From Planctomycetota bacterium (GTDB lineage Bacteria; Planctomycetota; B15-G4; JADJEK01): a stretch of DNA of 53,804 nucleotides. Each line of letters opens with the position of its first letter. The first letter of the stretch is position 1. Positions 1-53,804 of the stretch are shown one piece after another. Below the pieces are notes generated by a model. That model was not told the DNA's origin and searched no databases. It worked only from the letters and a program-made list of their open reading frames with translations. Location of the stretch: positions 1-53,804 of the forward strand of contig JBGAIQ010000040.1 in the NCBI GenBank assembly GCA_044225365.1. Direction: 5' to 3'. The translations under genes were made by a program, and so were the position numbers.

Positions 1-20
1 CGCCTGGCTCTTCGACTTCC

Positions 21-86
21 GGACCGCCAGGCTTCGCCTGGCGCGTCCTCTTCTTCAATCCAGAGCCGGGCAGAGCCCGGCGGTCC
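21..86. repeat. REP-like inverted pair downstream of nrdJ, same family as the 33.3 kb array
   Basis: GGACCGCCAGGCTTCGCCTGGC (21-42) and oppositely oriented GCCGGGCAGAGCCCGGCGGTCC (65-86); bases 1-8 look like the tail of a further copy. Confidence 0.75.
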
Positions 87-101
87 GAGGGACCGAGCGC
101 A

Positions 102-2561
102 TCAGCACTGCGCGTAGCCGCAGCCCGGGCATTTCACGCAGCCTTCCATGAACACGAGGTTGCCCTTGCATTCGGGGCATTTCACCTTGAAGGCCGTCTG
201 CGTCTGGTCGCGCTTGCCGCCGTTCGCCTTGCGAGCCTCTTCGTGGATCTCGTCGAGCTGCTCCATGTCGACCTCGCCGAGGAGGAGCGCCTTCAGGCCG
301 AAGCGCTGCTTCGCCTTCTGGTACTTGTTGAGCGCCTTCGCGAGGCCGTCGGCGAGCGAGGTGACCTGACCGTCGGCGGACGGCACCGAGAGCGACGAAC
401 CGATACCTTCGAGCTGCTTCATCACGAGCTCGATCGGCCCGTTGCAGCGCAGGAAGAGCGAGATCATGCGGCAGATCGCTTCGAGGTCGGACGTGGCGAC
501 GTCGCCGCCGCGGCCGAGCTGCGCGAAGACCTCGCGCTCGACTCCGCTCTTCGCATCCACCGAGATCTTCACGTGCATGTTGCCGAAGGGCGTGATCTGG
601 CGAATGCGCAGCCCGCTCATGATCTCCGGCAGCCGGATCGGGGCGATCTCGATCTTGCCCGATTCCGTCGCGCTGCTCGACGCCTTCTTGCCGTCATCGG
701 CCGCCGTCCCGCCCTTGCGACTCTTTTCGTCGGAGAGCGCCATCGGCTGGTTCTGGCGGCTGCCGTCCCGATAGACCGTGATGCCCTTGCACTTCGTCTT
801 GAAGGCGAGGAGATAGGCCTCCTTCACCTGGGCCTGCGTTGCCTCGTGCGAGAAGTTGATCGTCTTGCTGACTGCAGCGTCGGTGAACTCCTGCCACGCG
901 GCCTGCATGCGGACGTGATCCATCGGCTCGATATCGCGCGCGGAGCGGAAGACGTCGCGCATCTTCTGCGGCAGCGTTCCGATGTTCTGGATCGAGCCGT
1001 CGGCGGCGGCCTGCTCGAGGATCTTGTCGATCTCCGGCTGCGGGATCCCGTTCGTCTCGAGTTCCGAACGGAAGATCGGGTTCGTCTCGTAGAGCGTCTG
1101 GCCGTTCATCACTTGACGAATGAACGAGAGCGAGAAGATGGGCTCGATGCCGCCCGAGCAGCCCGCGATGATCGAGATCGTTCCCGTTGGAGCGATCGTG
1201 ACGCAATGCGCGTTGCGCATCTTGCGGTTGTAGTGCGTGTCCCAGCGGCTGCCCTTCCAGTTGGCGAAACAGCCCTTCTCCTCGGCGAGTCGCGTGTCCT
1301 CGTCCCACGCCTCCTTCTGGATGAACTGGGCAACGCGGCGGGCGAACGCGAGGCCGTCCTCGCCGTCGTACTTCAGGCCGAGCTTGAACAGCATGTCGGC
1401 CCAGCCCATGACGCCGAGCCCGATCTTGCGGTTCGCACGGCACATCTCGTCGATCTCGCGCGTCGGGTAGTTGTTCGCTTCGACGACGTCGTCGAGGAAA
1501 CGAATCGCGACGCGAATCGTCTTGCCCATGTCGTCCCAGTCGACGGTCTTGTCGGCCTTCACGAACTTGGCGAGGTTGAGCGATCCCAGGTTGCACGCTT
1601 CGTACGGCAGCAGCGGCTGCTCACCGCACGGGTTCGTCGTCGCCATCTGACCGACGTTCGGCGTCTGGTTGGACTCGTTCACGCGATCGATGAAGATGAG
1701 GCCCGGCTCACCGGAGAGCCACGCCTTCTCGACGATGAGGTCGAAGATCTCGCCGACGGTCCAGTACTGCGCGTGCTTTTCTGGCGTGAGTGCGTCATCG
1801 ACGGCGTCGAAGTCGCCCTTGTTGTCCGACTTCCTGAGGTAGGCCGTGCGGTGATCGTGCGGATTCACGACGGTCCACAGGACCGTCGGATCCTTCTCGA
1901 GCTGCGCCATGAACGCGTCGGTGATCGTGACCGACAGGTTGTAGTTGGTGACCTGGGACAGATCCTCCTTCAACTTGATGAAGGTGATCAGATCGGGATG
2001 GTCGATGCGCAAGGTGCCCATGTTCGCGCCGCGGCGGAATGCACCCTGCTGGATCGCGTTGGTCACGCCCGAGAGCATCTTGAGGAACGAGAGCGGTCCT
2101 TCGGTCGTGCCGCCCGAGCTGCGGACGATCGAGCCCGACGGACGCAGCTTGCTGAGGTCGATGCCGGTCCCGCCGCCCGCGCGCTGCACGAGCGCGATCT
2201 GGCGCGCGGTTTCCATGATGTCCGGGATCGAATCGTCGAGCGGCAGGACGAAGCAGGCCGAGAGCATGCCGAGCGGGCGTCCCGCATTCATCATGGTGGG
2301 GGAGTTCGGGACGAACTTCAGCGACCACATCATGTCGAAGAAGGGGTCGATCCACTTCTCGGGCGACTTCTCCGCGGCAGCCACGTGCCGCGCCACTCGT
2401 TCGAACATCTGCCGCGGGTTCTCGCAGATTCGCCCGTGCTCGTCCTTCTTCAGGTAGCGGTTCTCGAGGACGCGAATCGCGTTGGGGGTGAGCAAGCCAG
2501 TCTCCGACTCGGATTCCAGCAGATCGGCGACGCGGTTCCGCACGTTCGGCTGCATGACCAT
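102..2561 (-). CDS. nrdJ: Adenosylcobalamin-dependent (class II) ribonucleotide reductase with C-terminal extension and zinc ribbon
   Basis: Motifs PNSPTMMNAG, LSACFV, TNPCGEQPL, EACNLGS, TIAPTGTIS, KGITVYRDGSR; C-terminal CPEC...C..CPGC; start moved to ATG 2561 (MVMQPN) behind GGGAGGGG. Confidence 0.93.
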   Translation of the reverse strand: MVMQPNVRNRVADLLESESETGLLTPNAIRVLENRYLKKDEHGRICENPRQMFERVARHVAAAEKSPEKWIDPFFDMMWSLKFVPNSPTMMNAGRPLGMLSACFVLPLDDSIPDIMETARQIALVQRAGGGTGIDLSKLRPSGSIVRSSGGTTEGPLSFLKMLSGVTNAIQQGAFRRGANMGTLRIDHPDLITFIKLKEDLSQVTNYNLSVTITDAFMAQLEKDPTVLWTVVNPHDHRTAYLRKSDNKGDFDAVDDALTPEKHAQYWTVGEIFDLIVEKAWLSGEPGLIFIDRVNESNQTPNVGQMATTNPCGEQPLLPYEACNLGSLNLAKFVKADKTVDWDDMGKTIRVAIRFLDDVVEANNYPTREIDEMCRANRKIGLGVMGWADMLFKLGLKYDGEDGLAFARRVAQFIQKEAWDEDTRLAEEKGCFANWKGSRWDTHYNRKMRNAHCVTIAPTGTISIIAGCSGGIEPIFSLSFIRQVMNGQTLYETNPIFRSELETNGIPQPEIDKILEQAAADGSIQNIGTLPQKMRDVFRSARDIEPMDHVRMQAAWQEFTDAAVSKTINFSHEATQAQVKEAYLLAFKTKCKGITVYRDGSRQNQPMALSDEKSRKGGTAADDGKKASSSATESGKIEIAPIRLPEIMSGLRIRQITPFGNMHVKISVDAKSGVEREVFAQLGRGGDVATSDLEAICRMISLFLRCNGPIELVMKQLEGIGSSLSVPSADGQVTSLADGLAKALNKYQKAKQRFGLKALLLGEVDMEQLDEIHEEARKANGGKRDQTQTAFKVKCPECKGNLVFMEGCVKCPGCGYAQC

Positions 2562-2623
2562 GGAGCCCCTCCCAGAGGCTGAGACGATGGAATGGAGGAA
2601 TCGACCCGATCCTCCGCGGTGCA

Positions 2624-2639
2624 CCACAAGATCTTGGGC
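2624..2639. promoter_or_regulatory. Probable NrdR box upstream of nrdJ
   Basis: CCACAAGATCTTGGGC is near-palindromic and fits the core of consensus acaCwAtATaTwGtgt; a degenerate copy (AGCCAACCCCTGGTAT) starts 31 nt away at 2655. Confidence 0.6.
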
Positions 2640-2787
2640 GTGAAATCTCAGAGTAGCCAACCCCTGGTATTCGGCAAGGATAGAAAACAACTCCATTTCG
2701 CTGTGGTCTTCATCCGTTCCCAACACTCGTTGCGCGATCGCGACACCCCCTCGTTCGCGGCCTCTTCTCCATTTGTGAGCTGCACCT

Positions 2788-2814
2788 GGGAACTCGCGGA
2801 AAAAGGGCGACAAT
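2788..2814 (+). promoter_or_regulatory. Bipartite promoter-like motif upstream of iscS
   Basis: GGGAAC-N13-GCGACAAT-N7-ATG, same layout as before the four ECF fusion genes. Confidence 0.55.
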
Positions 2815-2821
2815 CGAGGGC

Positions 2822-4009
2822 ATGACCGCCCCCATCTACCTGGACTACCAGGCGACGACTCCCGTCGATCCCCGCGTGCTCGACGCCATGTTGCCGTTCC
2901 TGCGCGAGAAGTTCGGCAACGCCGCCAGCACGAGTCATCGCTTCGGTTTCGTCGCCTCGGCGGCGGTGAAGCATGCCCGTTCGCAGGTCGCGAGCGCCCT
3001 GCGCTGCGAGCCTCAGGAAGTCGTCTTCACGAGCGGGTCGACCGAGGGAATCAACCTCGCCTTGAAGGGGATTGCGGCGGCGTATCGCGACAAGGGCGAA
3101 CACTTCATCAGCGCACCGACCGAGCACCCTGCGGTCCTCGACACGTTGAAGTACCTCGAGGGCAAGGGTTGCCGAGTCACCTACCTCGAGGTCGATTCGC
3201 GCGGCGGGTTCGACCTCGACGAGTTGAGCGCGGCGATCACACCGCGGACGATCGGCGTCGCGCTGATGGCTGCGAACAACGAGATCGGAACCCGCCATCC
3301 GCTCGCGCAGATCGGCCGGATCTGCGCGGAGCGCGAAGTGCTGTTCTTCTGCGATGCCACGCAGGGCGTTGGCAAGTTCGATCTCGACGTCGTGCGCGAC
3401 GGCATCGACGTGCTTTCGTTCTCTGGACACAAGCTCTACGCGCCGAAGGGCGTCGGCGCGATGTACGTGCGGCGACGCGAGCCGCGCGTCGAACTCGAGC
3501 CCCTCCTCCACGGCGGCGGGCACGAGAACGGCTATCGCTCGGGCACGCTCAACGTCCCCGGCATCGTCGCGCTCGGCAAGGCGTGCGAACTCGCGATGGA
3601 GGAGCTTCCGTGCGAGAGCGAGCGGCTCACTCGCATGCGGGAGCGACTTCTCTCGATCCTGAGTTCGGGTCTCGACGAGATCGTCCTTCACGGCGATTCA
3701 GAATTCCGATTGCCGGGGAACCTCAGCGTCGCATTCCGTTACGTCGAAGCCGAGGCGCTCATGTCGGATCTCGACGACATCGCGTTGTCGTCCGGATCGG
3801 CGTGCCATTCGGCGAACGCGATGCCCTCGCACGTGCTGCGCGCCATCGGCCTCGAGCCCGCGCTCGCGCACTCGACGCTCCGCTTCGGCCTCGGGCGAAT
3901 GACGACCGACGCAGAGATCGAGAGCGTCGGTGCTCGCGTCGTCCAATCCGTGAAGCGGCTGCGCGAGATGTCGCCGCTGTACGAACTCGCGAAGATGCGG
4001 CGCGCGTGA
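2822..4009 (+). CDS. iscS: Cysteine desulfurase (IscS/NifS family)
   Basis: IYLDYQATTP, FTSGSTE, PLP-lysine motif SGHKLYAPKG, RSGTLNVPG, catalytic SSGSAC. Confidence 0.93.
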   Translation: MTAPIYLDYQATTPVDPRVLDAMLPFLREKFGNAASTSHRFGFVASAAVKHARSQVASALRCEPQEVVFTSGSTEGINLALKGIAAAYRDKGEHFISAPTEHPAVLDTLKYLEGKGCRVTYLEVDSRGGFDLDELSAAITPRTIGVALMAANNEIGTRHPLAQIGRICAEREVLFFCDATQGVGKFDLDVVRDGIDVLSFSGHKLYAPKGVGAMYVRRREPRVELEPLLHGGGHENGYRSGTLNVPGIVALGKACELAMEELPCESERLTRMRERLLSILSSGLDEIVLHGDSEFRLPGNLSVAFRYVEAEALMSDLDDIALSSGSACHSANAMPSHVLRAIGLEPALAHSTLRFGLGRMTTDAEIESVGARVVQSVKRLREMSPLYELAKMRRA

Positions 4010-4021
4010 GGGGCGCGAGAC

Positions 4022-5284
4022 TCAGGGCGTGTTGACGTAGATCAAGCGCGTCGTGGATTGGACTCGTCCGATTGCGGGAAGCGGATAGGGGCCCGCCACC
4101 GGAGTCGAGTAGTTGCTCGCGAGGTCGGTGAAGACCGTCGACAGGATCGGCATCGAGAAGATCGGCTGCCAGCCGTTCTGCGTGGTGCCGCCGTAGTAGA
4201 TCTCAGCGAGGTCACCGCCGCACGGGGCGTGGACCAGGAAGAGCCCTTCGTCGACGAAGGCGAGCTCGTTCCCGGGATATCGGCTGCCGCTCGTCCAGGC
4301 GCCGATCGCCGTCGTCGTCAGGTGGAACCACGGCAGCGTCGGAAACAGGTAGTTCTGCGATTGAAAGCTCCCCGCGACTCCGAGCGCGTCCTTGCACTTG
4401 TTCGTGCCGGTGAACTGTCGCAGCGTGTACTGCTTCGTCGCGGTCGGTGGCGCGCAGAAACAGAATCCGCCGAGCTTCGTCATCTGGCCCGAAGCGATCC
4501 CGTCCTCGACGAAGCACGACGTCGATCCCGCGACGCGCGTCGCCTCGCCGATGACGCCGCCGGAGGGCGCATTCTGTTTCTTCGCGAGGAACGGCTGGCT
4601 GAGCGAATGGGGCGCGACGATCGCGTAGGAATTCTGCGGATGGAAGCTGCCCGGCGCCGCCGAGAGATTGGGATCGTGGACGAAGAAGTCGCAGCCGTGA
4701 TAGAGCACGAGCGCGTTCTCGTTCAGACCCGTCGGGGTGCACGGCTGCACGTAGTCGAGGTAGCCGTAGTAGAAGGCGGTCGCCTCGGAGCCGGCGGGCG
4801 CGAGACATCCCGCGGCGGGACAAGGCGGCGCGATCCCGGGCATCGCAGCGGAAAGATCGGCCTTGACGGCGAAGCGCCACACCTGGTGGAAGTGATGCTG
4901 CGGATCGATCTCCTGCCAGGTGCGCGTGTAGTCGAGGACGAGCGTGCCGGTGAGTGAGGGTTGGCCGTTCACGTTGTCGGTGACGACGAGCTGCGAGACG
5001 TACTGTCCGCACGCGGTCGCGACCGGCGCCGTCCAATCGACCTTGACACTCCGCTGCACGGTCGGCGCGCAATTCGTCCAGCAGACGCCGAGTCCCGGCA
5101 TCGACACCGCGGGGAAAACGGGCAGGTTCGGCGTCGCCGGTTGACAGCACGTCCCGTTGTAGTCGAGCTGATCGCCGCCGAAGCACTGCTGTGCGCGCGC
5201 GATCGATCCTCGTGCACAGATCAGGACCAACAGGGCAATGGACCACGGTACGCCACGAAGGGCGCCACGCTTTCGTGACGTCAT
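4022..5284 (-). CDS. Cysteine-rich secreted hypothetical protein
   Basis: Signal-peptide-like N-terminus (WSIALLVLICARGSIARA), many paired Cys, GGAG RBS before ATG 5284. Confidence 0.7.
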   Translation of the reverse strand: MTSRKRGALRGVPWSIALLVLICARGSIARAQQCFGGDQLDYNGTCCQPATPNLPVFPAVSMPGLGVCWTNCAPTVQRSVKVDWTAPVATACGQYVSQLVVTDNVNGQPSLTGTLVLDYTRTWQEIDPQHHFHQVWRFAVKADLSAAMPGIAPPCPAAGCLAPAGSEATAFYYGYLDYVQPCTPTGLNENALVLYHGCDFFVHDPNLSAAPGSFHPQNSYAIVAPHSLSQPFLAKKQNAPSGGVIGEATRVAGSTSCFVEDGIASGQMTKLGGFCFCAPPTATKQYTLRQFTGTNKCKDALGVAGSFQSQNYLFPTLPWFHLTTTAIGAWTSGSRYPGNELAFVDEGLFLVHAPCGGDLAEIYYGGTTQNGWQPIFSMPILSTVFTDLASNYSTPVAGPYPLPAIGRVQSTTRLIYVNTP

Positions 5285-5368
5285 GAGGACTCCGAAGTAC
5301 GCGACAAGCAACGCGAAGGCACGAACGGCAGGTTCGATGATACCCCGGATTCCCGTCTCGCGCCCGGG

Positions 5369-7639
5369 TCAGCGAGTGAGAGCGAAGTTCCGCCGCGCCA
5401 CGACCTCGAACCCGCTTCGCGATTGCTCGATTCGGATCTTCTCGTCGAGTGGTGGATTCGCGATCCGCTGGGTCGTGCGTGCGGCCGGCCACAGCACCTC
5501 GACGTATTCGATCGACGTCGCGTCGGAGAGGCCGAGGTGCGCGGTGAGCGGGTTGCAGCCGAGCGATCCGCCGGGGGAGACGAAGGTGTAGACGTCGCGA
5601 TCTCCGTGCGGCGTCTTCAGGTGCGCTCGGATGCGGGCGCCGACGCCGAATCGATTGTCGCGATGGCCGACGAGCTCGATCTCGAGCTTGTGGTTCTTGT
5701 TGCCCGGGTTCTCGAAGAGCACGTCGCCAAAGGCGTCGTCCTGATAGAAGCCGCCGACCTGCAGGAGGACGTCGAGATCGAGGTCGCCGTCGAGATCGCC
5801 CATCGCGATCCCGTTGCCTTTCTGCAGATGGCCCATCCCCGCGGCGAACGTGGCGTCGCGAAACTTCTCGCCGCCGAGCAGGAGGACGTTGGGGAACAGC
5901 GCGGCGAGATCGTGCGCGCCGGTCGCGATGTAGAGATCGGGATATCCATCGTCGTCGAGGTCGCCGACGTTGAGGCCCGTGGCGTAGGCGACGCGCCTCA
6001 GACCGCGCGCATCGGTCTCGTCCGTGAAGTGCCCGCGGCCGTCGTTGACGAAGAGCCGTTGCGTGTCGCCTTCGATCGTGCCTTCGATGTAGTACTGCGC
6101 GACGTGATGGATCGGCTCCTCGTGGTGGTTGTAGGAGACGAAGAGGTCGAGGTCGCCGTCGTCGTCGCTGTCGAACATCGCGATCGGGCCACTCGAGTCT
6201 GGACCGAGCACGCCGCGCGCTTCTGCCTCCTCGGAGAAGGCGATCAAGTTCGATGTACAGCCGTTCATGTACAGGCGATTCGGCGCGAGCCAGTTCGAGA
6301 CGTAGAGGTCGGGATCGCCGTCGAGGTCGACGTCGCCGAAGCTGGCGCCCATGCACCGCTCGGGGTTCTCGATGCTCGAAGGCGCGGTGACGTCGTCGAA
6401 GCGTCCCTTGCCGTCATTGCGGAACAGCTTGCTCGGATGGCGCGTCGTTCCCTCGTTGCGCTCGCTCTCGTAGCCGATGAAGAGGTCGAGGTCGCCGTCG
6501 AGATCGATGTCGCCAAAGGTCGCGGTGCGCGCCGGCGCGGCGATCTCGATGCCGGCCGCCTTCGTCACGTCCTCGAACTGGCCGGGTGCGTATTGACGGA
6601 GCAGGGAGTTCGGCACCTCGTCGCCGGAGAAGAAGCCCGCGCCGCGCAGGACGAGGAGGTCGAGACGGCCGTCGTTGTCGACGTCGGCCTGGACGGCGTT
6701 GATGCCGCCGAGTTGCCGATCGATGCCGGCATAGCGCGCGACCGGCGTGAACGTGCCGTCGCCGTCATTCCGATAGAGCTGTAGCGATCGATCGGTGTCG
6801 AATGAGACGAAGACCACGTCCATCAGGCCGTCGCCGTCGAAATCGTCGAGGATCGCGCTGCCCGCGTGATTGTGATGGTTGATTCCGAGCTCGCGAGCCC
6901 GGTCGTAGAAGCGGGGGAGGATCGCTTCCGGCGCAAAGTTCTTTGTGGGAATGCGGTACTTCTCGGGGACCGAAGCCGGCCAGGTGCCGATCGCCATGTA
7001 GGCGATGTTGAGGAGCCACCGCGCGTCGAGCTCGTGATCGGTCGGGCCGAGGGCGAGCAATCGCTCGAGCACGCTCCGCGCCGCCGTCGCGCCCTGCTTG
7101 TCGACATGGATCGCCCCGCCCGCGAGCGGGAAGATGCACGAGTCCGCGTTGTGACGGGCGACGCAGTTCTTGCGCTCGGCGATACGGAAGTTCGCGGCGG
7201 CGAGGCGGAACAGGGTCTCGGGGAGCCACGCTCGCGCGACGTCCAGGTGGCCGTCGACGAGTTCGACGCACTCTTCGCCGAGCGCGATCGCCTGCTCGAG
7301 ATCACCGGTGCGCTGCAGCCACTGGCACAGCGCGAAGCGAACGGCATAGCGCTGCTCGAACGGCGTGTCGTTCGTCTGCTCCGCGAGGCGAGCCTTCATG
7401 TCGTCGATGAAACGCGTCGAGAGGAAGACGTTCGAGGGATTCTCCGCCGCGGCTTCGTGGTAGTGGCGCAGCGCCCGCTCCTTGTCCGTCGCGTCCGGCC
7501 CGAGCGGCTCGAGGACCGCGGGCACGGCGTCCTTGCAGCAGGAACTGACCGGCGGTTCCTCGACTTGCGCTGGTGCGACGGTCGATCCGAGGGCGCCGAG
7601 CGCGAGCGGGATCGTGAAAACGACGGATCGGATCGCCAC
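5369..7639 (-). CDS. CRTAC1-family protein (TPR-like region, FG-GAP/VCBS repeats, ASPIC/UnbV C-terminus)
   Basis: Repeated D.D.DGD.DL motifs, LFRNDG.G.F.DVT, C-terminal NRFGVGARI...HLGLSDA...VLWP; GTG 7639 follows AAGGAG. Confidence 0.85.
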   Translation of the reverse strand: MAIRSVVFTIPLALGALGSTVAPAQVEEPPVSSCCKDAVPAVLEPLGPDATDKERALRHYHEAAAENPSNVFLSTRFIDDMKARLAEQTNDTPFEQRYAVRFALCQWLQRTGDLEQAIALGEECVELVDGHLDVARAWLPETLFRLAAANFRIAERKNCVARHNADSCIFPLAGGAIHVDKQGATAARSVLERLLALGPTDHELDARWLLNIAYMAIGTWPASVPEKYRIPTKNFAPEAILPRFYDRARELGINHHNHAGSAILDDFDGDGLMDVVFVSFDTDRSLQLYRNDGDGTFTPVARYAGIDRQLGGINAVQADVDNDGRLDLLVLRGAGFFSGDEVPNSLLRQYAPGQFEDVTKAAGIEIAAPARTATFGDIDLDGDLDLFIGYESERNEGTTRHPSKLFRNDGKGRFDDVTAPSSIENPERCMGASFGDVDLDGDPDLYVSNWLAPNRLYMNGCTSNLIAFSEEAEARGVLGPDSSGPIAMFDSDDDGDLDLFVSYNHHEEPIHHVAQYYIEGTIEGDTQRLFVNDGRGHFTDETDARGLRRVAYATGLNVGDLDDDGYPDLYIATGAHDLAALFPNVLLLGGEKFRDATFAAGMGHLQKGNGIAMGDLDGDLDLDVLLQVGGFYQDDAFGDVLFENPGNKNHKLEIELVGHRDNRFGVGARIRAHLKTPHGDRDVYTFVSPGGSLGCNPLTAHLGLSDATSIEYVEVLWPAARTTQRIANPPLDEKIRIEQSRSGFEVVARRNFALTR

Positions 7640-7848
7640 GAACGAATTCTCCTTGGAGGCGGGGGCGAGGCGGCCACGGCACGAGAGCATACTCCGTGAA
7701 CTCGAGAATGCCGGGCGGCTCGTCCGCCGCCGTTTCGGTGCTATCCTATGGGCGCAGTCCTTCGTCGGCGTGGCGCTCCATCAGAGTGCAATGTAGGGTG
7801 CGATCCCGCGGACGACCGACGCACCAGTGAATTGACGGGAGCATCCCG

Positions 7849-8175
7849 ATGATCAAGTTGACCGAACGCGCTCAAAAAGAAGTCCGCGAGCTGATCGCCG
7901 GCCAGAACATGCCCGCCGGCACCTTCCTGCGCCTCGGCGTCGCCGGCGGCGGCTGCTCGGGGTTCACCTACAACCTCCGCTTCGACACGCAATTGAACGA
8001 GACCGATCAAACCGAGGTCCAGGGCGGCGTCACGGTCGTCTGCGACCCGAAGTCCTTCGTGTATCTCGAAGGCTCGGAAGTCGACTTCACCGACGGACTG
8101 AACGGGCGCGGTTTCGTCTTCCGCAACCCCAACGCATCGACGACCTGCGGCTGCGGAGAGTCGTTCGGGGTGTGA
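7849..8175 (+). CDS. iscA: Iron-sulfur cluster assembly accessory protein (HesB/IscA family)
   Basis: LRLGVAGGGCSGFTY and NPNASTTCGCGESF. Confidence 0.92.
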   Translation: MIKLTERAQKEVRELIAGQNMPAGTFLRLGVAGGGCSGFTYNLRFDTQLNETDQTEVQGGVTVVCDPKSFVYLEGSEVDFTDGLNGRGFVFRNPNASTTCGCGESFGV

Positions 8176-8241
8176 CGCCTCACGATTGGGGAAGGCGCGC
8201 GATCGATCCGCGCTCGTAGATTCGAACTTCTCGTGGAATCG

Positions 8242-8268
8242 GGAAACTCCGTCGCTCGCCGCGACAAT
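8242..8268 (+). promoter_or_regulatory. Bipartite promoter-like motif, ECF fusion 1
   Basis: GGAAAC-N13-GCGACAAT-N10-ATG. Confidence 0.65.
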
Positions 8269-8278
8269 TGTCGGTGCG

Positions 8279-11122
8279 ATGACCGACGATCTCACGCCCC
8301 TCTTCCTTCGCTTTCGCGACTGCGGCGACCCGAACGCGCTGGCGGACGTGTTCGATCGCGTCGCCCTGGATCTGCTCCGAATCGGCCGGCATCTGCTTCG
8401 CGACGAGGCCGCCGCCGAAGACGTCGTGCAGCAGACGTTCGTCACCGCGATCGAGCGCGCCAAGGCGTTCCGCGACGATGCAGCCCTGCGCCCCTGGCTC
8501 TGCGGGATCCTGTTCCGGCACGCACGCAACGAATGGCGCCGCCGGGCTCGACCTCCGGTGGCCGTCTCGCTCGACAACACGCCCTTCGACGCCGCGCGCC
8601 TTGCCGAAGCGAGCGAGATCCGCGCCGCGATCGAGTCCGCGGTGGCGACCCTCGGCGCGCCGTATCGCGAGGTCATCCAGGCGAACCTCCTCGCGGAGGC
8701 CACGGGCCCTGAGATCGCGGAACAGCTCGGGCGAACGCGCGGCCTCGTGCGATTACAGCTCCATCGCGGGTTGCGTTTCGTGCGAGGTCTCCTACCGCGC
8801 GGTCTCGTCGCGTGGGCGCCGATTTCCGCCCCCTCGCTGCGAGAACCACGTGGACTCACGGCGCTTCGAGACGCGTTGCTCTCGTCGGGCACGCGATCGA
8901 CCCTTGCTCCCTCGACTGCGGGAACCCTTGCGATGAGTGTGACGGGGAAGAAGTTCGTCGCCGCCTCCTTGGCCTTGATCCTCCTTCTCAGCGTCGTGGC
9001 GTTGTTCGAGACCCGGACGAGTTCCGGCGACGGCGCCCGGGCGGCCAGATCGCCCGTCCGGGAGATCGCGGCGAACCGCGACAATGCGAGCGCTCCGACG
9101 TCTCCGCTCTTCGATGCGCCCGTTGACCGCGAGGAGATCCCTGCGACGATGGCGCCGGCGACGATCGAAAGGACGATCGTGGGACGCGTCGTCGGCTCGG
9201 GACGATTTCCGGTCGCGAGCGCCGCGGTCGAAGCCCGCGTCGCTGGAGTGCCGATCGCGTCGGCGGTCACCGACCGAAAGGGAGTCTTTCTCGTCGAGTT
9301 GCCGATCACGGCACCGAACTCCGTGGTGCTGCACGTCTTCACGCCCGACGGCCGATGCGTTGCGAAACTTCGTACGCTTCCGCCCACGGGGGAGTGCGAC
9401 GCAGGCACGATCGTCCTCGAGGGCGGCGGGAGGTTGCGAGTGATGGTGACCGCCGAGGGAACCCCGGTCGGTGGTGTCGTCGTGGATCTCGATCGCCGTC
9501 CCGGCCTGCGCGTCGCGACGGGGCGCACCAATCCCGCGGGCGTCGTATCGTTCGAGCATCTGCCGAGCGGGACGATCGATCTCGTCGCCCGGGCGCAAGG
9601 GGGAGAAGCGTTCGGTCGCGCGGTGATCCCTGAAGAATCGGACGCTCTGCTCGCGATCGACCCGGGCCAGGATTACGAAGTGTCGGTCCGCGACGCCGAG
9701 ACGAAGCGGCCGATCCCCGATGCGATCGTCGGACTCTCGCGTGGGATCCACGGAAGCGGCGGTCTCGAATTCGACACCGGCGGTGACGACCGGCTCTTTC
9801 GAATCGACGGCGACTACCTCATGAACATCCCTGCGCCGGGAATGGAGACGCGGGCCGACGCAGCGGGGCGGGTCGTCTTTCGGTCCCTATCGAAAGCCGG
9901 AAACTATTCATGGATCGCGCGGGCCCCGGGTTTCGTTCCCGTCGGCGATGGACCGAAGGTCGACCCCTCGGTGAGGAGCTACACGATCGAACTGCGTCCT
10001 TCCTCGAGAAGGACCGTGCGATTCCCCGTCGAAGCGGGCGACTCGCCGATCCCCAGAGCGGCGACGCCGCTCGCTCTCTCGACGCTTCCCGGTCATACCC
10101 GCGGCCCGAGTGCCGAACGGAACACGCTTGGGATGATGGGGAACGGGGAAATCGTCGTCGAGGACGTCGAAGGCCCAGCCGTCCTCGAGGCGCGCACCCC
10201 AGAGGGCGGCGCCGCGATCCTCGAAGTCGAGGACGGATCGATCGAAGGCCGACCGACGCAATTCACGCGCCTGCGGAAGGTCAAAGTGCACGTGGTGGAC
10301 GCCGACGGGATTCCCCTGAAGAGCGCGTCGATCCAGGCTCGGTGCGTGAGACAACCTCTTGGTGCCCGGGTGCCGCTCGACCTTGCGGGTCGAGCGACGC
10401 TGGTCGGTCTCTCCCCCTTCGTCTCGACGCAGATCTACCTCTGCATGGAGACCGCCGATGGCAGAGTCGACGAGCGACGGATCGCCTCTCTCGAGCCGCG
10501 GACGGGCGATCGCGATCTCGAGTATTCCTTGCCGCGCACCTCGCGAGTTCGATTACGCCTTCATCGGGACGGGAAACTCGAACTTCCCTCGAGTTACGAC
10601 GTGAAGGCGATCGGTCGCGTGTGTCGCGTCATCGCGGAGGATCCCGAGAAAGGAGAACTGCTCGTCGAGTTCGACATCGAGGCGCGCGGAGCATCCGCAT
10701 CGGAAATCGAGGTTGAATACCCGCGCCCCGCAAACCCGGACTTGGTGCGAATCGATGTCGATGCCAGAGCGATCCGTGGCTCCGTTCATGCGGTGCCCGC
10801 GACCGGCGGCGAGGTACCGGTCGTCGACGTCGAACTGATTTCCGAGTTCGGAACGCTCGATGTCGTCGTCGACCGAGCGCGGGGAGCCCGGATCGGGATT
10901 CGTGTCGATCGATTCGACGCGGAGAAAGGCGAGTATGCGCCCTTCGAGCCACGAGATGGGTCAGGAAACAGGGACCCGAACGGTCCTGGAGATACCTTTC
11001 GTTTCGACTGCGTCCGCCCGGGACGCTACCGCGCCATGGATACGGTCTCGGGCGCCGTATCCGACGCGATGGAGATCACCGCCGGCATGACGAGTCGGGC
11101 GAAGCTCACGATTCCGAAGTGA
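8279..11122 (+). CDS. ECF sigma factor fused via one TM helix to carboxypeptidase-regulatory-like beta-sandwich repeats (paralog 1)
   Basis: Region 2 AEDVVQQTFVTA...LRPWLCGI, region 4 PEIAEQLGRTRGLVRLQLHRGL, TM KKFVAASLALILLLSVVALF, repeats of GRVV...PVASA.V...TD..G.F; start set at ATG 8279. Confidence 0.85.
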   Translation: MTDDLTPLFLRFRDCGDPNALADVFDRVALDLLRIGRHLLRDEAAAEDVVQQTFVTAIERAKAFRDDAALRPWLCGILFRHARNEWRRRARPPVAVSLDNTPFDAARLAEASEIRAAIESAVATLGAPYREVIQANLLAEATGPEIAEQLGRTRGLVRLQLHRGLRFVRGLLPRGLVAWAPISAPSLREPRGLTALRDALLSSGTRSTLAPSTAGTLAMSVTGKKFVAASLALILLLSVVALFETRTSSGDGARAARSPVREIAANRDNASAPTSPLFDAPVDREEIPATMAPATIERTIVGRVVGSGRFPVASAAVEARVAGVPIASAVTDRKGVFLVELPITAPNSVVLHVFTPDGRCVAKLRTLPPTGECDAGTIVLEGGGRLRVMVTAEGTPVGGVVVDLDRRPGLRVATGRTNPAGVVSFEHLPSGTIDLVARAQGGEAFGRAVIPEESDALLAIDPGQDYEVSVRDAETKRPIPDAIVGLSRGIHGSGGLEFDTGGDDRLFRIDGDYLMNIPAPGMETRADAAGRVVFRSLSKAGNYSWIARAPGFVPVGDGPKVDPSVRSYTIELRPSSRRTVRFPVEAGDSPIPRAATPLALSTLPGHTRGPSAERNTLGMMGNGEIVVEDVEGPAVLEARTPEGGAAILEVEDGSIEGRPTQFTRLRKVKVHVVDADGIPLKSASIQARCVRQPLGARVPLDLAGRATLVGLSPFVSTQIYLCMETADGRVDERRIASLEPRTGDRDLEYSLPRTSRVRLRLHRDGKLELPSSYDVKAIGRVCRVIAEDPEKGELLVEFDIEARGASASEIEVEYPRPANPDLVRIDVDARAIRGSVHAVPATGGEVPVVDVELISEFGTLDVVVDRARGARIGIRVDRFDAEKGEYAPFEPRDGSGNRDPNGPGDTFRFDCVRPGRYRAMDTVSGAVSDAMEITAGMTSRAKLTIPK

Positions 11123-11152
11123 GCGATCGATCTCGCTCTGCGAATGAAATCC

Positions 11153-11179
11153 GGCAACGCGGACTTCGCGAGCGACAAT
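11153..11179 (+). promoter_or_regulatory. Bipartite promoter-like motif, ECF fusion 2
   Basis: GGCAAC-N13-GCGACAAT-N7-GTG. Confidence 0.65.
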
Positions 11180-11186
11180 AAGGGGC

Positions 11187-14027
11187 GTGACGAACGACCC
11201 CCTCACGCGACGATTCGAGGACTTTCGCGATCACGGCGACGCCGCGGCACTCGCCGAGGTATTCGATTCGACCGCGACAGGATTGCTGCGCGTCGCGATG
11301 CACCTGCTGCGGGATCGGAACAGCGCCGAGGATCTCGTCCAGCAGACCTATCTGACGGCGATCGAGCGCGCCGCGACGTTTCGAGATTCTGCCGCGATAC
11401 GGCCGTGGCTGTTCGGCATCCTGCTTCGACACGCGCAGAACGAGCGGCGGCGGCGCAATCGATCGAGTTCACCCGTCGCGCTCGACGGCATCGAGGTCTC
11501 GGATGCGACCGTCCAACTCGCATTGGAGCGATTGGAGTTCGCGGAGACACGGCGTGCGGTCGAGGCGGCGCTCAGCAGCATCGAGTCGCCCTTTAGAGAA
11601 GTCGTCGCGGCAAGTCTCTTCGAGGATTCGACACCAGGCGAGATCGCTTCGAGTCTCCACCGCACACCGGCGCTCGTGCGATCCCAACTCTTTCGGGGTC
11701 TGAGATTCCTTCGCGGATTGCTGCCGCGTGGGTGGACCATCGTTGCGCCGAGTGGCCTCGGCGAGCTACGGCGTGCGGTTCTGGCGCATGCCGGACTCAC
11801 GGGCGCAGGCGCACGACTCGGGAAAGGATGGCTCGTGAACTCCGTGGGGAAGAAGCTCGCTTCCGTGGCCGTGATGGTGGTCACAGTCCTTTGTGCCGTC
11901 ATCGTGATCGAGGTTCGACGCAACGGAGTGAATTCGCACTCTGGGGACTCGAGCACGGCTCCGCCGGTCGTAGAACTCCGCGACGCGCCCGCGCTCACGG
12001 CCTCGATCGATTCCAATTCCATTCCGAATCGAACCGAGGTCGCCGCGACGAACTCGGACGTGATCGGACCGCGCTCACTCGTGGGACTCGTCTTGGGCGT
12101 GGGGCGATTCCCGGTCGCGAACGCCCGGGTAGAGGCTCGCGTCGAGGGCCGCGCGATCTCTGCGTCCCAGACGGACTCGACGGGGCGCTTCTCGGTCTTC
12201 CTCGCTCCCAGCGCGCTGTCTCACGTCGTGCTCTACGTCTCGTCCGAGGACGGTCGATGCACGGCGAAAAGCCGCAAGGCCGACCACGATGGCGAATGCG
12301 ATGCGGGAACGATCCTGCTCGATGCGGGCGGATCGCTCGCCGTTCGAGTCGAGGTCGCGGGCCAACCCGTCGCCGATGCGACCGTGATGCTCGATCGGCG
12401 CCCGTGGTTCCACATCGCAACGGAGTCCACCGACGTCACGGGGGTCGCGCGTTTCGAGCACGTCCCGAGCGGCATCTTCGATCTTCGAGCCTCTGGAGTC
12501 GGCGGCGAAGCCCGAGGGCGGGCGCTCGTCCCGGACGAGAACGCGGTCGAATTGACTCTGGAGCCCGGATTCGATGTCGACGTCTTCGTTGCCGACGCGA
12601 CGACCAAGGCGCCGATTCCAGCCGCGACCGTGACGCTGCAGCACCGAATCTCGGGTTGGGGACGACTCGAGACCGAATGGGGCGACGACGATCGGGTTTG
12701 GCGTACGGAAGGGTCCTACGAGTTCGTCAATTCGTCTCCACACGACACGTTTGCGGCGGACTCCGACGGGCACGTGCGCCTCTTCGGACTCGCGGCTCAA
12801 GGTTCGTATTCGGTGACCGCACGAGCGGACGGCTACGCGCCGCTCGAGCCCGGCGATTCGGGATCGCTCGATCGCGAGTCGAAGTCGAAACGGATCGAGT
12901 TGCGACGCTTGACGAAGCGATCCGTGCGTTTCGAGGTTCGTGCCGGCGAGGCGCCGATTCCCGTCGCTGGAACTCCGCTCCACCTCACGATCCGTTCGCG
13001 TTCGGCGTCGAGGGAGATCGACTTGCCCATGGGCGCGAACGAGATCGTCGTTCCCGACGTGGAAGGTGACGCAACGATCGACGCTCGAGCGGCGGATGGC
13101 CTCGTCGCTCACATGAGCGTCACCGAGGACGCGATCGAGGGTCCCGCGACGCGATTCGATCGCACGCGCACGGTTCGCGTTCACGTGCTCGACAGCGTGG
13201 GAGGTCCTCTCGATGGTGGTGTCGTCTTCTCCAACGACACGGGCAGTGGAAGCGAGGTGTCGGCCGTACTCGATTCGACGGGCCGAGCCGAACTGAGCGG
13301 GCTGATCGCAGGCCAGGTGAAGGTCAGCCTTCGCTTCTCGACGCCGACCTCCTCGAAGCAACCCGACGAGCGCGAGATCGGTCGCGTCGAGCTGTACCAG
13401 CACGACGAGGAACTGGAATACGTGATGCCAGTGACGGGGATCGCGCGCTTTCGCCTTCTCCACGAAGGGCAACCCCAGTTGCCGCTGAGTTATGAAGTGC
13501 GCTCGCCCGCGGGCATCCGGTGTCGCGTCCTGGACGAGTCTCCAGTGACAGGAATCGTTCGGGTCGCGTTCGACATCGCCGCGAAGGGAATCGGCAAGAA
13601 TCCCCCGGTGTACTTCGATTCGCTTCTTGGCGGCGATCCCGACTCGATCTTCGTCGATATCACGGGTCCAGGTTCACTCCTCGGCCAAACGCGAGTCGTG
13701 CCGGCGACGGGTGGTGAGGGTCCGCTGGTCGACGTCGAGATGATCAGCAGGCTCGCAACTCTCGATGTCGTCGTCGAACGCCCCAAGGGTAAGCCCGTGC
13801 GCATCCGTCTCGAACGATTCGACCCTGCCAAGGGCACCTTCGAATCCGCATCGAAGACCGAATCGTCGCCGGCCTGGCGACCGAATGGGCCGGGCGATAC
13901 TTTTCGGTTCTTCGAGTTGCGGCCGGGGAGGTATCGCGCGAGAGACGAGGCGTCCGGTGTCGTCTCCGAGAGCGTCGACGTTTCGCCGGGCGTGAAGAGT
14001 CGTGCGAAGCTCGTCCTGCCGCAGTGA
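11187..14027 (+). CDS. ECF sigma-TM-beta-sandwich repeat fusion (paralog 2)
   Basis: AEDLVQQTYLTAIERA, GEIASSLHRTPALVRSQLFRGL, TM KKLASVAVMVVTVLCAVIVI; collinear with paralog 1 to the C-terminal PNGPGDTFRF. Confidence 0.85.
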   Translation: MTNDPLTRRFEDFRDHGDAAALAEVFDSTATGLLRVAMHLLRDRNSAEDLVQQTYLTAIERAATFRDSAAIRPWLFGILLRHAQNERRRRNRSSSPVALDGIEVSDATVQLALERLEFAETRRAVEAALSSIESPFREVVAASLFEDSTPGEIASSLHRTPALVRSQLFRGLRFLRGLLPRGWTIVAPSGLGELRRAVLAHAGLTGAGARLGKGWLVNSVGKKLASVAVMVVTVLCAVIVIEVRRNGVNSHSGDSSTAPPVVELRDAPALTASIDSNSIPNRTEVAATNSDVIGPRSLVGLVLGVGRFPVANARVEARVEGRAISASQTDSTGRFSVFLAPSALSHVVLYVSSEDGRCTAKSRKADHDGECDAGTILLDAGGSLAVRVEVAGQPVADATVMLDRRPWFHIATESTDVTGVARFEHVPSGIFDLRASGVGGEARGRALVPDENAVELTLEPGFDVDVFVADATTKAPIPAATVTLQHRISGWGRLETEWGDDDRVWRTEGSYEFVNSSPHDTFAADSDGHVRLFGLAAQGSYSVTARADGYAPLEPGDSGSLDRESKSKRIELRRLTKRSVRFEVRAGEAPIPVAGTPLHLTIRSRSASREIDLPMGANEIVVPDVEGDATIDARAADGLVAHMSVTEDAIEGPATRFDRTRTVRVHVLDSVGGPLDGGVVFSNDTGSGSEVSAVLDSTGRAELSGLIAGQVKVSLRFSTPTSSKQPDEREIGRVELYQHDEELEYVMPVTGIARFRLLHEGQPQLPLSYEVRSPAGIRCRVLDESPVTGIVRVAFDIAAKGIGKNPPVYFDSLLGGDPDSIFVDITGPGSLLGQTRVVPATGGEGPLVDVEMISRLATLDVVVERPKGKPVRIRLERFDPAKGTFESASKTESSPAWRPNGPGDTFRFFELRPGRYRARDEASGVVSESVDVSPGVKSRAKLVLPQ

Positions 14028-14109
14028 CTCGCCGGTAGCCCGAGTGCCGCCCGACGGCGACTTCCCGATTCGACTCGCCGCGTTCTTCCACGAAGATCCT
14101 GGAAAATCC

Positions 14110-14136
14110 GGTCAGGCATCCCGCATCCGCGACAAT
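14110..14136 (+). promoter_or_regulatory. Bipartite promoter-like motif, ECF fusion 3
   Basis: GGTCAG-N13-GCGACAAT-N7-GTG; hexamer deviates but is preceded by AAATCC as in copy 2. Confidence 0.55.
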
Positions 14137-14143
14137 GCACGGT

Positions 14144-16963
14144 GTGACGCCCGATGAACTGACTCGCAGCTACATTCGCTTCCGCGATCGCGGCGATCCC
14201 GCGGCGCTCGCCCGCGTGTTCGACGCGACGGCGCCGGCGTTGCTCGCGGTCGCTCGCCATCTCCTCTCGGAAGCGAGCGCGGCCGAAGACCTCGTCCAGC
14301 AGACCTTCCTCACCGCCATCGAACGGGCTTCGGCGTTTCGGGACGGCGCGCCCGTTCGCCCGTGGCTCTTCGGGATCCTCGTGAGGCACGTGCACAATGA
14401 ACGAAGGCGGCGCGCTCGCTCACGCATGGAATTGGCGGGCGACGTCTCTGAAGTCCCTTCGATCGATGAAGGAGCTGCGATGGGCGTCCTCGCCGCGATC
14501 GAGTGCGCGGAGACCCGCGCCGAGATCGAGCGGGCGATCTCGGAGATCGCCTCCCCGTTCAGGGAAGTCGTCGCGGCGAGCGTGCTGGAGGGCGCGTCCG
14601 CGGGCGAGATCGCGACGCGACTCCAGCGGACGCCCGGTCTCGTGTATTCGCAACTGCATCGCGGTCTGCGATTCCTCCGCGGCCTCCTCGCGGTCGGGTT
14701 CGCGCCGATCGTGCCGCGGGAGATGGAACGAATGCGATCGCGCGTGCTCGATACCGCCATGCGCGCCAAGGCTCGGTCGGCCCCAGAGCAGGCGGCCGCC
14801 GCCGCTCGCCGCATGCATCCGTTTCTCATCCGCGCCGCGATCCTCGCGATCGGCGGCGGGCTTGGTGCAGGAGCGCTTCTCTTCGCTCTTCATCAGGGTC
14901 CCGAGATCCCGTCGATCGAGGAACTGCGTTTTCCGGCGGCTCGCGCCGTTGCTGCTGCCTCGGTCCCTGATCCCGTCGAAGCCGCGGTCGTTCGCGAGGA
15001 AGTTCAATCGCAATCGAGTGACGCCCGAATGACGATCGAGGGTCGAGTCGTCGGCTCCGGGCGATTCGCCGTGAGTGGAGCGGAGGTGGAGGCGCGGATG
15101 GCGGGAGTTCTCATCGCCCGCACGACTTCCAACGCGAGCGGCGGGTTCACGATTCGATTCGACGAGCCGTTGACCGGAGGTGTCGCCTTGATTGCGCGCA
15201 CGAACGACGGGCGATCGGGCTTGGCGTCGTGCTCGCGGACGGGTGTTCGTTCGTTCGAGGCGGTCATCCCGGTCGAACGAACGAAGGACCTGAAGGTCTC
15301 CGTGCTGCAGGACGGGGCCGCGGTCGAAGGCGCAGACGTCGATCTCCAATACGGCGCCCCGTTCTGGCAGACCGCCCTCGCGGCTACGACGCGCCGAGAT
15401 GGCGTCGCCCAGTTCGCATCGCCTCCACCCGGTCTCGTGTCCATTCGAGCCCGGCATCACGGAAGCTTCGGTCGGGTCTGCGCGGTACTCCCGGATGAGG
15501 ACTCGATCACGCTCGAGCTCCACCGTGGGGTCGACTTCGTGATGCAAGTGACGAACTCCGTGACGAAGGAACCGATCGCCGGCGCCGCGGTCGCCGTTCT
15601 GGAATCGGTTCCATCCCCGATCGCGAGCCCATTCGATTCGCGACCGAGGCTGATGCAGGAACTCGCGGTGCCGTTACCCGTGACCGGCATCGATGGACGA
15701 AACGCAGCCGCCGTGCTGACGGATGAGAAAGGCTTCGCGCGAGGAACGGCCCTGCGGTCGGAGGCAGATGCCGCCGTTCGTTTCTCGATCCGGGCGCCGG
15801 GATTCGAGCCGAGCGTCGCTACCTTCCCGATTCCGCCCGATCCGAGTGAGGCCGGGCATGTCGCGATGGAGATGTCGCCCGTCGCCGTCCGCCCCGTCCT
15901 CTTTCGAATCGTTTCCGGCGCGCTTCCGGCGCCACGAAACGGCACACGAGTGTGGGTCCATGAACGTGCCGACCTGGGCGCCGCCGACCTGGACTTGGTG
16001 AGGCGATTCGATCCGTTGAGCCTCACGATCGAGAACGGATGCCTGCTCATTCCGCGATGGGAAGGCGAGGGCGACTTCCGCGCAACAACGGACGACGGGG
16101 CCGTTGCCATGCTCCACGTCGATCGAAGTAGTGCGGTCGGGCGCGATGCAGCTTTCGATCGACTCGCGAACGCAACGCTGCGTCTCTTGGATTTCGAGTC
16201 GAAGGCTCTCGCGGGGCAACGCCTGAAGTTGCAGCAGGGATCACGAACGAACTGGACCGAGTTCGGGTCGGGTCTCACGAACGAACAGGGAATCGTCACG
16301 ATCGAAGACCTTCCCCGGGAGGAATTCGACGTGCAGTGGGAGGAGATCACTTCGATCGGAGCGGGCGTGATCGTGGGTGCCGTCGATCTGCGCGCGGGAA
16401 ACGCTTCGGCGGATCTCGTGATGCCGAGAACCGCGATCGTTCGGCTGCGGATCCGTACCGACGGAGTCTTCGAGCTCCCGTTGCAATACAACTTGGCGGC
16501 GTCCAGGACGCCGTGCCCCATCCTGAACGAGGATCCGCGACGCGGCGAGCTGAGCGTGGGTTTCGTCGTGGGGGCCGGCGAGGAGGGTCTTCCGATCCAC
16601 ATCGTCGTCGAGGGACGGGATCGGGTGCCGGCCGCGATCGAAGTCGTGCCGTTGCGCGATCGTGAAGCGCCGGAGGTCGTGATGGATCTCGCTCGCAGCG
16701 GCACACTCGATATCGAAGTGCGGCGGCCTGGGGGGCAGGTCGCGGGCGTTCGACTGGAGCGGATGCGGCCGGGGCCCGGCGACTCGGCGAAGCTCGAACC
16801 GACATCCGGCGCGGCTCGGACCGTGCCGAACGGGCCTCACGGGACGTTCCGTTTCGAGAATCTCGAAGCCGGAATCTATCGGGCGATCGACGAGCGGTCG
16901 CAGGCCGTTTCGGAAGCGGTCGAAGTGGGCGCGGGCACGATTGCGCGGGCGCGACTCGAGTAG
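14144..16963 (+). CDS. ECF sigma-TM-beta-sandwich repeat fusion (paralog 3)
   Basis: AEDLVQQTFLTAIERA, GEIATRLQRTPGLVYSQLHRGL, hydrophobic AAILAIGGGLGAGALLFAL, C-terminal PNGPHGTFRF; GTG 14144 aligns with the paralog starts. Confidence 0.85.
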   Translation: MTPDELTRSYIRFRDRGDPAALARVFDATAPALLAVARHLLSEASAAEDLVQQTFLTAIERASAFRDGAPVRPWLFGILVRHVHNERRRRARSRMELAGDVSEVPSIDEGAAMGVLAAIECAETRAEIERAISEIASPFREVVAASVLEGASAGEIATRLQRTPGLVYSQLHRGLRFLRGLLAVGFAPIVPREMERMRSRVLDTAMRAKARSAPEQAAAAARRMHPFLIRAAILAIGGGLGAGALLFALHQGPEIPSIEELRFPAARAVAAASVPDPVEAAVVREEVQSQSSDARMTIEGRVVGSGRFAVSGAEVEARMAGVLIARTTSNASGGFTIRFDEPLTGGVALIARTNDGRSGLASCSRTGVRSFEAVIPVERTKDLKVSVLQDGAAVEGADVDLQYGAPFWQTALAATTRRDGVAQFASPPPGLVSIRARHHGSFGRVCAVLPDEDSITLELHRGVDFVMQVTNSVTKEPIAGAAVAVLESVPSPIASPFDSRPRLMQELAVPLPVTGIDGRNAAAVLTDEKGFARGTALRSEADAAVRFSIRAPGFEPSVATFPIPPDPSEAGHVAMEMSPVAVRPVLFRIVSGALPAPRNGTRVWVHERADLGAADLDLVRRFDPLSLTIENGCLLIPRWEGEGDFRATTDDGAVAMLHVDRSSAVGRDAAFDRLANATLRLLDFESKALAGQRLKLQQGSRTNWTEFGSGLTNEQGIVTIEDLPREEFDVQWEEITSIGAGVIVGAVDLRAGNASADLVMPRTAIVRLRIRTDGVFELPLQYNLAASRTPCPILNEDPRRGELSVGFVVGAGEEGLPIHIVVEGRDRVPAAIEVVPLRDREAPEVVMDLARSGTLDIEVRRPGGQVAGVRLERMRPGPGDSAKLEPTSGAARTVPNGPHGTFRFENLEAGIYRAIDERSQAVSEAVEVGAGTIARARLE

Positions 16964-17051
16964 GCGAAAAGGGCGAATCGATCCGTAGAATGCGTCGCCG
17001 CACGATCGGGCGCGCCGTGCCGCTGTCGCGCGCCCTACGAAATGCGCGAGG

Positions 17052-17633
17052 ATGGGCCCTTCGATGAACGTGGAACTCTCACAGCTCTGGCTTCCGATCG
17101 TTTTGTCCGCCGTCTTCGTCTTCCTCGTCAGCTCCATCGTCCACATGGTGCTGCAGGTCCACAAGCACGATTACAAGCCGCTGCCGAACGAGGGCGGCGT
17201 CACGGACGCGCTGCGCAGCCTCGGCGTTGCGCCAGGGGCCTACGTATTCCCGGCGTGCACTTCGATGAAGGACCTCGGCACCGCGGAGATGCAGCAGAAG
17301 TTCGCGCAGGGTCCGGTGGGACACCTGGTGATCCGGCCGAAGGGCATGCCCTCGATGGGCAAGAGTCTGCTGCAGTGGTTCGTGTTCTGCATCGTCGTGT
17401 CGGTCTTCATCGCCTACCTCGGCACGCTCACGATTCCCGCAGGAACCGCCGCGATGCGAGTGTTCCGGATCACCGGGACGGTCGCGGTGCTCGCGTACGG
17501 AGTGACCGGCGTCATGGACTCGATCTGGAAGGGGCTGAGCTGGGGAACGGCGCTGAAGTTCATCGGCGACGGCATCGCCTACGGCCTTGCGACCGCCGCG
17601 ACGTTCGCCTGGCTGTGGCCGCACGCGGGCTGA
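17052..17633 (+). CDS. Hypothetical integral membrane protein
   Basis: About four hydrophobic segments (LWLPIVLSAVFVFLVSSIVHM etc.), strong codon bias; start may be 17064. Confidence 0.75.
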   Translation: MGPSMNVELSQLWLPIVLSAVFVFLVSSIVHMVLQVHKHDYKPLPNEGGVTDALRSLGVAPGAYVFPACTSMKDLGTAEMQQKFAQGPVGHLVIRPKGMPSMGKSLLQWFVFCIVVSVFIAYLGTLTIPAGTAAMRVFRITGTVAVLAYGVTGVMDSIWKGLSWGTALKFIGDGIAYGLATAATFAWLWPHAG

Positions 17634-17792
17634 GCGAAGGATCGCGGCGGCTCCCCCAACGGAATTCAAGAAAAGTCGGCGAATCCCTCCGCTCCGATCG
17701 CGGAAAGGCGTGGATCTCTTCGGACGAAGAGTTCGAAGGCGATTCCGATGCGGGTGGCGATCGATGGCGTCGACGACGGAGCGAACTGCGGC

Positions 17793-18299
17793 CTACAGCC
17801 GTGGTGCGCGCTCGCGCAGTTCGGTCCGCAACCACTTGCGGATCGCCTTGAACTGATCCTCGATCCGTTGCTCGGTGTCGCCAAGCACCTCTCCGATCTC
17901 GCGGCAGGTGTATCCGCCGAAGTACCGCATCTCGACGAGGCGCGCGAGGTGCGCGTCGAGGCCAGCGAGTTTGTCGAGCGCCGCGTGGACGTCGAGGACC
18001 TCCTCCGGGCTCGCGCCGGGGCCGGTCCATGCCGGTTCGACGGCGTCGAGATCCTGGCGTCCGACGCGCCCGCCGCGCTTCACCGCATTGCGTTGCTTTG
18101 CGATGTCGACGAGCGTGTTCCGGAGCGCGCGCGAGGCGTAGGCGAGGAGGTCGGAGCGCTCCTTGGGGAGGTCGTTCTTCCCCTTCAGCAGGTTGACGCA
18201 GGCTTCCTGGACGAGCGAACCGGGATCGATGCCGCCGAATCGTTTGAGTCGCCGCGCTTGCTTCTCGAGTTCCTTGACGACGCTGTCGCTCAACACCAC
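17793..18299 (-). CDS. ECF sigma factor of the kinase-associated type (TIGR02999-like)
   Basis: SLVQEA, ASRALRNTLVDIAKQRNAVKRGG, ALDKLAGLD...LVEMRYFGGYTCREIGEVLG; GTG 18299 follows GGGGAG. Confidence 0.85.
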   Translation of the reverse strand: MVLSDSVVKELEKQARRLKRFGGIDPGSLVQEACVNLLKGKNDLPKERSDLLAYASRALRNTLVDIAKQRNAVKRGGRVGRQDLDAVEPAWTGPGASPEEVLDVHAALDKLAGLDAHLARLVEMRYFGGYTCREIGEVLGDTEQRIEDQFKAIRKWLRTELRERAPRL

Positions 18300-18406
18300 G
18301 TGGACGACTCCCCGAGATTCGGAATCATGCGTACGATATCCGATTCCAGGAGCGAGAACAGCGAGCGACGAAGCGGTTCCTCGTGTTCGTCGCACGGAGG
18401 AGCGTC

Positions 18407-20629
18407 ATGACGAACAGCGGCCACGGCGGTGGGGAGGGGAGCGCCGGTCGAGACGATCCGATTTCACCGTCGGTTCAAGCGGCGCTCGACGAGTTCGTGC
18501 GACGACTCCTCACCGGTGAGCGACCTGATCCCAAGGAGTTCGCGGCGGGTTTCGATGCCCCGGACCGCGAGGAGATCGAACGCCGCGTCACCGCGTATCT
18601 CACGGATTGGAATGGAGTGTCGTCGCGCGATACGGTTCCGGCCGAAGGACTCTCCGCGACGGCGACGCAACGCTTCGGCGACTATCGGATCGTCGCCGAA
18701 CTCGGGCGCGGCGGAATGGGGGTCGTGTACCTCGCCTGGGACGAAGCATTGCAGCGCTCGGTGGCGCTCAAGATCCTGACGCGTGAACTCGCGCAGAATC
18801 CTCGGCGGCTCGCCCGCTTCGAGCGCGAGGCGACGGCGGCGGCGCGTCTCGAGCATCCCGGCATCGTGTCCGTCTACCGCGCGGGAGAGCAGGACGGCGA
18901 GCACTACATCGCGATGGAATACGTCGCCGGCAAGACGTTGAACGACTTGCTCAACGATGCGCGATACGGAGCGAGCCACCGCCCACAGAACGCCATCGAA
19001 CTCGATTCGAACGGGAAGCCCGAATCGCGACGGGTCGCCCGCATCGCTCTCGAGATCGCGGAGGCGCTTCACCACGCGCATTCGAACGGCGTCATCCATC
19101 GCGATGTGAAGCCGCAGAACGTTCTCGTCGACAACACCGGACGGATTCGACTCGCGGACTTCGGACTCGCGAAGGACACGACGGTCGACAGCATCTCCGT
19201 CGACGGGGAACTCGCAGGTTCGTACTTCTACATGAGTCCGGAACAGGCGTTGGCAGCGAGTTCCGAGATCGATGGACGCACGGACGTCTTCTCGCTCGGC
19301 GTCCTGCTCTACGAGATGCTGACGCTCGAGCGCCCGTTCACCGGCAAGACGCCTCAGGCGATCATGTATCAGATCTCGTTCCGCGAGCCGACGCCGATCG
19401 GCCGCTTCAACCGCCGCGCGGCGCGCGACCTCGTCGTCATTTGCGCGAAGGCGATGGAGAAGAAGCCGGCGGACCGATACGAATCCGCCGAGGCTATGGC
19501 GGACGATCTGCGTCGGTTCTTGGAAGATCGCCCGATCCTGGCGCGGCCGGCAGGAGTGGCGCGACGGCTATCGCGGTTCGTGCGGCACAATCATCGCGCG
19601 TTGTACGCCGCCGCGGCGGCGATGCTCGTGACGAGCGCGGCGATGGCCTACTGGTATCGCTCCGGACCGCCCCGGCCTCACCTCAGCGTTGCCGCGCCCA
19701 GCGGTGCGCGCGTGTCGATTCGAAGGATCGATCCGGAGACATTGATTCCCGGCCCGCTCACACCGCTCGGAGAAGCGCCCCTCCATGATGTCGCGGTCGA
19801 ACGCGGTTATTATCGGGTCGTGACCGAACTCGCGGGAAAGGGTTTCGCCGAGCAAGCGATATTGCTTTCGACCGATTCGCAAGAAGTCGAATTGAATCCC
19901 ATCCTACGAAACTCCGCGGAGATCGTCCGGGCGGGAATGGTATTGATTCCGGCTGGCCGCGCGATCGTGGGGCAGGAGGGCGCCACGGGATTCCTGAAGC
20001 GACACGAGGCGGAGTACAATGCGTTCTGGATCGACGCTTATGAAGTAACGAACGCCGAATATCGATCGTTCGTCAAGGCCACCGGACACCGTGAGCCCCG
20101 CCACTGGTCGCTGGGATATCGGCCCGAGTGGGACGATCTTCCCGTCTGTTGCGTCAATGCTCGTGACGCTCAGGAGTATGCCGCGTGGGCTGGCAAGCGG
20201 TTGCCCACGGTCGTCGAGTGGGAGCGGGCCGCGCGGGGACTGGAAGGGCGACTGCAGCTTCCCATTCCGAAGGACTTCAGCGACCCGGCATGTGCGACTT
20301 GGTTGCGCCGCCCGGCGAATCCTGAGAAGACCTTCGAAGAACGCGTTCGGACGTATTCGACCCTCGCTCTTTCCGTGCGCAGTTGCCCGGAATTGGCGAC
20401 CGAGGATGGTGTCTTCCACTTGTTCGGCAATGTTCAGGAGTGGACGGAGTCCCTGGACACCACGCTCGAGAATGGCGCTCTGCAGTGGCGCGCCCACGCA
20501 TATTACTTCAGGGGCGGATCTTTTTACCTTTCTCCGAATGAATGGACCCTCGCCGACGGTGGTACGTTCGAGTCGGAGAAGCCCCCAACCGATCTCGGGT
20601 TTCGCTGCGCGAAGAGCTTTGAACCGTGA
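18407..20629 (+). CDS. Ser/Thr protein kinase with TM helix and C-terminal FGE/SUMF1-like domain
   Basis: LGRGGMGVVY, VALK, HRDVKPQN, DFGLA, YMSPEQA; C-terminal YEVTNAEY, RLPTVVEWERAARG, GNVQEW, RGGSF, GFRC; GGAGGAG RBS. Confidence 0.92.
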   Translation: MTNSGHGGGEGSAGRDDPISPSVQAALDEFVRRLLTGERPDPKEFAAGFDAPDREEIERRVTAYLTDWNGVSSRDTVPAEGLSATATQRFGDYRIVAELGRGGMGVVYLAWDEALQRSVALKILTRELAQNPRRLARFEREATAAARLEHPGIVSVYRAGEQDGEHYIAMEYVAGKTLNDLLNDARYGASHRPQNAIELDSNGKPESRRVARIALEIAEALHHAHSNGVIHRDVKPQNVLVDNTGRIRLADFGLAKDTTVDSISVDGELAGSYFYMSPEQALAASSEIDGRTDVFSLGVLLYEMLTLERPFTGKTPQAIMYQISFREPTPIGRFNRRAARDLVVICAKAMEKKPADRYESAEAMADDLRRFLEDRPILARPAGVARRLSRFVRHNHRALYAAAAAMLVTSAAMAYWYRSGPPRPHLSVAAPSGARVSIRRIDPETLIPGPLTPLGEAPLHDVAVERGYYRVVTELAGKGFAEQAILLSTDSQEVELNPILRNSAEIVRAGMVLIPAGRAIVGQEGATGFLKRHEAEYNAFWIDAYEVTNAEYRSFVKATGHREPRHWSLGYRPEWDDLPVCCVNARDAQEYAAWAGKRLPTVVEWERAARGLEGRLQLPIPKDFSDPACATWLRRPANPEKTFEERVRTYSTLALSVRSCPELATEDGVFHLFGNVQEWTESLDTTLENGALQWRAHAYYFRGGSFYLSPNEWTLADGGTFESEKPPTDLGFRCAKSFEP

Positions 20630-20662
20630 GATCGTTTTCGTAATGAGTTACAGGAGTGACTC

Positions 20663-21277
20663 GTGAGTTTCACTAGAAGCACGAATCTGGGATATGAGTT
20701 TCCCGTTGGCTCGCCGTACTTCGAGATCGATGATATGCCGAAGAAAGCCGCGGTCGACAAGGACTTCATGGTGAAGATGGACGAGCTTTTTCCGCGCGTC
20801 GTCCGAATGCACTGGATGTTCGGCGTCATCGACAAGGAATATCAGAAGCGACAGGCCATCATCGATCTGATGAAAGAGCGATTGCGGGTTCTGGGGACTC
20901 TGACCGGGTTCGCTTTCGCGCTGACGGAGCCCGGATTCGTCTGTCGGTACATCATCATCGACGGCGAGCATCGATTGGTCTACACGGCCCCGTTCGCTTG
21001 GACGGACAAGAGCGGCATGAATGTCGTACTCAGAAGTTCGATCTTGGATCCGACGGGGAAGCCCTACGAGGCCACGCCGGTGATCAACGAGAGCTGGGAG
21101 CACGAGATCCCCGAGGACGTGTGTCGCACCAAGGACGGGCTTGCCTACTACCTGCACCTCAAGCGTGCGGAGGACGCAAAGAAATTCGGGATCCACGCCG
21201 GGACGTCTTCGCCCGGAGAATCCGAAGGCGTGGTGACTCCGCCCGAGGGAACTCCTCACGGAAGTCCGATGCTGTGA
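20663..21277 (+). CDS. Hypothetical protein
   Basis: 204-aa ORF with AGGAG RBS and protein-like composition directly after the kinase. Confidence 0.7.
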   Translation: MSFTRSTNLGYEFPVGSPYFEIDDMPKKAAVDKDFMVKMDELFPRVVRMHWMFGVIDKEYQKRQAIIDLMKERLRVLGTLTGFAFALTEPGFVCRYIIIDGEHRLVYTAPFAWTDKSGMNVVLRSSILDPTGKPYEATPVINESWEHEIPEDVCRTKDGLAYYLHLKRAEDAKKFGIHAGTSSPGESEGVVTPPEGTPHGSPML

Positions 21278-21300
21278 TTCAGACAGCGACGGATAAACCC

Positions 21301-21327
21301 TGAAACGATCCGCGCCGCGGCGACAAT
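21301..21327 (+). promoter_or_regulatory. Bipartite promoter-like motif, ECF fusion 4
   Basis: TGAAAC-N13-GCGACAAT-N7-GTG. Confidence 0.65.
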
Positions 21328-21334
21328 GAGCGTC

Positions 21335-24300
21335 GTGGATCACGACGACCTCACGCACTTGTTCCTTCGCTTCCGCGATCGCGCCGATTCCGACGCGCTC
21401 GCGGAAGTGTTCGATCGCGCGGCGCCCTCGTTGCTTCGTGTCGGCGCGCATCTCCTCGGCGATGCCATCGGGGCCGAGGACCTCGTCCAGCAGACGTTCA
21501 TCACCGCGATCGAGCGCGCGAAGACCTTTCGGCAGGACGCGCCGCTGCGGCCCTGGTTGTTCGGGATCCTGATCCGGCACGCTCGGAACGAGCGACGTCG
21601 GCGGGAGCGCGCTCGCCCGAGGTCCGCGCCGCCCGAGAACTCGCCGAGCGCATGCGACGACGCATCGAACGCCGAGCTTCGCCGCGAGATCGCATCCGCG
21701 CTCGACTCTCTCTCGGCGCCCTATCGCGAAGTCGTGACGGCGAGTCTGCTCGACGAGGCGAAGCCGCGGGAGATCGCGACGGGCCTGCATCGCGCTCCCG
21801 CGCTGGTGCGCCTGCAGTTGCATCGCGGAATGCAGTTCTTGCGCGATCTCTTGTCGCGCCGCGGCGCCCCCGCATGGATCGTCCTCGAGCCGACCCGAGG
21901 GGTGCGTGGGATCGCGTCGTTGCGACATGAAATCCTTCTGAACGCGCGTCACGCAGCATCGCCCGCAGCATGGAGTGCAAAGGTCGGCGCCGCGGGATCC
22001 GGACTATCTCTTGGGAGTTGGATCATGGGAAAGAAGGCGATCGTCGTGGGTAGCGCGTGCATCCTTGCGTTGTGCGCCGTGATCGCGGTGGAGGCACTGA
22101 GGTCGACGGCGGAGGCGAAGCCCATCGCGGTCGCCGCCATGCCCGTCGTCGCCACGCTAGCCCCGACGCCAGCTCCGGAGCCGGTCGTGGCGGCGCCCAT
22201 CGAGCGCACGATCGCGGTGGCGGATCCGCCGCGAGTCCTCGAGCCGCTCACCGACCAGGCATCGCGCGGAGATGGAGTGGTCGTCGGCCGTGTCGTGATC
22301 GGCGACTCCACCGAGGCCGTGGCCGATGCGCGAGTCGCGGCATGGGTGGGAATCGACACGGGGCGACCGACCTGCGAAGCGCTTACCGACTCCGAGGGTT
22401 CTTTCCGGCTCACGTCCGTCGACTTCCTCAGCACGGTCTTCCTGACGATCGATGCGGAGGGCTTCTCGACGCGCAGCGTCGGTCTCGACGAGGCCGCCCC
22501 GAATTCGACATCTCGCGATGGCGAGTTGAACCTCGGACTCCTTCGAATCGAGCGGGGTGAATCGGTCGAAGGGGTCGTTCGAGACTCGACCGGGGTTCCT
22601 GTTCGTGACGCGGAAGTGAGGATCGCCGATGCGTACGGTCCGGCTTCGACCTTCCTGCCGGCGGGAACACGACACGGCGCCGTCACGGACGCATCCGGTC
22701 GTTTCGAGATTCGCAACGTCGCTCCGACCAGGGAGAACAACCTCTGGAGGATCTACGCCGTCGCGAAGGGCGAGATCGGAGGCGTTCGGATTCGAGTGCC
22801 GCGGGGAATCGGGAGTGTGAAGGACTGCGAGATTCGCCTCTCGCCCGTTTCGTCCCTGAAGGTCCACGTCGCGAACGAGAATGGCGAGCCGATCGCTGGG
22901 GCCCAGGTGCAGGCCGAGCCGCGCTTCGAGCCGTGGATCGAGATGAGGTACTTGAATGGCAAGGGTCCGGAGCCGGTCCACGGGATGAAATTCGGCTCGC
23001 TCCCATCGATCTCCGGCCTGTTCACCGCAACGACCGATGCCCGCGGCAATGCCAGCCTTCCGCGATTGCCTAGCAGGCGGAACGATCTTTCCGGTGAGCA
23101 ACCCGCGCTCTACGACGTATTCGTTCGCGCCGAGGGTCGCCAGGACGGCGCTGCCGATGGAATTCCTCTCGAGGTGGGAAAAATCGGCGAGGCGGGAAAG
23201 GAGCGCGAAGTCACCATCGCTCTCGAGCCGCTCCAACTGCGGAGCATCGAGGGGACGATCACCGGATCCGACTCCCATCCTGTCGCCGATGCCACCGTCT
23301 ACTTGTCGCGCGTGGATGGTGGGAGGCGATGGCTTCGTTATCCGGACGCGAGGTCGGATGCATTGGGCCGCTTCCGATTCGATGGCATCGCCGCGCTGGG
23401 GGAGTTTCATGTAGGCACGCGGCCGATCGACTGTCTGCCGTTCAGTACGTCCGTCGAGATCTCCGCGAAGTCGCCGCTCACTCTGACGGTGGATCTTCGT
23501 GCACGGCGGTCGTACACGATACAAGGTCGACTCGTCGATCAGTTCGATCATGGCGTCCCCTACGCGATGCTCGAAGCCGACGATCCCGAAGCAAAGCCCG
23601 GCGTCTCGTCGACCATGACGAGAACGGGTCCGGACGGGAGCTTCGAACTATGGACGCCGCTGCCGGGGGAACAGACCATTCACGGAAGGCAGTTCGAATT
23701 TCCCGCGGGGCAATGGACCGACTCCGCGCCGAGTTGGACGGCGAAGGGCGGCGCGCGGAACGTGAAGCTGGTGGTACAGCGCGCAGCGAAGGGCGTGTGC
23801 GAGGTCACCGCGAACATCGTCGATGCGCTCGATGGTTCGAAGGTCGACGTGAAGAACGCATGGTTCGAGCCCGATCCTTCGGGCGATACCCGCGTTCAGG
23901 TTCGTCCAACGATCTCGATCGGTCGAGTCGTTGCCAACGAACTCGCGGCGGGCGCGTGGACGCTCCGTCTCGCGACGGCGGAGCATGCCCCGTTCGACTA
24001 CCGATTCACGATCGCTCCCGGGAGTCGAAGTGAACGATTCGATGTCGCCATCCCGCGGCCCGCGATCTTGCGGGTCCGTATTGCGCTGCCCGCCGGGAAG
24101 GAACGCGAGTGCTTCGTCGGTTCGAGCCGCGGGATCTGTCATGCGGATGGAGGCGAGGTGCGGGGTTTTCGAGTGAAGGCGGGGGAGACCACCTCGATGC
24201 TCGCCACTGCAGGGCCGGTCACGCTGACCGTCGAAGGCAGGCGCCTCCTCGCGGAGCCGCGTGTCGTCGAGGCGAAGGTGGGCGAGTCCTTCGAAGTCGT

Positions 24301-24610
24301 TCTCGACGCCACGGTCGGCGGGACCCTGCAGTCCGAAGGATTCAGCCAACTCGCGGCCGGCGTGGGAGCGTTCTACGCAGCTTCGGGAAATGGCGCGTAT
24401 CGGTTGTTGTGGACCAAGTCTCGCCAGGATGGCGACAAATACGAAATGGGTGGGACGGTGCCAGTCGGGGCGGGGAAATGGCGCTTCTGCTTCCTCGCGG
24501 GAGCGACGGATGCCGCGCCCGAGACGCTGCCCGTGTGGGCGGAAGGGGACTACAGCGTCGACATCGATCAGACGGCGAAGATCGCTCTTCCCAGCGCACC
24601 TCGTCGTTGA
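21335..24610 (+). CDS. ECF sigma-TM-beta-sandwich repeat fusion (paralog 4, divergent C-terminal region)
   Basis: AEDLVQQTFITAIERA, REIATGLHRAPALVRLQLHRGM, TM KKAIVVGSACILALCAVIAV, repeated G.V.D..G.PV..A.V...TDA.GRF. Confidence 0.85.
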   Translation: MDHDDLTHLFLRFRDRADSDALAEVFDRAAPSLLRVGAHLLGDAIGAEDLVQQTFITAIERAKTFRQDAPLRPWLFGILIRHARNERRRRERARPRSAPPENSPSACDDASNAELRREIASALDSLSAPYREVVTASLLDEAKPREIATGLHRAPALVRLQLHRGMQFLRDLLSRRGAPAWIVLEPTRGVRGIASLRHEILLNARHAASPAAWSAKVGAAGSGLSLGSWIMGKKAIVVGSACILALCAVIAVEALRSTAEAKPIAVAAMPVVATLAPTPAPEPVVAAPIERTIAVADPPRVLEPLTDQASRGDGVVVGRVVIGDSTEAVADARVAAWVGIDTGRPTCEALTDSEGSFRLTSVDFLSTVFLTIDAEGFSTRSVGLDEAAPNSTSRDGELNLGLLRIERGESVEGVVRDSTGVPVRDAEVRIADAYGPASTFLPAGTRHGAVTDASGRFEIRNVAPTRENNLWRIYAVAKGEIGGVRIRVPRGIGSVKDCEIRLSPVSSLKVHVANENGEPIAGAQVQAEPRFEPWIEMRYLNGKGPEPVHGMKFGSLPSISGLFTATTDARGNASLPRLPSRRNDLSGEQPALYDVFVRAEGRQDGAADGIPLEVGKIGEAGKEREVTIALEPLQLRSIEGTITGSDSHPVADATVYLSRVDGGRRWLRYPDARSDALGRFRFDGIAALGEFHVGTRPIDCLPFSTSVEISAKSPLTLTVDLRARRSYTIQGRLVDQFDHGVPYAMLEADDPEAKPGVSSTMTRTGPDGSFELWTPLPGEQTIHGRQFEFPAGQWTDSAPSWTAKGGARNVKLVVQRAAKGVCEVTANIVDALDGSKVDVKNAWFEPDPSGDTRVQVRPTISIGRVVANELAAGAWTLRLATAEHAPFDYRFTIAPGSRSERFDVAIPRPAILRVRIALPAGKERECFVGSSRGICHADGGEVRGFRVKAGETTSMLATAGPVTLTVEGRRLLAEPRVVEAKVGESFEVVLDATVGGTLQSEGFSQLAAGVGAFYAASGNGAYRLLWTKSRQDGDKYEMGGTVPVGAGKWRFCFLAGATDAAPETLPVWAEGDYSVDIDQTAKIALPSAPRR

Positions 24611-24650
24611 AGCGTCTCTCGCTCATTCAAGTGCAAGAGGGTCCGCGTCG

Positions 24651-25640
24651 TCAGCCGATCCTCGCCACGCGCACCACCTGCCGATCGTCGCGCAATGAGT
24701 CGGTCGGCTTCGTGTACGTGGTCTGCACCGCGCGCTCGACGATCGCGCCGGGCTTCATCGAAGGCTCGTCGGGCGGGTCGTCGATGAGCGACTTCATCGC
24801 GCCGTAGGTGCCGCAGCCGGAGATGCCGGCGGCGAGGATCGTGGTCACCTCCTCGGTCGTGCCGAGGGGACGATATGCGACGAACAGGATGCCGGCGTCG
24901 AGCGATTCGACGCCGCTGCCCTTGAAGTCGGCCTGCGCGATGACTTTGTTCTTCTCGACGTCGGCGACGCCCATCTTGTCGAAGCCGTCGACGCCGAGGA
25001 TGCTCTTGTGGAGGCGCTTGTCCTCGGCGAGGCGAAGGCGCGGCCCGCCGAGGTTTCCCTTCTTGCTGCGCAGGCCGCCGCGATAGAGGGCGCAGAGCGC
25101 TTCCTCGGCGACGGGATTGACCTTCGGTGAGCCGACGATGACGACGTTGCGCGTCTTCATGAGATCGAGGACTTGCTGGCGTTCGGCTTCGCCGAAGGCC
25201 TGCTTGCTGAAGCACAGCATCTCGTCGCGGATGTCGGGGACGTGACGGCGCAGGAACGACAGGAAATCCGACTGGGCACGGAAGTCCCAGAGGTCGAGCG
25301 TGGTGCGCAGTTGCGCGGTGCTCCGATCGGACTGGTCGGGCGAATGCACGACGTCGTGCGTGCCGAAGATGAACGTCACGGATTTGCGCGCCGAGAACGA
25401 CGAGATGAACTCGAGTTCGTCGTGCTGCAGAGTGAACAGCTCGGTGATATCGGTGATCGAGAGACGCGCGGCGAGGCGCTCGATCGTGTCGCGACGGATC
25501 TCACGGAAGTGGCCGCCGATGAGCTTCTCGAGCGTGCTCCGTGCGATGCCGGACTCCCGCGCGAACTCGATCGTGTTGCGACCTGACTTGCGAATGGCTC
25601 TCGCGACGTGACTGACGAGACGCATCGATTCCTCGAACAT
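24651..25640 (-). CDS. XRE/Cro-type HTH regulator with large alpha/beta C-terminal domain
   Basis: FARESGIARSTLEKL...IRRDTIERLAARL; C-terminal NVVIVGSPKVN, DAGILF, ILAAGISGCGTYGA; start set at ATG 25640. Confidence 0.75.
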   Translation of the reverse strand: MFEESMRLVSHVARAIRKSGRNTIEFARESGIARSTLEKLIGGHFREIRRDTIERLAARLSITDITELFTLQHDELEFISSFSARKSVTFIFGTHDVVHSPDQSDRSTAQLRTTLDLWDFRAQSDFLSFLRRHVPDIRDEMLCFSKQAFGEAERQQVLDLMKTRNVVIVGSPKVNPVAEEALCALYRGGLRSKKGNLGGPRLRLAEDKRLHKSILGVDGFDKMGVADVEKNKVIAQADFKGSGVESLDAGILFVAYRPLGTTEEVTTILAAGISGCGTYGAMKSLIDDPPDEPSMKPGAIVERAVQTTYTKPTDSLRDDRQVVRVARIG

Positions 25641-25712
25641 GGACCCGGAACGAACGACGTAGATGCGCGGCGGTGGCGTGCGAGGATAGCAAACGGCGAT
25701 AGGATCTCGCGC

Positions 25713-26753
25713 GTGGTGCCAGCGAGCGAACCTCTTCGTGGAGATGCGACCTGCGACGTCGTCGTGTTGGGCGGCGGTCTTGCGGGGCGGGGGGCCGCGA
25801 TCGCGCTCGCGGAGCGCGGCGCCGACGTCGTCGTCCTCGGGCTGCACGTCCGGAGCCGGCGGCTTTCCGGCAGCGGGCTCCTGCTCCGCGGGCTCTTCGG
25901 CGACGCTTCGGAATACCGTGAGAATATCGCGGGCCGCGACATCGATGCGCTCGACGCGATGGCGAAGGAGAACGCCGCGATCGTCACTCGACTCTGCGGC
26001 GTCATGACGAACGAATCGGGAGCGCCGACTCTCGTGAATGCCGCCGTACTGCGCGATGGCGCGAGTCCTCCCGCCGCGGAGGATCTCGTCGTCGACCTCC
26101 CGGCGTTCGGTCGCGGGCTCGACGAGAGGATGCGCATGCTCGGAATTCGGGTCGTCGAGGGCGAGCCCGTGATCGCACTCGACTCGAGTGCGATGGGCGT
26201 GGTGGCTTCCTCGAAGAGCGCGACGGTCCGCGCGTCGCGGGCCGTGCTCGCGCTCGGCGCGTGGCTCCCCGCGTTCGATCCCTGGGTCGCCGCGTGCGCG
26301 CGGGCGGGGCGGGCGCAGTACTGCGTCACGGCGCCGTACGCGCGCTCGGTCACACCGCGGGTCGTGCGAAACCGCGTCGAACTCGCTCAACACGGACGCG
26401 ACGGTTCGGGGCGTATCGTCGCGATCGAGGGCTCGGTGATCGCGGACCGTGGCGACGCCTTCGACGCCGCTCCGGATTCGATGGTCCAGGCGCGACTCGA
26501 GGAGGTGATCCTCGGTGCCGCGCCTGGCGCCACGATCGAGGAGCGCGGCGCGCTCCCCCGTCTCTACACCTGCGACGGGCTGCCGCTCGTCGGCCCGCAC
26601 CCGATGCGCGCGAGTTGCGTCCTCGTCGCGGGGTTCAACGGGTTCGATCTGTCGCTAGCGTTCGCCGCGGGTCGTATCGCCACGGATTGGATCGTCGACG
26701 GTCGCCCGAGAGACGATCGTTCGCTTCGATTCTCGCCACGTCGAATGCTATGA
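25713..26753 (+). CDS. FAD-dependent oxidoreductase (DAO/glycine oxidase-like)
   Basis: DVVVLGGGLAG, VLALGAW, TCDGLPLVGP, AGFNG, FSPRR; GTG 25713 lies 7 nt after TAGGAT. Confidence 0.82.
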   Translation: MVPASEPLRGDATCDVVVLGGGLAGRGAAIALAERGADVVVLGLHVRSRRLSGSGLLLRGLFGDASEYRENIAGRDIDALDAMAKENAAIVTRLCGVMTNESGAPTLVNAAVLRDGASPPAAEDLVVDLPAFGRGLDERMRMLGIRVVEGEPVIALDSSAMGVVASSKSATVRASRAVLALGAWLPAFDPWVAACARAGRAQYCVTAPYARSVTPRVVRNRVELAQHGRDGSGRIVAIEGSVIADRGDAFDAAPDSMVQARLEEVILGAAPGATIEERGALPRLYTCDGLPLVGPHPMRASCVLVAGFNGFDLSLAFAAGRIATDWIVDGRPRDDRSLRFSPRRML

Positions 26754-26769
26754 ATTCCCATGTCGTCGA

Positions 26770-27273
26770 TCAGCCCGGCGGCGGGTCGACGAGGCCGCAA
26801 CTCGCGCACTCGAATTCGGCGTAGAAGAAGTCCGACGACATTCCCTGCTTCGCGATCGCGTATTCATCGTGCGCACCGCACGAGATGCTCACGTTGTGGG
26901 AGTCCGGACGGTTCGCGACGTAGCCGCCCGACCATGTCAATCGCACCGCGCCCGACACCGGCACTTCGGTGAGCGTGCCAGAATAGTTCGCGATGTTGCA
27001 GTAGGAAGGGCTGCCGGCAATCGGAATCAAGGTCACCGAGAACGAGACCTGGCATTGCTGACTCGGTGCGCACTTGGAGCCGTCCCAGACGCACGTCCCG
27101 TTCGAGTGGGACGTGACCACGCACTGCGTGGTGAAGCACTCGTCGCTGCCGAGGGCCGTCGATGACGGGGTGTAGTAGAACGTACAGGGTCCGCAGATCG
27201 GGTCCGCGAACGCGGACACTGCGAGCATGTACGACAACGTAATGACGAGAAGGAGCCGGGTTCTGAAACTCAT
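26770..27273 (-). CDS. Small Cys-rich secreted protein
   Basis: Signal peptide MSFRTRLLLVITLSYMLAVSAFA, many Cys, AAAGGGGA RBS. Confidence 0.7.
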   Translation of the reverse strand: MSFRTRLLLVITLSYMLAVSAFADPICGPCTFYYTPSSTALGSDECFTTQCVVTSHSNGTCVWDGSKCAPSQQCQVSFSVTLIPIAGSPSYCNIANYSGTLTEVPVSGAVRLTWSGGYVANRPDSHNVSISCGAHDEYAIAKQGMSSDFFYAEFECASCGLVDPPPG

Positions 27274-27359
27274 GCTGAAATCCCCTTTGAGACAATAGGA
27301 CACTCTTGCCGCAAACCGGGTGAGGTCGCGAGCCGGCAGAGGGCTAGTTTTGCGGCGGG

Positions 27360-28115
27360 TTACTTCGAAGTCGGGTGCGAGTTTCCGGCTCGCTTTTCGA
27401 TGTAGTCTTGAATCGTTGCGATCGCCTTGCACTTCGCGTCGTAGAGCGCGAGCCGTGCGCGATCGTATTCGGGGTCGTCGCCCCAGTGATTCGCGTAGGT
27501 GTAGGTCTGTCCGCCCCGGGTCACGAGGCCCATCTCGACCTCGGGATCCTCGGATTGCGGAATCCGGTATCCTCTCGCATTCTCGCGGACGGCGACGGGC
27601 AGTCGTCCGAGATCGTACTGACGCGAGACGTAGTTCGAACGGGCGCTCTCGCGCGCGATTCCGGGCTCGATGAGGGTTCGGCTGAGGTCGCGTAACAAGT
27701 CGTCGAGATGCTTGGACGCCTCCCGATCGAGTTCGCGGTGGTGGGGATTCAAGGCGTCGTTCCCGAGGACCGTGGCAGCATCTTTCGCGCGCGTGCTGAA
27801 GTCCCACTCGACCCCGGGCAGGATCTCGCTCGGCGATCGCGGCGCCTTCTCCGCGGCGCTTTCCGGTCGACTCTCCGGTTTACTTTCCGGGATGTTCTCG
27901 GGGGACGCCGAGTCGAGTCGGGCGACTTCGATTCGAGTCGGGGCCGACGGTTCGAGCGCCGAGCTCGGCGAGGACATGCTCGCGGTCGCGCGAGGTTCGT
28001 CAGGCTCCCGATCCGAACTCCTGTATTCGACCTTCTGGAGCATCCAGAGGATCGGAACTGCACTCAGCATCGATACGGCCAATGCGATCTTCTTCATCGA
28101 TCGATGGTTCCTCAT
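27360..28115 (-). CDS. Hypothetical protein with N-terminal membrane anchor
   Basis: MKKIALAVSMLSAVPILWML followed by a Pro/Ser/Glu linker and a helical domain. Confidence 0.65.
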   Translation of the reverse strand: MRNHRSMKKIALAVSMLSAVPILWMLQKVEYRSSDREPDEPRATASMSSPSSALEPSAPTRIEVARLDSASPENIPESKPESRPESAAEKAPRSPSEILPGVEWDFSTRAKDAATVLGNDALNPHHRELDREASKHLDDLLRDLSRTLIEPGIARESARSNYVSRQYDLGRLPVAVRENARGYRIPQSEDPEVEMGLVTRGGQTYTYANHWGDDPEYDRARLALYDAKCKAIATIQDYIEKRAGNSHPTSK

Positions 28116-28359
28116 CGTCGTTTTCCGCGCGCGTCGCCTGGGTCGACGAGGCTCTCGTCAGTACGGCAGAGCGAATCGCGCCTCGGCCTTTCGCTGACGT
28201 GCTAGGCGACACCGCAGCGCATAGTTTCGCGAAAATCGAAGAATTTCCTATGCGAAGTTCTCGAATTCGCGGACAGAGCGCCGATCGTCGCCAGCAGTTC
28301 GGCGGGAGATGCCCCGACCTTGCGACGAAGCCGTGCTCCGTTGTTGCGGCGGTGAATCG

Positions 28360-29193
28360 TCAGTTCGAGCGGTAGCGCCAGATCACGAACGACACGACCG
28401 CGAGCAAGGCGAGGTTCCCGAACAGCATCGCAGATTGCTTCGACCCCTCGAAGCCGCGCGCCTCCTGCTTGATCGGCGCGAACTTCCCCTTGTCCTCGTG
28501 CAGGCCAATCTGGGCGATCGATTGCTGCATTCCGAGCTGGTACGCCATGAACGTCGATTGGGGAGCGACGTAGTAGGCGAGCAGGCTGCGCGTCCCGGCC
28601 CGCATGAAGGCGATGTACTGATGCGTCAGCGGCTGGTTCGGGACCTGCACGTCGAACTCGCAGAGGAAACCGAGTCGATTTCCGCGACCGTTGAATTGCA
28701 GGAGCTTGCCGGATTCGTCGAGGCGGGTTTGCTGGCCCTGGGCCTGGTTCAGCAGGAACTGCCGCAAATCGCCGGGCGAACCGATCTGCAACGGCGGATC
28801 CTGGACCACCGCCAGGATCGAGCCGCCCTTGCCGTCGGTGAACTGATAGACCTGCATCTGCTGCACCGTTCCCGACGGCAGCGTTCGCTTGTCTTCCGGG
28901 GGGATCAACACCCCGCGAAGCTTGGCGAGCGATGCCGGGTCGAGGAGCTTGAACTCCTTCGGGAGTCGGATCTGGAAGCCGAACGCGTCGTCGCTGAACT
29001 CTTCGCCGTTGAGCGCGGGATCGAACTTGTCGATCTTGAGGAATGGGACCTGCATCGCCGGATCCGCCTTCGGGGCGTTCGGCTTCGCAGGCTTCTGAGC
29101 GAACGACGGTGCCGCGAGAGCCACGAGCGCGACTCCGCAGAACGACAGGCGCCTCACGGCGCGACGCAGGGCATTCCATCGGGGCTGGGACAT
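28360..29193 (-). CDS. Exported hypothetical protein with C-terminal TM anchor
   Basis: Signal-like RRLSFCGVALVALAAPSFA; C-terminal LFGNLALLAVVSFVIWRYR; strong codon bias. Confidence 0.7.
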   Translation of the reverse strand: MSQPRWNALRRAVRRLSFCGVALVALAAPSFAQKPAKPNAPKADPAMQVPFLKIDKFDPALNGEEFSDDAFGFQIRLPKEFKLLDPASLAKLRGVLIPPEDKRTLPSGTVQQMQVYQFTDGKGGSILAVVQDPPLQIGSPGDLRQFLLNQAQGQQTRLDESGKLLQFNGRGNRLGFLCEFDVQVPNQPLTHQYIAFMRAGTRSLLAYYVAPQSTFMAYQLGMQQSIAQIGLHEDKGKFAPIKQEARGFEGSKQSAMLFGNLALLAVVSFVIWRYRSN

Positions 29194-29337
29194 GGGGGCG
29201 TCTCTTCCTTGCGGCGCGGCCGCGTGCGCATCTCGTTCGAATCCGCCGTTGGAATACGGGAGTCGGGGGGACGGGTTCGGGGTCGATGCGCGCGGCCGAG
29301 TTCGGGTCCCGTAGTATCGGCCCATGGGCGGGCCCGG

Positions 29338-31317
29338 TCAAAGCCGATTTGACGATCGTGTCGACTTGATCCGCAGGTTCCCGTGGCGATCGACGACGGC
29401 TAGGTCCCCCGGCTCGACGAGGATCGTGGCGCCGTCGTCGTCGATCCGGGCGAACCCCTCGATCCGACTGCCGACCGGCAGTTCGTCGCGACGATAGCAG
29501 GCGATGGACGTTGCCTTGCCGCGATGGCTCGCCCGCGCGATGGCGAACGGGGTGATCTTCCGGCCGCGGGGCAATCGCGGCACGGGGAACGGGATGTCCC
29601 GCGGCGCACGGGCCCGGACCTTCACGTCGACCACTTCGATCGCGCGATCGGAGAACGCGTGGCCGAAGGCGTGGGCGTGGGCAGCGTGGAACGCCGCGAT
29701 GATCCGTTTCGAGAACGGCACGTCGAGCGTGAAGGTTTGTCCCACGTAGCGACAAGCGAGATCGCGTTCGACCTCGACGGTCGCCATGCGCTCGACACCA
29801 CTCGCACGGAGCCTCTCGCGCGCATCCCGCTCGAGGCGGACGAGTGCCGTTTCGAGCCTGCGACGCGCGGCCGCCGTGTCGACGTCGCGCACGAGTACGG
29901 TTTGGGAGAGATCGACCTCGGGATCGGCAAGCACCATGCCGAGCGCGGAGAGATGGCCTGGCATCGGTGGCACGAGCGCGCCTGCGCATGGCAGCACGCG
30001 GACGAGGCGACTCGCATGCAATCCCCCGGCTCCGCCGAACGCGATGAGCTCGAGGTCGCGGGGATCGGCGCCGCGTGCCACCGCGACGATCCTCGCGGCC
30101 CGCGCCATCGCCGCGTCGGCGAGGTCGAGGACGGCGTCGGCCGCGGCCACCGCGCTGCGTCCGATCTGCTTGCCGAGATTCGCGAGCGCGCGGTGCGAGC
30201 GCAAGGGATCGAGAGTGACTCCGCCTGCGAGTTCGAGCGGCAGCCGCCCGAGCACGACGTGGGCATCGGTCACCGTCGGCTCGTCGCCCTTGCCGTAGCA
30301 CGCCGGCCCGGGAACCGCGCCCGCGGAACGCGGCCCGACGCGGAGCATCCCGCTCGAATCGACGTACGCGATCGAGCCGCCGCCCGCCCCGACCGATTCG
30401 ATGTCGAGCGCGGGCACGACCAGCGGATGTCCCGCGAACTCGATCTCGGAGCGTCGTTGCGGCGTGCCACGCAAGAGGGCGACGTCGGTCGAGGTACCTC
30501 CCATGTCGAGGGCGATCGCGGCCTTCAGTCCTGCTGCGGTCGCGACGCGTTGCGCCGCCACCGCGCCGCCTGCGGGTCCCGACAAGACGAGCCGTACCGG
30601 CGTCTTCGCAGCAGCCGCGGCGCGCGCGGTGCCTCCGTTCGACTGGAACACGAAGAGCGAGCGCGAACCGAGCGAGCGCTCCAGCTCGAGCAAGTAGGAC
30701 GCGACCACCGGGGTGAGGGCCGCGTTGGCCACCGTCGTCGCGAAGCGTTCGTACTCGCGGATGGAGGGCGCGATCGAGCTGGACAGCGTGACGCTGACGC
30801 CGAGCTTCGACAGCGCGCGACCGAGCGCTCGCTCCGCCGCGCCGTCGAGGAACGAGAAGAGCAGGCCCACCGCGATGGCGTCGGGCCGCGTGCGTTTCAC
30901 CGCGACGACGGCGGCGGCGATCGATCGCGCCGAGAGTGGAACGAGCGAATCGCCGTCGCTCGTCGTCCGCTGCTTCACCCCGATCCGGCGTTCTCGCGGC
31001 ACGAGGGGAGGCGCCTTGTGGATCTCGAAGGCGTAGAGATCCGGGCGCGCCTGGCGGCCGATCTCGAGGATGTCCTCGAAGCCCTCGTTCGTCACGAAGG
31101 CCACTTTGCCGAGACGGCCCTGGAGCAGCGCGTTGGTGGCGACCGTCGTGCCGTGGATCACGGTGGCGAGCGATCTCGGATCGAGGGTGGAGACGCCGGC
31201 GGCGACCGCGCGCGACGGATCGCCGGGCGTCGAGGGGAGCTTCGAGCGGACGATGGCTCCCTCGTGCAGAGCGATGAAGTCGGTGAACGTTCCGCCGGTG
31301 TCGACGCCGATGCGCAT
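29338..31317 (-). CDS. Hydantoinase/oxoprolinase family subunit A (HyuA-like)
   Basis: MRIGVDTGGTFTD, HGTTVATNALL, LSGPAGG, DMGGTSTDV, VGAGGGSIA, PTVTDA. Confidence 0.92.
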   Translation of the reverse strand: MRIGVDTGGTFTDFIALHEGAIVRSKLPSTPGDPSRAVAAGVSTLDPRSLATVIHGTTVATNALLQGRLGKVAFVTNEGFEDILEIGRQARPDLYAFEIHKAPPLVPRERRIGVKQRTTSDGDSLVPLSARSIAAAVVAVKRTRPDAIAVGLLFSFLDGAAERALGRALSKLGVSVTLSSSIAPSIREYERFATTVANAALTPVVASYLLELERSLGSRSLFVFQSNGGTARAAAAAKTPVRLVLSGPAGGAVAAQRVATAAGLKAAIALDMGGTSTDVALLRGTPQRRSEIEFAGHPLVVPALDIESVGAGGGSIAYVDSSGMLRVGPRSAGAVPGPACYGKGDEPTVTDAHVVLGRLPLELAGGVTLDPLRSHRALANLGKQIGRSAVAAADAVLDLADAAMARAARIVAVARGADPRDLELIAFGGAGGLHASRLVRVLPCAGALVPPMPGHLSALGMVLADPEVDLSQTVLVRDVDTAAARRRLETALVRLERDARERLRASGVERMATVEVERDLACRYVGQTFTLDVPFSKRIIAAFHAAHAHAFGHAFSDRAIEVVDVKVRARAPRDIPFPVPRLPRGRKITPFAIARASHRGKATSIACYRRDELPVGSRIEGFARIDDDGATILVEPGDLAVVDRHGNLRIKSTRSSNRL

Positions 31318-31748
31318 GGCGGGGGAGTGTAGTGGAGTCGGACTCGCCTCGTCTCGCGATCCCCAAAGGGAATCGTGAATCGGTCCGGGAGGTGTTACCG
31401 CGAAGCCTTTGGACGTGGTGCGGCGGTGACGAAAACGCCATCGAACCGGCTGAACGCAGCGGCACGCGGATCGCTCTCGCCGGACGCGAGTCGCACCTTC
31501 GCCGCGCTGCGGCCTCCCGTCGGCGCCGGGGTGCGCGATCGATCGAACGAAGGACGCGTGCGTCGTCGGAATCGCGCGGAATGGATGTTGGTTGCGGGAC
31601 CCATCCGTTTCGATCGGGGCCGAGTCGGGCGGCGCGTCCTTCCATCTCTTTCTGCGTCTCCGCGGACTCGTGAGCTCGGTACGATGGGGAGGACGTCCGC
31701 GGCATCCCGCCCCACCCGCCGCGAGCGCGAAAGCAGGCTCGAACGCGC

Positions 31749-33284
31749 ATGCTCGCGATCCTGACCGCAATCGTCTTCTCGCTGACCGCGGAGGTCGACC
31801 CCGGCCTCCTCGAGCCCCGGCTCGCTCTCGTGCGCATCGATCCCGGATCGAAGTCGGCGCCGCTGTTCGTGACGACCCACGGGATCCTCGCGAGTTCAGC
31901 GATCGCGACGCCCGCGATCACGTCGTACAAGAAGTTTTGGAACGGCGCCGGCAACTCGCCGATCCGTCATCTCGTCGTCGCCGATCTCGAAGGTGATGGC
32001 GCGTCGGAAGTCGTCTTCGTTCGGGAGAAGCTGAAGAAGGGCTCGCGGCTCGATCTCTCCGTCGTCGAGTTGCCCACCGCGCTCTCGCAGAAGAAGCCGA
32101 AGTCGATCGCCTCATTCGCAAAGGGTGCGCTCGGTTTCGCCGTCGGCGAGGGGCGCGTCGTGGCACTCACCGCGCTTGCCGCCACGCCGGGCGGTCCCGA
32201 CGACCTCGCGATCGTTCGCGCCTACTCCGACGGTCACCAATCGCTCGAGATTCGACCGCTGCCGCACGGGCCGAAACAACCCATCACGGACGTCGTCGCG
32301 AGCGATCCGCTCATCGGGTACGTCGGGGGAGTTGGATCCGCCGCGCTCGGCGCGATCGGGACGAGCGAGGTGCTCGGGATCTGTTCCGTGCGGGATGGTT
32401 CGGGTCAGGATCTCCTCGGAATCTGGCGCCGCACTTTCCCCGGCACGGGCGAATCCGTCGACTCGCTCGACATCGTCGCGCCCCCGAGTTCGGCCGGTGG
32501 CGCGATCTCGGCGCCGATCGCCGGATTCTCCAACCTCGCCGCGAAGGACGGCGCGAAGCTCGCACGCGTCGACGCCTTCGAGATCGACCCCAGCGCGCCG
32601 ACCGGATTCCTGCTGGAGCGCACGCTCGCCGATGGTTCGCGAAGAGTCGAGATCGCGCCTCCGCCGCTCGTGCCCGACGCTCCGCTCGTCCTCGTCACGC
32701 AGTTCGCGCTCGCGGCGACCGGGGTGGGCAGCGGCAAGTCGATCTTCTCGGCGCTCAGCTTCGTCGCGCAGCTTCCGGCGCCGCCTCCGCCCCCTCCGCC
32801 GCCGCCGACGCAGATCGACGCCTCCGGCAACTACGCGATGTACTTCCAGTACACGAACCCTTGGACCTGCCCCGCGTGGGAGGGCTGCGACACGATCGAA
32901 CCGGGGATGCCGGAGGGCGCCAGCTACCTGATGGGGCCGTTCACGGGATTCAGCGCGACCTGGATCCAGTTGAACTTCCGCCTCACGGGGGTGGATCCGA
33001 CTTTCCTCCTCGACGGCACGATCGGCAAGCCGCTCGTGCCCGACCCCTATACGAACCTGATGCTGCAGCAGCTCGGCGCGCCCGCCAAGCTCACCATCAC
33101 GGCGACGAACGAGCCCGGGATCGCGCCGGGATCCGTCATCCAGTTCGGGATCTTCGAACAGAACGTGCGGGTCACGAAGCACGATTCGGGCAAGCTCTCC
33201 TTCGCGAGCGCCGTCGTCGGCACCGTGACGCCGCCCGTCGGCGATCCGTATCCGCTCGGATACGTGGTGTTCGTCCAGCAGTGA
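31749..33284 (+). CDS. Secreted hypothetical protein with poly-Pro linker
   Basis: Hydrophobic N-terminus, ADLEGDG motif, PAPPPPPPPPP linker, strong codon bias. Confidence 0.7.
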   Translation: MLAILTAIVFSLTAEVDPGLLEPRLALVRIDPGSKSAPLFVTTHGILASSAIATPAITSYKKFWNGAGNSPIRHLVVADLEGDGASEVVFVREKLKKGSRLDLSVVELPTALSQKKPKSIASFAKGALGFAVGEGRVVALTALAATPGGPDDLAIVRAYSDGHQSLEIRPLPHGPKQPITDVVASDPLIGYVGGVGSAALGAIGTSEVLGICSVRDGSGQDLLGIWRRTFPGTGESVDSLDIVAPPSSAGGAISAPIAGFSNLAAKDGAKLARVDAFEIDPSAPTGFLLERTLADGSRRVEIAPPPLVPDAPLVLVTQFALAATGVGSGKSIFSALSFVAQLPAPPPPPPPPPTQIDASGNYAMYFQYTNPWTCPAWEGCDTIEPGMPEGASYLMGPFTGFSATWIQLNFRLTGVDPTFLLDGTIGKPLVPDPYTNLMLQQLGAPAKLTITATNEPGIAPGSVIQFGIFEQNVRVTKHDSGKLSFASAVVGTVTPPVGDPYPLGYVVFVQQ

Positions 33285-33300
33285 TCGCGATGCGCGAGGC

Positions 33301-33630
33301 CGGACCGCCACGCTCCAGCGTGGCATTCTTTCGACGGATGCCAGGCAGAGCCTGGCGGTCCCAGTCCTCGGACCGCCACGCTCCAGCGTGGCCAACGTCG
33401 GGCCATGCCAGGCAGAGCCTGGCGGTCCCAGTCCTCGGACCGCCACGCTCCAGCGTGGCCAACGTCGGCCCATGCCAGGCAGAGCCTGGCGGTCCCAGTC
33501 CTCGGACCGCCACGCTCCAGCGTGGCGGACGTTGGCCCATGCCAGGCAGAGCCTGGCGGTCCCAGTCCTCGGACCGCCACGCTCCAGCGTGGCATTCTTT
33601 CGACGGATGCCAGGCAGAGCCTGGCGGTCC
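33301..33630. repeat. Tandem array of five 67-68 bp units, each an inverted pair of REP-like hairpins (BIME/REPIN-like)
   Basis: Unit: CGGACCGCCACGCTCCAGCGTGGC, 12-13 nt linker, ATGCCAGGCAGAGCCTGGCGGTCC, CAGTCCT; starts at 33301, 33369, 33436, 33503, 33570. Confidence 0.9.
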
Positions 33631-33741
33631 CGGGCTCCGTCCATTGCGTGAGGGCGCCTTTCTTGTAGGATCGAATGCTTCCGCCTCACCCGAGAAATCG
33701 AGCGCCGAAACGAGCGCTCGATCGAGCCCCTGAGACTCCGC

Positions 33742-34374
33742 ATGCTGCTCGCCGGCCTCGTCCTCGTCGCCTATCTCATCGGCTCCGTGCCGTTCGGGCT
33801 CGTGGCGGGTCGTCTCAAGGGCGTCGATCTCAGAAAACACGGCAGCGGCAACGTCGGCGCGACCAACGTCGTTCGCGTGCTCGGAAAGCCCATCGGCATC
33901 ACGGTGTTCGTGCTCGATTTCCTGAAGGGGTTGCTCCCGACCCTGTTCTTCCAGAAGATCGCGCTCGCCTACGGCGTTTCCGGCGACGCGGATTCGCTGA
34001 AGCTCTTGTTCGGCGCGGCGGCCGTGCTCGGCCACGTGTTCCCGGTGTGGCTCGGCTTCAAGGGCGGCAAGGGCGTCGCGACCTCGGCCGGACTTTGCTG
34101 CGGGGTGGCGCCGGAAGCGACGACGATCTCGTTCGTCGTGTGGTATGCAGTCTTCAAGATCACGAAGTACGTGTCCGTGGCGTCGCTCGCGTCGTGCCTC
34201 GCGTTCCCGCTGGTCTACATCGCGTGGGTCGGACCGAGCGCGGCGTTCGACGAGCACCGCGCGGTGACGATCGCGGCATTCGCCCTCTCGGGCGTGATCG
34301 TGTACACGCATCGTTCGAACATCGGCCGCCTCCTGCGCGGCGAAGAGAATCAGTTCCGCAAGGAGCGAACATGA
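33742..34374 (+). CDS. plsY: Glycerol-3-phosphate 1-O-acyltransferase PlsY
   Basis: YLIGSVPFG, GSGNVGATN, GHVFPVWLGFKGGKGVATSAG, HRSNIGRL. Confidence 0.95.
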   Translation: MLLAGLVLVAYLIGSVPFGLVAGRLKGVDLRKHGSGNVGATNVVRVLGKPIGITVFVLDFLKGLLPTLFFQKIALAYGVSGDADSLKLLFGAAAVLGHVFPVWLGFKGGKGVATSAGLCCGVAPEATTISFVVWYAVFKITKYVSVASLASCLAFPLVYIAWVGPSAAFDEHRAVTIAAFALSGVIVYTHRSNIGRLLRGEENQFRKERT

Positions 34375-35372
34375 CCGAACGCGTGACGATTCTCGGTGAC
34401 GGTGGTTGGGGCACGGCGCTCGGCATCGTCCTCTCCGATCACGGAGCGGACGTCACGCAGTGGGGCGTCGACCCGCGCTACGCCGACGAGATGCAGAAGA
34501 CGCGGCGCAATCCGAAGTTCCTCCCCGGCGTCGAGCTGCCCGATCCAATTCGCGTGACGGGCGACCTGAAGACCGCGCTCGCGCACGCCGAGGTCTTGTT
34601 CTCCTGCGTGCCGACACCCTACCTGCGCGCGGTGCTCGAGCGCGTGAAGCCGATGGTCCGCCCCGGCACTCCCGTCGTCTCGGCGACGAAGGGCATCTCC
34701 ACCGACACCCTCGAGCGGCCGACGCAGATCGTGCAGGACGTGCTCGGCGAGATCCCGATCGTCGTCGTTTCTGGCCCGAGCCACGCCGAAGAGGTGGCGC
34801 GGCGGATGCCGACGACCGTCGTCGCGGCGTCGGTCGATCTCGGCATCGCGCGTCGCATCCAGGATCTGCTCGCCACGGAACGCTTCCGCGTCTACACGCA
34901 CGACGACGTCATCGGCGTCGAACTCGGCGGCGCGCTGAAGAACGTCATCTCGATCGCGGCCGGCATCGTCGACGGACTCGGCTTCGGCGACAACACCAAG
35001 GCCGCGCTGCTCACGCGCGGCATCGTCGAGATGAGCCGCCTTGGCGAAGCACTCGGCGGCCAGCGTGTGACGTTCTTCGGCCTCTCCGGCATCGGCGACC
35101 TCATCACGTCGACGGTCTCCCCGCACGGGCGCAATCGGATGGTTGGTTATCGCATCGGCCGCGGAGAGAGACTCGAGGACATCCTCGGCGGCATGCTCAT
35201 GGTGGCGGAGGGCGTGAAGACCTCGATCGCCGTGAAGAAGCTCTCGCAGCTCAAGAAGGCGGAGATGCCGATCTGCAACGAGGTCTACAACGTCCTCTTC
35301 GAGGGCAAGGACCCCGCGAAGGCCGTACGCGACCTGATGACTCGTCAATTGAAGGACGAAGTCGACTGGTGA
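34371..35372 (+). CDS. gpsA: NAD(P)H-dependent glycerol-3-phosphate dehydrogenase
   Basis: ILGDGGWGTAL, SGPSHAEEV, GVELGGALKNVI, GLSGIGDL; ATGA overlap with plsY and AAGGAG RBS. Confidence 0.95.
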   Translation: MTERVTILGDGGWGTALGIVLSDHGADVTQWGVDPRYADEMQKTRRNPKFLPGVELPDPIRVTGDLKTALAHAEVLFSCVPTPYLRAVLERVKPMVRPGTPVVSATKGISTDTLERPTQIVQDVLGEIPIVVVSGPSHAEEVARRMPTTVVAASVDLGIARRIQDLLATERFRVYTHDDVIGVELGGALKNVISIAAGIVDGLGFGDNTKAALLTRGIVEMSRLGEALGGQRVTFFGLSGIGDLITSTVSPHGRNRMVGYRIGRGERLEDILGGMLMVAEGVKTSIAVKKLSQLKKAEMPICNEVYNVLFEGKDPAKAVRDLMTRQLKDEVDW

Positions 35373-35603
35373 GCCTTGGGAGTCGCTCACGCGTAGGCGC
35401 GAGCGACCATTCCGGATTGCCGCGCATTTCCCTCCCTCCGGGGAAGAACGCCTGCACCCTTACCGATCGCTCATCGAGCGAGGCGGATTCCGCGTGATAC
35501 CGTTTCGATCCTCGCGACCGCTGGCGGCATCGCGATTGCGCTCGGGCTCAATGACCGCAAGGTCTCGCCCTTCGCCTTCGAATCCTCTTCTCCGGAGTTC
35601 GAC

Positions 35604-36572
35604 ATGAAACTCTTCCGCTTGGCCGCCTTGTTGTGGATCGCAGCGCCGATCGCGAGCGCCTCGGATGTCTTCAGCTATCCGCCGAGTTCGGCGGGCGGCG
35701 TCCTGACGTCGTCGTGGGTCGCGCCGAACGGCACCGACTCGGATACCTACGCGTGGAACGATTTCATCGTGCCCTCGAACGAAGCGATCACCGAGGTGCG
35801 ATGGCGCGGCGGTTACGGCTTCGGCGCACCGTTCGGCAAGGCGTATCAATTCACGATCACGTTCTTCGCCACGAACTCGACGGGATACGAGCCGCTCGTC
35901 GTCACGCTCCCCGACGTGTACGGTGAACCGGCGCTCGCCAACTATCAGATCGTCGGCAACGCGGGTGAGACGCCCGCGGGTTCGATCGGCGGCATCCAGA
36001 TGTACGACTACAAGACGTACTTGCCGACGCCGTTCTTCGCGACGGGCGGAGTGAAGTACTGGATCCGCATCGTCGCGTGGCAGCCCGGTTATCCGGATTG
36101 GGGTCCGACGAAGGGCACGGGCGGCAACGGCTCGCACTTCCGCTACATCACCGGCGGCAACATGTTCCAGAACGTCCCTGGCGACACGTCGTTCACGCTT
36201 GCGGCGCCGTGGAAGGATCTCGGCTTCGCGAAGGCGGGATCGAAGGGACTGCCCACGCTCGTCGGAACCGGCGCCCTCGCGGCGAACCAGACCGGCACGT
36301 TGAAGCTCGCGAACGCGAAGTCGAATACGACGGCCTATGGCATCGTCGGAGTGAATTCGCTGATGGCGCCCTTCCTCGGCGGTACGCTCGTCCCCTCGCC
36401 CGACATCGTGTTCGCGCTACCCACGAATGGCAGCGGCACGATCACTCTGCCGTTCACGATGCCCGCGGGCGTTCCCCCGGGAGTGAGCTTCTACGTCCAG
36501 TTCTGGATCGCGGATGCCGCAGCCGGCGCCGGATACGCCGCGAGCAACGCATTGCGCGGAACGACCGACTGA
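35604..36572 (+). CDS. Secreted protein with shared C-terminal domain
   Basis: Signal peptide MKLFRLAALLWIAAPIASA; ends YVQFWIADAAAGAGYAASNAL. Confidence 0.75.
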   Translation: MKLFRLAALLWIAAPIASASDVFSYPPSSAGGVLTSSWVAPNGTDSDTYAWNDFIVPSNEAITEVRWRGGYGFGAPFGKAYQFTITFFATNSTGYEPLVVTLPDVYGEPALANYQIVGNAGETPAGSIGGIQMYDYKTYLPTPFFATGGVKYWIRIVAWQPGYPDWGPTKGTGGNGSHFRYITGGNMFQNVPGDTSFTLAAPWKDLGFAKAGSKGLPTLVGTGALAANQTGTLKLANAKSNTTAYGIVGVNSLMAPFLGGTLVPSPDIVFALPTNGSGTITLPFTMPAGVPPGVSFYVQFWIADAAAGAGYAASNALRGTTD

Positions 36573-36591
36573 TTCCCTTCGGTCAGCAGGA

Positions 36592-36630
36592 GCGCCCCGC
36601 GTCGACGTGAGAACGATCGACGCGGGGCGC
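36592..36630 (+). terminator. GC-rich hairpin, possible terminator
   Basis: GCGCCCCGCGTCGA / TCGACGCGGGGCGC, 14-bp stem 20 nt after a stop codon; no clear U tract. Confidence 0.45.
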
Positions 36631-36697
36631 ATTCGTGTGCATCGGCTAAGATCGTGGACGCTGCAGGTTGGATGGCGTCCCCGACACCCACGCCAAA

Positions 36698-36857
36698 ATG
36701 ACCGTTCACGATTCGGCCAGGCCTCTGACCGGCTGCGAGCCGCGCATGCATCTTCGGACCTCCTCACCGACTCTTTTCGTTGAGTCGCTTCGTCGGTCCG
36801 CATCGCCTGCGCGGCTCTCGCGCGGTCTCGTAACCTGGCGGAATCGTGAACGGTCAT
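36698..36857. repeat. 24-bp inverted repeats bounding a 160-bp intergenic segment (MITE-like)
   Basis: ATGACCGTTCACGATTCGGCCAGG (36698-36721) and CCTGGCGGAATCGTGAACGGTCAT (36834-36857), 23/24 complementary. Confidence 0.7.
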
Positions 36858-36934
36858 ATCGAACCGCCTCGAGAACCCGTCCCGAACCCGGGACTCCGTG
36901 ATCCTCCGATCACGAGAGAGCGAAAGAGGAAATC

Positions 36935-39238
36935 ATGCGTCGCCTTCGCGCCTTCCGGCGAGCTGCTGCTGCAGCGCTCGTCGCGTTCAGTCCTTCCTTG
37001 CACGCAACTCCCCCCAGCATCGTCTTCCTCGGCGGTGGCCACGAGGACATCGCCGATCTCGCCGTCTCGCCGGACGATCAGTACATCGCGACCGCGAGCT
37101 TCGGCGACTCGACCGTCAAGCTCTGGCGCGTCGCCGATGGCCAGCTCGTGCGCACGTTCGCGGCGCACGTCTCGGGCGTCCACTCCGTCGCGTTCTCGCC
37201 GGACGGCAAGACTCTCGTTTCGGGCGGCGAATTCGTTTTCGGATCGAACGTGCAGGCCGTGATCCGGTGGAACATCGCCGACGGCCAAGTCCTGAAGCAG
37301 TACGACACCGGCGCGCAGGGCGCGAACGCGGTCGCGTTCTCGCCCGACGGGACGAAGATCGCCGCTGCGCTCACGAGCAGTGCGACGCGCGTCTACTCCG
37401 CGGCCACCGGGCAACTGCTGTTCACCGCGCAGAGCAGTACATTCCAGGCGTTCGCCGTCGCGTGGTCGCACGATGGGTCGCGCCTCGCCGTCGGCTACGG
37501 CAACGATCACCTCGTGAAGCTGTTCAGCGGCGCGAATGGGGCGCTGCAGAAGACGCTCACCGGCCACACGTTCTTCGTGACCGGCGTCGCGTTCTCGCCC
37601 GACGACCAGACGCTCGCGACCTGCAGTTGGGATCAGACTGCGCGAGTGTGGAACACCACGACGGGAGCGCTCGTGAAGACGATCAGCCCGAACGCGGACG
37701 CGCTCGAGAGCATCGACTTCTCGCCGGACGGTCAAAGCGTGCTGCTCGCATGCCTCGATTCGAAGGTTCGACGCATCCGAGTGTCCGATGGAGTGGTGCT
37801 CCAGAGCTTCACCGAGCCCGATATCGAAGTGCTCGACGTCGCACGCTTCGCGCATGACGGTCAGTCGATCTGGTCGGGTAGCGGCGATGCGCACGCGCGG
37901 CGCTTTTCGATCGCATCGGGGCAACTCGCAGCGAAGGTGGGGCATCACTCGGCAGCGATCGGCGGCGTGGCGGTCGCGGCCGACGGCTCGCAGATCGCGA
38001 CGTCGAGTCACGACCAGACCGTTCGGCTGTGGGACGCCACGAGTGGCGTCGATCAGAAGACCCTCGTCGGGCACCACGACATCATCAACTCGGTGTCGTT
38101 CGATCCGAGCGGAACGAGGATCGCGTCGGCGGCGGGATCTCCGCCTCCGGACACAAAGGATCCGACGATCAAGCTGTGGAGCACGACGACGGGCAGCACC
38201 CTCTTCACGCTGCCGGGACACACGGGAGGATCGTTCGGCGTCGCGTGGTCGCCCGTTGTCGGCGCCGAGCGCATTGCGTCTTGCGGTTCCGACAAGTCGG
38301 TCAAGCTGTGGAACAGCGCGAACGGGACGCTCGTCGCGACGCTCCTCGGCCACACGAGTGAGGTGCATGGCGTCGCGTACTCCCCCGACGGCTCGAAGAT
38401 CGCTTCGGCGAGCTACGACGGAACCGTTCGAGTGTGGGACGCGCAGAACCAGCAAGCACTGCTCACGATGACCGAGCCGACGAGCGGCGGGCTCACGTGC
38501 GTCGCGTGGTCGAAGGACGGCACGAAGATCGCCGCCGGCGTCGCGCAGTACGGCGACAACGTTCGAGTATGGAGCGCGACGAGCGGCCAGTTGCTTTCCA
38601 CGTTCTCCGATCCCAATGGATTCGTCCAGAGTGTCGCGTTCTCGCCGGATGGCTCGAGCGTCGCGAGCGGTTCGGGCTACTCGCGCGAAGTGCGCGTGTT
38701 CTCGCTCGCAAGCGGCCAGCTCACGGAGGATCTCACGAGCGAGACGGGATGGGGGAGCGACGTGACGCTTCCCTTGACCTACGCGCCGAACGGTCGACTC
38801 GTCTTCGGTCGCAGCGATGCGACGCTCGTGGTTGCGGGCTGCAAGTCGGTGGCGACGTCGTATGGGACGGGCTGCGCCGGCTCGGGCGGCGCGATCCCCT
38901 CGCTTGCCTTTTCAGGCTGCGCGACTCCGGCGGCGCCCGTCGCGATCTCGATCACGTCCGGCCTCGGCGGTTCACCCGCGCTCGTGTTCTTCGGTGCGTC
39001 GCAGGCCGCGGTCCCACTCCCCGGCGGGTGCATTCTCGGCGTGTTCCCCGTCCTGCCGACGCCCCTCACGTTCGTGCTCGGCGGCAGCGGCGCGGGCCAG
39101 GGAACGATCGTCGTTCCCGGTGCGATCCCGGCGGGTACACCGCCGGGGTCGTTCGCGGCGCAGGCCTTCGTGCTCGATGCCGGGGTGCCGCGGGGATACG
39201 CGGCGACCAATGGAATCGCAGTGACGATCGCGAACTGA
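36935..39238 (+). CDS. Secreted WD40-repeat protein with shared C-terminal domain
   Basis: Many GH...V..VAFSPDG..LA..S.D.TV..W repeats; signal-like N-terminus. Confidence 0.9.
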   Translation: MRRLRAFRRAAAAALVAFSPSLHATPPSIVFLGGGHEDIADLAVSPDDQYIATASFGDSTVKLWRVADGQLVRTFAAHVSGVHSVAFSPDGKTLVSGGEFVFGSNVQAVIRWNIADGQVLKQYDTGAQGANAVAFSPDGTKIAAALTSSATRVYSAATGQLLFTAQSSTFQAFAVAWSHDGSRLAVGYGNDHLVKLFSGANGALQKTLTGHTFFVTGVAFSPDDQTLATCSWDQTARVWNTTTGALVKTISPNADALESIDFSPDGQSVLLACLDSKVRRIRVSDGVVLQSFTEPDIEVLDVARFAHDGQSIWSGSGDAHARRFSIASGQLAAKVGHHSAAIGGVAVAADGSQIATSSHDQTVRLWDATSGVDQKTLVGHHDIINSVSFDPSGTRIASAAGSPPPDTKDPTIKLWSTTTGSTLFTLPGHTGGSFGVAWSPVVGAERIASCGSDKSVKLWNSANGTLVATLLGHTSEVHGVAYSPDGSKIASASYDGTVRVWDAQNQQALLTMTEPTSGGLTCVAWSKDGTKIAAGVAQYGDNVRVWSATSGQLLSTFSDPNGFVQSVAFSPDGSSVASGSGYSREVRVFSLASGQLTEDLTSETGWGSDVTLPLTYAPNGRLVFGRSDATLVVAGCKSVATSYGTGCAGSGGAIPSLAFSGCATPAAPVAISITSGLGGSPALVFFGASQAAVPLPGGCILGVFPVLPTPLTFVLGGSGAGQGTIVVPGAIPAGTPPGSFAAQAFVLDAGVPRGYAATNGIAVTIAN

Positions 39239-39326
39239 CGCGAGCCGACACCGCTCGGAACGGCCCGAATGGGCATTTCCAACGCTCCTGTGACCATCGA
39301 CCCGGATTCCGGGTTAGAATCCTCGC

Positions 39327-39911
39327 GTGTTGGACCCAGGATTGGAACAGCTCGCAGAGTGCACTCGGCGCATCGGCGAACTCGAGCCGAGTGCGCAGAA
39401 GTCGTTCGCGCCCACATTGTATCGCGAGATGCACGCGGTCGCGAGCGGCCTCCTGCGTCGCAACAAACCCGGAGAGACGCTGCAGCCGACCGCGCTGGTG
39501 CACGAGGCTTGGCTCAAGATCTCCAAACTCGAGCCGAGAGTCGAGCGCGGTCGCATGCAGTTCCTCGCGCTCGCCGCCAAGGCGATGCGCTCCGTGCTGG
39601 TCGATCACGCGCGGTCCAAGGGGGCCGATCGCCGCGGAGGCGCGCGGACGCGCGAGACACTTCATGACGTCACGCTCGCGTCGCAGGTGGATGCCGGCGA
39701 TCTCGTCGACCTCGACGAGGTCCTCCGCGAATTCGAGCGCGTCGATCCCGTGCGAGCGGCGATCGTCGAATTGATCTTCTTCGGCGGCCTGTCCGCGGAA
39801 GAAACGGCGGACGTGCTCGGTGTGTCGCGACGGTCGGTCGAACGCGGCTGGGTCATTGCGCGCGCCTGGTTGCATCGGCAGCTCGTGGGACGAGTCGAGC
39901 CCTCGCCATGA
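39327..39911 (+). CDS. ECF sigma factor, TIGR02999/ECF43-like
   Basis: TLQPTALVHEAWLKI, AAKAMRSVLVDHARSKGADRRGG, VELIFFGGLSAEETADVLGVSRRSVERGW. Confidence 0.92.
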   Translation: MLDPGLEQLAECTRRIGELEPSAQKSFAPTLYREMHAVASGLLRRNKPGETLQPTALVHEAWLKISKLEPRVERGRMQFLALAAKAMRSVLVDHARSKGADRRGGARTRETLHDVTLASQVDAGDLVDLDEVLREFERVDPVRAAIVELIFFGGLSAEETADVLGVSRRSVERGWVIARAWLHRQLVGRVEPSP

Positions 39912-42388
39912 GTTCGGAATGGGGGAATTGGGAGCGCGTCGCGGCGATCGTCGACGATTTGCTCGAACTTCCGAGCGCCGAGCGCGACGCTTCGATCGAG
40001 AGCCGTTGCGGCGACGACATGGAGTTGAAAGGCGCCGTGCGCGAATTGCTCGCGTCGATCGCGAGCGCCGAAACGGACGACTTCCTCGCCAAGCCCGCCG
40101 CCGTCGAACACGGTTTTCCCGAGGATCCGATCGCTACGAGTCTCGAGGGATCGGTCGTTGGCGGATTCGAGATCGGAGCCGTTCTCGGTCGAGGCGGGAT
40201 GGGCGTCGTCTTTGCCGCGAAGCAGAAACAGCCCGATCGACAGGTGGCCGTCAAGGTCCTCCGCCCGATCCATGCGTCGCGCGACGCGATCTCCCGGTTC
40301 GAAGTGGAGGCCGAGATCCTCGGCCGACTGCATCATCCCGGCATCGCGAGCGTCTTCGCATCCGGTATCCACCGCTTCGAAGGCGACGGACTCGCGTTCG
40401 TTCTGCCGTGGTACGCGATGGAGTTCATCGACGGCGCGCGCACCCTCACGGAGCACGTTCGCAGCGAAGCGCTTCCGCGATCCGCGCGCTTCGAGTTGTT
40501 CGCGCGAGTCTGCGACGCCGTCGCCCACGCCCACGCGATGGGAGTCATCCACCGCGACTTGAAGCCGGCCAACATCCTGGTCGACCACGACGGCCATCCC
40601 AAGGTCATCGACTTCGGGATCGCGCGCGCGCTCGGCGCCGATGGCGAGGCGAGGACGCGACATACCCACACCGGACAGTTGATCGGAACGCTGCGCTACA
40701 TGTCGCCCGAGCAGATCGATGGCGATCCGCGGCGCATCGACGTGCGCTGCGACGTCTACGCGCTCGGAGCGATCCTCTACGAGATCCTCGCCGGGCGGCC
40801 TGCCTTCGCGGTCGATGAATCGAGCATCGTCGATGCGATCTCCATCCTGCGCTCCTCCGAGCCTCTCGCGCTCTCCAAGATCGACCCCACGCTGCGCGGC
40901 GAACCCGAGTGGATCGTGCTGCGGGCGATGGAGAAGGACGTAGGACGGCGCTACGCGGGCGCCGCCGCTCTTCGCGACGACTGCAAACGCCTGCTCGCCC
41001 ACGAAGCGCTGGAGGCCGGCCCCCCGAGCGGGATCTATCGCGTCGCGAAGTTCGCGCGCCGCCATCGCGTCCTCGTGGGAGCGATCACGAGCGTCGTTCT
41101 CGCCCTCAGCGTCGGTCTGATCGCGACTCAGCGCGCACTGCAGCGAGCGATCCTCGCCGAAGCGAAGGCGACCGACGAAGCGACGACCTCGAATCAGGTC
41201 GTCGAGATGTTCCGCAGGGTCTTCGATTCGGCCTGCACCCAGAACAAGGGGCGCGAGCTCAAAGTGGTCGACGCGCTCTCCGACGCGGCCAGCTTCACGA
41301 TCTCCGAACTCTCGGCGAAGCCATACCTCGCCGCGCGGCTCATCGCGCAGATCTCGGGACTCCATAGCTCGCTCGGCAATCTGAAGGAGTCGCTCGAACT
41401 CGCCGAGCGCTCGATCGAACTCCTCGAGGCGGACGGACGACGGCTCACCGACGACGCGCTGACGATGCGCATCTCGGTCGTCGAATTGCGCGAGCGTCTC
41501 GGTGACTTCGATGGCGCCCGCAGGATGCTCGACGAATCCGAAGCGCTCGCGGCCACGTTCCTGCCGCCCGAATCCGCAGCACGCATCGATCTCGAGTTCG
41601 AACGCGGACTCCTGTTCGTGCGCAAGGGTGATGCGACGGCCGCCGAGCCCGTACTGCGCGCGGTCTGCGCAAGACGCGAAGCGCTCCTCGGAACGGACGA
41701 CGTGAACACGATCGCCGCGTGGAGCACGCTCAACGTCGTGCTGCTCGATCAGGGGAAGTTCGCCGAGGCCGAACCGATCGCGCGCCGATCGCTCGAGCAG
41801 ATGGAGCGCCTCCGGGGCCGCGACGATCCGGCATCGATCACGATGCGGGTCAATCTCGCATCGCTCCTCGGCGAAGCCGCCATCGGCAAGTATGCCGAAG
41901 CGCGCGATCAACTCATCGAAGCGCTCTCGTCGTACGAGCGAGTCACCGGTCTCGACTTCCCGGATGCCATCCTTGCCCTCGTGAACCTCGGCACGATCCG
42001 CAGCAGTCTCGACGAGAACGATCAGGCCATCGCCGATCTCGACACCGCGTGCGGACGCGCGAAGAACAAGTTCGGCCCCGCGCATCCGACGACGCTTCAA
42101 GCCATCTCCGCGCTTGCTCGCGTGAAGCTGTCCCTAGGCCGAATCGAGGAGGCGGAGAAGTCGCTCCGCGACGCCCTCGCCGCCGCGGCCGCGGCCTCGC
42201 AGGAACACGACATCATGTTCTTCCGCCTGCAGGCGACCCACGCCGACGCGCTGCGGCGGCTCGGCCGCACCGACGAAGCGCGCGCGCTCCTCACGGAAGC
42301 CCACGCGAAAGTGCGCCTCGCCCTCGGCGACGACGCCCAGGAAGTGCAGGACATGGCCGCGAGCCTGCGCAAGCTCGGGGCGAATTGA
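39908..42388 (+). CDS. Ser/Thr protein kinase with TM helix and TPR repeats
   Basis: LGRGGMGVV, VAVK, HRDLKPAN, DFGIA, YMSPEQ, C-terminal TPR-like repeats; ATGA overlap with the ECF gene. Confidence 0.92.
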   Translation: MSSEWGNWERVAAIVDDLLELPSAERDASIESRCGDDMELKGAVRELLASIASAETDDFLAKPAAVEHGFPEDPIATSLEGSVVGGFEIGAVLGRGGMGVVFAAKQKQPDRQVAVKVLRPIHASRDAISRFEVEAEILGRLHHPGIASVFASGIHRFEGDGLAFVLPWYAMEFIDGARTLTEHVRSEALPRSARFELFARVCDAVAHAHAMGVIHRDLKPANILVDHDGHPKVIDFGIARALGADGEARTRHTHTGQLIGTLRYMSPEQIDGDPRRIDVRCDVYALGAILYEILAGRPAFAVDESSIVDAISILRSSEPLALSKIDPTLRGEPEWIVLRAMEKDVGRRYAGAAALRDDCKRLLAHEALEAGPPSGIYRVAKFARRHRVLVGAITSVVLALSVGLIATQRALQRAILAEAKATDEATTSNQVVEMFRRVFDSACTQNKGRELKVVDALSDAASFTISELSAKPYLAARLIAQISGLHSSLGNLKESLELAERSIELLEADGRRLTDDALTMRISVVELRERLGDFDGARRMLDESEALAATFLPPESAARIDLEFERGLLFVRKGDATAAEPVLRAVCARREALLGTDDVNTIAAWSTLNVVLLDQGKFAEAEPIARRSLEQMERLRGRDDPASITMRVNLASLLGEAAIGKYAEARDQLIEALSSYERVTGLDFPDAILALVNLGTIRSSLDENDQAIADLDTACGRAKNKFGPAHPTTLQAISALARVKLSLGRIEEAEKSLRDALAAAAAASQEHDIMFFRLQATHADALRRLGRTDEARALLTEAHAKVRLALGDDAQEVQDMAASLRKLGAN

Positions 42389-42541
42389 GCGCCGGCTCGC
42401 GGCCACGCGCGCCGGCGTCTTCACGCGCGCCGTGATCGTCCTTGCGGTCGTAGGCGTTCCCGGATACGTTCACACCCCCTGTCGAGGCGTTGACCCCAAG
42501 GAAGCGATTTCACCATCGCTCCCGAGCCTTGACTCGGACAA

Positions 42542-42619
42542 CGGGCCGTAGCTCAGCTTGGCTAGAGTGCTTGCTTGGGGTGCAAGAGGTCGGGAGTTCA
42601 AATCTCCTCGGCCCGACCA
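42542..42619 (+). tRNA. tRNA-Pro(GGG)
   Basis: Acceptor stem CGGGCCG/CGGCCCG-A-CCA, anticodon stem CTTGC/GCAAG with loop TTGGGGT, T-loop GTTCAAATC. Confidence 0.95.
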
Positions 42620-42725
42620 GACATAAAAGAGGCAGCAGAGGGGGGTTCGAAGCCCCGCGAAGGTCAAAGTGACCCCCCTCCGCTCCTGTTTCTACGCCAC
42701 GTTTACGCCATGACTCCAAAAGGGC

Positions 42726-44051
42726 ATGGCGACGCGGAAGCTCGAAGGAGCCCCGCGGTGGAAGGAGCAGGAGCCAATGCAGATTCGCCACACCAGCCCG
42801 CCCCAGATCGTTTGGAAGGAGCGCGTCGGCGACCGTTGGGTCGGACGCACGCTCACCGTCAACGCGAAGAACCTCGAGGCCTACGGCATCGCCGCGCCCG
42901 CGAGTCGGGATCGCAAGGCGATCACGCCGTGGCACGCGAAGCGATTGCTGAACGTGCTGCGCGACCTCGAGCGCGAAACCCGAGAGAAGGGTCACGATCG
43001 GCTGCGCATCACCCTGCGCGAGATGATCGACATCTTCCTCACGAACATGCGGGTCGCGCCCGGCTTTGGTCGCCGCCGCGAGCGCGCGCTGCGATCGGGG
43101 GCGAAGATCACGATCGACGAGAAGGGAAAGGAGAAGCGGCCGCCGAACCTCAAGCACGTCGACATCAGCCTGCTCTCGTCCGTCGGCGACCTTCCGCTGC
43201 GATCGATCACGAGCGAGCACGTGCTGCGCCACCAGCGATTCCTCGAGTCGCAGGGCTACGCGCCGATGTCCGTCCGAGGCTTCCTGCTCGACGTCCGCGC
43301 GCTGTTCAACTACGCGGTGCGCCACAACTACCTCGACCGCAGCCCGGCCGAGCGCGTCACGCTGCCGCCGAGCGAGCCGACGTCCGGCCTGCGCTTCCTG
43401 AGTCAGGACCAGATCGACAAGCTCCTCGAGATCGCAGGCGACCCGTTGAAGTACGACCCGGACAAGCGCAACCATCTCGAGCGATCCACGAAGAAGGGTC
43501 GCAGCGGCTTCCTGCCGGCGATCGGCAACAACGTGATCTCCCAGGTCCTTCCTGGTTTCCTCTACCTCGGCGTGCGGCGCAGCGAGCTTTGCCGCATTCG
43601 CTGGAGCGACGTCGACTTCGAGCGAGGCATCGTCCGGATCCGAGGCGCGCGCAAGAATCCGGCGCGGGTGGAGCGCATTCGCGAGTTGCCGATCCCCAAC
43701 CAGTTCTTGCCATTCCTCAGCAGTCGCCCACGGACTTCCGAGTTCGTGTTCACGAACTCGACGGGCAAGCCGTGGAACGTAAATTCGCTTGGGTCGGCAT
43801 TGCGCCACTTCGTGGAGACCCATCACGAACGGCTCGGCTTCGACTTCGACTTCCAGACCCTGCGGCGAACCTATGGTTCGACTCTGTACGGCAAGAGGTT
43901 GTCGATGGACCAGATCGCGACATTCCTTGGACACTCCGACGTTTCGACGACCCGCACGTGGTACGTGAGTCTGAAGGCCGAGGATCTTCGTGAAAAGGTT
44001 ACGGCAGCGTTCGCTTCGAGATCCGGCCGGAAGGCGACGGCATCGACCTGA
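42726..44051 (+). CDS. Tyrosine recombinase / integrase
   Basis: LYLGVRRSELCRIRWSDVDF, FQTLRRTYGS, LGHSDVSTTRTWY; SAM-like domain upstream. Confidence 0.92.
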   Translation: MATRKLEGAPRWKEQEPMQIRHTSPPQIVWKERVGDRWVGRTLTVNAKNLEAYGIAAPASRDRKAITPWHAKRLLNVLRDLERETREKGHDRLRITLREMIDIFLTNMRVAPGFGRRRERALRSGAKITIDEKGKEKRPPNLKHVDISLLSSVGDLPLRSITSEHVLRHQRFLESQGYAPMSVRGFLLDVRALFNYAVRHNYLDRSPAERVTLPPSEPTSGLRFLSQDQIDKLLEIAGDPLKYDPDKRNHLERSTKKGRSGFLPAIGNNVISQVLPGFLYLGVRRSELCRIRWSDVDFERGIVRIRGARKNPARVERIRELPIPNQFLPFLSSRPRTSEFVFTNSTGKPWNVNSLGSALRHFVETHHERLGFDFDFQTLRRTYGSTLYGKRLSMDQIATFLGHSDVSTTRTWYVSLKAEDLREKVTAAFASRSGRKATAST

Positions 44052-44608
44052 ACAGCGGCATTCAATACGAGCGTTGCGGTTCGATCCGCCCTTCAAGCTC
44101 ACTCGTTCTGTCGTCGTTGGACCGATCGATATTCTTCGCGGCGAAGCGCGACGCCTTCGAAGCGGCGGTACGCGGCTTTTGGCGAGGTGCGCAGTACGCC
44201 CGCTGCTTCGTCGGTGGCGACTGGCTTCGTCGTTAGCTCGCCGGCGACACTCGCGTGGTCTACATTCGGCTGAGCCGCTCGAATGCGACGACCCCGGCGC
44301 GGTCGTCTCGTACCGTGTCGCTCTGCTCACTGCCGACCTAGACGGGAGGCGCGTCCACGAGGTCCAGGTCTCGGCGCATGGTGGGATCGGGATCCGCTCG
44401 GCGGAGTGCTCCGCTCGTGGTTCCTGCACGTCCAGCAGACCCGCGGCAAGTCCTTCACGTTCAAGGTCGACTTCGAGCCCTTGCGCCGCTCGGACCGCTC
44501 GTTCCGCGATCACTCCGGGTTGGCATTCGATGAAGCCGTGGAGCTTCAATGCGTGGGGCACGTGAACGCGGCACGATGTGGAGACGTCTGACTTCACGTG
44601 AACAGTCA

Positions 44609-44854
44609 TCACGGACGAGAGGCGGCGGCCTTCCGCTGACGTCGAAAAGGGGGCCGTCGAAACGTCGAGCTGGAATCGATCCAAGCGACGAGTTCGTCTC
44701 TTCTGACCAGGTAGGTTTGCCCGATCTTTCGGGCGGGCATGCCGAGCCGGAGGTAGCGGTAGATGGTCTTGGGGCGCTTGCGGAGCACCTCGGCGACCTC
44801 GGGGATCGTCAGATATATGCTCCGCAGGTCAGTCAGGGTACCGTTGTCATTCAT
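44609..44854 (-). CDS. Excisionase-like HTH protein (HTH_17 type)
   Basis: YLTIPEVAEVLRKRPKTIYRYLRLGMPARKIGQTYLVRRDELVAWI. Confidence 0.85.
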   Translation of the reverse strand: MNDNGTLTDLRSIYLTIPEVAEVLRKRPKTIYRYLRLGMPARKIGQTYLVRRDELVAWIDSSSTFRRPPFRRQRKAAASRP

Positions 44855-45608
44855 GGCGATTGTTTGTCAAGTAGCGTTGCTGGGGTAGATGAGACGCGAG
44901 CGGGAGCTTCTGAGATTCGCGCCAGGATTGAGAAGAACGGGAGCCGCAAACGGTTGAATCTCGATGATCGACGAGTTCGAGATTCTGAGATTCCAGCTCA
45001 CTGATCGCTCTCGCTCGCGAATCCGCGCCCGCATCGCCTTGATTTGTTATAGGAAACCTACGACAACTAAGGAGCCATCCATTCGGCCATATCGTGAGAG
45101 CGTGTCGTCTCCGGCGTCCTGCACGTCGATGACTCATAATCGAGTCTCGTGCCAACAAGCACGCGCGAATGCCGAAACACGCTCTCGCCGAACAGACTCC
45201 GCAGCATCGAGGTCGCTGTCAAAGGTTCTCCTGCGAAAAAGTCGTCAAAGCGAGCATGGATCGACCGCGACCCTCTGTGATCGCTCCGATTCTGCCCCTG
45301 AACTTGAGCCCGGTTGAGATCGGTTGGGCGCTCATGGATATCCGAAGGTACGTGAACTAGAATCCTTTCAGATAATCAAATCTCGCGTTCACGCGACGAT
45401 TCGGACGTCCATGTCCGTCGCAGGTTTTTTCCCGAATTGACTCTCGAAGGACACTCATCGCGCAGGGCGAATTCGGCACCTGGCGAGAGAATCTTGAATT
45501 GCCTTCTGAGCGTTCACTTACGCGCCGAGCGCGCGAATGGATCCTCTATCGAATGGCGACACTCTCGCCAGGACTGCACAAGATTTTCTCAGCTTTCTTT
45601 GACCTGGC

Positions 45609-46910
45609 TTGGTTGACGTCACGTCATTACCGGCTGGAGCGATACCTGTCGTATCGCCAAATTCACTCGACCACCCAGTACAAGGCAATCCCTCGATGAC
45701 CCATTCCATTCCTCCGATGTGCATCGACTTCCCCGACGACCCTCGCAAGCAAGATGCTTGTATAACAGGCCCCCAGCCCCTTCTCCGAGTCGTCGCAACC
45801 GGGATCGATACCGCCGTTTTCTCGGCCTACGGCAACATCCGTCCCGAAGCACTGGACGCAATGCGAGCCTGCGTCGATCGCTCCCTCGATTCCGAGCCTG
45901 GCGAAGCTCTCTTCAAGATCGCGAGGACTCGACATCTTGTCTACCATCGTCGAGATACCGAGCTTCATCTCGAAGCGCCGTGCCAGTACCACGTGAAACT
46001 CCGCACGACTGCGACGAGACTCCCGACCGCCGAAGTCACGCTGCGGTCGGAGTTCCTTTGGAGTATCTCCTTGGCGGATGCTCTTGAGCGCGTCGGCGAG
46101 GTCCTGGACTGGTTGATCGAGTCACCCGATTGTGCCCTGAGCCGCCTCGAGCTTGCCGTCGACGTTCAAGGCGGGGGGTTCTCGCTGCGTAACCTCCCAG
46201 CGCATTCGGACCCGCGCTGGGCGTCGAGTCTCAAACGGCGCAAAGGGGAGTACCACAATTCTCAGCCGATTGAGCTCCGCTTCGGATCACGCAGAAATGT
46301 CGAGGTCATGGTCTACAACAAGTCATACCAGGTCGAGAGGAAGCCATTCGCGGAGTTCATTTGGAAGATTTGGGAAGACAACGGTGGCTCGAGGACGGCC
46401 GAGACCACAAGGGTCGAGGTTCGAGTCACACGTGACGAGATCGCTGAGAGTTCAGTCCGAGAACGCGGCCCGATTCAAAAGAAGGCTCCCGCGATACTCG
46501 CCTATGCGAACGAACTCTGGCAAAAAGCCACTTCGAGCTGGCTGTGCCTGCTCTACCACCCATCGAATCGGCCACCCAAAGCACGGGATTGGCCTACCGA
46601 TCCCCGATGGCGGGTCATTCAGAATGAGCGATTCAGCTCGGAGCCGCCGCCGGTGCCGCGCATCTACCGACCGTCATTCGACATGGACAAGAACCTGTGC
46701 AGCATCGCTGGCTACTTGACGAGCTTCGCGGCGATGAGGCGAATCACCGATCCGGAGACTGTGCTTTCGATTCTTCAGAAGGAACTCGAGAAGCGTGGAC
46801 ACCTGCTCAGCATCGCGTTCAGGCGGCGCGTTGAACAGAAGATGGCTCGATATGGGGTCTTCCCAATCGATGACGATCGGTGTGAGGAAGGTCCGCCAAC
46901 GGCATCTTGA
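45609..46910 (+). CDS. Replication initiation factor-like protein (Rep_trans-type); true start uncertain
   Basis: Ordered motifs GIDT, LSRLELAVD, LRFGSR...VYNKS, RVEVR match the xRxDxAxD / Y.GS...YxK / RxE series of this family. Confidence 0.65.
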   Translation: MVDVTSLPAGAIPVVSPNSLDHPVQGNPSMTHSIPPMCIDFPDDPRKQDACITGPQPLLRVVATGIDTAVFSAYGNIRPEALDAMRACVDRSLDSEPGEALFKIARTRHLVYHRRDTELHLEAPCQYHVKLRTTATRLPTAEVTLRSEFLWSISLADALERVGEVLDWLIESPDCALSRLELAVDVQGGGFSLRNLPAHSDPRWASSLKRRKGEYHNSQPIELRFGSRRNVEVMVYNKSYQVERKPFAEFIWKIWEDNGGSRTAETTRVEVRVTRDEIAESSVRERGPIQKKAPAILAYANELWQKATSSWLCLLYHPSNRPPKARDWPTDPRWRVIQNERFSSEPPPVPRIYRPSFDMDKNLCSIAGYLTSFAAMRRITDPETVLSILQKELEKRGHLLSIAFRRRVEQKMARYGVFPIDDDRCEEGPPTAS

Positions 46911-46963
46911 GAAACCGAGATTCGAGATCGCGCAGATTGAGCACGATGGATCGTGCGTCGAGC

Positions 46964-48685
46964 TCAATCTGTGAGATCGAGTCGAACAGCATTGGAGTTC
47001 GAGAATCCTGCAGCCGCGCCAGCATCCAGGATGATCCCCTGAACGAAGATGGAGATGTCGCCAACGACATTTGGGACAAGGGCAGTGATCGAAAGCGACC
47101 CGGAACCGGGTGCCATCGAGCCCAATGGAAAGAGCAGAAGCGGACCAAGCAGATTCGGCAGCAGCGGGTAAGTGAGAAGCGTGCATCCGTGTCCCATGGG
47201 AATCGCAGACTGATTCGTGCCGACTCCGAGGAAGAGTTCGCCGCCTCCGACACCCTGGCCGACCTGAAGCTGCAAGGTCGAGCCGGATAGGGTACTCCCA
47301 GACGCATGAAGGAACGGAACGATGTTCCCGCTGCCCGGACAACCCGAACCGAAGTGAACGATCCCCTTCGTCGCATCGAACGCAAAGACGTGACCGCCGG
47401 CTCCGGGATACGCCACGTTCTCGGAACTCGCTCCGACGAGCAATTGTACGGAACCGATCGCGACTGAAGTTCCGAGCCCGGAGTTCGCGATGTTCGTTGG
47501 CGCCACGAGTTCGGCCTCGGGGACGAACTGTCCGTTCGGCGCCTTCACGAACGAGAATGCTCGCCCGACGTTGTCGCTCGGCGGTCCATCGCAGAAAGTC
47601 TGTCCGACGAGAAGCAGGGAGTCTCGCAGGTCGATCGACGCTCCGAAGGATGAGAAGCTCGGCGCGGCCGGACTCTGGAGCGATTGCGTGCTCGACCAGA
47701 TTCCGGTTATCGAATCGCGTCGATAGATCGAGACATGGCCTGTCGAGCCGAGAACGACGTCTCCACGGCTCGAGACCGCCATATCGTTTCCATCGAGTGA
47801 AACTGCGACTCCCAGAAGATCGTGGACGCCGGCAGTTCCGTAGATCGCCTGCTGCATGATCCAGGATCCCGACGCGCGTTGGAAGACATACGTCGCGCCA
47901 TCGGAGTTCGCATGTCCCGGCGCACCCACGACGATGGTGTCGCCGTCGAGATCGACGGCGGAGCCGAAGTTGTCGAAGACCGCCGCGTCGGGGGCCGTCA
48001 AGATGGCCGTCGGGAGCCAGACGCCTCCGATTCGCTCATAGACGTGGACGGTTCCGATCGTGCCGAGAATGGGATCGCTCTCCTCGGGCGAGCCGACGAC
48101 CAACGTCGAGCCCGCGAGCGAAACTGCGGAACCGAAGTAGTGGGCCGACGTGTACGGGCCGACGAACTGGGCAACCTGGGACCAGCCAAGGTTCGTTCGT
48201 CCGAAGACAAAAACGGCGCCGGTATTCTCGTGGGTCGCATCAAGCGAAAATGACGGTGCGCCTACGACAGCGACGTCTCCGTCGATTCCGACAGCGCCTC
48301 CTGCGGAGATTCCATTCTCGGGTACCGCCGGATCGAGCCGTGCTTCGAGAACCCATGCGTCTCCTTGCTGCCGGTAGACGTTCGCGAACCCGTTCGTCGG
48401 GTTCTGGGTGCTCGACGGAGAGAGGGTGTCGGGAGCTCCAACAATCCAGCGAACGCCATCGCAACTCATCGAGTAGCCGAATCGATCGAGCGGGTGGCTT
48501 GTCGGGGAGGTGAACTCGATCGAATGGGTGGTTGCCGTTGGAAAAGGCAGGGTCGCCGCATCCGCCGATCCCAAGGCAGCGGCCGCACATGCCAACCCGA
48601 CGGATAGGACCCACCATCGCCATGATCGCCAGCCGAACTTCGTGTCGCCTCCGCCATAGAGCGCGTGATTCTTCTGGGTACTCAT
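46964..48685 (-). CDS. Secreted FG-GAP (integrin-like beta-propeller) protein with shared C-terminal domain
   Basis: Repeats FG.AV.LDGDT.VVGAP...G.V.VF.R; signal-like segment; ends FVQGIILDAGAAAGFSNSNAV. Confidence 0.85.
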   Translation of the reverse strand: MSTQKNHALYGGGDTKFGWRSWRWWVLSVGLACAAAALGSADAATLPFPTATTHSIEFTSPTSHPLDRFGYSMSCDGVRWIVGAPDTLSPSSTQNPTNGFANVYRQQGDAWVLEARLDPAVPENGISAGGAVGIDGDVAVVGAPSFSLDATHENTGAVFVFGRTNLGWSQVAQFVGPYTSAHYFGSAVSLAGSTLVVGSPEESDPILGTIGTVHVYERIGGVWLPTAILTAPDAAVFDNFGSAVDLDGDTIVVGAPGHANSDGATYVFQRASGSWIMQQAIYGTAGVHDLLGVAVSLDGNDMAVSSRGDVVLGSTGHVSIYRRDSITGIWSSTQSLQSPAAPSFSSFGASIDLRDSLLLVGQTFCDGPPSDNVGRAFSFVKAPNGQFVPEAELVAPTNIANSGLGTSVAIGSVQLLVGASSENVAYPGAGGHVFAFDATKGIVHFGSGCPGSGNIVPFLHASGSTLSGSTLQLQVGQGVGGGELFLGVGTNQSAIPMGHGCTLLTYPLLPNLLGPLLLFPLGSMAPGSGSLSITALVPNVVGDISIFVQGIILDAGAAAGFSNSNAVRLDLTD

Positions 48686-48728
48686 CGCCTTGCTCCCTTG
48701 CTCGAGTGAGGATTCTCCAATGATGACG

Positions 48729-48758
48729 ATCGTCCACGGTCCATCGACCGTGGACGAT
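48729..48758. promoter_or_regulatory. Perfect 13-bp inverted repeat, probable operator
   Basis: ATCGTCCACGGTC-CATC-GACCGTGGACGAT between the divergent FG-GAP and XRE genes. Confidence 0.65.
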
Positions 48759-49050
48759 GAGCATACCAGATCGCGATCTTGTCGGCATGGTCGACGAGCA
48801 GCGAGCTAAGGCGATGGCGCGTGCCTTTGGGCAGGCCGTCAAATCACGCCGAGAGAAGCGCGGGATCGCTCAGGAACGGTTCGCATTCACCTGCGAGCTC
48901 GATCGGACGTTTGTCGGAGGCATCGAACGAGGGGAGCGAAACCCGAGTCTCGAAACGGTTCGGCGCATTGCGCGTGGCCTCGGCATTTCGATGACCGCTC
49001 TCGTTCGAGATGTAGAACGTATCCTCCACGACACCGAAGATGGGAGTTGA
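48757..49050 (+). CDS. XRE HTH regulator resembling restriction-modification controller (C) proteins; start may be 48787
   Basis: FGQAVKSRREKRGIAQERFA...LDRTFVGGIERGERNPSLETVRRIARGL. Confidence 0.88.
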   Translation: MSIPDRDLVGMVDEQRAKAMARAFGQAVKSRREKRGIAQERFAFTCELDRTFVGGIERGERNPSLETVRRIARGLGISMTALVRDVERILHDTEDGS

Positions 49051-49634
49051 CAGGTGCCTCCCGGAGAATGAGACGATTCTTTCGTTCCGATCCCGCTTTG
49101 GCCCGTCCGTCGCGTGCGGAGCCGATCGGCAGCCCCAGGGAGAAAGGGGCGCACGTGGCGATGGGGGTAGTCAGCCGGGGAGGGGTGCTGTTCGGATCGC
49201 TACGGCGGGCATCAAGGCACGCGGAGTGAAGGCGGTCAGTTGGAACTGAGTGGCGATGGCAGACGATCTGTACCTGGCTCAATTCGTGAGACTGTACGAG
49301 TTCGCCGCGACCCGAAGGATGGCAGCGGTTGCCCCGCGAAGGATGTCGTCGCCGCGACTCTTGGGGACCGATCACAAAGAAACGCGGGGGTTCCGCGCAG
49401 GCTTTGCGGGAAAGATCAGGTCGCCGCGGGTTCTGAGGATCGCCTACACATGTCGGACCTCTTGGCGGGCACCGGCAAATCTCGGGTCGCCGCCGGGCAC
49501 TTTCTCGAGCCGCCGCGACGCGCGCAATAGTCGATAGACGGCGTCAAGAACGGCAGGGTCGGGGTCGTCCTACTTGGCCAAGCCACGGCTGCTCGAGATG
49601 CGCCGATCGATAACACGAATCGATAGAATCTGCT

Positions 49635-50828
49635 GTGCACAACAAAACGCAGTTCGAGTCAATTGGCGTGAACACCCGGAACAGCGCGAAAGCGGAATCT
49701 GATTGGCGTTACGGCTATTGCTTCCCAAACCTGCAGCTGCGCGACGGTGAACGATTCGAGGTTCGGGAACTCGCCGTCGTCGGACCTACAGAGCAACGAG
49801 TCCTCGCCGCGGTGGCGGACCCAGCCGAGCCGGCGGTTAGCTGCCTGCATCGGTCGTTCCGGACGTCTCGACGGGAGAGGTTCGAGCCGTCCGTACTTCT
49901 CTTCAGGACAAATCAGCCACATAGTCTTTCGAAGGACGCGATCAAAGCTTTCCGAGATGCGGTCGCGATTGCGTGCCTGACGGGTGCCCGAGCACGAATG
50001 CTGGGCAACCACGGACAGTGGGAGTGCGTGTGGTCCGACTTCTTCGACTTCCACCCGATTGGTCCGACGGCGGACGGCAAAGACCTGATGTCGCTCGACT
50101 CCATCGTGCTCGCCTTTGACCCGGTGGGGAAGTACCGATTTCAGCCCTCACCGATGATCCTCAACCCGACTCACTTTCGAGTGGTCCATGATGAGGCGCT
50201 CTGGCCTCTGCTTGCTCGAGCATGGCGACTGCGCTTCTCGCTCCGAAGTCACAGGGGATTGCTGCGGCGCCTCTTTCGCGCGCTCGAGATCGCATTTCAT
50301 GCCTGTCGGTTTCCAACGGATGGGATCATGACGCTGCATGATGTTGGAACGCGCATCGCCCTTTGGATCAGCGCATTCGAGGTCCTGTTGCATCCGGGAA
50401 AGGCAGGCAGGGTCGATGAACCGCACGTGCTGCGCTTCATCGAGAAAATGGCGTGGACCGACACCGCGCTTCGGAGACCTCGGGGGAGGATCTCCTTGCA
50501 GAAGGGCAAGCTCTCGTTCAAGGCGACGCTCGCCATGAGGCTCTACCATGCGGCCTACAGAGCGAGAAACGACTTCACCCACGGGAACGAGGTCGCGGTC
50601 AGCAAGCTCATGTTCGGCTCGGGAGAGAAGAAACGACTCGACTACGTTCTGCCTGTCCTATTCGGTTCGGTGCTCGTCGCATGGCTCAAGGAACAGCTTC
50701 CGAGCTGCTGGGTGGATGATAAGGGGGAGTACATCCGCCGGCGCGGCATGAAGGAACACATCGATCTGTCGATGCGCGAAATTCCAGCCGCGAGAGATCG
50801 AGAAGCAGCACTTCTCACGCTGATCTAG
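49635..50828 (+). CDS. HEPN-domain protein (ApeA-like architecture), putative RNase
   Basis: LWISAFEVLL helix followed by AYRARNDFTHG (RxxxxH) in a helical C-terminal half. Confidence 0.7.
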   Translation: MHNKTQFESIGVNTRNSAKAESDWRYGYCFPNLQLRDGERFEVRELAVVGPTEQRVLAAVADPAEPAVSCLHRSFRTSRRERFEPSVLLFRTNQPHSLSKDAIKAFRDAVAIACLTGARARMLGNHGQWECVWSDFFDFHPIGPTADGKDLMSLDSIVLAFDPVGKYRFQPSPMILNPTHFRVVHDEALWPLLARAWRLRFSLRSHRGLLRRLFRALEIAFHACRFPTDGIMTLHDVGTRIALWISAFEVLLHPGKAGRVDEPHVLRFIEKMAWTDTALRRPRGRISLQKGKLSFKATLAMRLYHAAYRARNDFTHGNEVAVSKLMFGSGEKKRLDYVLPVLFGSVLVAWLKEQLPSCWVDDKGEYIRRRGMKEHIDLSMREIPAARDREAALLTLI

Positions 50829-52479
50829 GGGCATCGGCGAGAGTCGAGCAAACCACCAAGCTGACGCGCCACCCCGTCCCATTCGGCGCCTTGCCGTAAA
50901 TGCCAACCTTCTGACCGAGGTTCCCGATCGAGGCCGTCCCGATGAAGTAGGGCGAGGAGGCGCCACCCTCGAACGCATTCCAGTCGGTGGGATCGAGCGA
51001 CCCTCCCCAGAAGACCTGAATCGTGTTGTCCGACTTCACTCGAACCCGAAGGACCCTCGCCACCGAATCGAGCGCCGGGTCCGCGGCCACCGAACCGATC
51101 TCGGTGGGTGCACCATCGACGCCGCTGGCCCGCAAGACGAGGAAGCACTGCCCCCGATCCGTGACGTACACGATGTAGGCGTTGTCCTTATCCGTCGCCC
51201 GGAACATCACGCCGACCTCGCACGCTGTCGCGTCCGGCGTCGATACTGCGTCCTTCAAGACCTTCACCGCAACGTTCAGATCCGTCGCGAGGTTGCCCCC
51301 GACAATCGCATAGTCCGCACCACCCGGCGAGTCGTCGAGCGACGCCTGTTGCGACACGATCGTGAAGCCGTTCCCCGACCCCGCCTTCTGGTCCCAGGTC
51401 TCACCCGCGGAAGAGGTCCCGAGAGTGGAGGCGTTTCCCCGGTTGAAGGCGTCTCGGAAGTCCTTCGGCCGCTGCAGCGAAACTCCCGAACTCGTCGTCG
51501 CAGGGAAATCCTCCCGCCGCACGTCCACGAGTTCCGGAATCTGACCCACGGCGAAACTCTCGGGCACGATCGCCGCGGAGGACTCCGCCGTCAGGTAGCC
51601 GTACACTCCCTGTTGGGTGTGCACGAGGGCGTACGCCTCGTTCGTCCCGTCGAACGCGACGTGCGTGCCGCTGCGCGGCGCGAACGGCAGCCAGAGGCCC
51701 GCAAGAGCGTACCAGCGGTAGGCAAGGCCCGAAGCGAGGACGAGCCGCGTGTCGCCGTCCTGAATGCCCGAGGAAGGCAACAGCGACTTGCTGAGGACCG
51801 GGGGACCCCACAGGCCGATGCCCGGTTGGTCCTCCGCCCCGCGCACCCAGTTCGGCTGCCAGCGCGCCGCCGTGTCCTGAATCGGGTACAGGTTCCTGTT
51901 CTTGCCGTAGGCGCCCGTCTGGAACCCCATCACGATCGACGTTGCGTCCGAGTACCCAGAACCCGAGGGACGCTCGAACTTCACCTTGCCCGTCGCGGGG
52001 TTCGTCGTCGCACCCTGGATCAGGAGGCCCGTCGCCGTCGCGTACGCGACCGTCGAGCCCATCGCCGTGTTGATCTTCGCCACGATGTCGGCGAGCGTCC
52101 GCGCGTTCTGCGCGCTTCCGCCACCCGTGGACAGGTCGATCATCGTCGGACCCACGGCATCGACCGTCAACTTGATGAACTTCGCGTAGGTCAGGTCGAA
52201 GGTGCCGAGGCCCTTGCCCTGGATCCGCGCGTACCGGTCCACGCGCGCTTGGACCCGATTGTCCAAGTACGGCGTCGCCGAGGGGCGCTCCCACCAGCGC
52301 CGTCCCACCGTCGGCGTCGTCCCGACCAAGGTGTACGGGTAACTGATCCCGCGCTTCGCGAGCGCGAGGACGAGGTCCTTCGCGTCGCCACCACCTCCGG
52401 TGACGTTGTCCACCGAGACCGAGGAAACGGTCGGGTCCGTGCTCGTCGAGCGGATCAGCAAGTACCCCTCGAACGCGTT
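50815..52479 (-). pseudogene. Fragment of a probable phage virion structural gene
   Basis: About 550 codons with strong codon bias, Gly/Thr/Ser rich; no convincing start or RBS; 3' end runs into the end of the HEPN gene; adjacent to the capsid gene on the same strand. Confidence 0.5.
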
Positions 52480-53804
52480 ACGGAATGTGTCGACGTGAAT
52501 GAGGCCGGTGACGCGGGGATGCAGTGCGCATCGATATCTCTCATTGGGTGGTTCAAGGAGAGGGTTTTTCGCCGTTTAGATCGCTCATTTCTTTCACTTG
52601 GCTCGCAATGCCGTGAAGCTCGTCGAGATGACTCTCGGGGTAAAACCCGAGAAGGAATGGATTCTGGTGATTCGGTTCGGTGCATCGACTTCTCCGCTGA
52701 GATTCCAGTTCCCGATCCGATGCGAATAGATTCCGCCAGCGACTCGATGATATTGCAGACCTGGAGGCCCGCCACCACCCAGTTCGTCATGCAGCGCCGA
52801 GTCGCGCGGAACACCTGCGAAGAGTTCAGGATCAACGTGTCCACGAACGTCTTCTTGTGCTCCTCCCACGACACGCCGAAAGGAACCGTCTTGTCGAACG
52901 TGACGTTGCCTGCCGACGCGAAGTTGTAGAGGTCGTTGATGACTTCCCGGTCGATCTCGAACCGGATGATCTGCGCCAGCGCCGCGCCGATCTCCGCCTG
53001 TGCGTCGAGCCCGTGCAGTGCCTGCAGGTCCTGCGCCGCCTTCAGCGAGTGCCGACCACGGATCTTGCGCTCCTTCGCCTGCAGCGCCGCCGAGGTGATG
53101 TTCAGGTCCACCTGCGGAATGACGTCCGAGGCTTCCCAGTCGTAGGCGTACGTCGCCGTCGCCGCCGAAATGTTCTCCGTGAAGTCCAGCGTCACCGTGC
53201 CGTCCGAGTACGTGATCGCCGAACCGCCACCGATCGTCGGCGCCGCACCCGACGTCTGCGACAGCAGGATGATGCCACCGGCGCCGTCGTCACCGAAGAT
53301 GCCCACGCCCGTCGCGTACGTCACCGTCGCCCGGAACGTGCCCGGCTTCACCGGCGAGTACGCCAGCTTACCGCCCGTCGCGCCGACCGCGTTGTTCGAC
53401 GAGATCGTCATCACCTCGTTCGGAATCGTGTTCGAGGAGAAGTTCTCGACGTTCTTCGGACCGGTCCGCGCATCGAACAGCGCGTCACCCGAAGTGACAT
53501 CGCCCTTCGTCGTCCCCGCCAGGAAGTCCATGTAGAACACCAGCGACACCGGTCCCGCCATCGGCTGCACCGACACGATCTCCGAAGAGATCAGATTCGG
53601 GTAGATCGCCCGAATCATCGGGAAGGCGTACTTGTCGAAGTTGCCGATGTTCAGCACCTTCGTCGTTTCGAGCAGCGAATCCGGGTCCTTCCCCGACTCC
53701 CGGAAGTGCTTGTACTGGTTCTGGAACAGGATCGCGACCAGCGTCTTCTGCGGGCCAGAGAGACCGTCGCACAGCGCCTCCCACTTCGAGTGGGGGTGTG
53801 TTGC
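52455..53804 (-). pseudogene. T4 gp23-family major capsid protein, 3'-truncated (similarity ends near 52734; frame open to window edge)
   Basis: KWEALCDGL...VAILFQNQ, FPMIRAIYPNLISSEIVSVQPMAGPVSLVF, AKERKIR...AAQDLQALHGLDAQAE...IRFEIDREVI, NWVVAG; expected C-terminal VY.D / GYKG / YAPY / TRY motifs absent. Confidence 0.85.

Follow-up and report, generated by a model that had tools for sequence, protein, structure and literature searches.

A conserved bipartite element, probably an ECF-type autoregulatory promoter, directly precedes the genes of a membrane-anchored sigma factor family in Planctomycetota

The window, the whole stretch of 53,804 nucleotides analysed here, originates from a 6.5 Mb Planctomycetota genome and carries four genes for sigma factor fusion proteins on the forward strand (Table 1). 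All four proteins matched the Pfam domains Sigma70_r2 (E-values of 1.5e-11 to 3.8e-10) and Sigma70_r4_2, and none matched the region 3 or region 1 domains. The sigma70-ECF model TIGR02937 (cut-off: 42.9) gave 67 bits for gene 1 and 60.6 bits for a second window protein, and only the ECF superfamily model passed in the NCBIfam comparison. On this domain content, the four proteins are assigned to the ECF (group 4) sigma-70 family. Members of the family combine an ECF sigma domain with a single membrane helix and approximately 700 residues of CarboxypepD_reg repeats. Hydropathy analysis identified a single hydrophobic segment in each of the window proteins, spanning approximately residues 225-253; a KK pair stands ahead of it in every copy but copy 3. 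An alignment of 13 family sequences revealed a conserved R..L..LR..VL stretch ahead of the helix. No anti-sigma, zinc-finger or FecR domain was recognised in the window proteins by Pfam (E ≤ 0.001). The same 13-sequence alignment contained no invariant Cys; Cys positions in the sigma domains vary from copy to copy, and residues 1-200 of copy 2 are free of Cys.

Table 1. Sigma fusion genes and copies of the promoter-like motif in the window; hexamer and octamer are separated by 13 nt (N13) in every copy
Feature	Position	Strand	Upstream block	-35-like hexamer	-10-like octamer	Start codon (distance past octamer)	Basis
Motif copy 1	8234..8268	+	tggAATCg	GGAAAC 8242-8247	GCGACAAT 8261-8268		21.2 bits, this genome's own profile
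Sigma fusion gene 1	8279..11122	+				ATG 8279 (10 nt)	Pfam, TIGR02937, hydropathy, N-terminal alignment
Motif copy 2	11145..11179	+	tgaAATCc	GGCAAC 11153-11158	GCGACAAT 11172-11179		
Sigma fusion gene 2 (946 aa)	11187..14027	+				GTG 11187 (7 nt)	Pfam, N-terminal alignment, hydropathy
Motif copy 3	14102..14136	+	gaaAATCc	GGTCAG 14110-14115	GCGACAAT 14129-14136		
Sigma fusion gene 3 (939 aa)	14144..16963	+				GTG 14144 (7 nt)	Pfam, N-terminal alignment, hydropathy
Motif copy 4	21293..21327	+	ataAACCc	TGAAAC 21301-21306	GCGACAAT 21320-21327		
Sigma fusion gene 4 (1091 aa)	21335..24610	+				GTG 21335 (7 nt)	Pfam, N-terminal alignment, hydropathy, NCBIfam
Fifth motif copy	2788..2814	+		GGGAAC 2788-2793	GCGACAAT 2807-2814	ATG 2822 (7 nt)	19.6 bits

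An initial annotation of this DNA had described a hexamer, 13 unrelated nucleotides and an invariant octamer before each of the four genes, with an AATC or AACC tract just upstream. Re-reading the coordinates from the sequence confirmed the element and its spacing in every case, and the tracts (AATC, AATC, AATC and AACC for copies 1 to 4) were found 1-2 nt upstream of the hexamers. The motif of copy 2 starts 31 nt past the stop codon of gene 1. Compared in pairs, the four copies have an identity of 1.00 for the octamer, 0.61 for the hexamer and 0.60 for the AATC block. The spacer (0.28), the 20 nt of sequence beyond the block (0.31) and the 7 nt that follow the octamer (0.40) compare with a random expectation of 0.27. 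Overall, the ranges are 0.73-1.0 for the octamer, 0.61-0.68 for the hexamer and 0.26-0.40 for spacer and flanks. Spacers and flanks are no more similar than random sequence, and selection acts on the two boxes only, in front of genes whose proteins are merely 22-45% identical. Within the window, 7 instances of the octamer were counted, compared with a shuffle mean of 2.56; this count alone is weak evidence because 4 of 100 shuffles reach 7, and it is the placement that matters.

The motif also bears on where the genes begin. Two ATG codons listed as starts in the ORF track, at 14135 and 21326, are in-frame and lie inside the motif box, as the initial annotation had pointed out, and the start-codon calls were corrected because these two automatic starts fall inside the putative promoter. 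In the relative G003, the ortholog of copy 4 reads GGAAAC-N13-GCGACAAT-N7-GTG; its box is without an ATG and the gene starts at the equivalent GTG. GTG is the start codon in three of the four window genes, and the four proteins could be aligned from the proposed start codons.

A total of 13 paralogs of the family are present in this genome, a count that was reproduced independently, and the motif is present at all 13. For an assessment free of these sequences, a de novo profile was built solely from 79 homolog loci in other genomes. The first EM run settled on the coding N-terminus (LFxRFR) rather than on the promoter, and LFxRFR was then used as a coding anchor. The resulting profile recovered the register that had been set by eye at 13/13 paralogs, nine of them with at least 13 bits; in the window, its best match at copy 1 and its matches at copies 2, 3 and 4 lie in that same register. 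Scores of at least 13 bits were reached by only 0.31% of 3259 crude gene upstream regions and by one of 26 other long sigma fusions. Among the homolog loci, at least 10 bits were obtained at 65 of the 79 from genomes and at 37 of 51 from metagenomes, with a start codon 6-11 nt past the motif in 54/65 and 7-11 nt past it in 32/37, respectively. Same-family orthologs follow the pattern hexamer-N13-GCG[A/T]C[A/G]A[T/G]-N7-11-start, and the relatives of the family belong almost entirely to Planctomycetota; a homolog is present in the cultured Engelhardtia mirabilis Pla133. These results establish the motif, its fixed geometry, its specificity for the family and its conservation across genomes and metagenomes of the phylum. 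The octamer was invariant, as first proposed, within this lineage; elsewhere the -35 box (GAATCC-nGTAAC) is conserved across the phylum and the -10 box differs by clade, with GCGACAAT as the form of this lineage and GGTAAG, GACGAG and GTCCAG among the variants.

Genome-wide, RAC-N13-GCGACAAT gave 12 matches here compared with 0-8 in 30 relatives, and is frequent only in this genome. Matches to this genome's own profile at thresholds of at least 15 and at least 17 bits were, over the whole genome, no more numerous than in shuffles and gave no sign of a larger regulon. Several apparent matches before long ORFs were internal to genes, e.g. an AcrB-type gene, and a 10.7-bit match on the minus strand of the window (25221-25247) was dismissed as it lies inside a 649-aa ORF. 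A fifth copy in the window, overlooked in the initial annotation, precedes a class-V aminotransferase gene (IscS/NifS-like, 2822-4009). The motif was absent from 13/13 homologs of this aminotransferase in 11 related genomes, so that the IscS-like site is specific to this lineage. The presence of the motif before a housekeeping gene counts against the autoregulatory reading.

The bipartite element is probably an ECF-type autoregulatory promoter of this membrane-anchored ECF sigma family that yields leaderless or nearly leaderless transcripts. It is a conserved bipartite motif located directly upstream of a sigma gene and common to its orthologs, as is typical of such promoters. The -35 box would be nGTAAC preceded by GAATCC, and the -10 box GCG[A/T]C[A/G]A[T/G], with exactly 13 nt between them; nGTAAC fits the AAC-type ECF box and the -10 core CG(A/T)C is similar to CGTC. 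AAC and G(A/T)C are 15 nt apart, against a usual ECF spacing of about 17 nt, a difference that counts against the ECF-type reading. A consensus scan found no sigma-70-type promoter before the four genes; the terminator and sigma-70 scan was uninformative overall. The most likely reader would be the family's own sigma domain, resulting in positive autoregulation, and the tethered sigma would presumably be active only once freed from the membrane, possibly by proteolysis. Against autoregulation, a promoter driven solely by its own product has no way of being switched on while expression is zero. A search for Planctomycetes ECF sigma factors with leaderless or GTAAC promoters found no relevant report in the literature covered. 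The observation, read as an ECF-type autoregulatory promoter of an uncharacterised planctomycetal group, is considered sound.

Since 7-11 nt separate the end of the -10 box from the start codon, transcription is expected to start on that codon or no more than about 4 nt from it, and the mRNAs of the family may be leaderless or nearly so; both the start site and the leaderless status are deduced from this geometry. Leaderless initiation is plausible in this organism, where the frequency of TANNNT is highest exactly 6 nt ahead of start codons (66 genes compared with a background of roughly 10), giving the genome a leaderless class of its own of the form TANNNT-N6-start. Leaderless promoters whose -10 box lies 6-8 nt ahead of the start codon are known in Actinobacteria and Deinococcus. 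The element described here shares this distance and likewise leaves no room for a Shine-Dalgarno sequence, but it combines an ECF-type -10 box with an ECF -35 box, and the start is GTG in most of the window genes. A search for leaderless transcription or transcription start sites in Planctomycetes found nothing relevant in the literature covered.

Whether the family's own sigma domains read the element was approached through covariation. Residue 160 of copy 4 in sigma-4 (x in VRxQ) tracks the base at position 4 of the hexamer: in the discovery set, Met occurred with G or T in 14/14 rows and another residue with A or C in 63/64. The rule, which is post hoc, having been noticed after the data were viewed, was followed by 16 of 19 same-family loci (three exceptions) and by 31/31 metagenome loci, and two of the contrasts are between sister paralogs within this genome, on contigs C47 and C76. 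Phylogeny-corrected tests were underpowered both in the discovery set, where 4/4 independent pairs were supportive (p = 0.125), and in the validation rows, with only two supported pairs (median p = 1). A second rule, relating His to hexamer position 5, was tested and found no support from independent pairs. The Met covariation points to self-recognition, the residue in question lying in the very sigma-4 domain encoded downstream of the promoter. Clade-specific variants of the boxes alone are no proof of it because promoter and gene are inherited together.

It is unlikely, although the strongest of the alternatives, that a different sigma factor, e.g. one of the approximately 70 short ECFs in the genome, acting as a master regulator, reads an ECF-type promoter of which the fusion genes are mere targets. 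Candidates are numerous, with 109 Sigma70_r2 matches in the genome, and tethered sigma factors would need some source of basal expression; the motif also stands before non-sigma genes. Eight paralogs from two separate clades have one common -10 box and similar -35 boxes, and one paralog, or a different sigma factor, could drive all of them. On the other side stand the Met covariation, the way in which the motif tracks the family across the phylum, and its near absence before other genes, as seen from the profile scores and the shuffles above.

Autoregulation by the family's own sigma domains would not necessarily be separate for each gene. With almost identical boxes at the 13 paralogs, cross-activation among them may be expected, and the nearly shared boxes of the eight favour this over insulation. 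The initial proposal that differences in the -35 box insulate the four window paralogs was not supported: all four carry a residue other than Met at the tracking position and A or C at hexamer position 4. A more elaborate and rather unlikely version is that the 13 tethered paralogs form a cross-activating network on one shared, UTR-less promoter class, in which a Met/non-Met code partly insulates subsets and GACAAT doubles as a weak housekeeping -10 box, giving the basal leaderless expression that primes the feedback.

A further alternative, that GACAAT just serves leaderless transcripts of this lineage as a weak housekeeping -10 box and that the hexamer is an activator site or incidental, appears improbable. 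GACAAT matches TANNNT in the A at position 2 and the T at position 6, and its distance of 7 nt to the start codon falls within the 6-9 nt peak region of the genome's own class; the IscS-like gene has the same box here, and one of its orthologs carries TACACT-N7-ATG instead. However, GCGACAAT is not a generic -10 variant: it is not enriched genome-wide (135 found, 136 expected), and ACAAT or GACAAT lies 6-9 nt ahead of the start codon in very few other genes. Most clade forms of the -10 box do not fit TANNNT, the hexamer and the exact 13-nt spacing are conserved, the spacer from hexamer to GACAAT measures 15 nt, and the hexamer is unlike TTGACA. That the sequence is no promoter but the operator of a DNA-binding regulator, or acts at the RNA level, is highly improbable, for although the element overlaps the translation start region, its boxes form neither palindromes nor direct repeats, the spacer lacks the conservation that could support an RNA structure, and the box positions fit a -35/-10 geometry relative to the start codon at more than 100 loci.

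The ECF classification (Casas-Pastor et al. 2021, PMC7826278) uses conserved upstream motifs to predict autoregulatory ECF promoters, including TGTAACAAA / TCGTCAT for ECF120, TGTAACCTT for ECF231 and GTAACGC / CCAAGTA for subgroups of ECF218, that is, with -35 boxes of the TGTAAC and GTAACG types. By analogy, the -35 box described here is of a known ECF type. The element shares with these entries a bipartite GTAAC-type motif directly upstream of the sigma gene, conserved among orthologs, and the same autoregulation logic. In contrast, it belongs to another sigma family and phylum, has an extra GAATCC block upstream of the -35 box and 13 nt between the boxes, with a distance from AAC to G(A/T)C shorter than the ECF norm, and its -10 box abuts the start codon, leaving no 5' UTR. 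The family itself was not recognised in the searched portion of the supplement of the classification (PMC7826278).

Among the closest described groups is the planctomycetal ECF57, whose C-terminal extension carries transmembrane helices, about two on average; a fully conserved Cys pair with one residue in sigma-2 and one in sigma-4, promoter motifs that are 'not conserved', CarboxypepD_reg-like proteins in the gene context of ECF57s3 and a proposed activation by membrane release are described for it (PMC7826278, PMC8999054). The present family likewise is planctomycetal and has its sigma domain fused to a C-terminal extension with a transmembrane helix. Unlike ECF57 as described there, it lacks a conserved Cys in its sigma domain, has only one strongly hydrophobic segment and possesses a conserved promoter motif. 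Sigma/anti-sigma hybrids activated by regulated proteolysis are represented by IutY of Pseudomonas putida (ECF243) and SCO4117 of Streptomyces coelicolor (ECF52) (PMC8999054). These resemble the window proteins in that a single polypeptide carries an N-terminal ECF sigma domain, a membrane helix and a sensory part outside the cytoplasm, but here Pfam recognised no anti-sigma, zinc-finger or FecR domain, and CarboxypepD_reg repeats make up the extracytoplasmic part.

ECF sigma factors that bear long C-terminal extensions are very numerous in Planctomycetota, and almost none of them have been studied. For their extension group ECF57, the classification reports no conserved target promoter. A 35-nt putative promoter can be defined for the present family. 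Fixed in its geometry and accompanied by a candidate residue-to-base pair for specificity, this promoter makes the family testable and enables regulon prediction in MAGs. The planctomycetes also join the groups of bacteria in which leaderless gene starts are apparently in regular use.

Each of the four ECF sigma fusion genes of the window (copies 1 to 4) is preceded by a -35-like hexamer, a 13-nt spacer and the -10-like octamer GCGACAAT, set 7 nt from the start codon or, in copy 1, 10 nt, at the coordinates described in the initial annotation. An AATC or AACC tract is found a short way upstream of each hexamer. The octamer occurs seven times in the window against 2.56 expected; because 4 of 100 shuffles reach seven, this count alone is weak evidence and the real signal is the placement. 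Comparison of the four copies gives identities of 1.00 for the octamer, 0.61 for the hexamer and 0.60 for the AATC block, compared with 0.28 for the spacer, 0.31-0.40 for the flanks and 0.27 in random sequence, and the proteins of the other copies are only 28-45% identical to that of copy 1. That the boxes are alike while the spacer and flanks are near random and the proteins so diverged shows that selection maintains the boxes, which are not residual homology after duplication.

Two-box elements and neighbouring genes
Feature	Location	Arrangement	Remark
Copy 1	hexamer 8242, octamer 8261, start 8279	GGAAAC-N13-GCGACAAT-N10-ATG	
Copy 2	hexamer 11153, octamer 11172, start 11187	GGCAAC-N13-GCGACAAT-N7-GTG	
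Copy 3	hexamer 14110, octamer 14129, start 14144	GGTCAG-N13-GCGACAAT-N7-GTG	
Copy 4	hexamer 21301, octamer 21320, start 21335	TGAAAC-N13-GCGACAAT-N7-GTG	
IscS/NifS-like class-V aminotransferase gene motif	2788-2824	GGGAAC-N13-GCGACAAT-N7-ATG	non-training match, at least 19 bits
Transglutaminase-like gene motif	contig C32	gap 17	non-training match, at least 19 bits
D-2-hydroxyacid dehydrogenase gene	contig C31	GCGACAAT-N7-ATG	hexamer shifted
IscA/ErpA-type iron-sulfur cluster insertion protein gene	7849-8175		ends 66 nt upstream of copy 1 hexamer
Ser/Thr protein kinase fused to FGE-sulfatase (SUMF1-like) domain	18383-20629		between sigma fusion genes 3 and 4
Two ORFs without Pfam matches	17042-17851 and 20663-21277		flank kinase/FGE-sulfatase gene

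The window proteins (939-1091 aa) carry N-terminal Sigma70_r2 and Sigma70_r4_2 domains with CarboxypepD_reg repeats further on; all four pass TIGR02937, the model for the ECF superfamily, and none passes any subfamily model. A single strongly hydrophobic segment (residues ~225-253), preceded by KK in all except copy 3, gives a predicted topology of a cytoplasmic sigma domain, one membrane helix and ~700 aa on the extracytoplasmic side. The source genome (6.53 Mb, 65.1% GC, 103 contigs) has 109 Sigma70_r2 matches, 39 of them in open frames 700 aa or longer. Grouping by N-terminal sequence placed 13 of these 39, including the window genes, in one family, and a protein search with the copy 4 sigma domain returned exactly 13 matches in this genome versus 2-5 per genome in 11 members of its taxonomic family. 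The nine genes outside the window comprise four in tandem on contig C47, two in tandem on C76 and those on C29, C82 and C99. Ten of the 13 family genes are on C23 (4), C47 (4) and C76 (2), mostly adjacent and on the same strand, with 62-116 nt between neighbours where measured. The other 26 matches in long frames have a different N-terminus and are devoid of the motif (e.g. C47:8598-8780, + strand, divergent from a family gene), two probably being short sigmas that sit within a long frame. In the genome collection, nearly all relatives are Planctomycetota MAGs; Engelhardtia mirabilis Pla133 is a further one.

All 13 paralogs show the hexamer, N13 and octamer followed at 7-11 nt by the start codon, with registers placed by eye. 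The octamer is GCGACAAT in seven and GTGACAAT, GCGGTAAG, GAGGTAAG, GCGCAAAG, CCGTCCAT or GCGTCAAC in the remainder; the hexamer has G at position 2 in 13/13, and A at position 5 and C at position 6 in 12/13 each. An independent profile was built by de novo EM from the 95-nt stretches before the coding anchor at 79 homolog loci from other genomes. It reads gat...tGTaACGct, followed by a spacer and a weaker -10 region in which the A at octamer position 7 is conserved best; GTAAC-type -35 boxes have been predicted for several ECF groups (PMC7826278). In the 110 nt upstream of the family genes, its best match fell in the by-eye register in 13/13 cases, at 6.7 to 24.2 bits. Thirteen bits were reached by 9 of the 13, by one of the 26 remaining long sigma fusions and by just 0.31% of the upstream regions of 3259 crude genes, some of those that did so belonging to the family itself. 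In reverse, the profile of the source genome reached at least 12 bits in 7 of 80 foreign upstreams and in none of the coding or reverse-strand controls.

The spacing also recurs in other genomes: at 54 of the 65 loci with a score of 10 bits or more, 6-11 nt separate the octamer position from the first in-frame start. In a metagenome set kept apart from these, 51 of 79 loci had the family N-terminal anchor and enough upstream sequence; 37 of the 51 scored at least 10 bits, with a gap to the start of 7-11 nt in 32. Orthologs from the same taxonomic family follow hexamer-N13-GCG[A/T]C[A/G]A[T/G]-N7-11-start, and the copy 4 ortholog in a related genome reads GGAAAC-N13-GCGACAAT-N7-GTG. Its box holds no ATG, which supports the GTG starts of copies 3 and 4 and the earlier proposal that the motif includes the ATGs at 14135 and 21326.

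The initial annotation had held that its reading would fail if GCGACAAT were a generic housekeeping -10 variant, present ahead of many unrelated genes that have no upstream hexamer. It is not a generic -10 box: 135 occurrences were counted across the genome, with 136 predicted by base composition, and very few non-family genes have ACAAT or GACAAT 6-9 nt before the start. Family sites aside, high-scoring profile matches are no more numerous than in shuffles: those of at least 19 bits number nine, seven of them training sites, versus 1-3 in five shuffles; at 15 or 17 bits there is no excess over shuffles. The two non-training matches both lie directly upstream of genes. At the IscS-like gene the motif is specific to the lineage of the source genome: 13 homologs from 11 related genomes score 5.7 bits at most. 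One IscS-like ortholog has TACACT-N7-ATG in its place. The IscS-like gene (2822) and the IscA/ErpA-type gene put Fe-S assembly genes beside the sigma array.

Gene starts of the source genome in general show no more than a weak rise in purines at -12 to -7. By contrast, TANNNT has a sharp maximum exactly 6 nt ahead of ATG or GTG starts (66 genes against a background of ~10), with 32, 27 and 31 genes at gaps 7-9. This peak suggests that the planctomycete commonly makes leaderless transcripts, started from canonical -10 boxes. In the window, TAGAAT-N6-GTG at about 39327 (39315-39329) exemplifies the class. For the family, the 7-11 nt from octamer to start leave no room for a transcribed Shine-Dalgarno, and from this geometry we infer that the mRNAs are leaderless or near-leaderless.

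As to which sigma factor reads the element, a tree of 92 sigma domains showed clade-specific -35 and -10 variants (TGCAGC with GGTCCA, TGTAGC with CTGGTAA, CGTCAC with CGACGA, CGTTGC with GCGACGA), which gene-promoter co-inheritance alone could explain. In the sigma-4 recognition helix, the residue that follows VR (position 160 in copy 4) varies with hexamer position 4, a rule spotted post hoc, after the data had been viewed. In the discovery set, G/T goes with Met in 14/14 rows and A/C with non-Met in 63/64. Sister paralogs contrast accordingly on C47 (a GGTGAC/Met gene versus its three A/non-Met relatives) and C76 (TGTGAC/Met versus TGTAAC/Ile), and concordance was 16/19 at same-family loci and 31/31 at metagenome loci. 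Phylogeny-corrected tests had low power: the discovery set gave 4 supported independent pairs, all in one direction (p = 0.125), and the validation rows alone just 2 (median p = 1). The covariation is suggestive of the encoded sigma contacting its own -35 box; it is possible that a different ECF or the housekeeping sigma reads the promoter instead. A second candidate rule, His versus hexamer position 5, failed. The suggestion that -35 differences insulate the window paralogs found no sign in its favour, since all four copies are non-Met with A/C at position 4. Copy 3 has the sole G-ending hexamer among the 13 paralogs (GGTCAG, 14110-14115) and a sigma-4 helix (about 14144+3×155) reading VYSQLHR, in which Tyr replaces the Arg of the VR conserved in the other copies; the two may form a compensatory pair.

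The expansion of ECFs in planctomycetes, with extensions of diverse kinds, is on record (PMC7671368). ECF57 is the described planctomycetal group whose extensions span the membrane; a conserved Cys pair defines it, and its promoter motifs are given as not conserved (PMC7826278). That pair is missing in the present family, whose sigma domain has no conserved cysteine. The nearest mechanistic precedent for a tethered sigma is offered by IutY and SCO4117, sigma/anti-sigma hybrids freed by proteolysis (PMC8999054). Our literature search turned up no account of the motif, nor any of leaderless sigma genes in planctomycetes, and supplements may hold one. The initial observation is thus borne out and extended, and we regard the promoter finding as sound and useful, not surprising. 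The best explanation of the element is an ECF-type promoter, specific to and conserved with the family of membrane-anchored sigma fusions and placed to yield leaderless or near-leaderless mRNAs, and its likeliest reading, which we consider fairly probable, is that the family regulates itself and its members one another through it.

Follow-up and report, generated by a model that had tools for sequence, protein, structure and literature searches.

Cut pieces of phage capsid and tail-type genes next to an integrative element at tRNA-Pro(GGG) in a Planctomycetota contig

How do cut genes of a large-phage type come to lie beside a small integrative element with defence-type cargo? This question is raised by one end of a Planctomycetota contig, which we analyzed in its entire length of 53,804 nt (the window) and which ends inside a capsid gene. 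A preliminary description had listed a tRNA-Pro, int, xis, rep, FG-GAP, XRE and HEPN genes, followed by virion and capsid gene fragments, and every part was recovered at its position. It had proposed either a satellite that parasitises a large phage with captured parts of it, or nested elements at one tRNA hotspot.

Integrases and attachment site at tRNA-Pro(GGG)

The sole Rfam match is a tRNA-Pro(GGG) on the forward strand (42542..42619). Its 3' ~50 nt (42569-42619) are the att core of the adjacent integrase family; the 51-nt core recurs as a tRNA half in a related locus, L002 (3114-3164, 48 of 51 nt identical), where it lies between two different integrases. A conserved region downstream of the tRNA (42637..42710, forward strand) contains a G-rich/C-rich inverted repeat, followed at 42693-42710 by two copies of a 7-nt direct repeat. 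This pattern suggests candidate arm-type sites. The repeat pair is exact in L002 too, and a scan for it uncovered no second exact pair in the window.

The next gene encodes an intact tyrosine integrase (42777..44051, forward strand; Pfam PF00589, E 1e-17) of 424 aa, starting at Met18 of an ORF that opens at 42726; we refer to it as layer A. Tyrosine integrases usually have the catalytic motif H-x-x-R. A Gln replaces the His of this motif in all 12 aligned family members. Its host-like codon usage and both located relatives, which belong to small elements, speak against the idea that this is the phage's own integrase. Its best matches in the phage collection reach only ~21-26%.

At 44221..44608 the same strand carries the remains of another integrase from this family, which we assign to layer B, as judged from the family HMM and a DNA match. 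It is a decayed 3' part, in which the protein-level match spans 44409-44576, the catalytic motifs are eroded and 39% of 28 conserved columns are retained. None of 200 shuffles reached its HMM score (14.4 bits) and none of 100 its DNA score against the L002 integrase (141.5). It is identical to the L002 gene at 66 of 94 nt versus 54 of 94 for the intact integrase of the window. Because the relic is nearer to the L002 gene, the tRNA site must have received two or more insertions, which a deletion later cut down. This relic had been overlooked in the preliminary description; it sits between int and xis and adjoins the latter. Further relics were not detected at 44052-44340 (37 of 200 shuffles reach the profile score) or in the XRE-HEPN gap (106 of 200); a weak signal in the xis-rep gap (1.7 bits, 2 of 200) was not counted.

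The excisionase-like HTH protein of layer B (44609..44854, reverse strand; HTH_17 E 2e-11, TIGR01764 at the cut-off) converges on the relic. It is 69% identical to its counterpart in L002 and 51% to that in L003. The 3' ends of int and xis overlap in both of these loci; in the window they are spaced 557 bp apart with the relic inside. The window element combines a site-specific integrase and an excisionase at a conserved target, which is one of the marks of an integrative mobilisable element (IME).

L002 and L003 are the only two related loci that we found. Both come from Planctomycetota MAGs and lie at tRNA-Pro(GGG) with stacked integrases; in L003 an intact tRNA-Pro(GGG) precedes the integrase and another integrase follows at a distance of 4.3 kb. 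The window is therefore not the only case of stacking at this tRNA. The replication modules differ, being helicase/primase-type (AAA_25/primase-like) in L003 and Rep_trans-like in L002. The element left of the L002 att contains a small ORF with a TerS-like motif but no library match. The preliminary description had named integrase relatives unlinked to phage structural genes as evidence against its proposal, and this is what we see, albeit in only two loci: neither carries either of the two phage genes or any recognised structural gene.

The right end of the element is a different matter. The attL side is present, but no attR was found before the contig end; a repeat finder run on the window and the element, scans with the tRNA 3' end and the arm-repeat scan gave nothing beyond chance in the window. 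The att core has no duplicate in the 11 kb downstream, up to the contig end. An att-like boundary near 50.85 kb, which had been envisaged as a possible divide between unrelated elements, was not borne out: the best downstream match to a 49-nt core has 23 mismatches and no 12-mer in common with it. What occurs at ~50.85 kb is a sharp step in codon usage, which coincides with a cut gene end. The element had no DNA-level match in phages and plasmids, and 29 stop-free gap frames (of 46) gave no Pfam match at E ≤0.1.

Replication gene, cargo and codon usage

The gene at 45696..46910 (forward strand; ORF open from 45609) encodes a Rep_trans-like rolling-circle initiator. Its earlier assignment to Rep_trans is likely correct in view of distant matches to annotated initiators, although its score against the Pfam model (E 0.098, 12.7 bits) is below the cut-off of 29.6. 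These matches include a Bacillus 'replication initiation factor' in a rep-DNA-binding-int gene order (24%), gene II of the filamentous Thermus phage Zuza8 (26%) and the L002 Rep (25% over 417 columns). NCBIfam gave no match and a sequence search of the PDB nothing useful. A filamentous (Inovirus/Pf-type) prophage was rejected, as no morphogenesis ATPase or coat genes were found among the main ORFs or the gap frames. A 21-nt inverted repeat (46926..46978) lies between the convergent rep and FG-GAP genes.

The FG-GAP repeat protein (46964..48685, reverse strand; FG-GAP_2 E 6e-35) has a C-terminal domain of ~125 aa in common with the host's own WD40 protein (36935-39238; 29%, E 3e-15), and we therefore view it as cargo of the host-lineage type. 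Its earlier description as an adhesin is only a label and unproven. It is followed by an XRE HTH regulator (48757..49050, forward strand; Pfam and PADLOC) that had been called C-like; its best PADLOC match is indeed an RM control protein (E 2.5e-19).

The last cargo gene (49635..50828, forward strand) had been suggested to encode a HEPN protein, which a conserved motif supports. The true start is probably near residue 24. The sequence has no match in Pfam, PHROG, PADLOC or NCBIfam. The motif R-N-x-F-x-H-G occurs in 11 of 12 aligned sequences, the exception (P0191) being short; R311, N312, F314 and H316 are each present in at least 90% of the 12 rows, and R-x4-H is thereby conserved. Five of the top seven matches in a fold search are titled HEPN. 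The best of them (Z 7.6, rmsd 4.7, 128 aligned residues) is in a range common for helical bundles and is persuasive only alongside the motif. Foldseek returned nothing for the model, and the PDB sequence search nothing useful. A 31% relative, the one inspected among 12 plasmid matches, lies between AbiV- and AbiH-annotated genes on a Sinorhizobium plasmid. The protein is a putative stand-alone defence RNase.

Codon usage divides the region. GC3 is 0.85 in int, 0.61-0.74 in xis, rep and cargo and 0.86-0.90 in the phage pieces. In the choice between G- and C-ending codons int does not differ from the host (p 0.49), whereas the two phage pieces differ both from the host (p 1.5e-5 and 2e-18) and from int (p 0.02 and 6e-10). 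The bias of the two pieces is shifted in the same direction, yet they also differ from each other (p 8e-6).

Two phage gene pieces and the DNA between them

Both genes had been described as fragments, and both are cut pieces. The first is an internal piece of a virion-type gene (50815..52518, reverse strand; 548-aa ORF at 50815-52461, homology over ~50860-52518). It corresponds to residues ~120-655 of a ~1,030-aa family (members 1010-1042 aa) and is cut at both ends. It begins in the middle of a repeat, at a conserved internal Leu codon and without an ATG, and stops ~12 codons past the end of a ConA/legume-lectin domain that is retained whole. The fold of this domain resembles the receptor-binding domain of TM4 gp23 (Z 16.8, rmsd 2.7, 176 aligned residues), a score that is tied with those of a mouse galactocerebrosidase domain and CBM66; the best viral matches are minor tail proteins. 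The best full-length relative is 45% identical in a search of 1.84 billion representatives, in which a closer one could hide in the fragment's own cluster. A search of 50,697 phage records gave no match to the family, and the PDB sequence search nothing useful.

The second piece is a gp23-family major capsid gene fragment (52734..53792, reverse strand; Pfam PF07068 E 1.5e-42, 146.8 bits versus a curated cut-off of 24.4). It covers profile positions 25-365 of 465 and is without the ~100 C-terminal residues of its relatives (median 472 aa), including 26 columns conserved among the 40 closest relatives (in ≥90% of them). As predicted from the gene, the product is not a full-length capsid-building protein. 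The frame instead runs through ~90 unrelated codons to a stop at 52455, and the TTG start of the tail-type ORF lies 4 nt ahead of this stop. The last 12 nt of the contig (53793..53804, reverse strand) depart from the family pattern, with four residues unlike the gp23 consensus and two of four codons ending in A, compared to 2% in the gene. They may mark a further junction, or they may be contig-end noise. A real junction here would make the gp23 fragment an internal piece too, which would fit piecemeal capture equally well.

A linker of ~215 bp (52519..52733) with low GC (53.5% over 52491-52735) separates the pieces. It is unrelated to either gene, and no homologue was found, including in DNA searches of phages and plasmids. 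Several candidate origins were rejected. For a mutated gp23 C-terminus or tail N-terminus, 179 and 178 of 200 shuffles attain the HMM score; for a copy of the HEPN 3' end, suggested by a 14-nt match, 28 of 300 shuffles do as well and unrelated stretches do better; and an 8-nt motif in common with the xis-rep gap is equalled in 12 of 100 shuffles.

The phage pieces show no decay. They retain 90% of 77 conserved columns (although just two of 40 intact relatives score that low), and in a quick tree, from which the partial P0007 was left out, the gp23 branch is as long as that of its intact sister (0.16 and 0.16). The closest uncultured relative of the gp23 fragment, P0001, is 75% identical. In the phage collection its best match is the Thornevirus SP15-like phage LIS04 (OQ999172, 182 kb; 32%), in which the genes also lie on one strand in head-then-tail order; the parent phage is undescribed. 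That the source was a large phage, as proposed earlier, is likely because close gp23 relatives occur on contigs of up to 191 kb. Distant relatives (22-27%) occur on 45-128-kb plasmids, one of them with an integrase and a baseplate gene, which makes a temperate parent plausible.

Formation of the composite locus

We give somewhat better than even credence to a tandem accretion of elements at a tRNA-Pro(GGG) hotspot followed by deletions, with the phage pieces as prophage remains. The older layer B would have brought the relic integrase, xis, the Rep_trans-like initiator, the FG-GAP gene, the C-like regulator and the HEPN gene. Layer A, which arrived later and has an integrase of the same family, would have displaced it from the tRNA, and a deletion would have left only the layer A integrase and taken the internal att site with the 5' part of the B integrase. 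A layer C farther out may have been a myovirus-type prophage or a phage-derived island. Recent deletions could then have removed the right att site of B and most of C, so that the end of the HEPN gene now meets the interior of the tail-type gene and the latter, via a scrap of unrelated DNA, the capsid stump. The order of these events, the prophage origin of layer C and a common phage for both pieces are what we infer. The integrase/xis pair, Rep and the cargo are probably still working parts; the phage pieces yield no virion part. The earlier idea of nested elements at one tRNA hotspot is in this way supported and also extended, with two or more integrase layers and, in addition, the remains of a phage.

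Accretion agrees with the capsid stump entering unrelated codons rather than a tidy stop, and IMEs in tandem with decayed elements or prophages have been described (PMC5704250). On the other side, up to the contig end layer C has neither a visible integrase or att site of its own nor any phage gene besides the two pieces, and no close gp23 relative is known to us in an integrated state. It is awkward, if layer C is the oldest, that its pieces are undecayed while the integrase relic, which is closer to the tRNA, is strongly decayed. A stretch of 3 kb would have had to suffer three or four deletions in a short time, and the difference in codon bias between the two pieces also counts against accretion.

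The same crowding would be expected of a chimera, in which host island and phage DNA from one sample were joined during amplification or assembly near the contig end. The locus is known from a single contig (the integrase and HEPN proteins have one member on one contig each), the unmutated pieces and three or four junctions (50.86, 52.52, 52.73 kb) fall into its last 3 kb, and the contig ends there. We nevertheless consider a chimera rather unlikely; no near-identical full-length phage gene was found (best gp23 75%, best tail-type 45%), the junctions have no repeat on which an assembler could join, and the integrase relic indicates that real deletions acted at the site.

Mid-gene cuts in undecayed pieces of ~1.06 and 1.65 kb, a possible cut at the gp23 5' end, a rolling-circle-type Rep and no att site between cargo and phage DNA would also suit an element that keeps helper-phage gene pieces as DNA homology patches, recombines with the phage and is packaged as concatemers (homology-facilitated transduction). 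Laboratory experiments with SPP1 showed a 100-1000-fold increase in plasmid transduction by any phage segment >50 bp, with the best packaging for rolling-circle plasmids; T4 and P22 are cited as further cases of this effect (PMC5615212, PMC12115623). Jumbo phages can move tRNA/tmRNA islands (PMC12595487). In the literature searched, the precedent consists of laboratory plasmids only, with no natural satellite of this kind. Both related loci are free of such pieces, the pieces are not placed inside an excisable unit for want of an attR, the integrase of layer B is dead, and the T4 effect required phage mutants that spare host DNA (PMC12115623). From a single observation, and with neutral deletion giving the same sequence on fewer assumptions, we judge this reading unlikely.

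Two readings at the protein level fare worse. Defences that block virion assembly are reported (PMC10884400, PMC11364771), so that a truncated capsid protein might poison head assembly and a lectin block receptors or tail assembly, in an anti-phage island with HEPN. The whole lectin domain with a stop soon after it and the TTG start next to the read-through stop would suit such decoys. The ~90 unrelated residues on the capsid stump, the mid-repeat start of the tail piece without ATG, a simple scan that gave no promoter-like site and the absence of the pieces from both relatives make them very improbable. The strong form of the earlier proposal, a PICI-like satellite that redirects capsid assembly of a large phage with a captured gp23, recalls PICI-like tycheposons, which carry a major capsid or TerS gene in the portion of 10.1101/2020.12.28.424599 used here. 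The int/xis/rep genes at the tRNA, the L003 helicase/primase-type module and the presumed TerS-like ORF near L002 are in line with it. The capsid truncation, 26 conserved columns included, largely refutes it, and the tail gene cut at both ends and the two relatives without either phage gene also argue against working phage parts; we give it hardly any credence. The window contains no intact capsid or packaging-interference gene, up to the contig end TerS had no match when 11 main ORFs were compared with PHROGs and 29 gap frames with Pfam, and the element has no primase/helicase replication module.

Among known systems, the element is comparable to IMEs that have Rep_trans/MobT, as described in PMC5704250: a tyrosine integrase at a tRNA 3' end, xis, a Rep_trans-like protein, accessory cargo, no conjugation genes and stacking with decayed neighbours. 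Those IMEs are from Firmicutes, whereas the host here is of Planctomycetota type; here xis points towards int while rep is transcribed away from xis, the Rep score is below the Pfam cut-off, and with no attR before the contig end the likeness is one of genes. Like tycheposons, in the portion cited above, it forms a tRNA-abutting island of elements, degenerate fragments and extra material, in which one integrase family is combined with differing replication modules. The PICI-like tycheposons are described there as never seen with cargo; the window has cargo and only a capsid stump, in an unrelated host. The I55 islands transduced by jumbo phages (PMC12595487, PMC12772148, in part) likewise combine an integrase gene next to a tmRNA or tRNA with defence cargo and an association with a large phage, and they have no genes for autonomous transfer. 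They are, however, bounded by direct repeats and shown to be packaged, while the window is known from its sequence, and the passages on I55 mention no helper-gene fragments. Cryptic prophage remnants are a further comparison: the remains here are collinear and cut, and incomplete prophages are enriched in integrase and tail-type genes (PMC7744054). They differ in that they usually lose capsid genes, and the intact integrase of the window is from a small-element family, with codon usage unlike that of the phage pieces.

Together, the locus probably grew as islands ordinarily do; less likely, its phage DNA is kept for rides in that phage. If the favoured reading holds, the locus adds modestly to what is known. 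New is an undescribed Planctomycetota integrase family with Gln at the usual catalytic His, which targets tRNA-Pro(GGG) and swaps replication modules. The HEPN family, for which there is no Pfam model, would be a reasonable choice in a defence screen. The pieces also hint at the host of an undescribed group of gp23-family phages, to which the nearest cultured phage is only 32% alike. If the phage pieces do serve as homology patches, they would represent a new route to a phage satellite, one that requires neither a capsid protein nor a pac site. Broken structural genes in islands, at present set aside as debris, would then have an explanation, and helper phages could be read straight from the island sequence.

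Integrases and the attachment core at tRNA-Pro(GGG)

All of the genes named in the preliminary description were found in the window. The window is an entire contig of 53,804 bases, and its own integrase and HEPN proteins were assigned to this one contig. Up to 42.5 kb, the DNA is ordinary chromosome, with genes for ribonucleotide reductase, an aminotransferase, sigma-factor fusions, Ser/Thr kinases and glycerol-3-phosphate enzymes. Four paralogous proteins of ~950-1,090 aa, three of them in tandem (8186-16963 and 21326-24610), consist of an ECF-type sigma factor fused to carboxypeptidase-regulatory-like domains. An intergenic tandem repeat at 33301-33660 (67-68-bp unit, ~5 copies, internal inverted symmetry) is presumably of the REP/BIME type; a similar unit occurs at the contig start (~60-95).

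The integrase gene lies next to tRNA-Pro(GGG) (42542..42619) and, by alignment, begins at Met18 (42777). Tyrosine recombinases usually have H-x-x-R where the family of this integrase (window 42777-44051 and eleven relatives, P0168-P0178) has Q-x-L-R-R. Because Gln occupies the His position in all 12 aligned members, it is a family trait and not decay. When genomes were scanned with the aligned integrases, two loci turned up, L002 and L003; both are from Planctomycetota MAGs, as are 2 of the 13 named integrase matches, which makes a Planctomycetota host probable. In L003 the integrase is downstream of an intact tRNA-Pro(GGG), and in L002 it is downstream of a 51-nt tRNA 3' half. This half is identical to window 42569-42619 at 48 of 51 positions, and the att core is defined on this basis. 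Downstream in the window the core does not recur; the best match had 23 mismatches in 49 and shared no 12-mer. Hence the att-like boundary near 50.85 kb that the preliminary description considered has no att site, and attR is either beyond the contig or deleted. Codon usage does step there, from a GC3 of 0.71 to 0.86, within ~30 bp of the HEPN stop and at a cut gene end.

In L002 and L003, int and xis overlap at their 3' ends, whereas in the window these ends are 557 bp apart. Within the gap is a second integrase, of which an eroded 3' part remains (44221..44608); it adjoins xis (44609..44854). This relic scored 14.4 bits against the family profile, a score reached in none of 200 shuffles. Its DNA score was 141.5 against the L002 integrase (0/100 shuffles) versus 74 against the window's own integrase (2/100), with 66 and 54 identical bases of 94, respectively. 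The xis of the window is 69% identical to that of L002. The tree, with starred support, places the intact integrase together with P0168 as sister to the L002 clade; the integrase has host-like codon usage, which xis, rep and the cargo do not share. Most simply, one integrase family would have arrived twice, and a deletion would have followed.

Integrase stacking also appears in L002 and L003. In L002 the tyrosine integrase of another element lies on the other side of the att core and reads away from it. In L003 (11223-21215), an integrase of the window's family is accompanied by an AAA_25 helicase/primase-like module, by HTH and MerR-like genes and by a second integrase, after which come a helicase-PLD gene and an N6 methylase (restriction-type defence). 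The replication modules differ, with a Rep-like gene in opposite orientation in L002 versus AAA_25 and a primase-like ORF in L003. The element left of the att core in L002 (1-3167) includes a 235-aa ORF (306-1013) with no Pfam or PHROG match and what we take to be a TerS-like motif; the element may be a genuine satellite located at that same tRNA.

Replication and cargo genes

The Rep protein matched Rep_trans with an E value of 0.098, below the cut-off. It is 24% identical to an annotated replication initiation factor of a Bacillus plasmid, where a DNA-binding gene and an integrase follow (three records inspected), 26% to gene II of the filamentous Thermus phage Zuza8 (one record inspected) and 25% to the Rep of L002. 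On these sequence matches it is likely, though not proven, to be a rolling-circle initiator. The FG-GAP protein, for which adhesin is a putative label, has a C-terminal domain of ~125 aa (46964-47350) in common with a host WD40 protein (38850-39238). This domain had no Pfam match and may have a lineage-specific role in sorting or at the cell surface.

The 397-aa putative HEPN protein (49635..50828) had no match in profile libraries. R-N-x-F-x-H-G is kept among 11 relatives, and the structural model is confident (pLDDT 79.5, pTM 0.83); five of the top seven fold matches are titled HEPN, with a best Z of only 7.6. One relative (one of 12 plasmid matches inspected) is flanked by an AbiV-annotated gene on one side and an AbiH-annotated gene on the other. 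The ~580 bp that separate the C-like regulator from the HEPN gene (49050-49634) have short unrecognised ORFs only. A restriction gene normally follows that of a control protein, so this gap may be another deletion scar.

The phage gene pieces

The capsid gene fragment (52734..53792, minus strand) belongs to the gp23 family (146.8 bits), with 75% identity to its closest relative, the uncultured P0001, and 32% to the Thornevirus SP15-like phage LIS04. It spans profile positions 25-365 of 465. Past 52734 there is a sharp drop in identity to P0001, and the capsid frame continues for ~90 unrelated codons. The last 12 nt of the contig are off the family pattern, a weak and post hoc hint of a further junction.

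The second piece (50815..52518, minus strand) includes a 548-aa ORF (50815-52461) that aligns with residues ~120-655 of proteins of 1010-1042 aa (42-45% identity), so neither end of the gene is preserved. The final 215 residues are predicted to form a ConA/legume-lectin sandwich. The receptor-binding domain of TM4 gp23 matched this fold (Z 16.8), as did non-viral lectin domains equally; among viral proteins, minor tail proteins matched best. Because non-viral lectins match equally, the model is middling (pLDDT 69.9, pTM 0.44) and the family had no match among 50,697 phage records, "virion tail-type" is a good inference and not a firm annotation.

The pieces are separated by a linker of ~215 bp (52519..52733; 53.5% GC), which had no homology to either phage-gene family or in any collection searched. 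The gp23 read-through frame reaches its stop 4 nt after the TTG start of the tail-type piece (52455-52461). This is probably a coincidence, because conserved internal codons occupy these positions. Neither piece is decayed. Internal stops are absent, 90% of 77 conserved gp23 columns are kept, compared with a median of 97% for 40 relatives and with 93% for the closest one, and the tree branch of the gp23 fragment is as long as that of its intact sister.

Origin of the island

The best supported reading, which we consider somewhat probable, is serial integration at tRNA-Pro(GGG) combined with deletion. Elements would have integrated one after another, deletions would then have cut the island down, and the phage pieces would be the remains of a prophage. 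As in LIS04, the two pieces share a strand, head before tail. Distant gp23-like genes occur on plasmids of 45-128 kb (seven records), which makes a temperate parent phage plausible. One such record, L007 (NC_018680, 45 kb), has a gp23-like gene, a baseplate gene and a diversity-generating retroelement side by side (12830-20699); filed as a plasmid, it is probably a phage-plasmid. Serial integration with deletion is described for IMEs that form tandems with decayed elements and prophages (PMC5704250) and for tRNA islands holding degenerate fragments (10.1101/2020.12.28.424599). Serial integration fits less well with phage pieces that are fresh although the relic nearer the tRNA is old, with several cuts crowded into 3 kb, with two pieces unlike each other in codon bias and with the usual loss of capsid genes from cryptic prophages, as stated in PMC7744054.

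The arrangement is known from one contig and may be an assembly chimera, which we regard as rather unlikely; neither a near-identical intact parent gene of either piece nor joining repeats were found. It is also unlikely that the pieces were captured as DNA homology patches. They are fresh and mid-gene, a Rep of probable rolling-circle type is present, and in the laboratory any homologous segment gave 100-1000-fold more transduction (PMC5615212), with caveats from T4 (PMC12115623). The nearest precedent for such patches is provided by islands moved by jumbo phages (PMC12595487; PMC12772148). Against patches stands the lack of recurrence and of attR. A search of L002 and L003 with all 173 stop-free frames of at least 40 aa from window 42001-53804 gave no match for either phage piece, and Pfam (16 ORFs) and PHROGs (13 ORFs) found no structural genes there. 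These two integrase-related loci, which cover a small span (8 kb in L002, 10 kb on each side in L003), showed no linkage to phage structural genes. The junk tail and missing C-terminus of the capsid fragment weaken both a role of the pieces as protein decoys, which is improbable, and a capsid-redirecting satellite, which is highly improbable. For satellites generally, the earlier statement that such elements do not normally carry head genes goes too far, but the capsid stump here is no such gene; PICI-like tycheposons do carry head genes (10.1101/2020.12.28.424599) and marine VEIMEs carry none (PMC9618062).

A literature search that left most subscription papers outside its reach found nothing on this integrase element family, a Planctomycete gp23 prophage or natural homology-patch satellites. 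The integrase family, the HEPN family and the phage group are undescribed; an integrative island that targets a tRNA and is shaped by accretion and decay is of a known kind.

Follow-up and report, generated by a model that had tools for sequence, protein, structure and literature searches.

The gp23-type major capsid gene at the end of a contig from a Planctomycetota bacterium most likely represents a dead remnant of recent origin rather than a functional gene. The window (the whole 53,804-nt stretch that was analysed, which represents one complete contig, designated here as C23) carries two truncated phage genes, one of which matches the T4 gp23 capsid family. Three breakpoints delimit these fragments, and one of a pair of att sites is located in the same contig, next to a tyrosine integrase gene; neither the missing gene parts nor the other phage structural genes were found in the assembly. 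The remnant is somewhat more readily explained as the structural block of a contractile-tailed phage, i.e. a decayed prophage within a composite island at tRNA-Pro, than in any other way considered here. A deletion-scarred phage remnant is in itself a known kind of thing. New here are the recognition of the neighbouring 548-aa ORF as an internal piece of a larger protein, the ~31-kb spacing of the two genes in a relative, the 258-bp filler between them, the recovery of the breakpoints in contigs from other studies, and the att pair.

A gp23-type capsid gene without its C-terminal part

The capsid gene fragment is located on the minus strand at 52737..53804 (356 codons), with its 5' end beyond the contig end; since the window is one whole contig, its edge at 53804 is the end of that contig. 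The frame is open from 53804 to a TGA codon at 52457-52455 (449 codons). Profile searches revealed a match to Pfam PF07068 (Gp23) of 146.4 bits (cut-off 24.4; E 2e-42), in which frame residues 53-356 correspond to profile positions 1-260 of 376, as well as a match to PHROG 138 'major head protein' (E 3.2e-43, profile positions 9-320 of 444). These results bear out the gp23-type capsid gene proposed in a preliminary description made from the sequence alone, and all of the signatures quoted there for the open minus-strand frame were read in its translation, i.e. SKWEALCDGLSGPQKTLVAILFQNQ, YPNLISSEIVSVQPMAGP, AAQDLQALHGLDAQAE, EIDREVIND and NIIESLA. Among 128 metagenomic relatives of the capsid protein, the closest (P0002, 476 aa) exhibits 75% identity over 357 aa, with the fragment representing its residues ~20-372. 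The GC1/2/3 values of the homologous part are 0.56/0.44/0.90.

The translation also encompasses the beta-rich region SPVKPGTFRATV...ITYSDGTVTLDF, which had been taken for an insertion. However, the same domain of ~100 aa is present in all seven aligned homologues and in the cultured Bacillus phage SP-15; judging from the alignment, this stretch is the ordinary domain of the subfamily, with no insertion in this gene. An AlphaFold model of the intact homologue P0002 (pLDDT 86.3) was used for structural comparison, and it is this model, not the truncated protein itself, that matches the capsid structures of phage P1 and T4 gp23 (Foldseek E 1e-24 to 1e-17). The HK97-like capsid fold with the T4-type extra domain is likewise a result for the intact homologue.

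Compared with its homologues of 455-480 aa, the frame is short of ~24 residues at the N terminus, where the contig ends, and of ~105 C-terminal residues that are conserved in all seven aligned homologues; Gp23 profile positions 261-376 are absent. Both tblastn and alignment place the end of capsid homology at 52737. In the P0002 model, seven beta strands follow residue 372, and a fragment without them should therefore be unable to build a shell; the product of the truncated gene is presumably non-functional. Beyond this point the frame continues as a read-through tail (52455..52736, minus strand) of 93 unrelated codons and the TGA stop, with GC1/2/3 values of 0.49/0.64/0.48. This profile is unlike that of the homologous part and indicative of non-coding composition in the capsid frame, in agreement with the earlier observation that the sequence ceases to be protein-like after NIIESLA. 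The tail frame stayed open in 460 of 20,000 mononucleotide shuffles (2.3%), such that its openness is above chance.

The C-terminal part had been described as cut off, and it was found neither nearby nor elsewhere in the 103-contig assembly. Searches of these contigs by tblastn with four full-length homologues (E ≤ 10) returned only chance-level matches outside C23, a profile built from 44 homologues and run against all six frames (--max) gave a single match at E 6.6, and the Pfam Gp23 model did not retrieve the missing part from the whole assembly. As the assembly is 94% complete and holds no contig shorter than 5,088 bases, absence from it does not equal absence from the cell.

The neighbouring ORF and the filler

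The neighbouring 548-aa ORF (50815..52461, minus strand) contains a homologous core (~50873-52478) that represents an internal piece of a larger protein. In phmmer comparisons with P0124-P0127, residues 1-529 of the ORF matched residues 119-659 of these proteins (E 1e-120 to 7e-97), and alignment confirmed that the core corresponds to residues ~120-659 of a family of ~1,000-aa proteins (members of ~1,010-1,042 aa). The match does not extend over the full length of this family: the gene is broken at both ends, its final 18 codons and stop codon consist of unrelated DNA to the left of a breakpoint at ~50872, and a search of the assembly did not recover the missing ends. No match to the ORF was found in Pfam, PHROG, NCBIfam or PADLOC. 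Its putative designation as a tail-fibre-like virion protein derives from the position of its homologue after the baseplate wedge and tail genes on a related contig (G401:C1) and from one weak PHROG hit ('virion structural protein') of a relative. No relatives of the ~1,000-aa protein were obtained by a pattern scan of viral or metagenomic contigs, nor within the flanks of 120 loci. Atlas scores of 0.78-0.79 link the ORF to viral hypothetical clusters, as a lead only, and the sole result of a word-index search, a repeat match at 9% coverage, was discarded.

A 258-bp filler (52479..52736; 53% GC) connects the two gene fragments, which exhibit GC3 values of 0.86-0.90. No second copy of this scar was observed in the assembly or in the related loci compared. 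It showed no Rfam match at E ≤ 1, an RNA fold no better than that of shuffles (z = -0.93), no promoter- or terminator-like site and no notable terminal repeats. A repeat or mobile element was rejected as its identity because there is no second copy and no convincing terminal repeat, as was an intron or ribozyme in view of the Rfam result. The genome encodes Ku (E 4.8e-38), and the scar may have been made by end-joining.

Gene order in related phages

In the relatives, the gene order is protease, capsid, adaptor, neck, sheath, tube and hub, with the protease gene upstream of the capsid gene. G401:C1 is the one relative with both genes of interest on a single contig, where the capsid gene (~54.35-53.0 kb) and a 1,028-aa homologue of the 548-aa ORF (~22.7-20.1 kb) are encoded on the same strand. 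The ~31 kb from the capsid gene downstream to the 1,028-aa gene contain the adaptor, neck, sheath, tube, hub, tape measure and baseplate wedge genes. Related capsid loci comprised two on genome contigs (50% and 42% identity), 36 on metagenome contigs (best 52% identity) and, on viral contigs, the 80 of 366 relatives that were listed with context (best 43% identity); among the matches listed with gene context, none came near the 75% identity of P0002.

The protease, adaptor, neck, sheath, tube and hub genes of 16 related loci had no match in the 103 contigs at E < 1e-6. A weak tblastn match on contig C2, obtained with the ORFs of related loci as queries, was judged by eye from its translation to be an adenylosuccinate-lyase-like host gene. 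The full head, neck and tail gene set of an intact prophage is thus not present in the 103 contigs, and both phage genes are truncated. The stretch that separates C23 from contig C30 lies outside the assembly and may contain more phage DNA.

Breakpoints in other sequencing runs

The window was compared with contigs, not raw reads, and matches were clipped where likeness fell below 90%, such that a breakpoint could in principle represent a sharply diverged stretch. A Logan contig of the source run (X1; 3,172 nt) covers 50633-53804 with no differences and an even depth of 8.25, spanning all three breakpoints, and a contig from another run on this sample (X2) bridges 52478/52479; these contigs support the junctions as real in the source.

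Contigs from two other studies (X3 and X4) share ~99% identity with the fragments and part from the window sequence where the breakpoints lie. An X3 contig matches 52241-52478 and then diverges, its hand-translated loose end reading ...TYAY before AFEGYLLIRS, which is the homologue consensus. Contigs of both X3 and X4 exit at 50873, where the loose end of X3 reads KTVFVAAFA, compared with the consensus GKxVYVxxFIAR. Contigs of both also begin to match exactly at 52737, the 40 and 76 letters that lie left of this point being unmatched; an intact capsid gene in the X3 and X4 phages is suggested by the other two junctions. Depth in X3 was 2-4 on the phage pieces, compared with 0-0.33 across 42788-50667, with almost no host flank. 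Runs X5-X14 share 5-11% of the window's words.

Over 807 nt of the capsid gene, the independently derived X3 sequence exhibits ~98.8% nucleotide identity, and at a divergence of ~1.2% an intact frame of 356 codons is expected without selection. Of the differences listed, 7 of 10 in the capsid frame and 13 of 18 in the neighbouring ORF are synonymous; as the contigs of the compared lineages leave the window at the breakpoints, this excess reflects selection in the phage. The earlier conclusion of 'recent capture or selection' consequently holds as regards recency, whereas the divergence is too small to call for selection.

A composite island at tRNA-Pro

A tRNA-Pro gene (anticodon GGG; 42542..42619, plus strand; ARAGORN; Rfam tRNA 60.9 bits) represents the integration target. 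The attL site, a 50-bp direct repeat (42574..42623, plus strand), reaches from the anticodon loop across the 3' end of the tRNA and stops 4 nt beyond it. Its twin, attR, is located near the start of contig C30 (positions 719-768), identical at 50 of 50 positions and in the same orientation, and a 30-mer of the repeat occurs at these two sites only among the 103 contigs. No tRNA gene was found in positions 1-1500 of C30, and the attR copy is not a tRNA gene. A tyrosine integrase of 441 aa (42726..44051, plus strand; Pfam Phage_integrase E 1.1e-17; PHROG 1 integrase E 7.6e-39; GC3 0.85) adjoins the tRNA gene. With this integrase and a direct repeat of the 3' part of the tRNA at the far end, the region has the organization of a tRNA-integrated element, as originally suggested. 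The only Rfam match other than the tRNA in 40000-53804 was a sub-threshold ribozyme at 42616-42730 (19.1 bits, compared with a gathering score of 38).

The cargo that follows (44052..50871) is lower in GC (0.53-0.66), with GC3 values of 0.67-0.71, compared with 0.86-0.90 in the phage fragments; the host gene next door has a GC3 of 0.83. The cargo includes a possible Rep_trans-like protein (45609-46910, plus strand), which is a lead only (atlas score 0.97, Pfam E 0.098, PHROG 'endonuclease' E 8.7e-6), an FG-GAP repeat protein (46964-48685, minus strand; FG-GAP_2, E 5.7e-35), a hypothetical protein of 397 aa (49635-50828, plus strand) and short ORFs. None of the 12 island proteins matched a defence family in PADLOC at E ≤ 0.001.

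Origin of the remnant

A decayed prophage would have arisen from a phage with the colinear gene order prohead protease, capsid, neck, sheath, tube, tape measure, baseplate and tail-fibre-like gene. A deletion would have removed the DNA from codon ~372 of the capsid gene to codon ~120 of the tail-fibre-like gene, a stretch whose equivalent measures ~31 kb in G401:C1, and the two stumps would have been joined by the 258 bp of filler, such that the capsid frame would now run for 93 meaningless codons into it. A further break at ~50872 would have cost the tail-fibre-like gene its last ~380 codons. It is possible, though on the unlikely side, that the same dead remnant was never a prophage, and that a small resident island, which carries an integrase and possibly a rolling-circle Rep, took up joined pieces of DNA from an infecting, non-integrating large myovirus through illegitimate or end-joining recombination. 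Tyrosine integrases are lacking in all four related viral records and on contig C1 of G401 (the six integrase matches of G401 are on other contigs), the sizes and CheckV completeness of these records imply genomes of ~150-230 kb, and X3 shows the phage pieces but not the integrase side of the island (42788-50667), which leaves the 'large temperate phage' of the preliminary description unproven. Capture is also consistent with the different GC3 of the left part of the island and its possible Rep_trans-like gene, the rarity of Gp23 matches (found in one of 400 other genomes of the phylum) and the presence of Ku. However, both fragments retain the strand and order of the related phage, for which one internal deletion is a simpler explanation than the joining of random pieces, and their GC3 equals that of the integrase and the adjoining host gene. 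Furthermore, the relatives examined are 36-50% identical in their capsids, so that their lifestyle says little about this phage. Of the two origins, we infer integration as a prophage to be the likelier, and capture by a resident island the lesser possibility.

Three further explanations are far less probable. That the truncated capsid was kept as useful, either because it would co-assemble with and poison the shells of related phages that infect the cell or because it would bait a sensor, is improbable in the extreme, even though its 356 codons are free of stops and frameshifts, a further 93 codons are open where few shuffles are, and phages that are nearly identical circulate in similar habitats. 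At this divergence, a frame is expected to be open without selection, the synonymous excess stems from the phage, the frame tail has non-coding composition, none of the 12 island ORFs matches a defence family, and no promoter-like site is near, with the 5' end of the gene beyond the contig. Nothing speaks for the poison or decoy role itself, and the adjoining gene, truncated on either side, shows the pattern of decay. There is equally little chance that an open, N-terminally complete fragment with early-assembly surfaces enters the procapsids of a ~99%-identical phage and blocks their closure; if this were true, a prophage fossil would act as a dominant-negative block to superinfection. An assembly chimera, with junctions that join different molecules and exist in no cell, is just as hard to credit: the metagenome-bin contig does end inside the capsid gene, the Logan contig ends at the same base, and the comparison was made with contigs, but the separately assembled X1 contig crosses all three breakpoints, X2 bridges one of them, and the filler occurs once only, so that no repeat of it could have confused an assembler. 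Least probable of all, and barely conceivable, is a still functional capsid gene split by an intron, intein, mobile insertion or recoding. The capsid gene of SP-15, among the closest cultured relatives, is indeed annotated as joined across an endonuclease-bearing insert; however, in the numbering of the homologue that split lies close to residue 272 and the present break at ~372, the filler has neither an Rfam family, introns included, nor a fold better than shuffles, and no downstream C-terminal exon exists anywhere in the assembly.

Relation to known systems and significance

By its strong profile match, the fragment belongs with the T4 gp23 family, in an uncultured subfamily of 455-480-aa proteins, and differs from complete members in that its match to the 376-position profile stops at position 260. 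The best structural match of the homologue model was the head protein of phage P1 (PDB 9ukm; Foldseek E 1.3e-24) at 14% sequence identity, and the model superposes on T4 gp23* at 20-22% identity (E ~1e-19). Identity to the capsids of T4-like cyanophages was ~29%. Among cultured phages, the intact homologue was best matched by the capsid genes of Listeria phage LIS04, Bacillus phage SP-15, Streptococcus phage vB_SagM-GXN1 and Bacillus phage vB_BceM-HSE3 (32-37% identity over 90-98% of its length); these myoviruses share the beta-rich domain, and differ in their Firmicutes hosts, genomes of 124-222 kb and complete genes. Phage P1 is temperate and is maintained as a plasmid, not integrated at a tRNA, and the P1/gp23-like capsid type is therefore not confined to lytic phages. 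Capsid homologues of phage satellites (SaPI Ccm) have complete folds and redirect the capsid assembly of their helper. The present locus resembles them as a chromosomal island with a capsid-fold gene that could meet the capsid protein of an incoming phage, but the final seven strands are absent from its fragment, which runs out into meaningless codons. Defective prophages of the cryptic or 'grounded' type, as portrayed in general terms in two published accounts (PMC6379469, PMC7744054), keep an integrase and att sites and have lost structural genes to deletions. Compared with such prophages generally, the fragments described here are ~99% identical to phage DNA found in other samples, and their capsid type is rare in the phylum.

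At this locus, automated gene calling would yield a 'major capsid protein' of normal length, despite 93 junk C-terminal residues and an incomplete fold. The finding leaves knowledge of capsids or lysogeny unchanged. A 2015 study of Far-T4, a neighbouring clade of T4-like phages, found no close relatives of its sequences in the genomes of microbes (PMC4360716). The fossil connects a bacterium from a bioreactor with large gp23-type myoviruses of an uncultured group. It also captures the decay of prophage or phage DNA in an early phase, in which the fragments differ by ~1% from phage DNA still present in other samples and the deletion-plus-filler junction is clean.

Truncation of a gp23-type capsid gene

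The window constitutes all of contig C23 of a genome bin of 103 contigs (94% complete). Its minus-strand capsid frame has no stop codon between the contig end (53804) and the TGA at 52457-52455, and the first 356 codons were shown to encode a gp23-type major capsid protein (Pfam Gp23, 146.4 bits, E 2e-42; PHROG 138 'major head protein', E 3.2e-43), as the preliminary description had proposed from signature motifs, all of which were found in the translation. Its further claim of a missing C-terminal part was borne out: the Gp23 profile was covered at positions 1-260 of 376 only and, in an alignment with seven homologues, likeness ceased after NIIESLA, beyond which all seven share ~105 conserved residues. 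Homology ended at 52737-52731 by tblastn, with one weaker homologue extending to 52677. The fragment begins ~24 residues past the homologues' start because the contig ends there. The ~100-aa beta-rich stretch described earlier as an insertion is, judged from its presence in all seven homologues and in Bacillus phage SP-15, an ordinary part of this capsid subfamily.

A search of 5.8 billion proteins retrieved 128 capsid relatives, nearly all of 445-530 aa, the closest being P0002 (476 aa, 75% identity). The closest cultured counterparts, from Listeria phage LIS04, Bacillus phages SP-15 and HSE3 and a Streptococcus phage, displayed 32-37% identity, and those of T4-like cyanophages ~29%. The SP-15 capsid gene (record 25479-27996) is annotated as joined across an endonuclease-gene-bearing insert, although that split lies near homologue residue 272, at a conserved AAQ motif, whereas the window break corresponds to residue 372. 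An AlphaFold model of P0002 (pLDDT 86.3, pTM 0.70) placed seven beta strands after residue 372, and a capsid protein lacking these strands would presumably be unable to assemble. The best structural match of this model was the phage P1 head protein (Foldseek E 1.3e-24), followed by T4 gp23* (E about 1e-19); since P1 is temperate, there would be a precedent for finding a capsid of the gp23 type in a lysogenic context.

Outside C23, tblastn of the assembly with four full-length homologues (E<=10) yielded only chance-level matches to the missing C-terminus, and a C-terminal profile built from 44 homologues, run unfiltered on all six-frame segments of the assembly, had one match, at E 6.6. An Rfam search of 40000-53804 (E<=1) returned the tRNA, a sub-threshold ribozyme match adjoining it and no intron. 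Both simple insertional disruption and an intron were therefore rejected.

The neighbouring gene fragment and the junction

The 548-aa neighbour ORF (50815-52461, minus strand) had no match in Pfam, PHROG, NCBIfam or PADLOC, while exhaustive phmmer identified four homologues of 1,010-1,042 aa (E 1e-120 to 7e-97). As only residues 119-659 of these align (to residues 1-534 of the ORF), it is, by this alignment, an internal piece lacking ~120 N-terminal and ~380 C-terminal residues, neither of which was found in the assembly.

Related loci share the order head-maturation protease, capsid, small ORF, head-tail adaptor, neck, sheath, tube and baseplate hub; no homologue of the ~1,000-aa family was found in the stored flanks of 120 loci. 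The best genome-level relative, a 129.5-kb contig (G401:C1; capsid 50-55% identical), carries a 1,028-aa neighbour homologue at ~22.7-20.1 kb and its capsid gene at ~54.35-53.0 kb, both on one strand, the two being separated by adaptor, sheath, tube, hub, tape measure, baseplate hub/lysozyme, baseplate wedge and tail protein genes. Given this layout, the window looks like such a module with ~31 kb cut out.

The two stumps are separated by 258 bases of filler (52479-52736, 53% GC), of which no second copy was found in the assembly or stored loci, and in which no promoter- or terminator-like sites or meaningful terminal repeats were detected; its RNA fold was no better than that of shuffles (z = -0.93). 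The capsid frame traverses the filler and stops seven codons inside the neighbour's frame, with GC by codon position of 0.49/0.64/0.48 in the filler versus 0.56/0.44/0.90 in the genuine part. The openness of these 93 non-coding-looking codons (52458-52736, minus strand), retained in 460 of 20,000 shuffles (2.3%), is a mild oddity for which no explanation is offered. End-joining with filler may have made the junction, as the source genome encodes Ku.

Independent sequencing data

The window was compared with Logan contigs of sequencing runs, not raw reads; this comparison clips where likeness falls below 90%, a caveat that applies to all three breakpoints (~50872/50873, 52478/52479 and 52736/52737). 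In the probable source run, X1, one 3,172-nt contig (depth 8.25) spans 50633-53804 with 0 differences, crosses all three breaks and terminates at the window's own last base; a contig of X2, from the same sample, bridges 52478/52479. Across 42000-53804, X1 contig depth was 11.8 over the host flank versus 8.82 and 8.25 for the island contigs; some cells may lack the island, contig depths being a crude measure.

Run X3, from another study, contains parts of both fragments, with 10 differences over 807 nt of capsid sequence and 12 over 966 nt of neighbour sequence (~98.8% identity); its depth is 0-0.33 over 42788-50667, and almost no host flank is present. One X3 contig (52241-52478) continues unlike the window, the match of its capsid contig starts at 52737 after 40 unmatched letters, and a further loose end lies at 50873. 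In X4, from a third study, 76 unmatched letters precede the start of the match at 52737, and 141 precede that at 50873. Hand translation of the X3 loose ends gave NTGLSGTYAY before AFEGYLLIRS, and KTVFVAAFA after ...NGTG, in agreement with the homologue consensus (TYAY..GYLLIRS and GKxVYVxxFIAR), so the neighbour gene appears to run on normally at both its ends in X3; an intact capsid gene is presumably present in X3 and X4. Synonymous changes make up 7 of the 10 single-base differences listed for the capsid frame and 13 of the 18 listed for the neighbour frame. This shows that the two frames truly code for protein in the phage lineage and is uninformative on selection after the break.

The tRNA-Pro island

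The previously proposed tRNA-integrated element was corroborated by a tRNA-Pro(GGG) gene (42542-42619), an adjoining downstream tyrosine integrase gene (42726-44051) and a perfect repeat, in the same orientation, of the final 50 bases (anticodon loop to 4 nt beyond the tRNA) at C30:719-768 on another contig of the bin, where no tRNA gene is present. By this repeat, the element starts at C23:42574, runs past the contig end into an unseen gap and finishes at C30:768. The octamer CTACGCCA occurs just inside both ends (window 42692-42699, with a near copy at ~42704; C30:527 and 539, plus strand, and 677, minus strand), and these copies may represent candidate arm-type integrase binding sites.

The island looks composite: its left 8 kb is of lower GC (GC3 0.67-0.71), compared with GC3 values of 0.86-0.90 for the phage fragments, 0.85 for the integrase and 0.83 for the host kinase gene. 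This left part carries hypothetical proteins, a 573-aa FG-GAP repeat protein as cargo (46964-48685, minus strand; Pfam E 5.7e-35) and a 433-aa ORF (45609-46910, plus strand) for which language-model features (0.97; 221 shared features), Pfam Rep_trans (E 0.098 only) and PHROG 'endonuclease' (E 8.7e-6) provide a lead towards a Rep_trans-type rolling-circle replication initiator. If this assignment is true, the island's left half would be a small integrative replicating element. At the right end, C30:1-450 codes for the C-terminal portion of a SLOG cluster-4 (LDcluster4) protein (Pfam E 2e-22), whose gene runs off the start of C30, outside the window.

Origin of the remnant and its phage relatives

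The phage DNA would, on a modest preference, have decayed from a prophage integrated at tRNA-Pro, a reading for which the att sites and the integrase speak, as does the arrangement of the two fragments, whose order and strand are kept as in the related phage. The island may instead, though less probably, have captured DNA of a non-integrating phage: integrase was found neither in any of four related viral records nor on G401:C1, the sizes and completeness of those records suggest a genome size of about 150-230 kb, X3 lacks the island's integrase side, and among 400 further genomes from the phylum just one yielded a Gp23 match. That match (G385:C205:14131-15306), a full-length 466-aa frame scoring 493.6 bits, much above the 146.4 bits of the window capsid, probably belongs to another phage lineage, or to a phage contig that was assigned to a bin. 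Under either origin, the capsid gene is most likely dead.

On phage contigs related to the remnant, ORFs L005:4215-5387, L006:207-1328 and L007:4690-5811 are homologous to Ser/Thr protein kinases (PHROG 2361, E 1.3e-18) and match several host contigs (E 1e-10 to 1e-14). The host gene immediately left of the tRNA (39908-42388) likewise encodes a kinase-TPR protein. ORFs L014:18584-19915 and L015:18012-19493 match a host adenylosuccinate-lyase-like gene on C2 (E 4e-7 and 2e-9) and may be phage-borne purine metabolism genes.

The feature is thus most likely a fresh instance of an already well-known kind, a deletion-scarred phage remnant, and is of modest interest for its very young age and for the link it provides between a host and an uncultured phage group.
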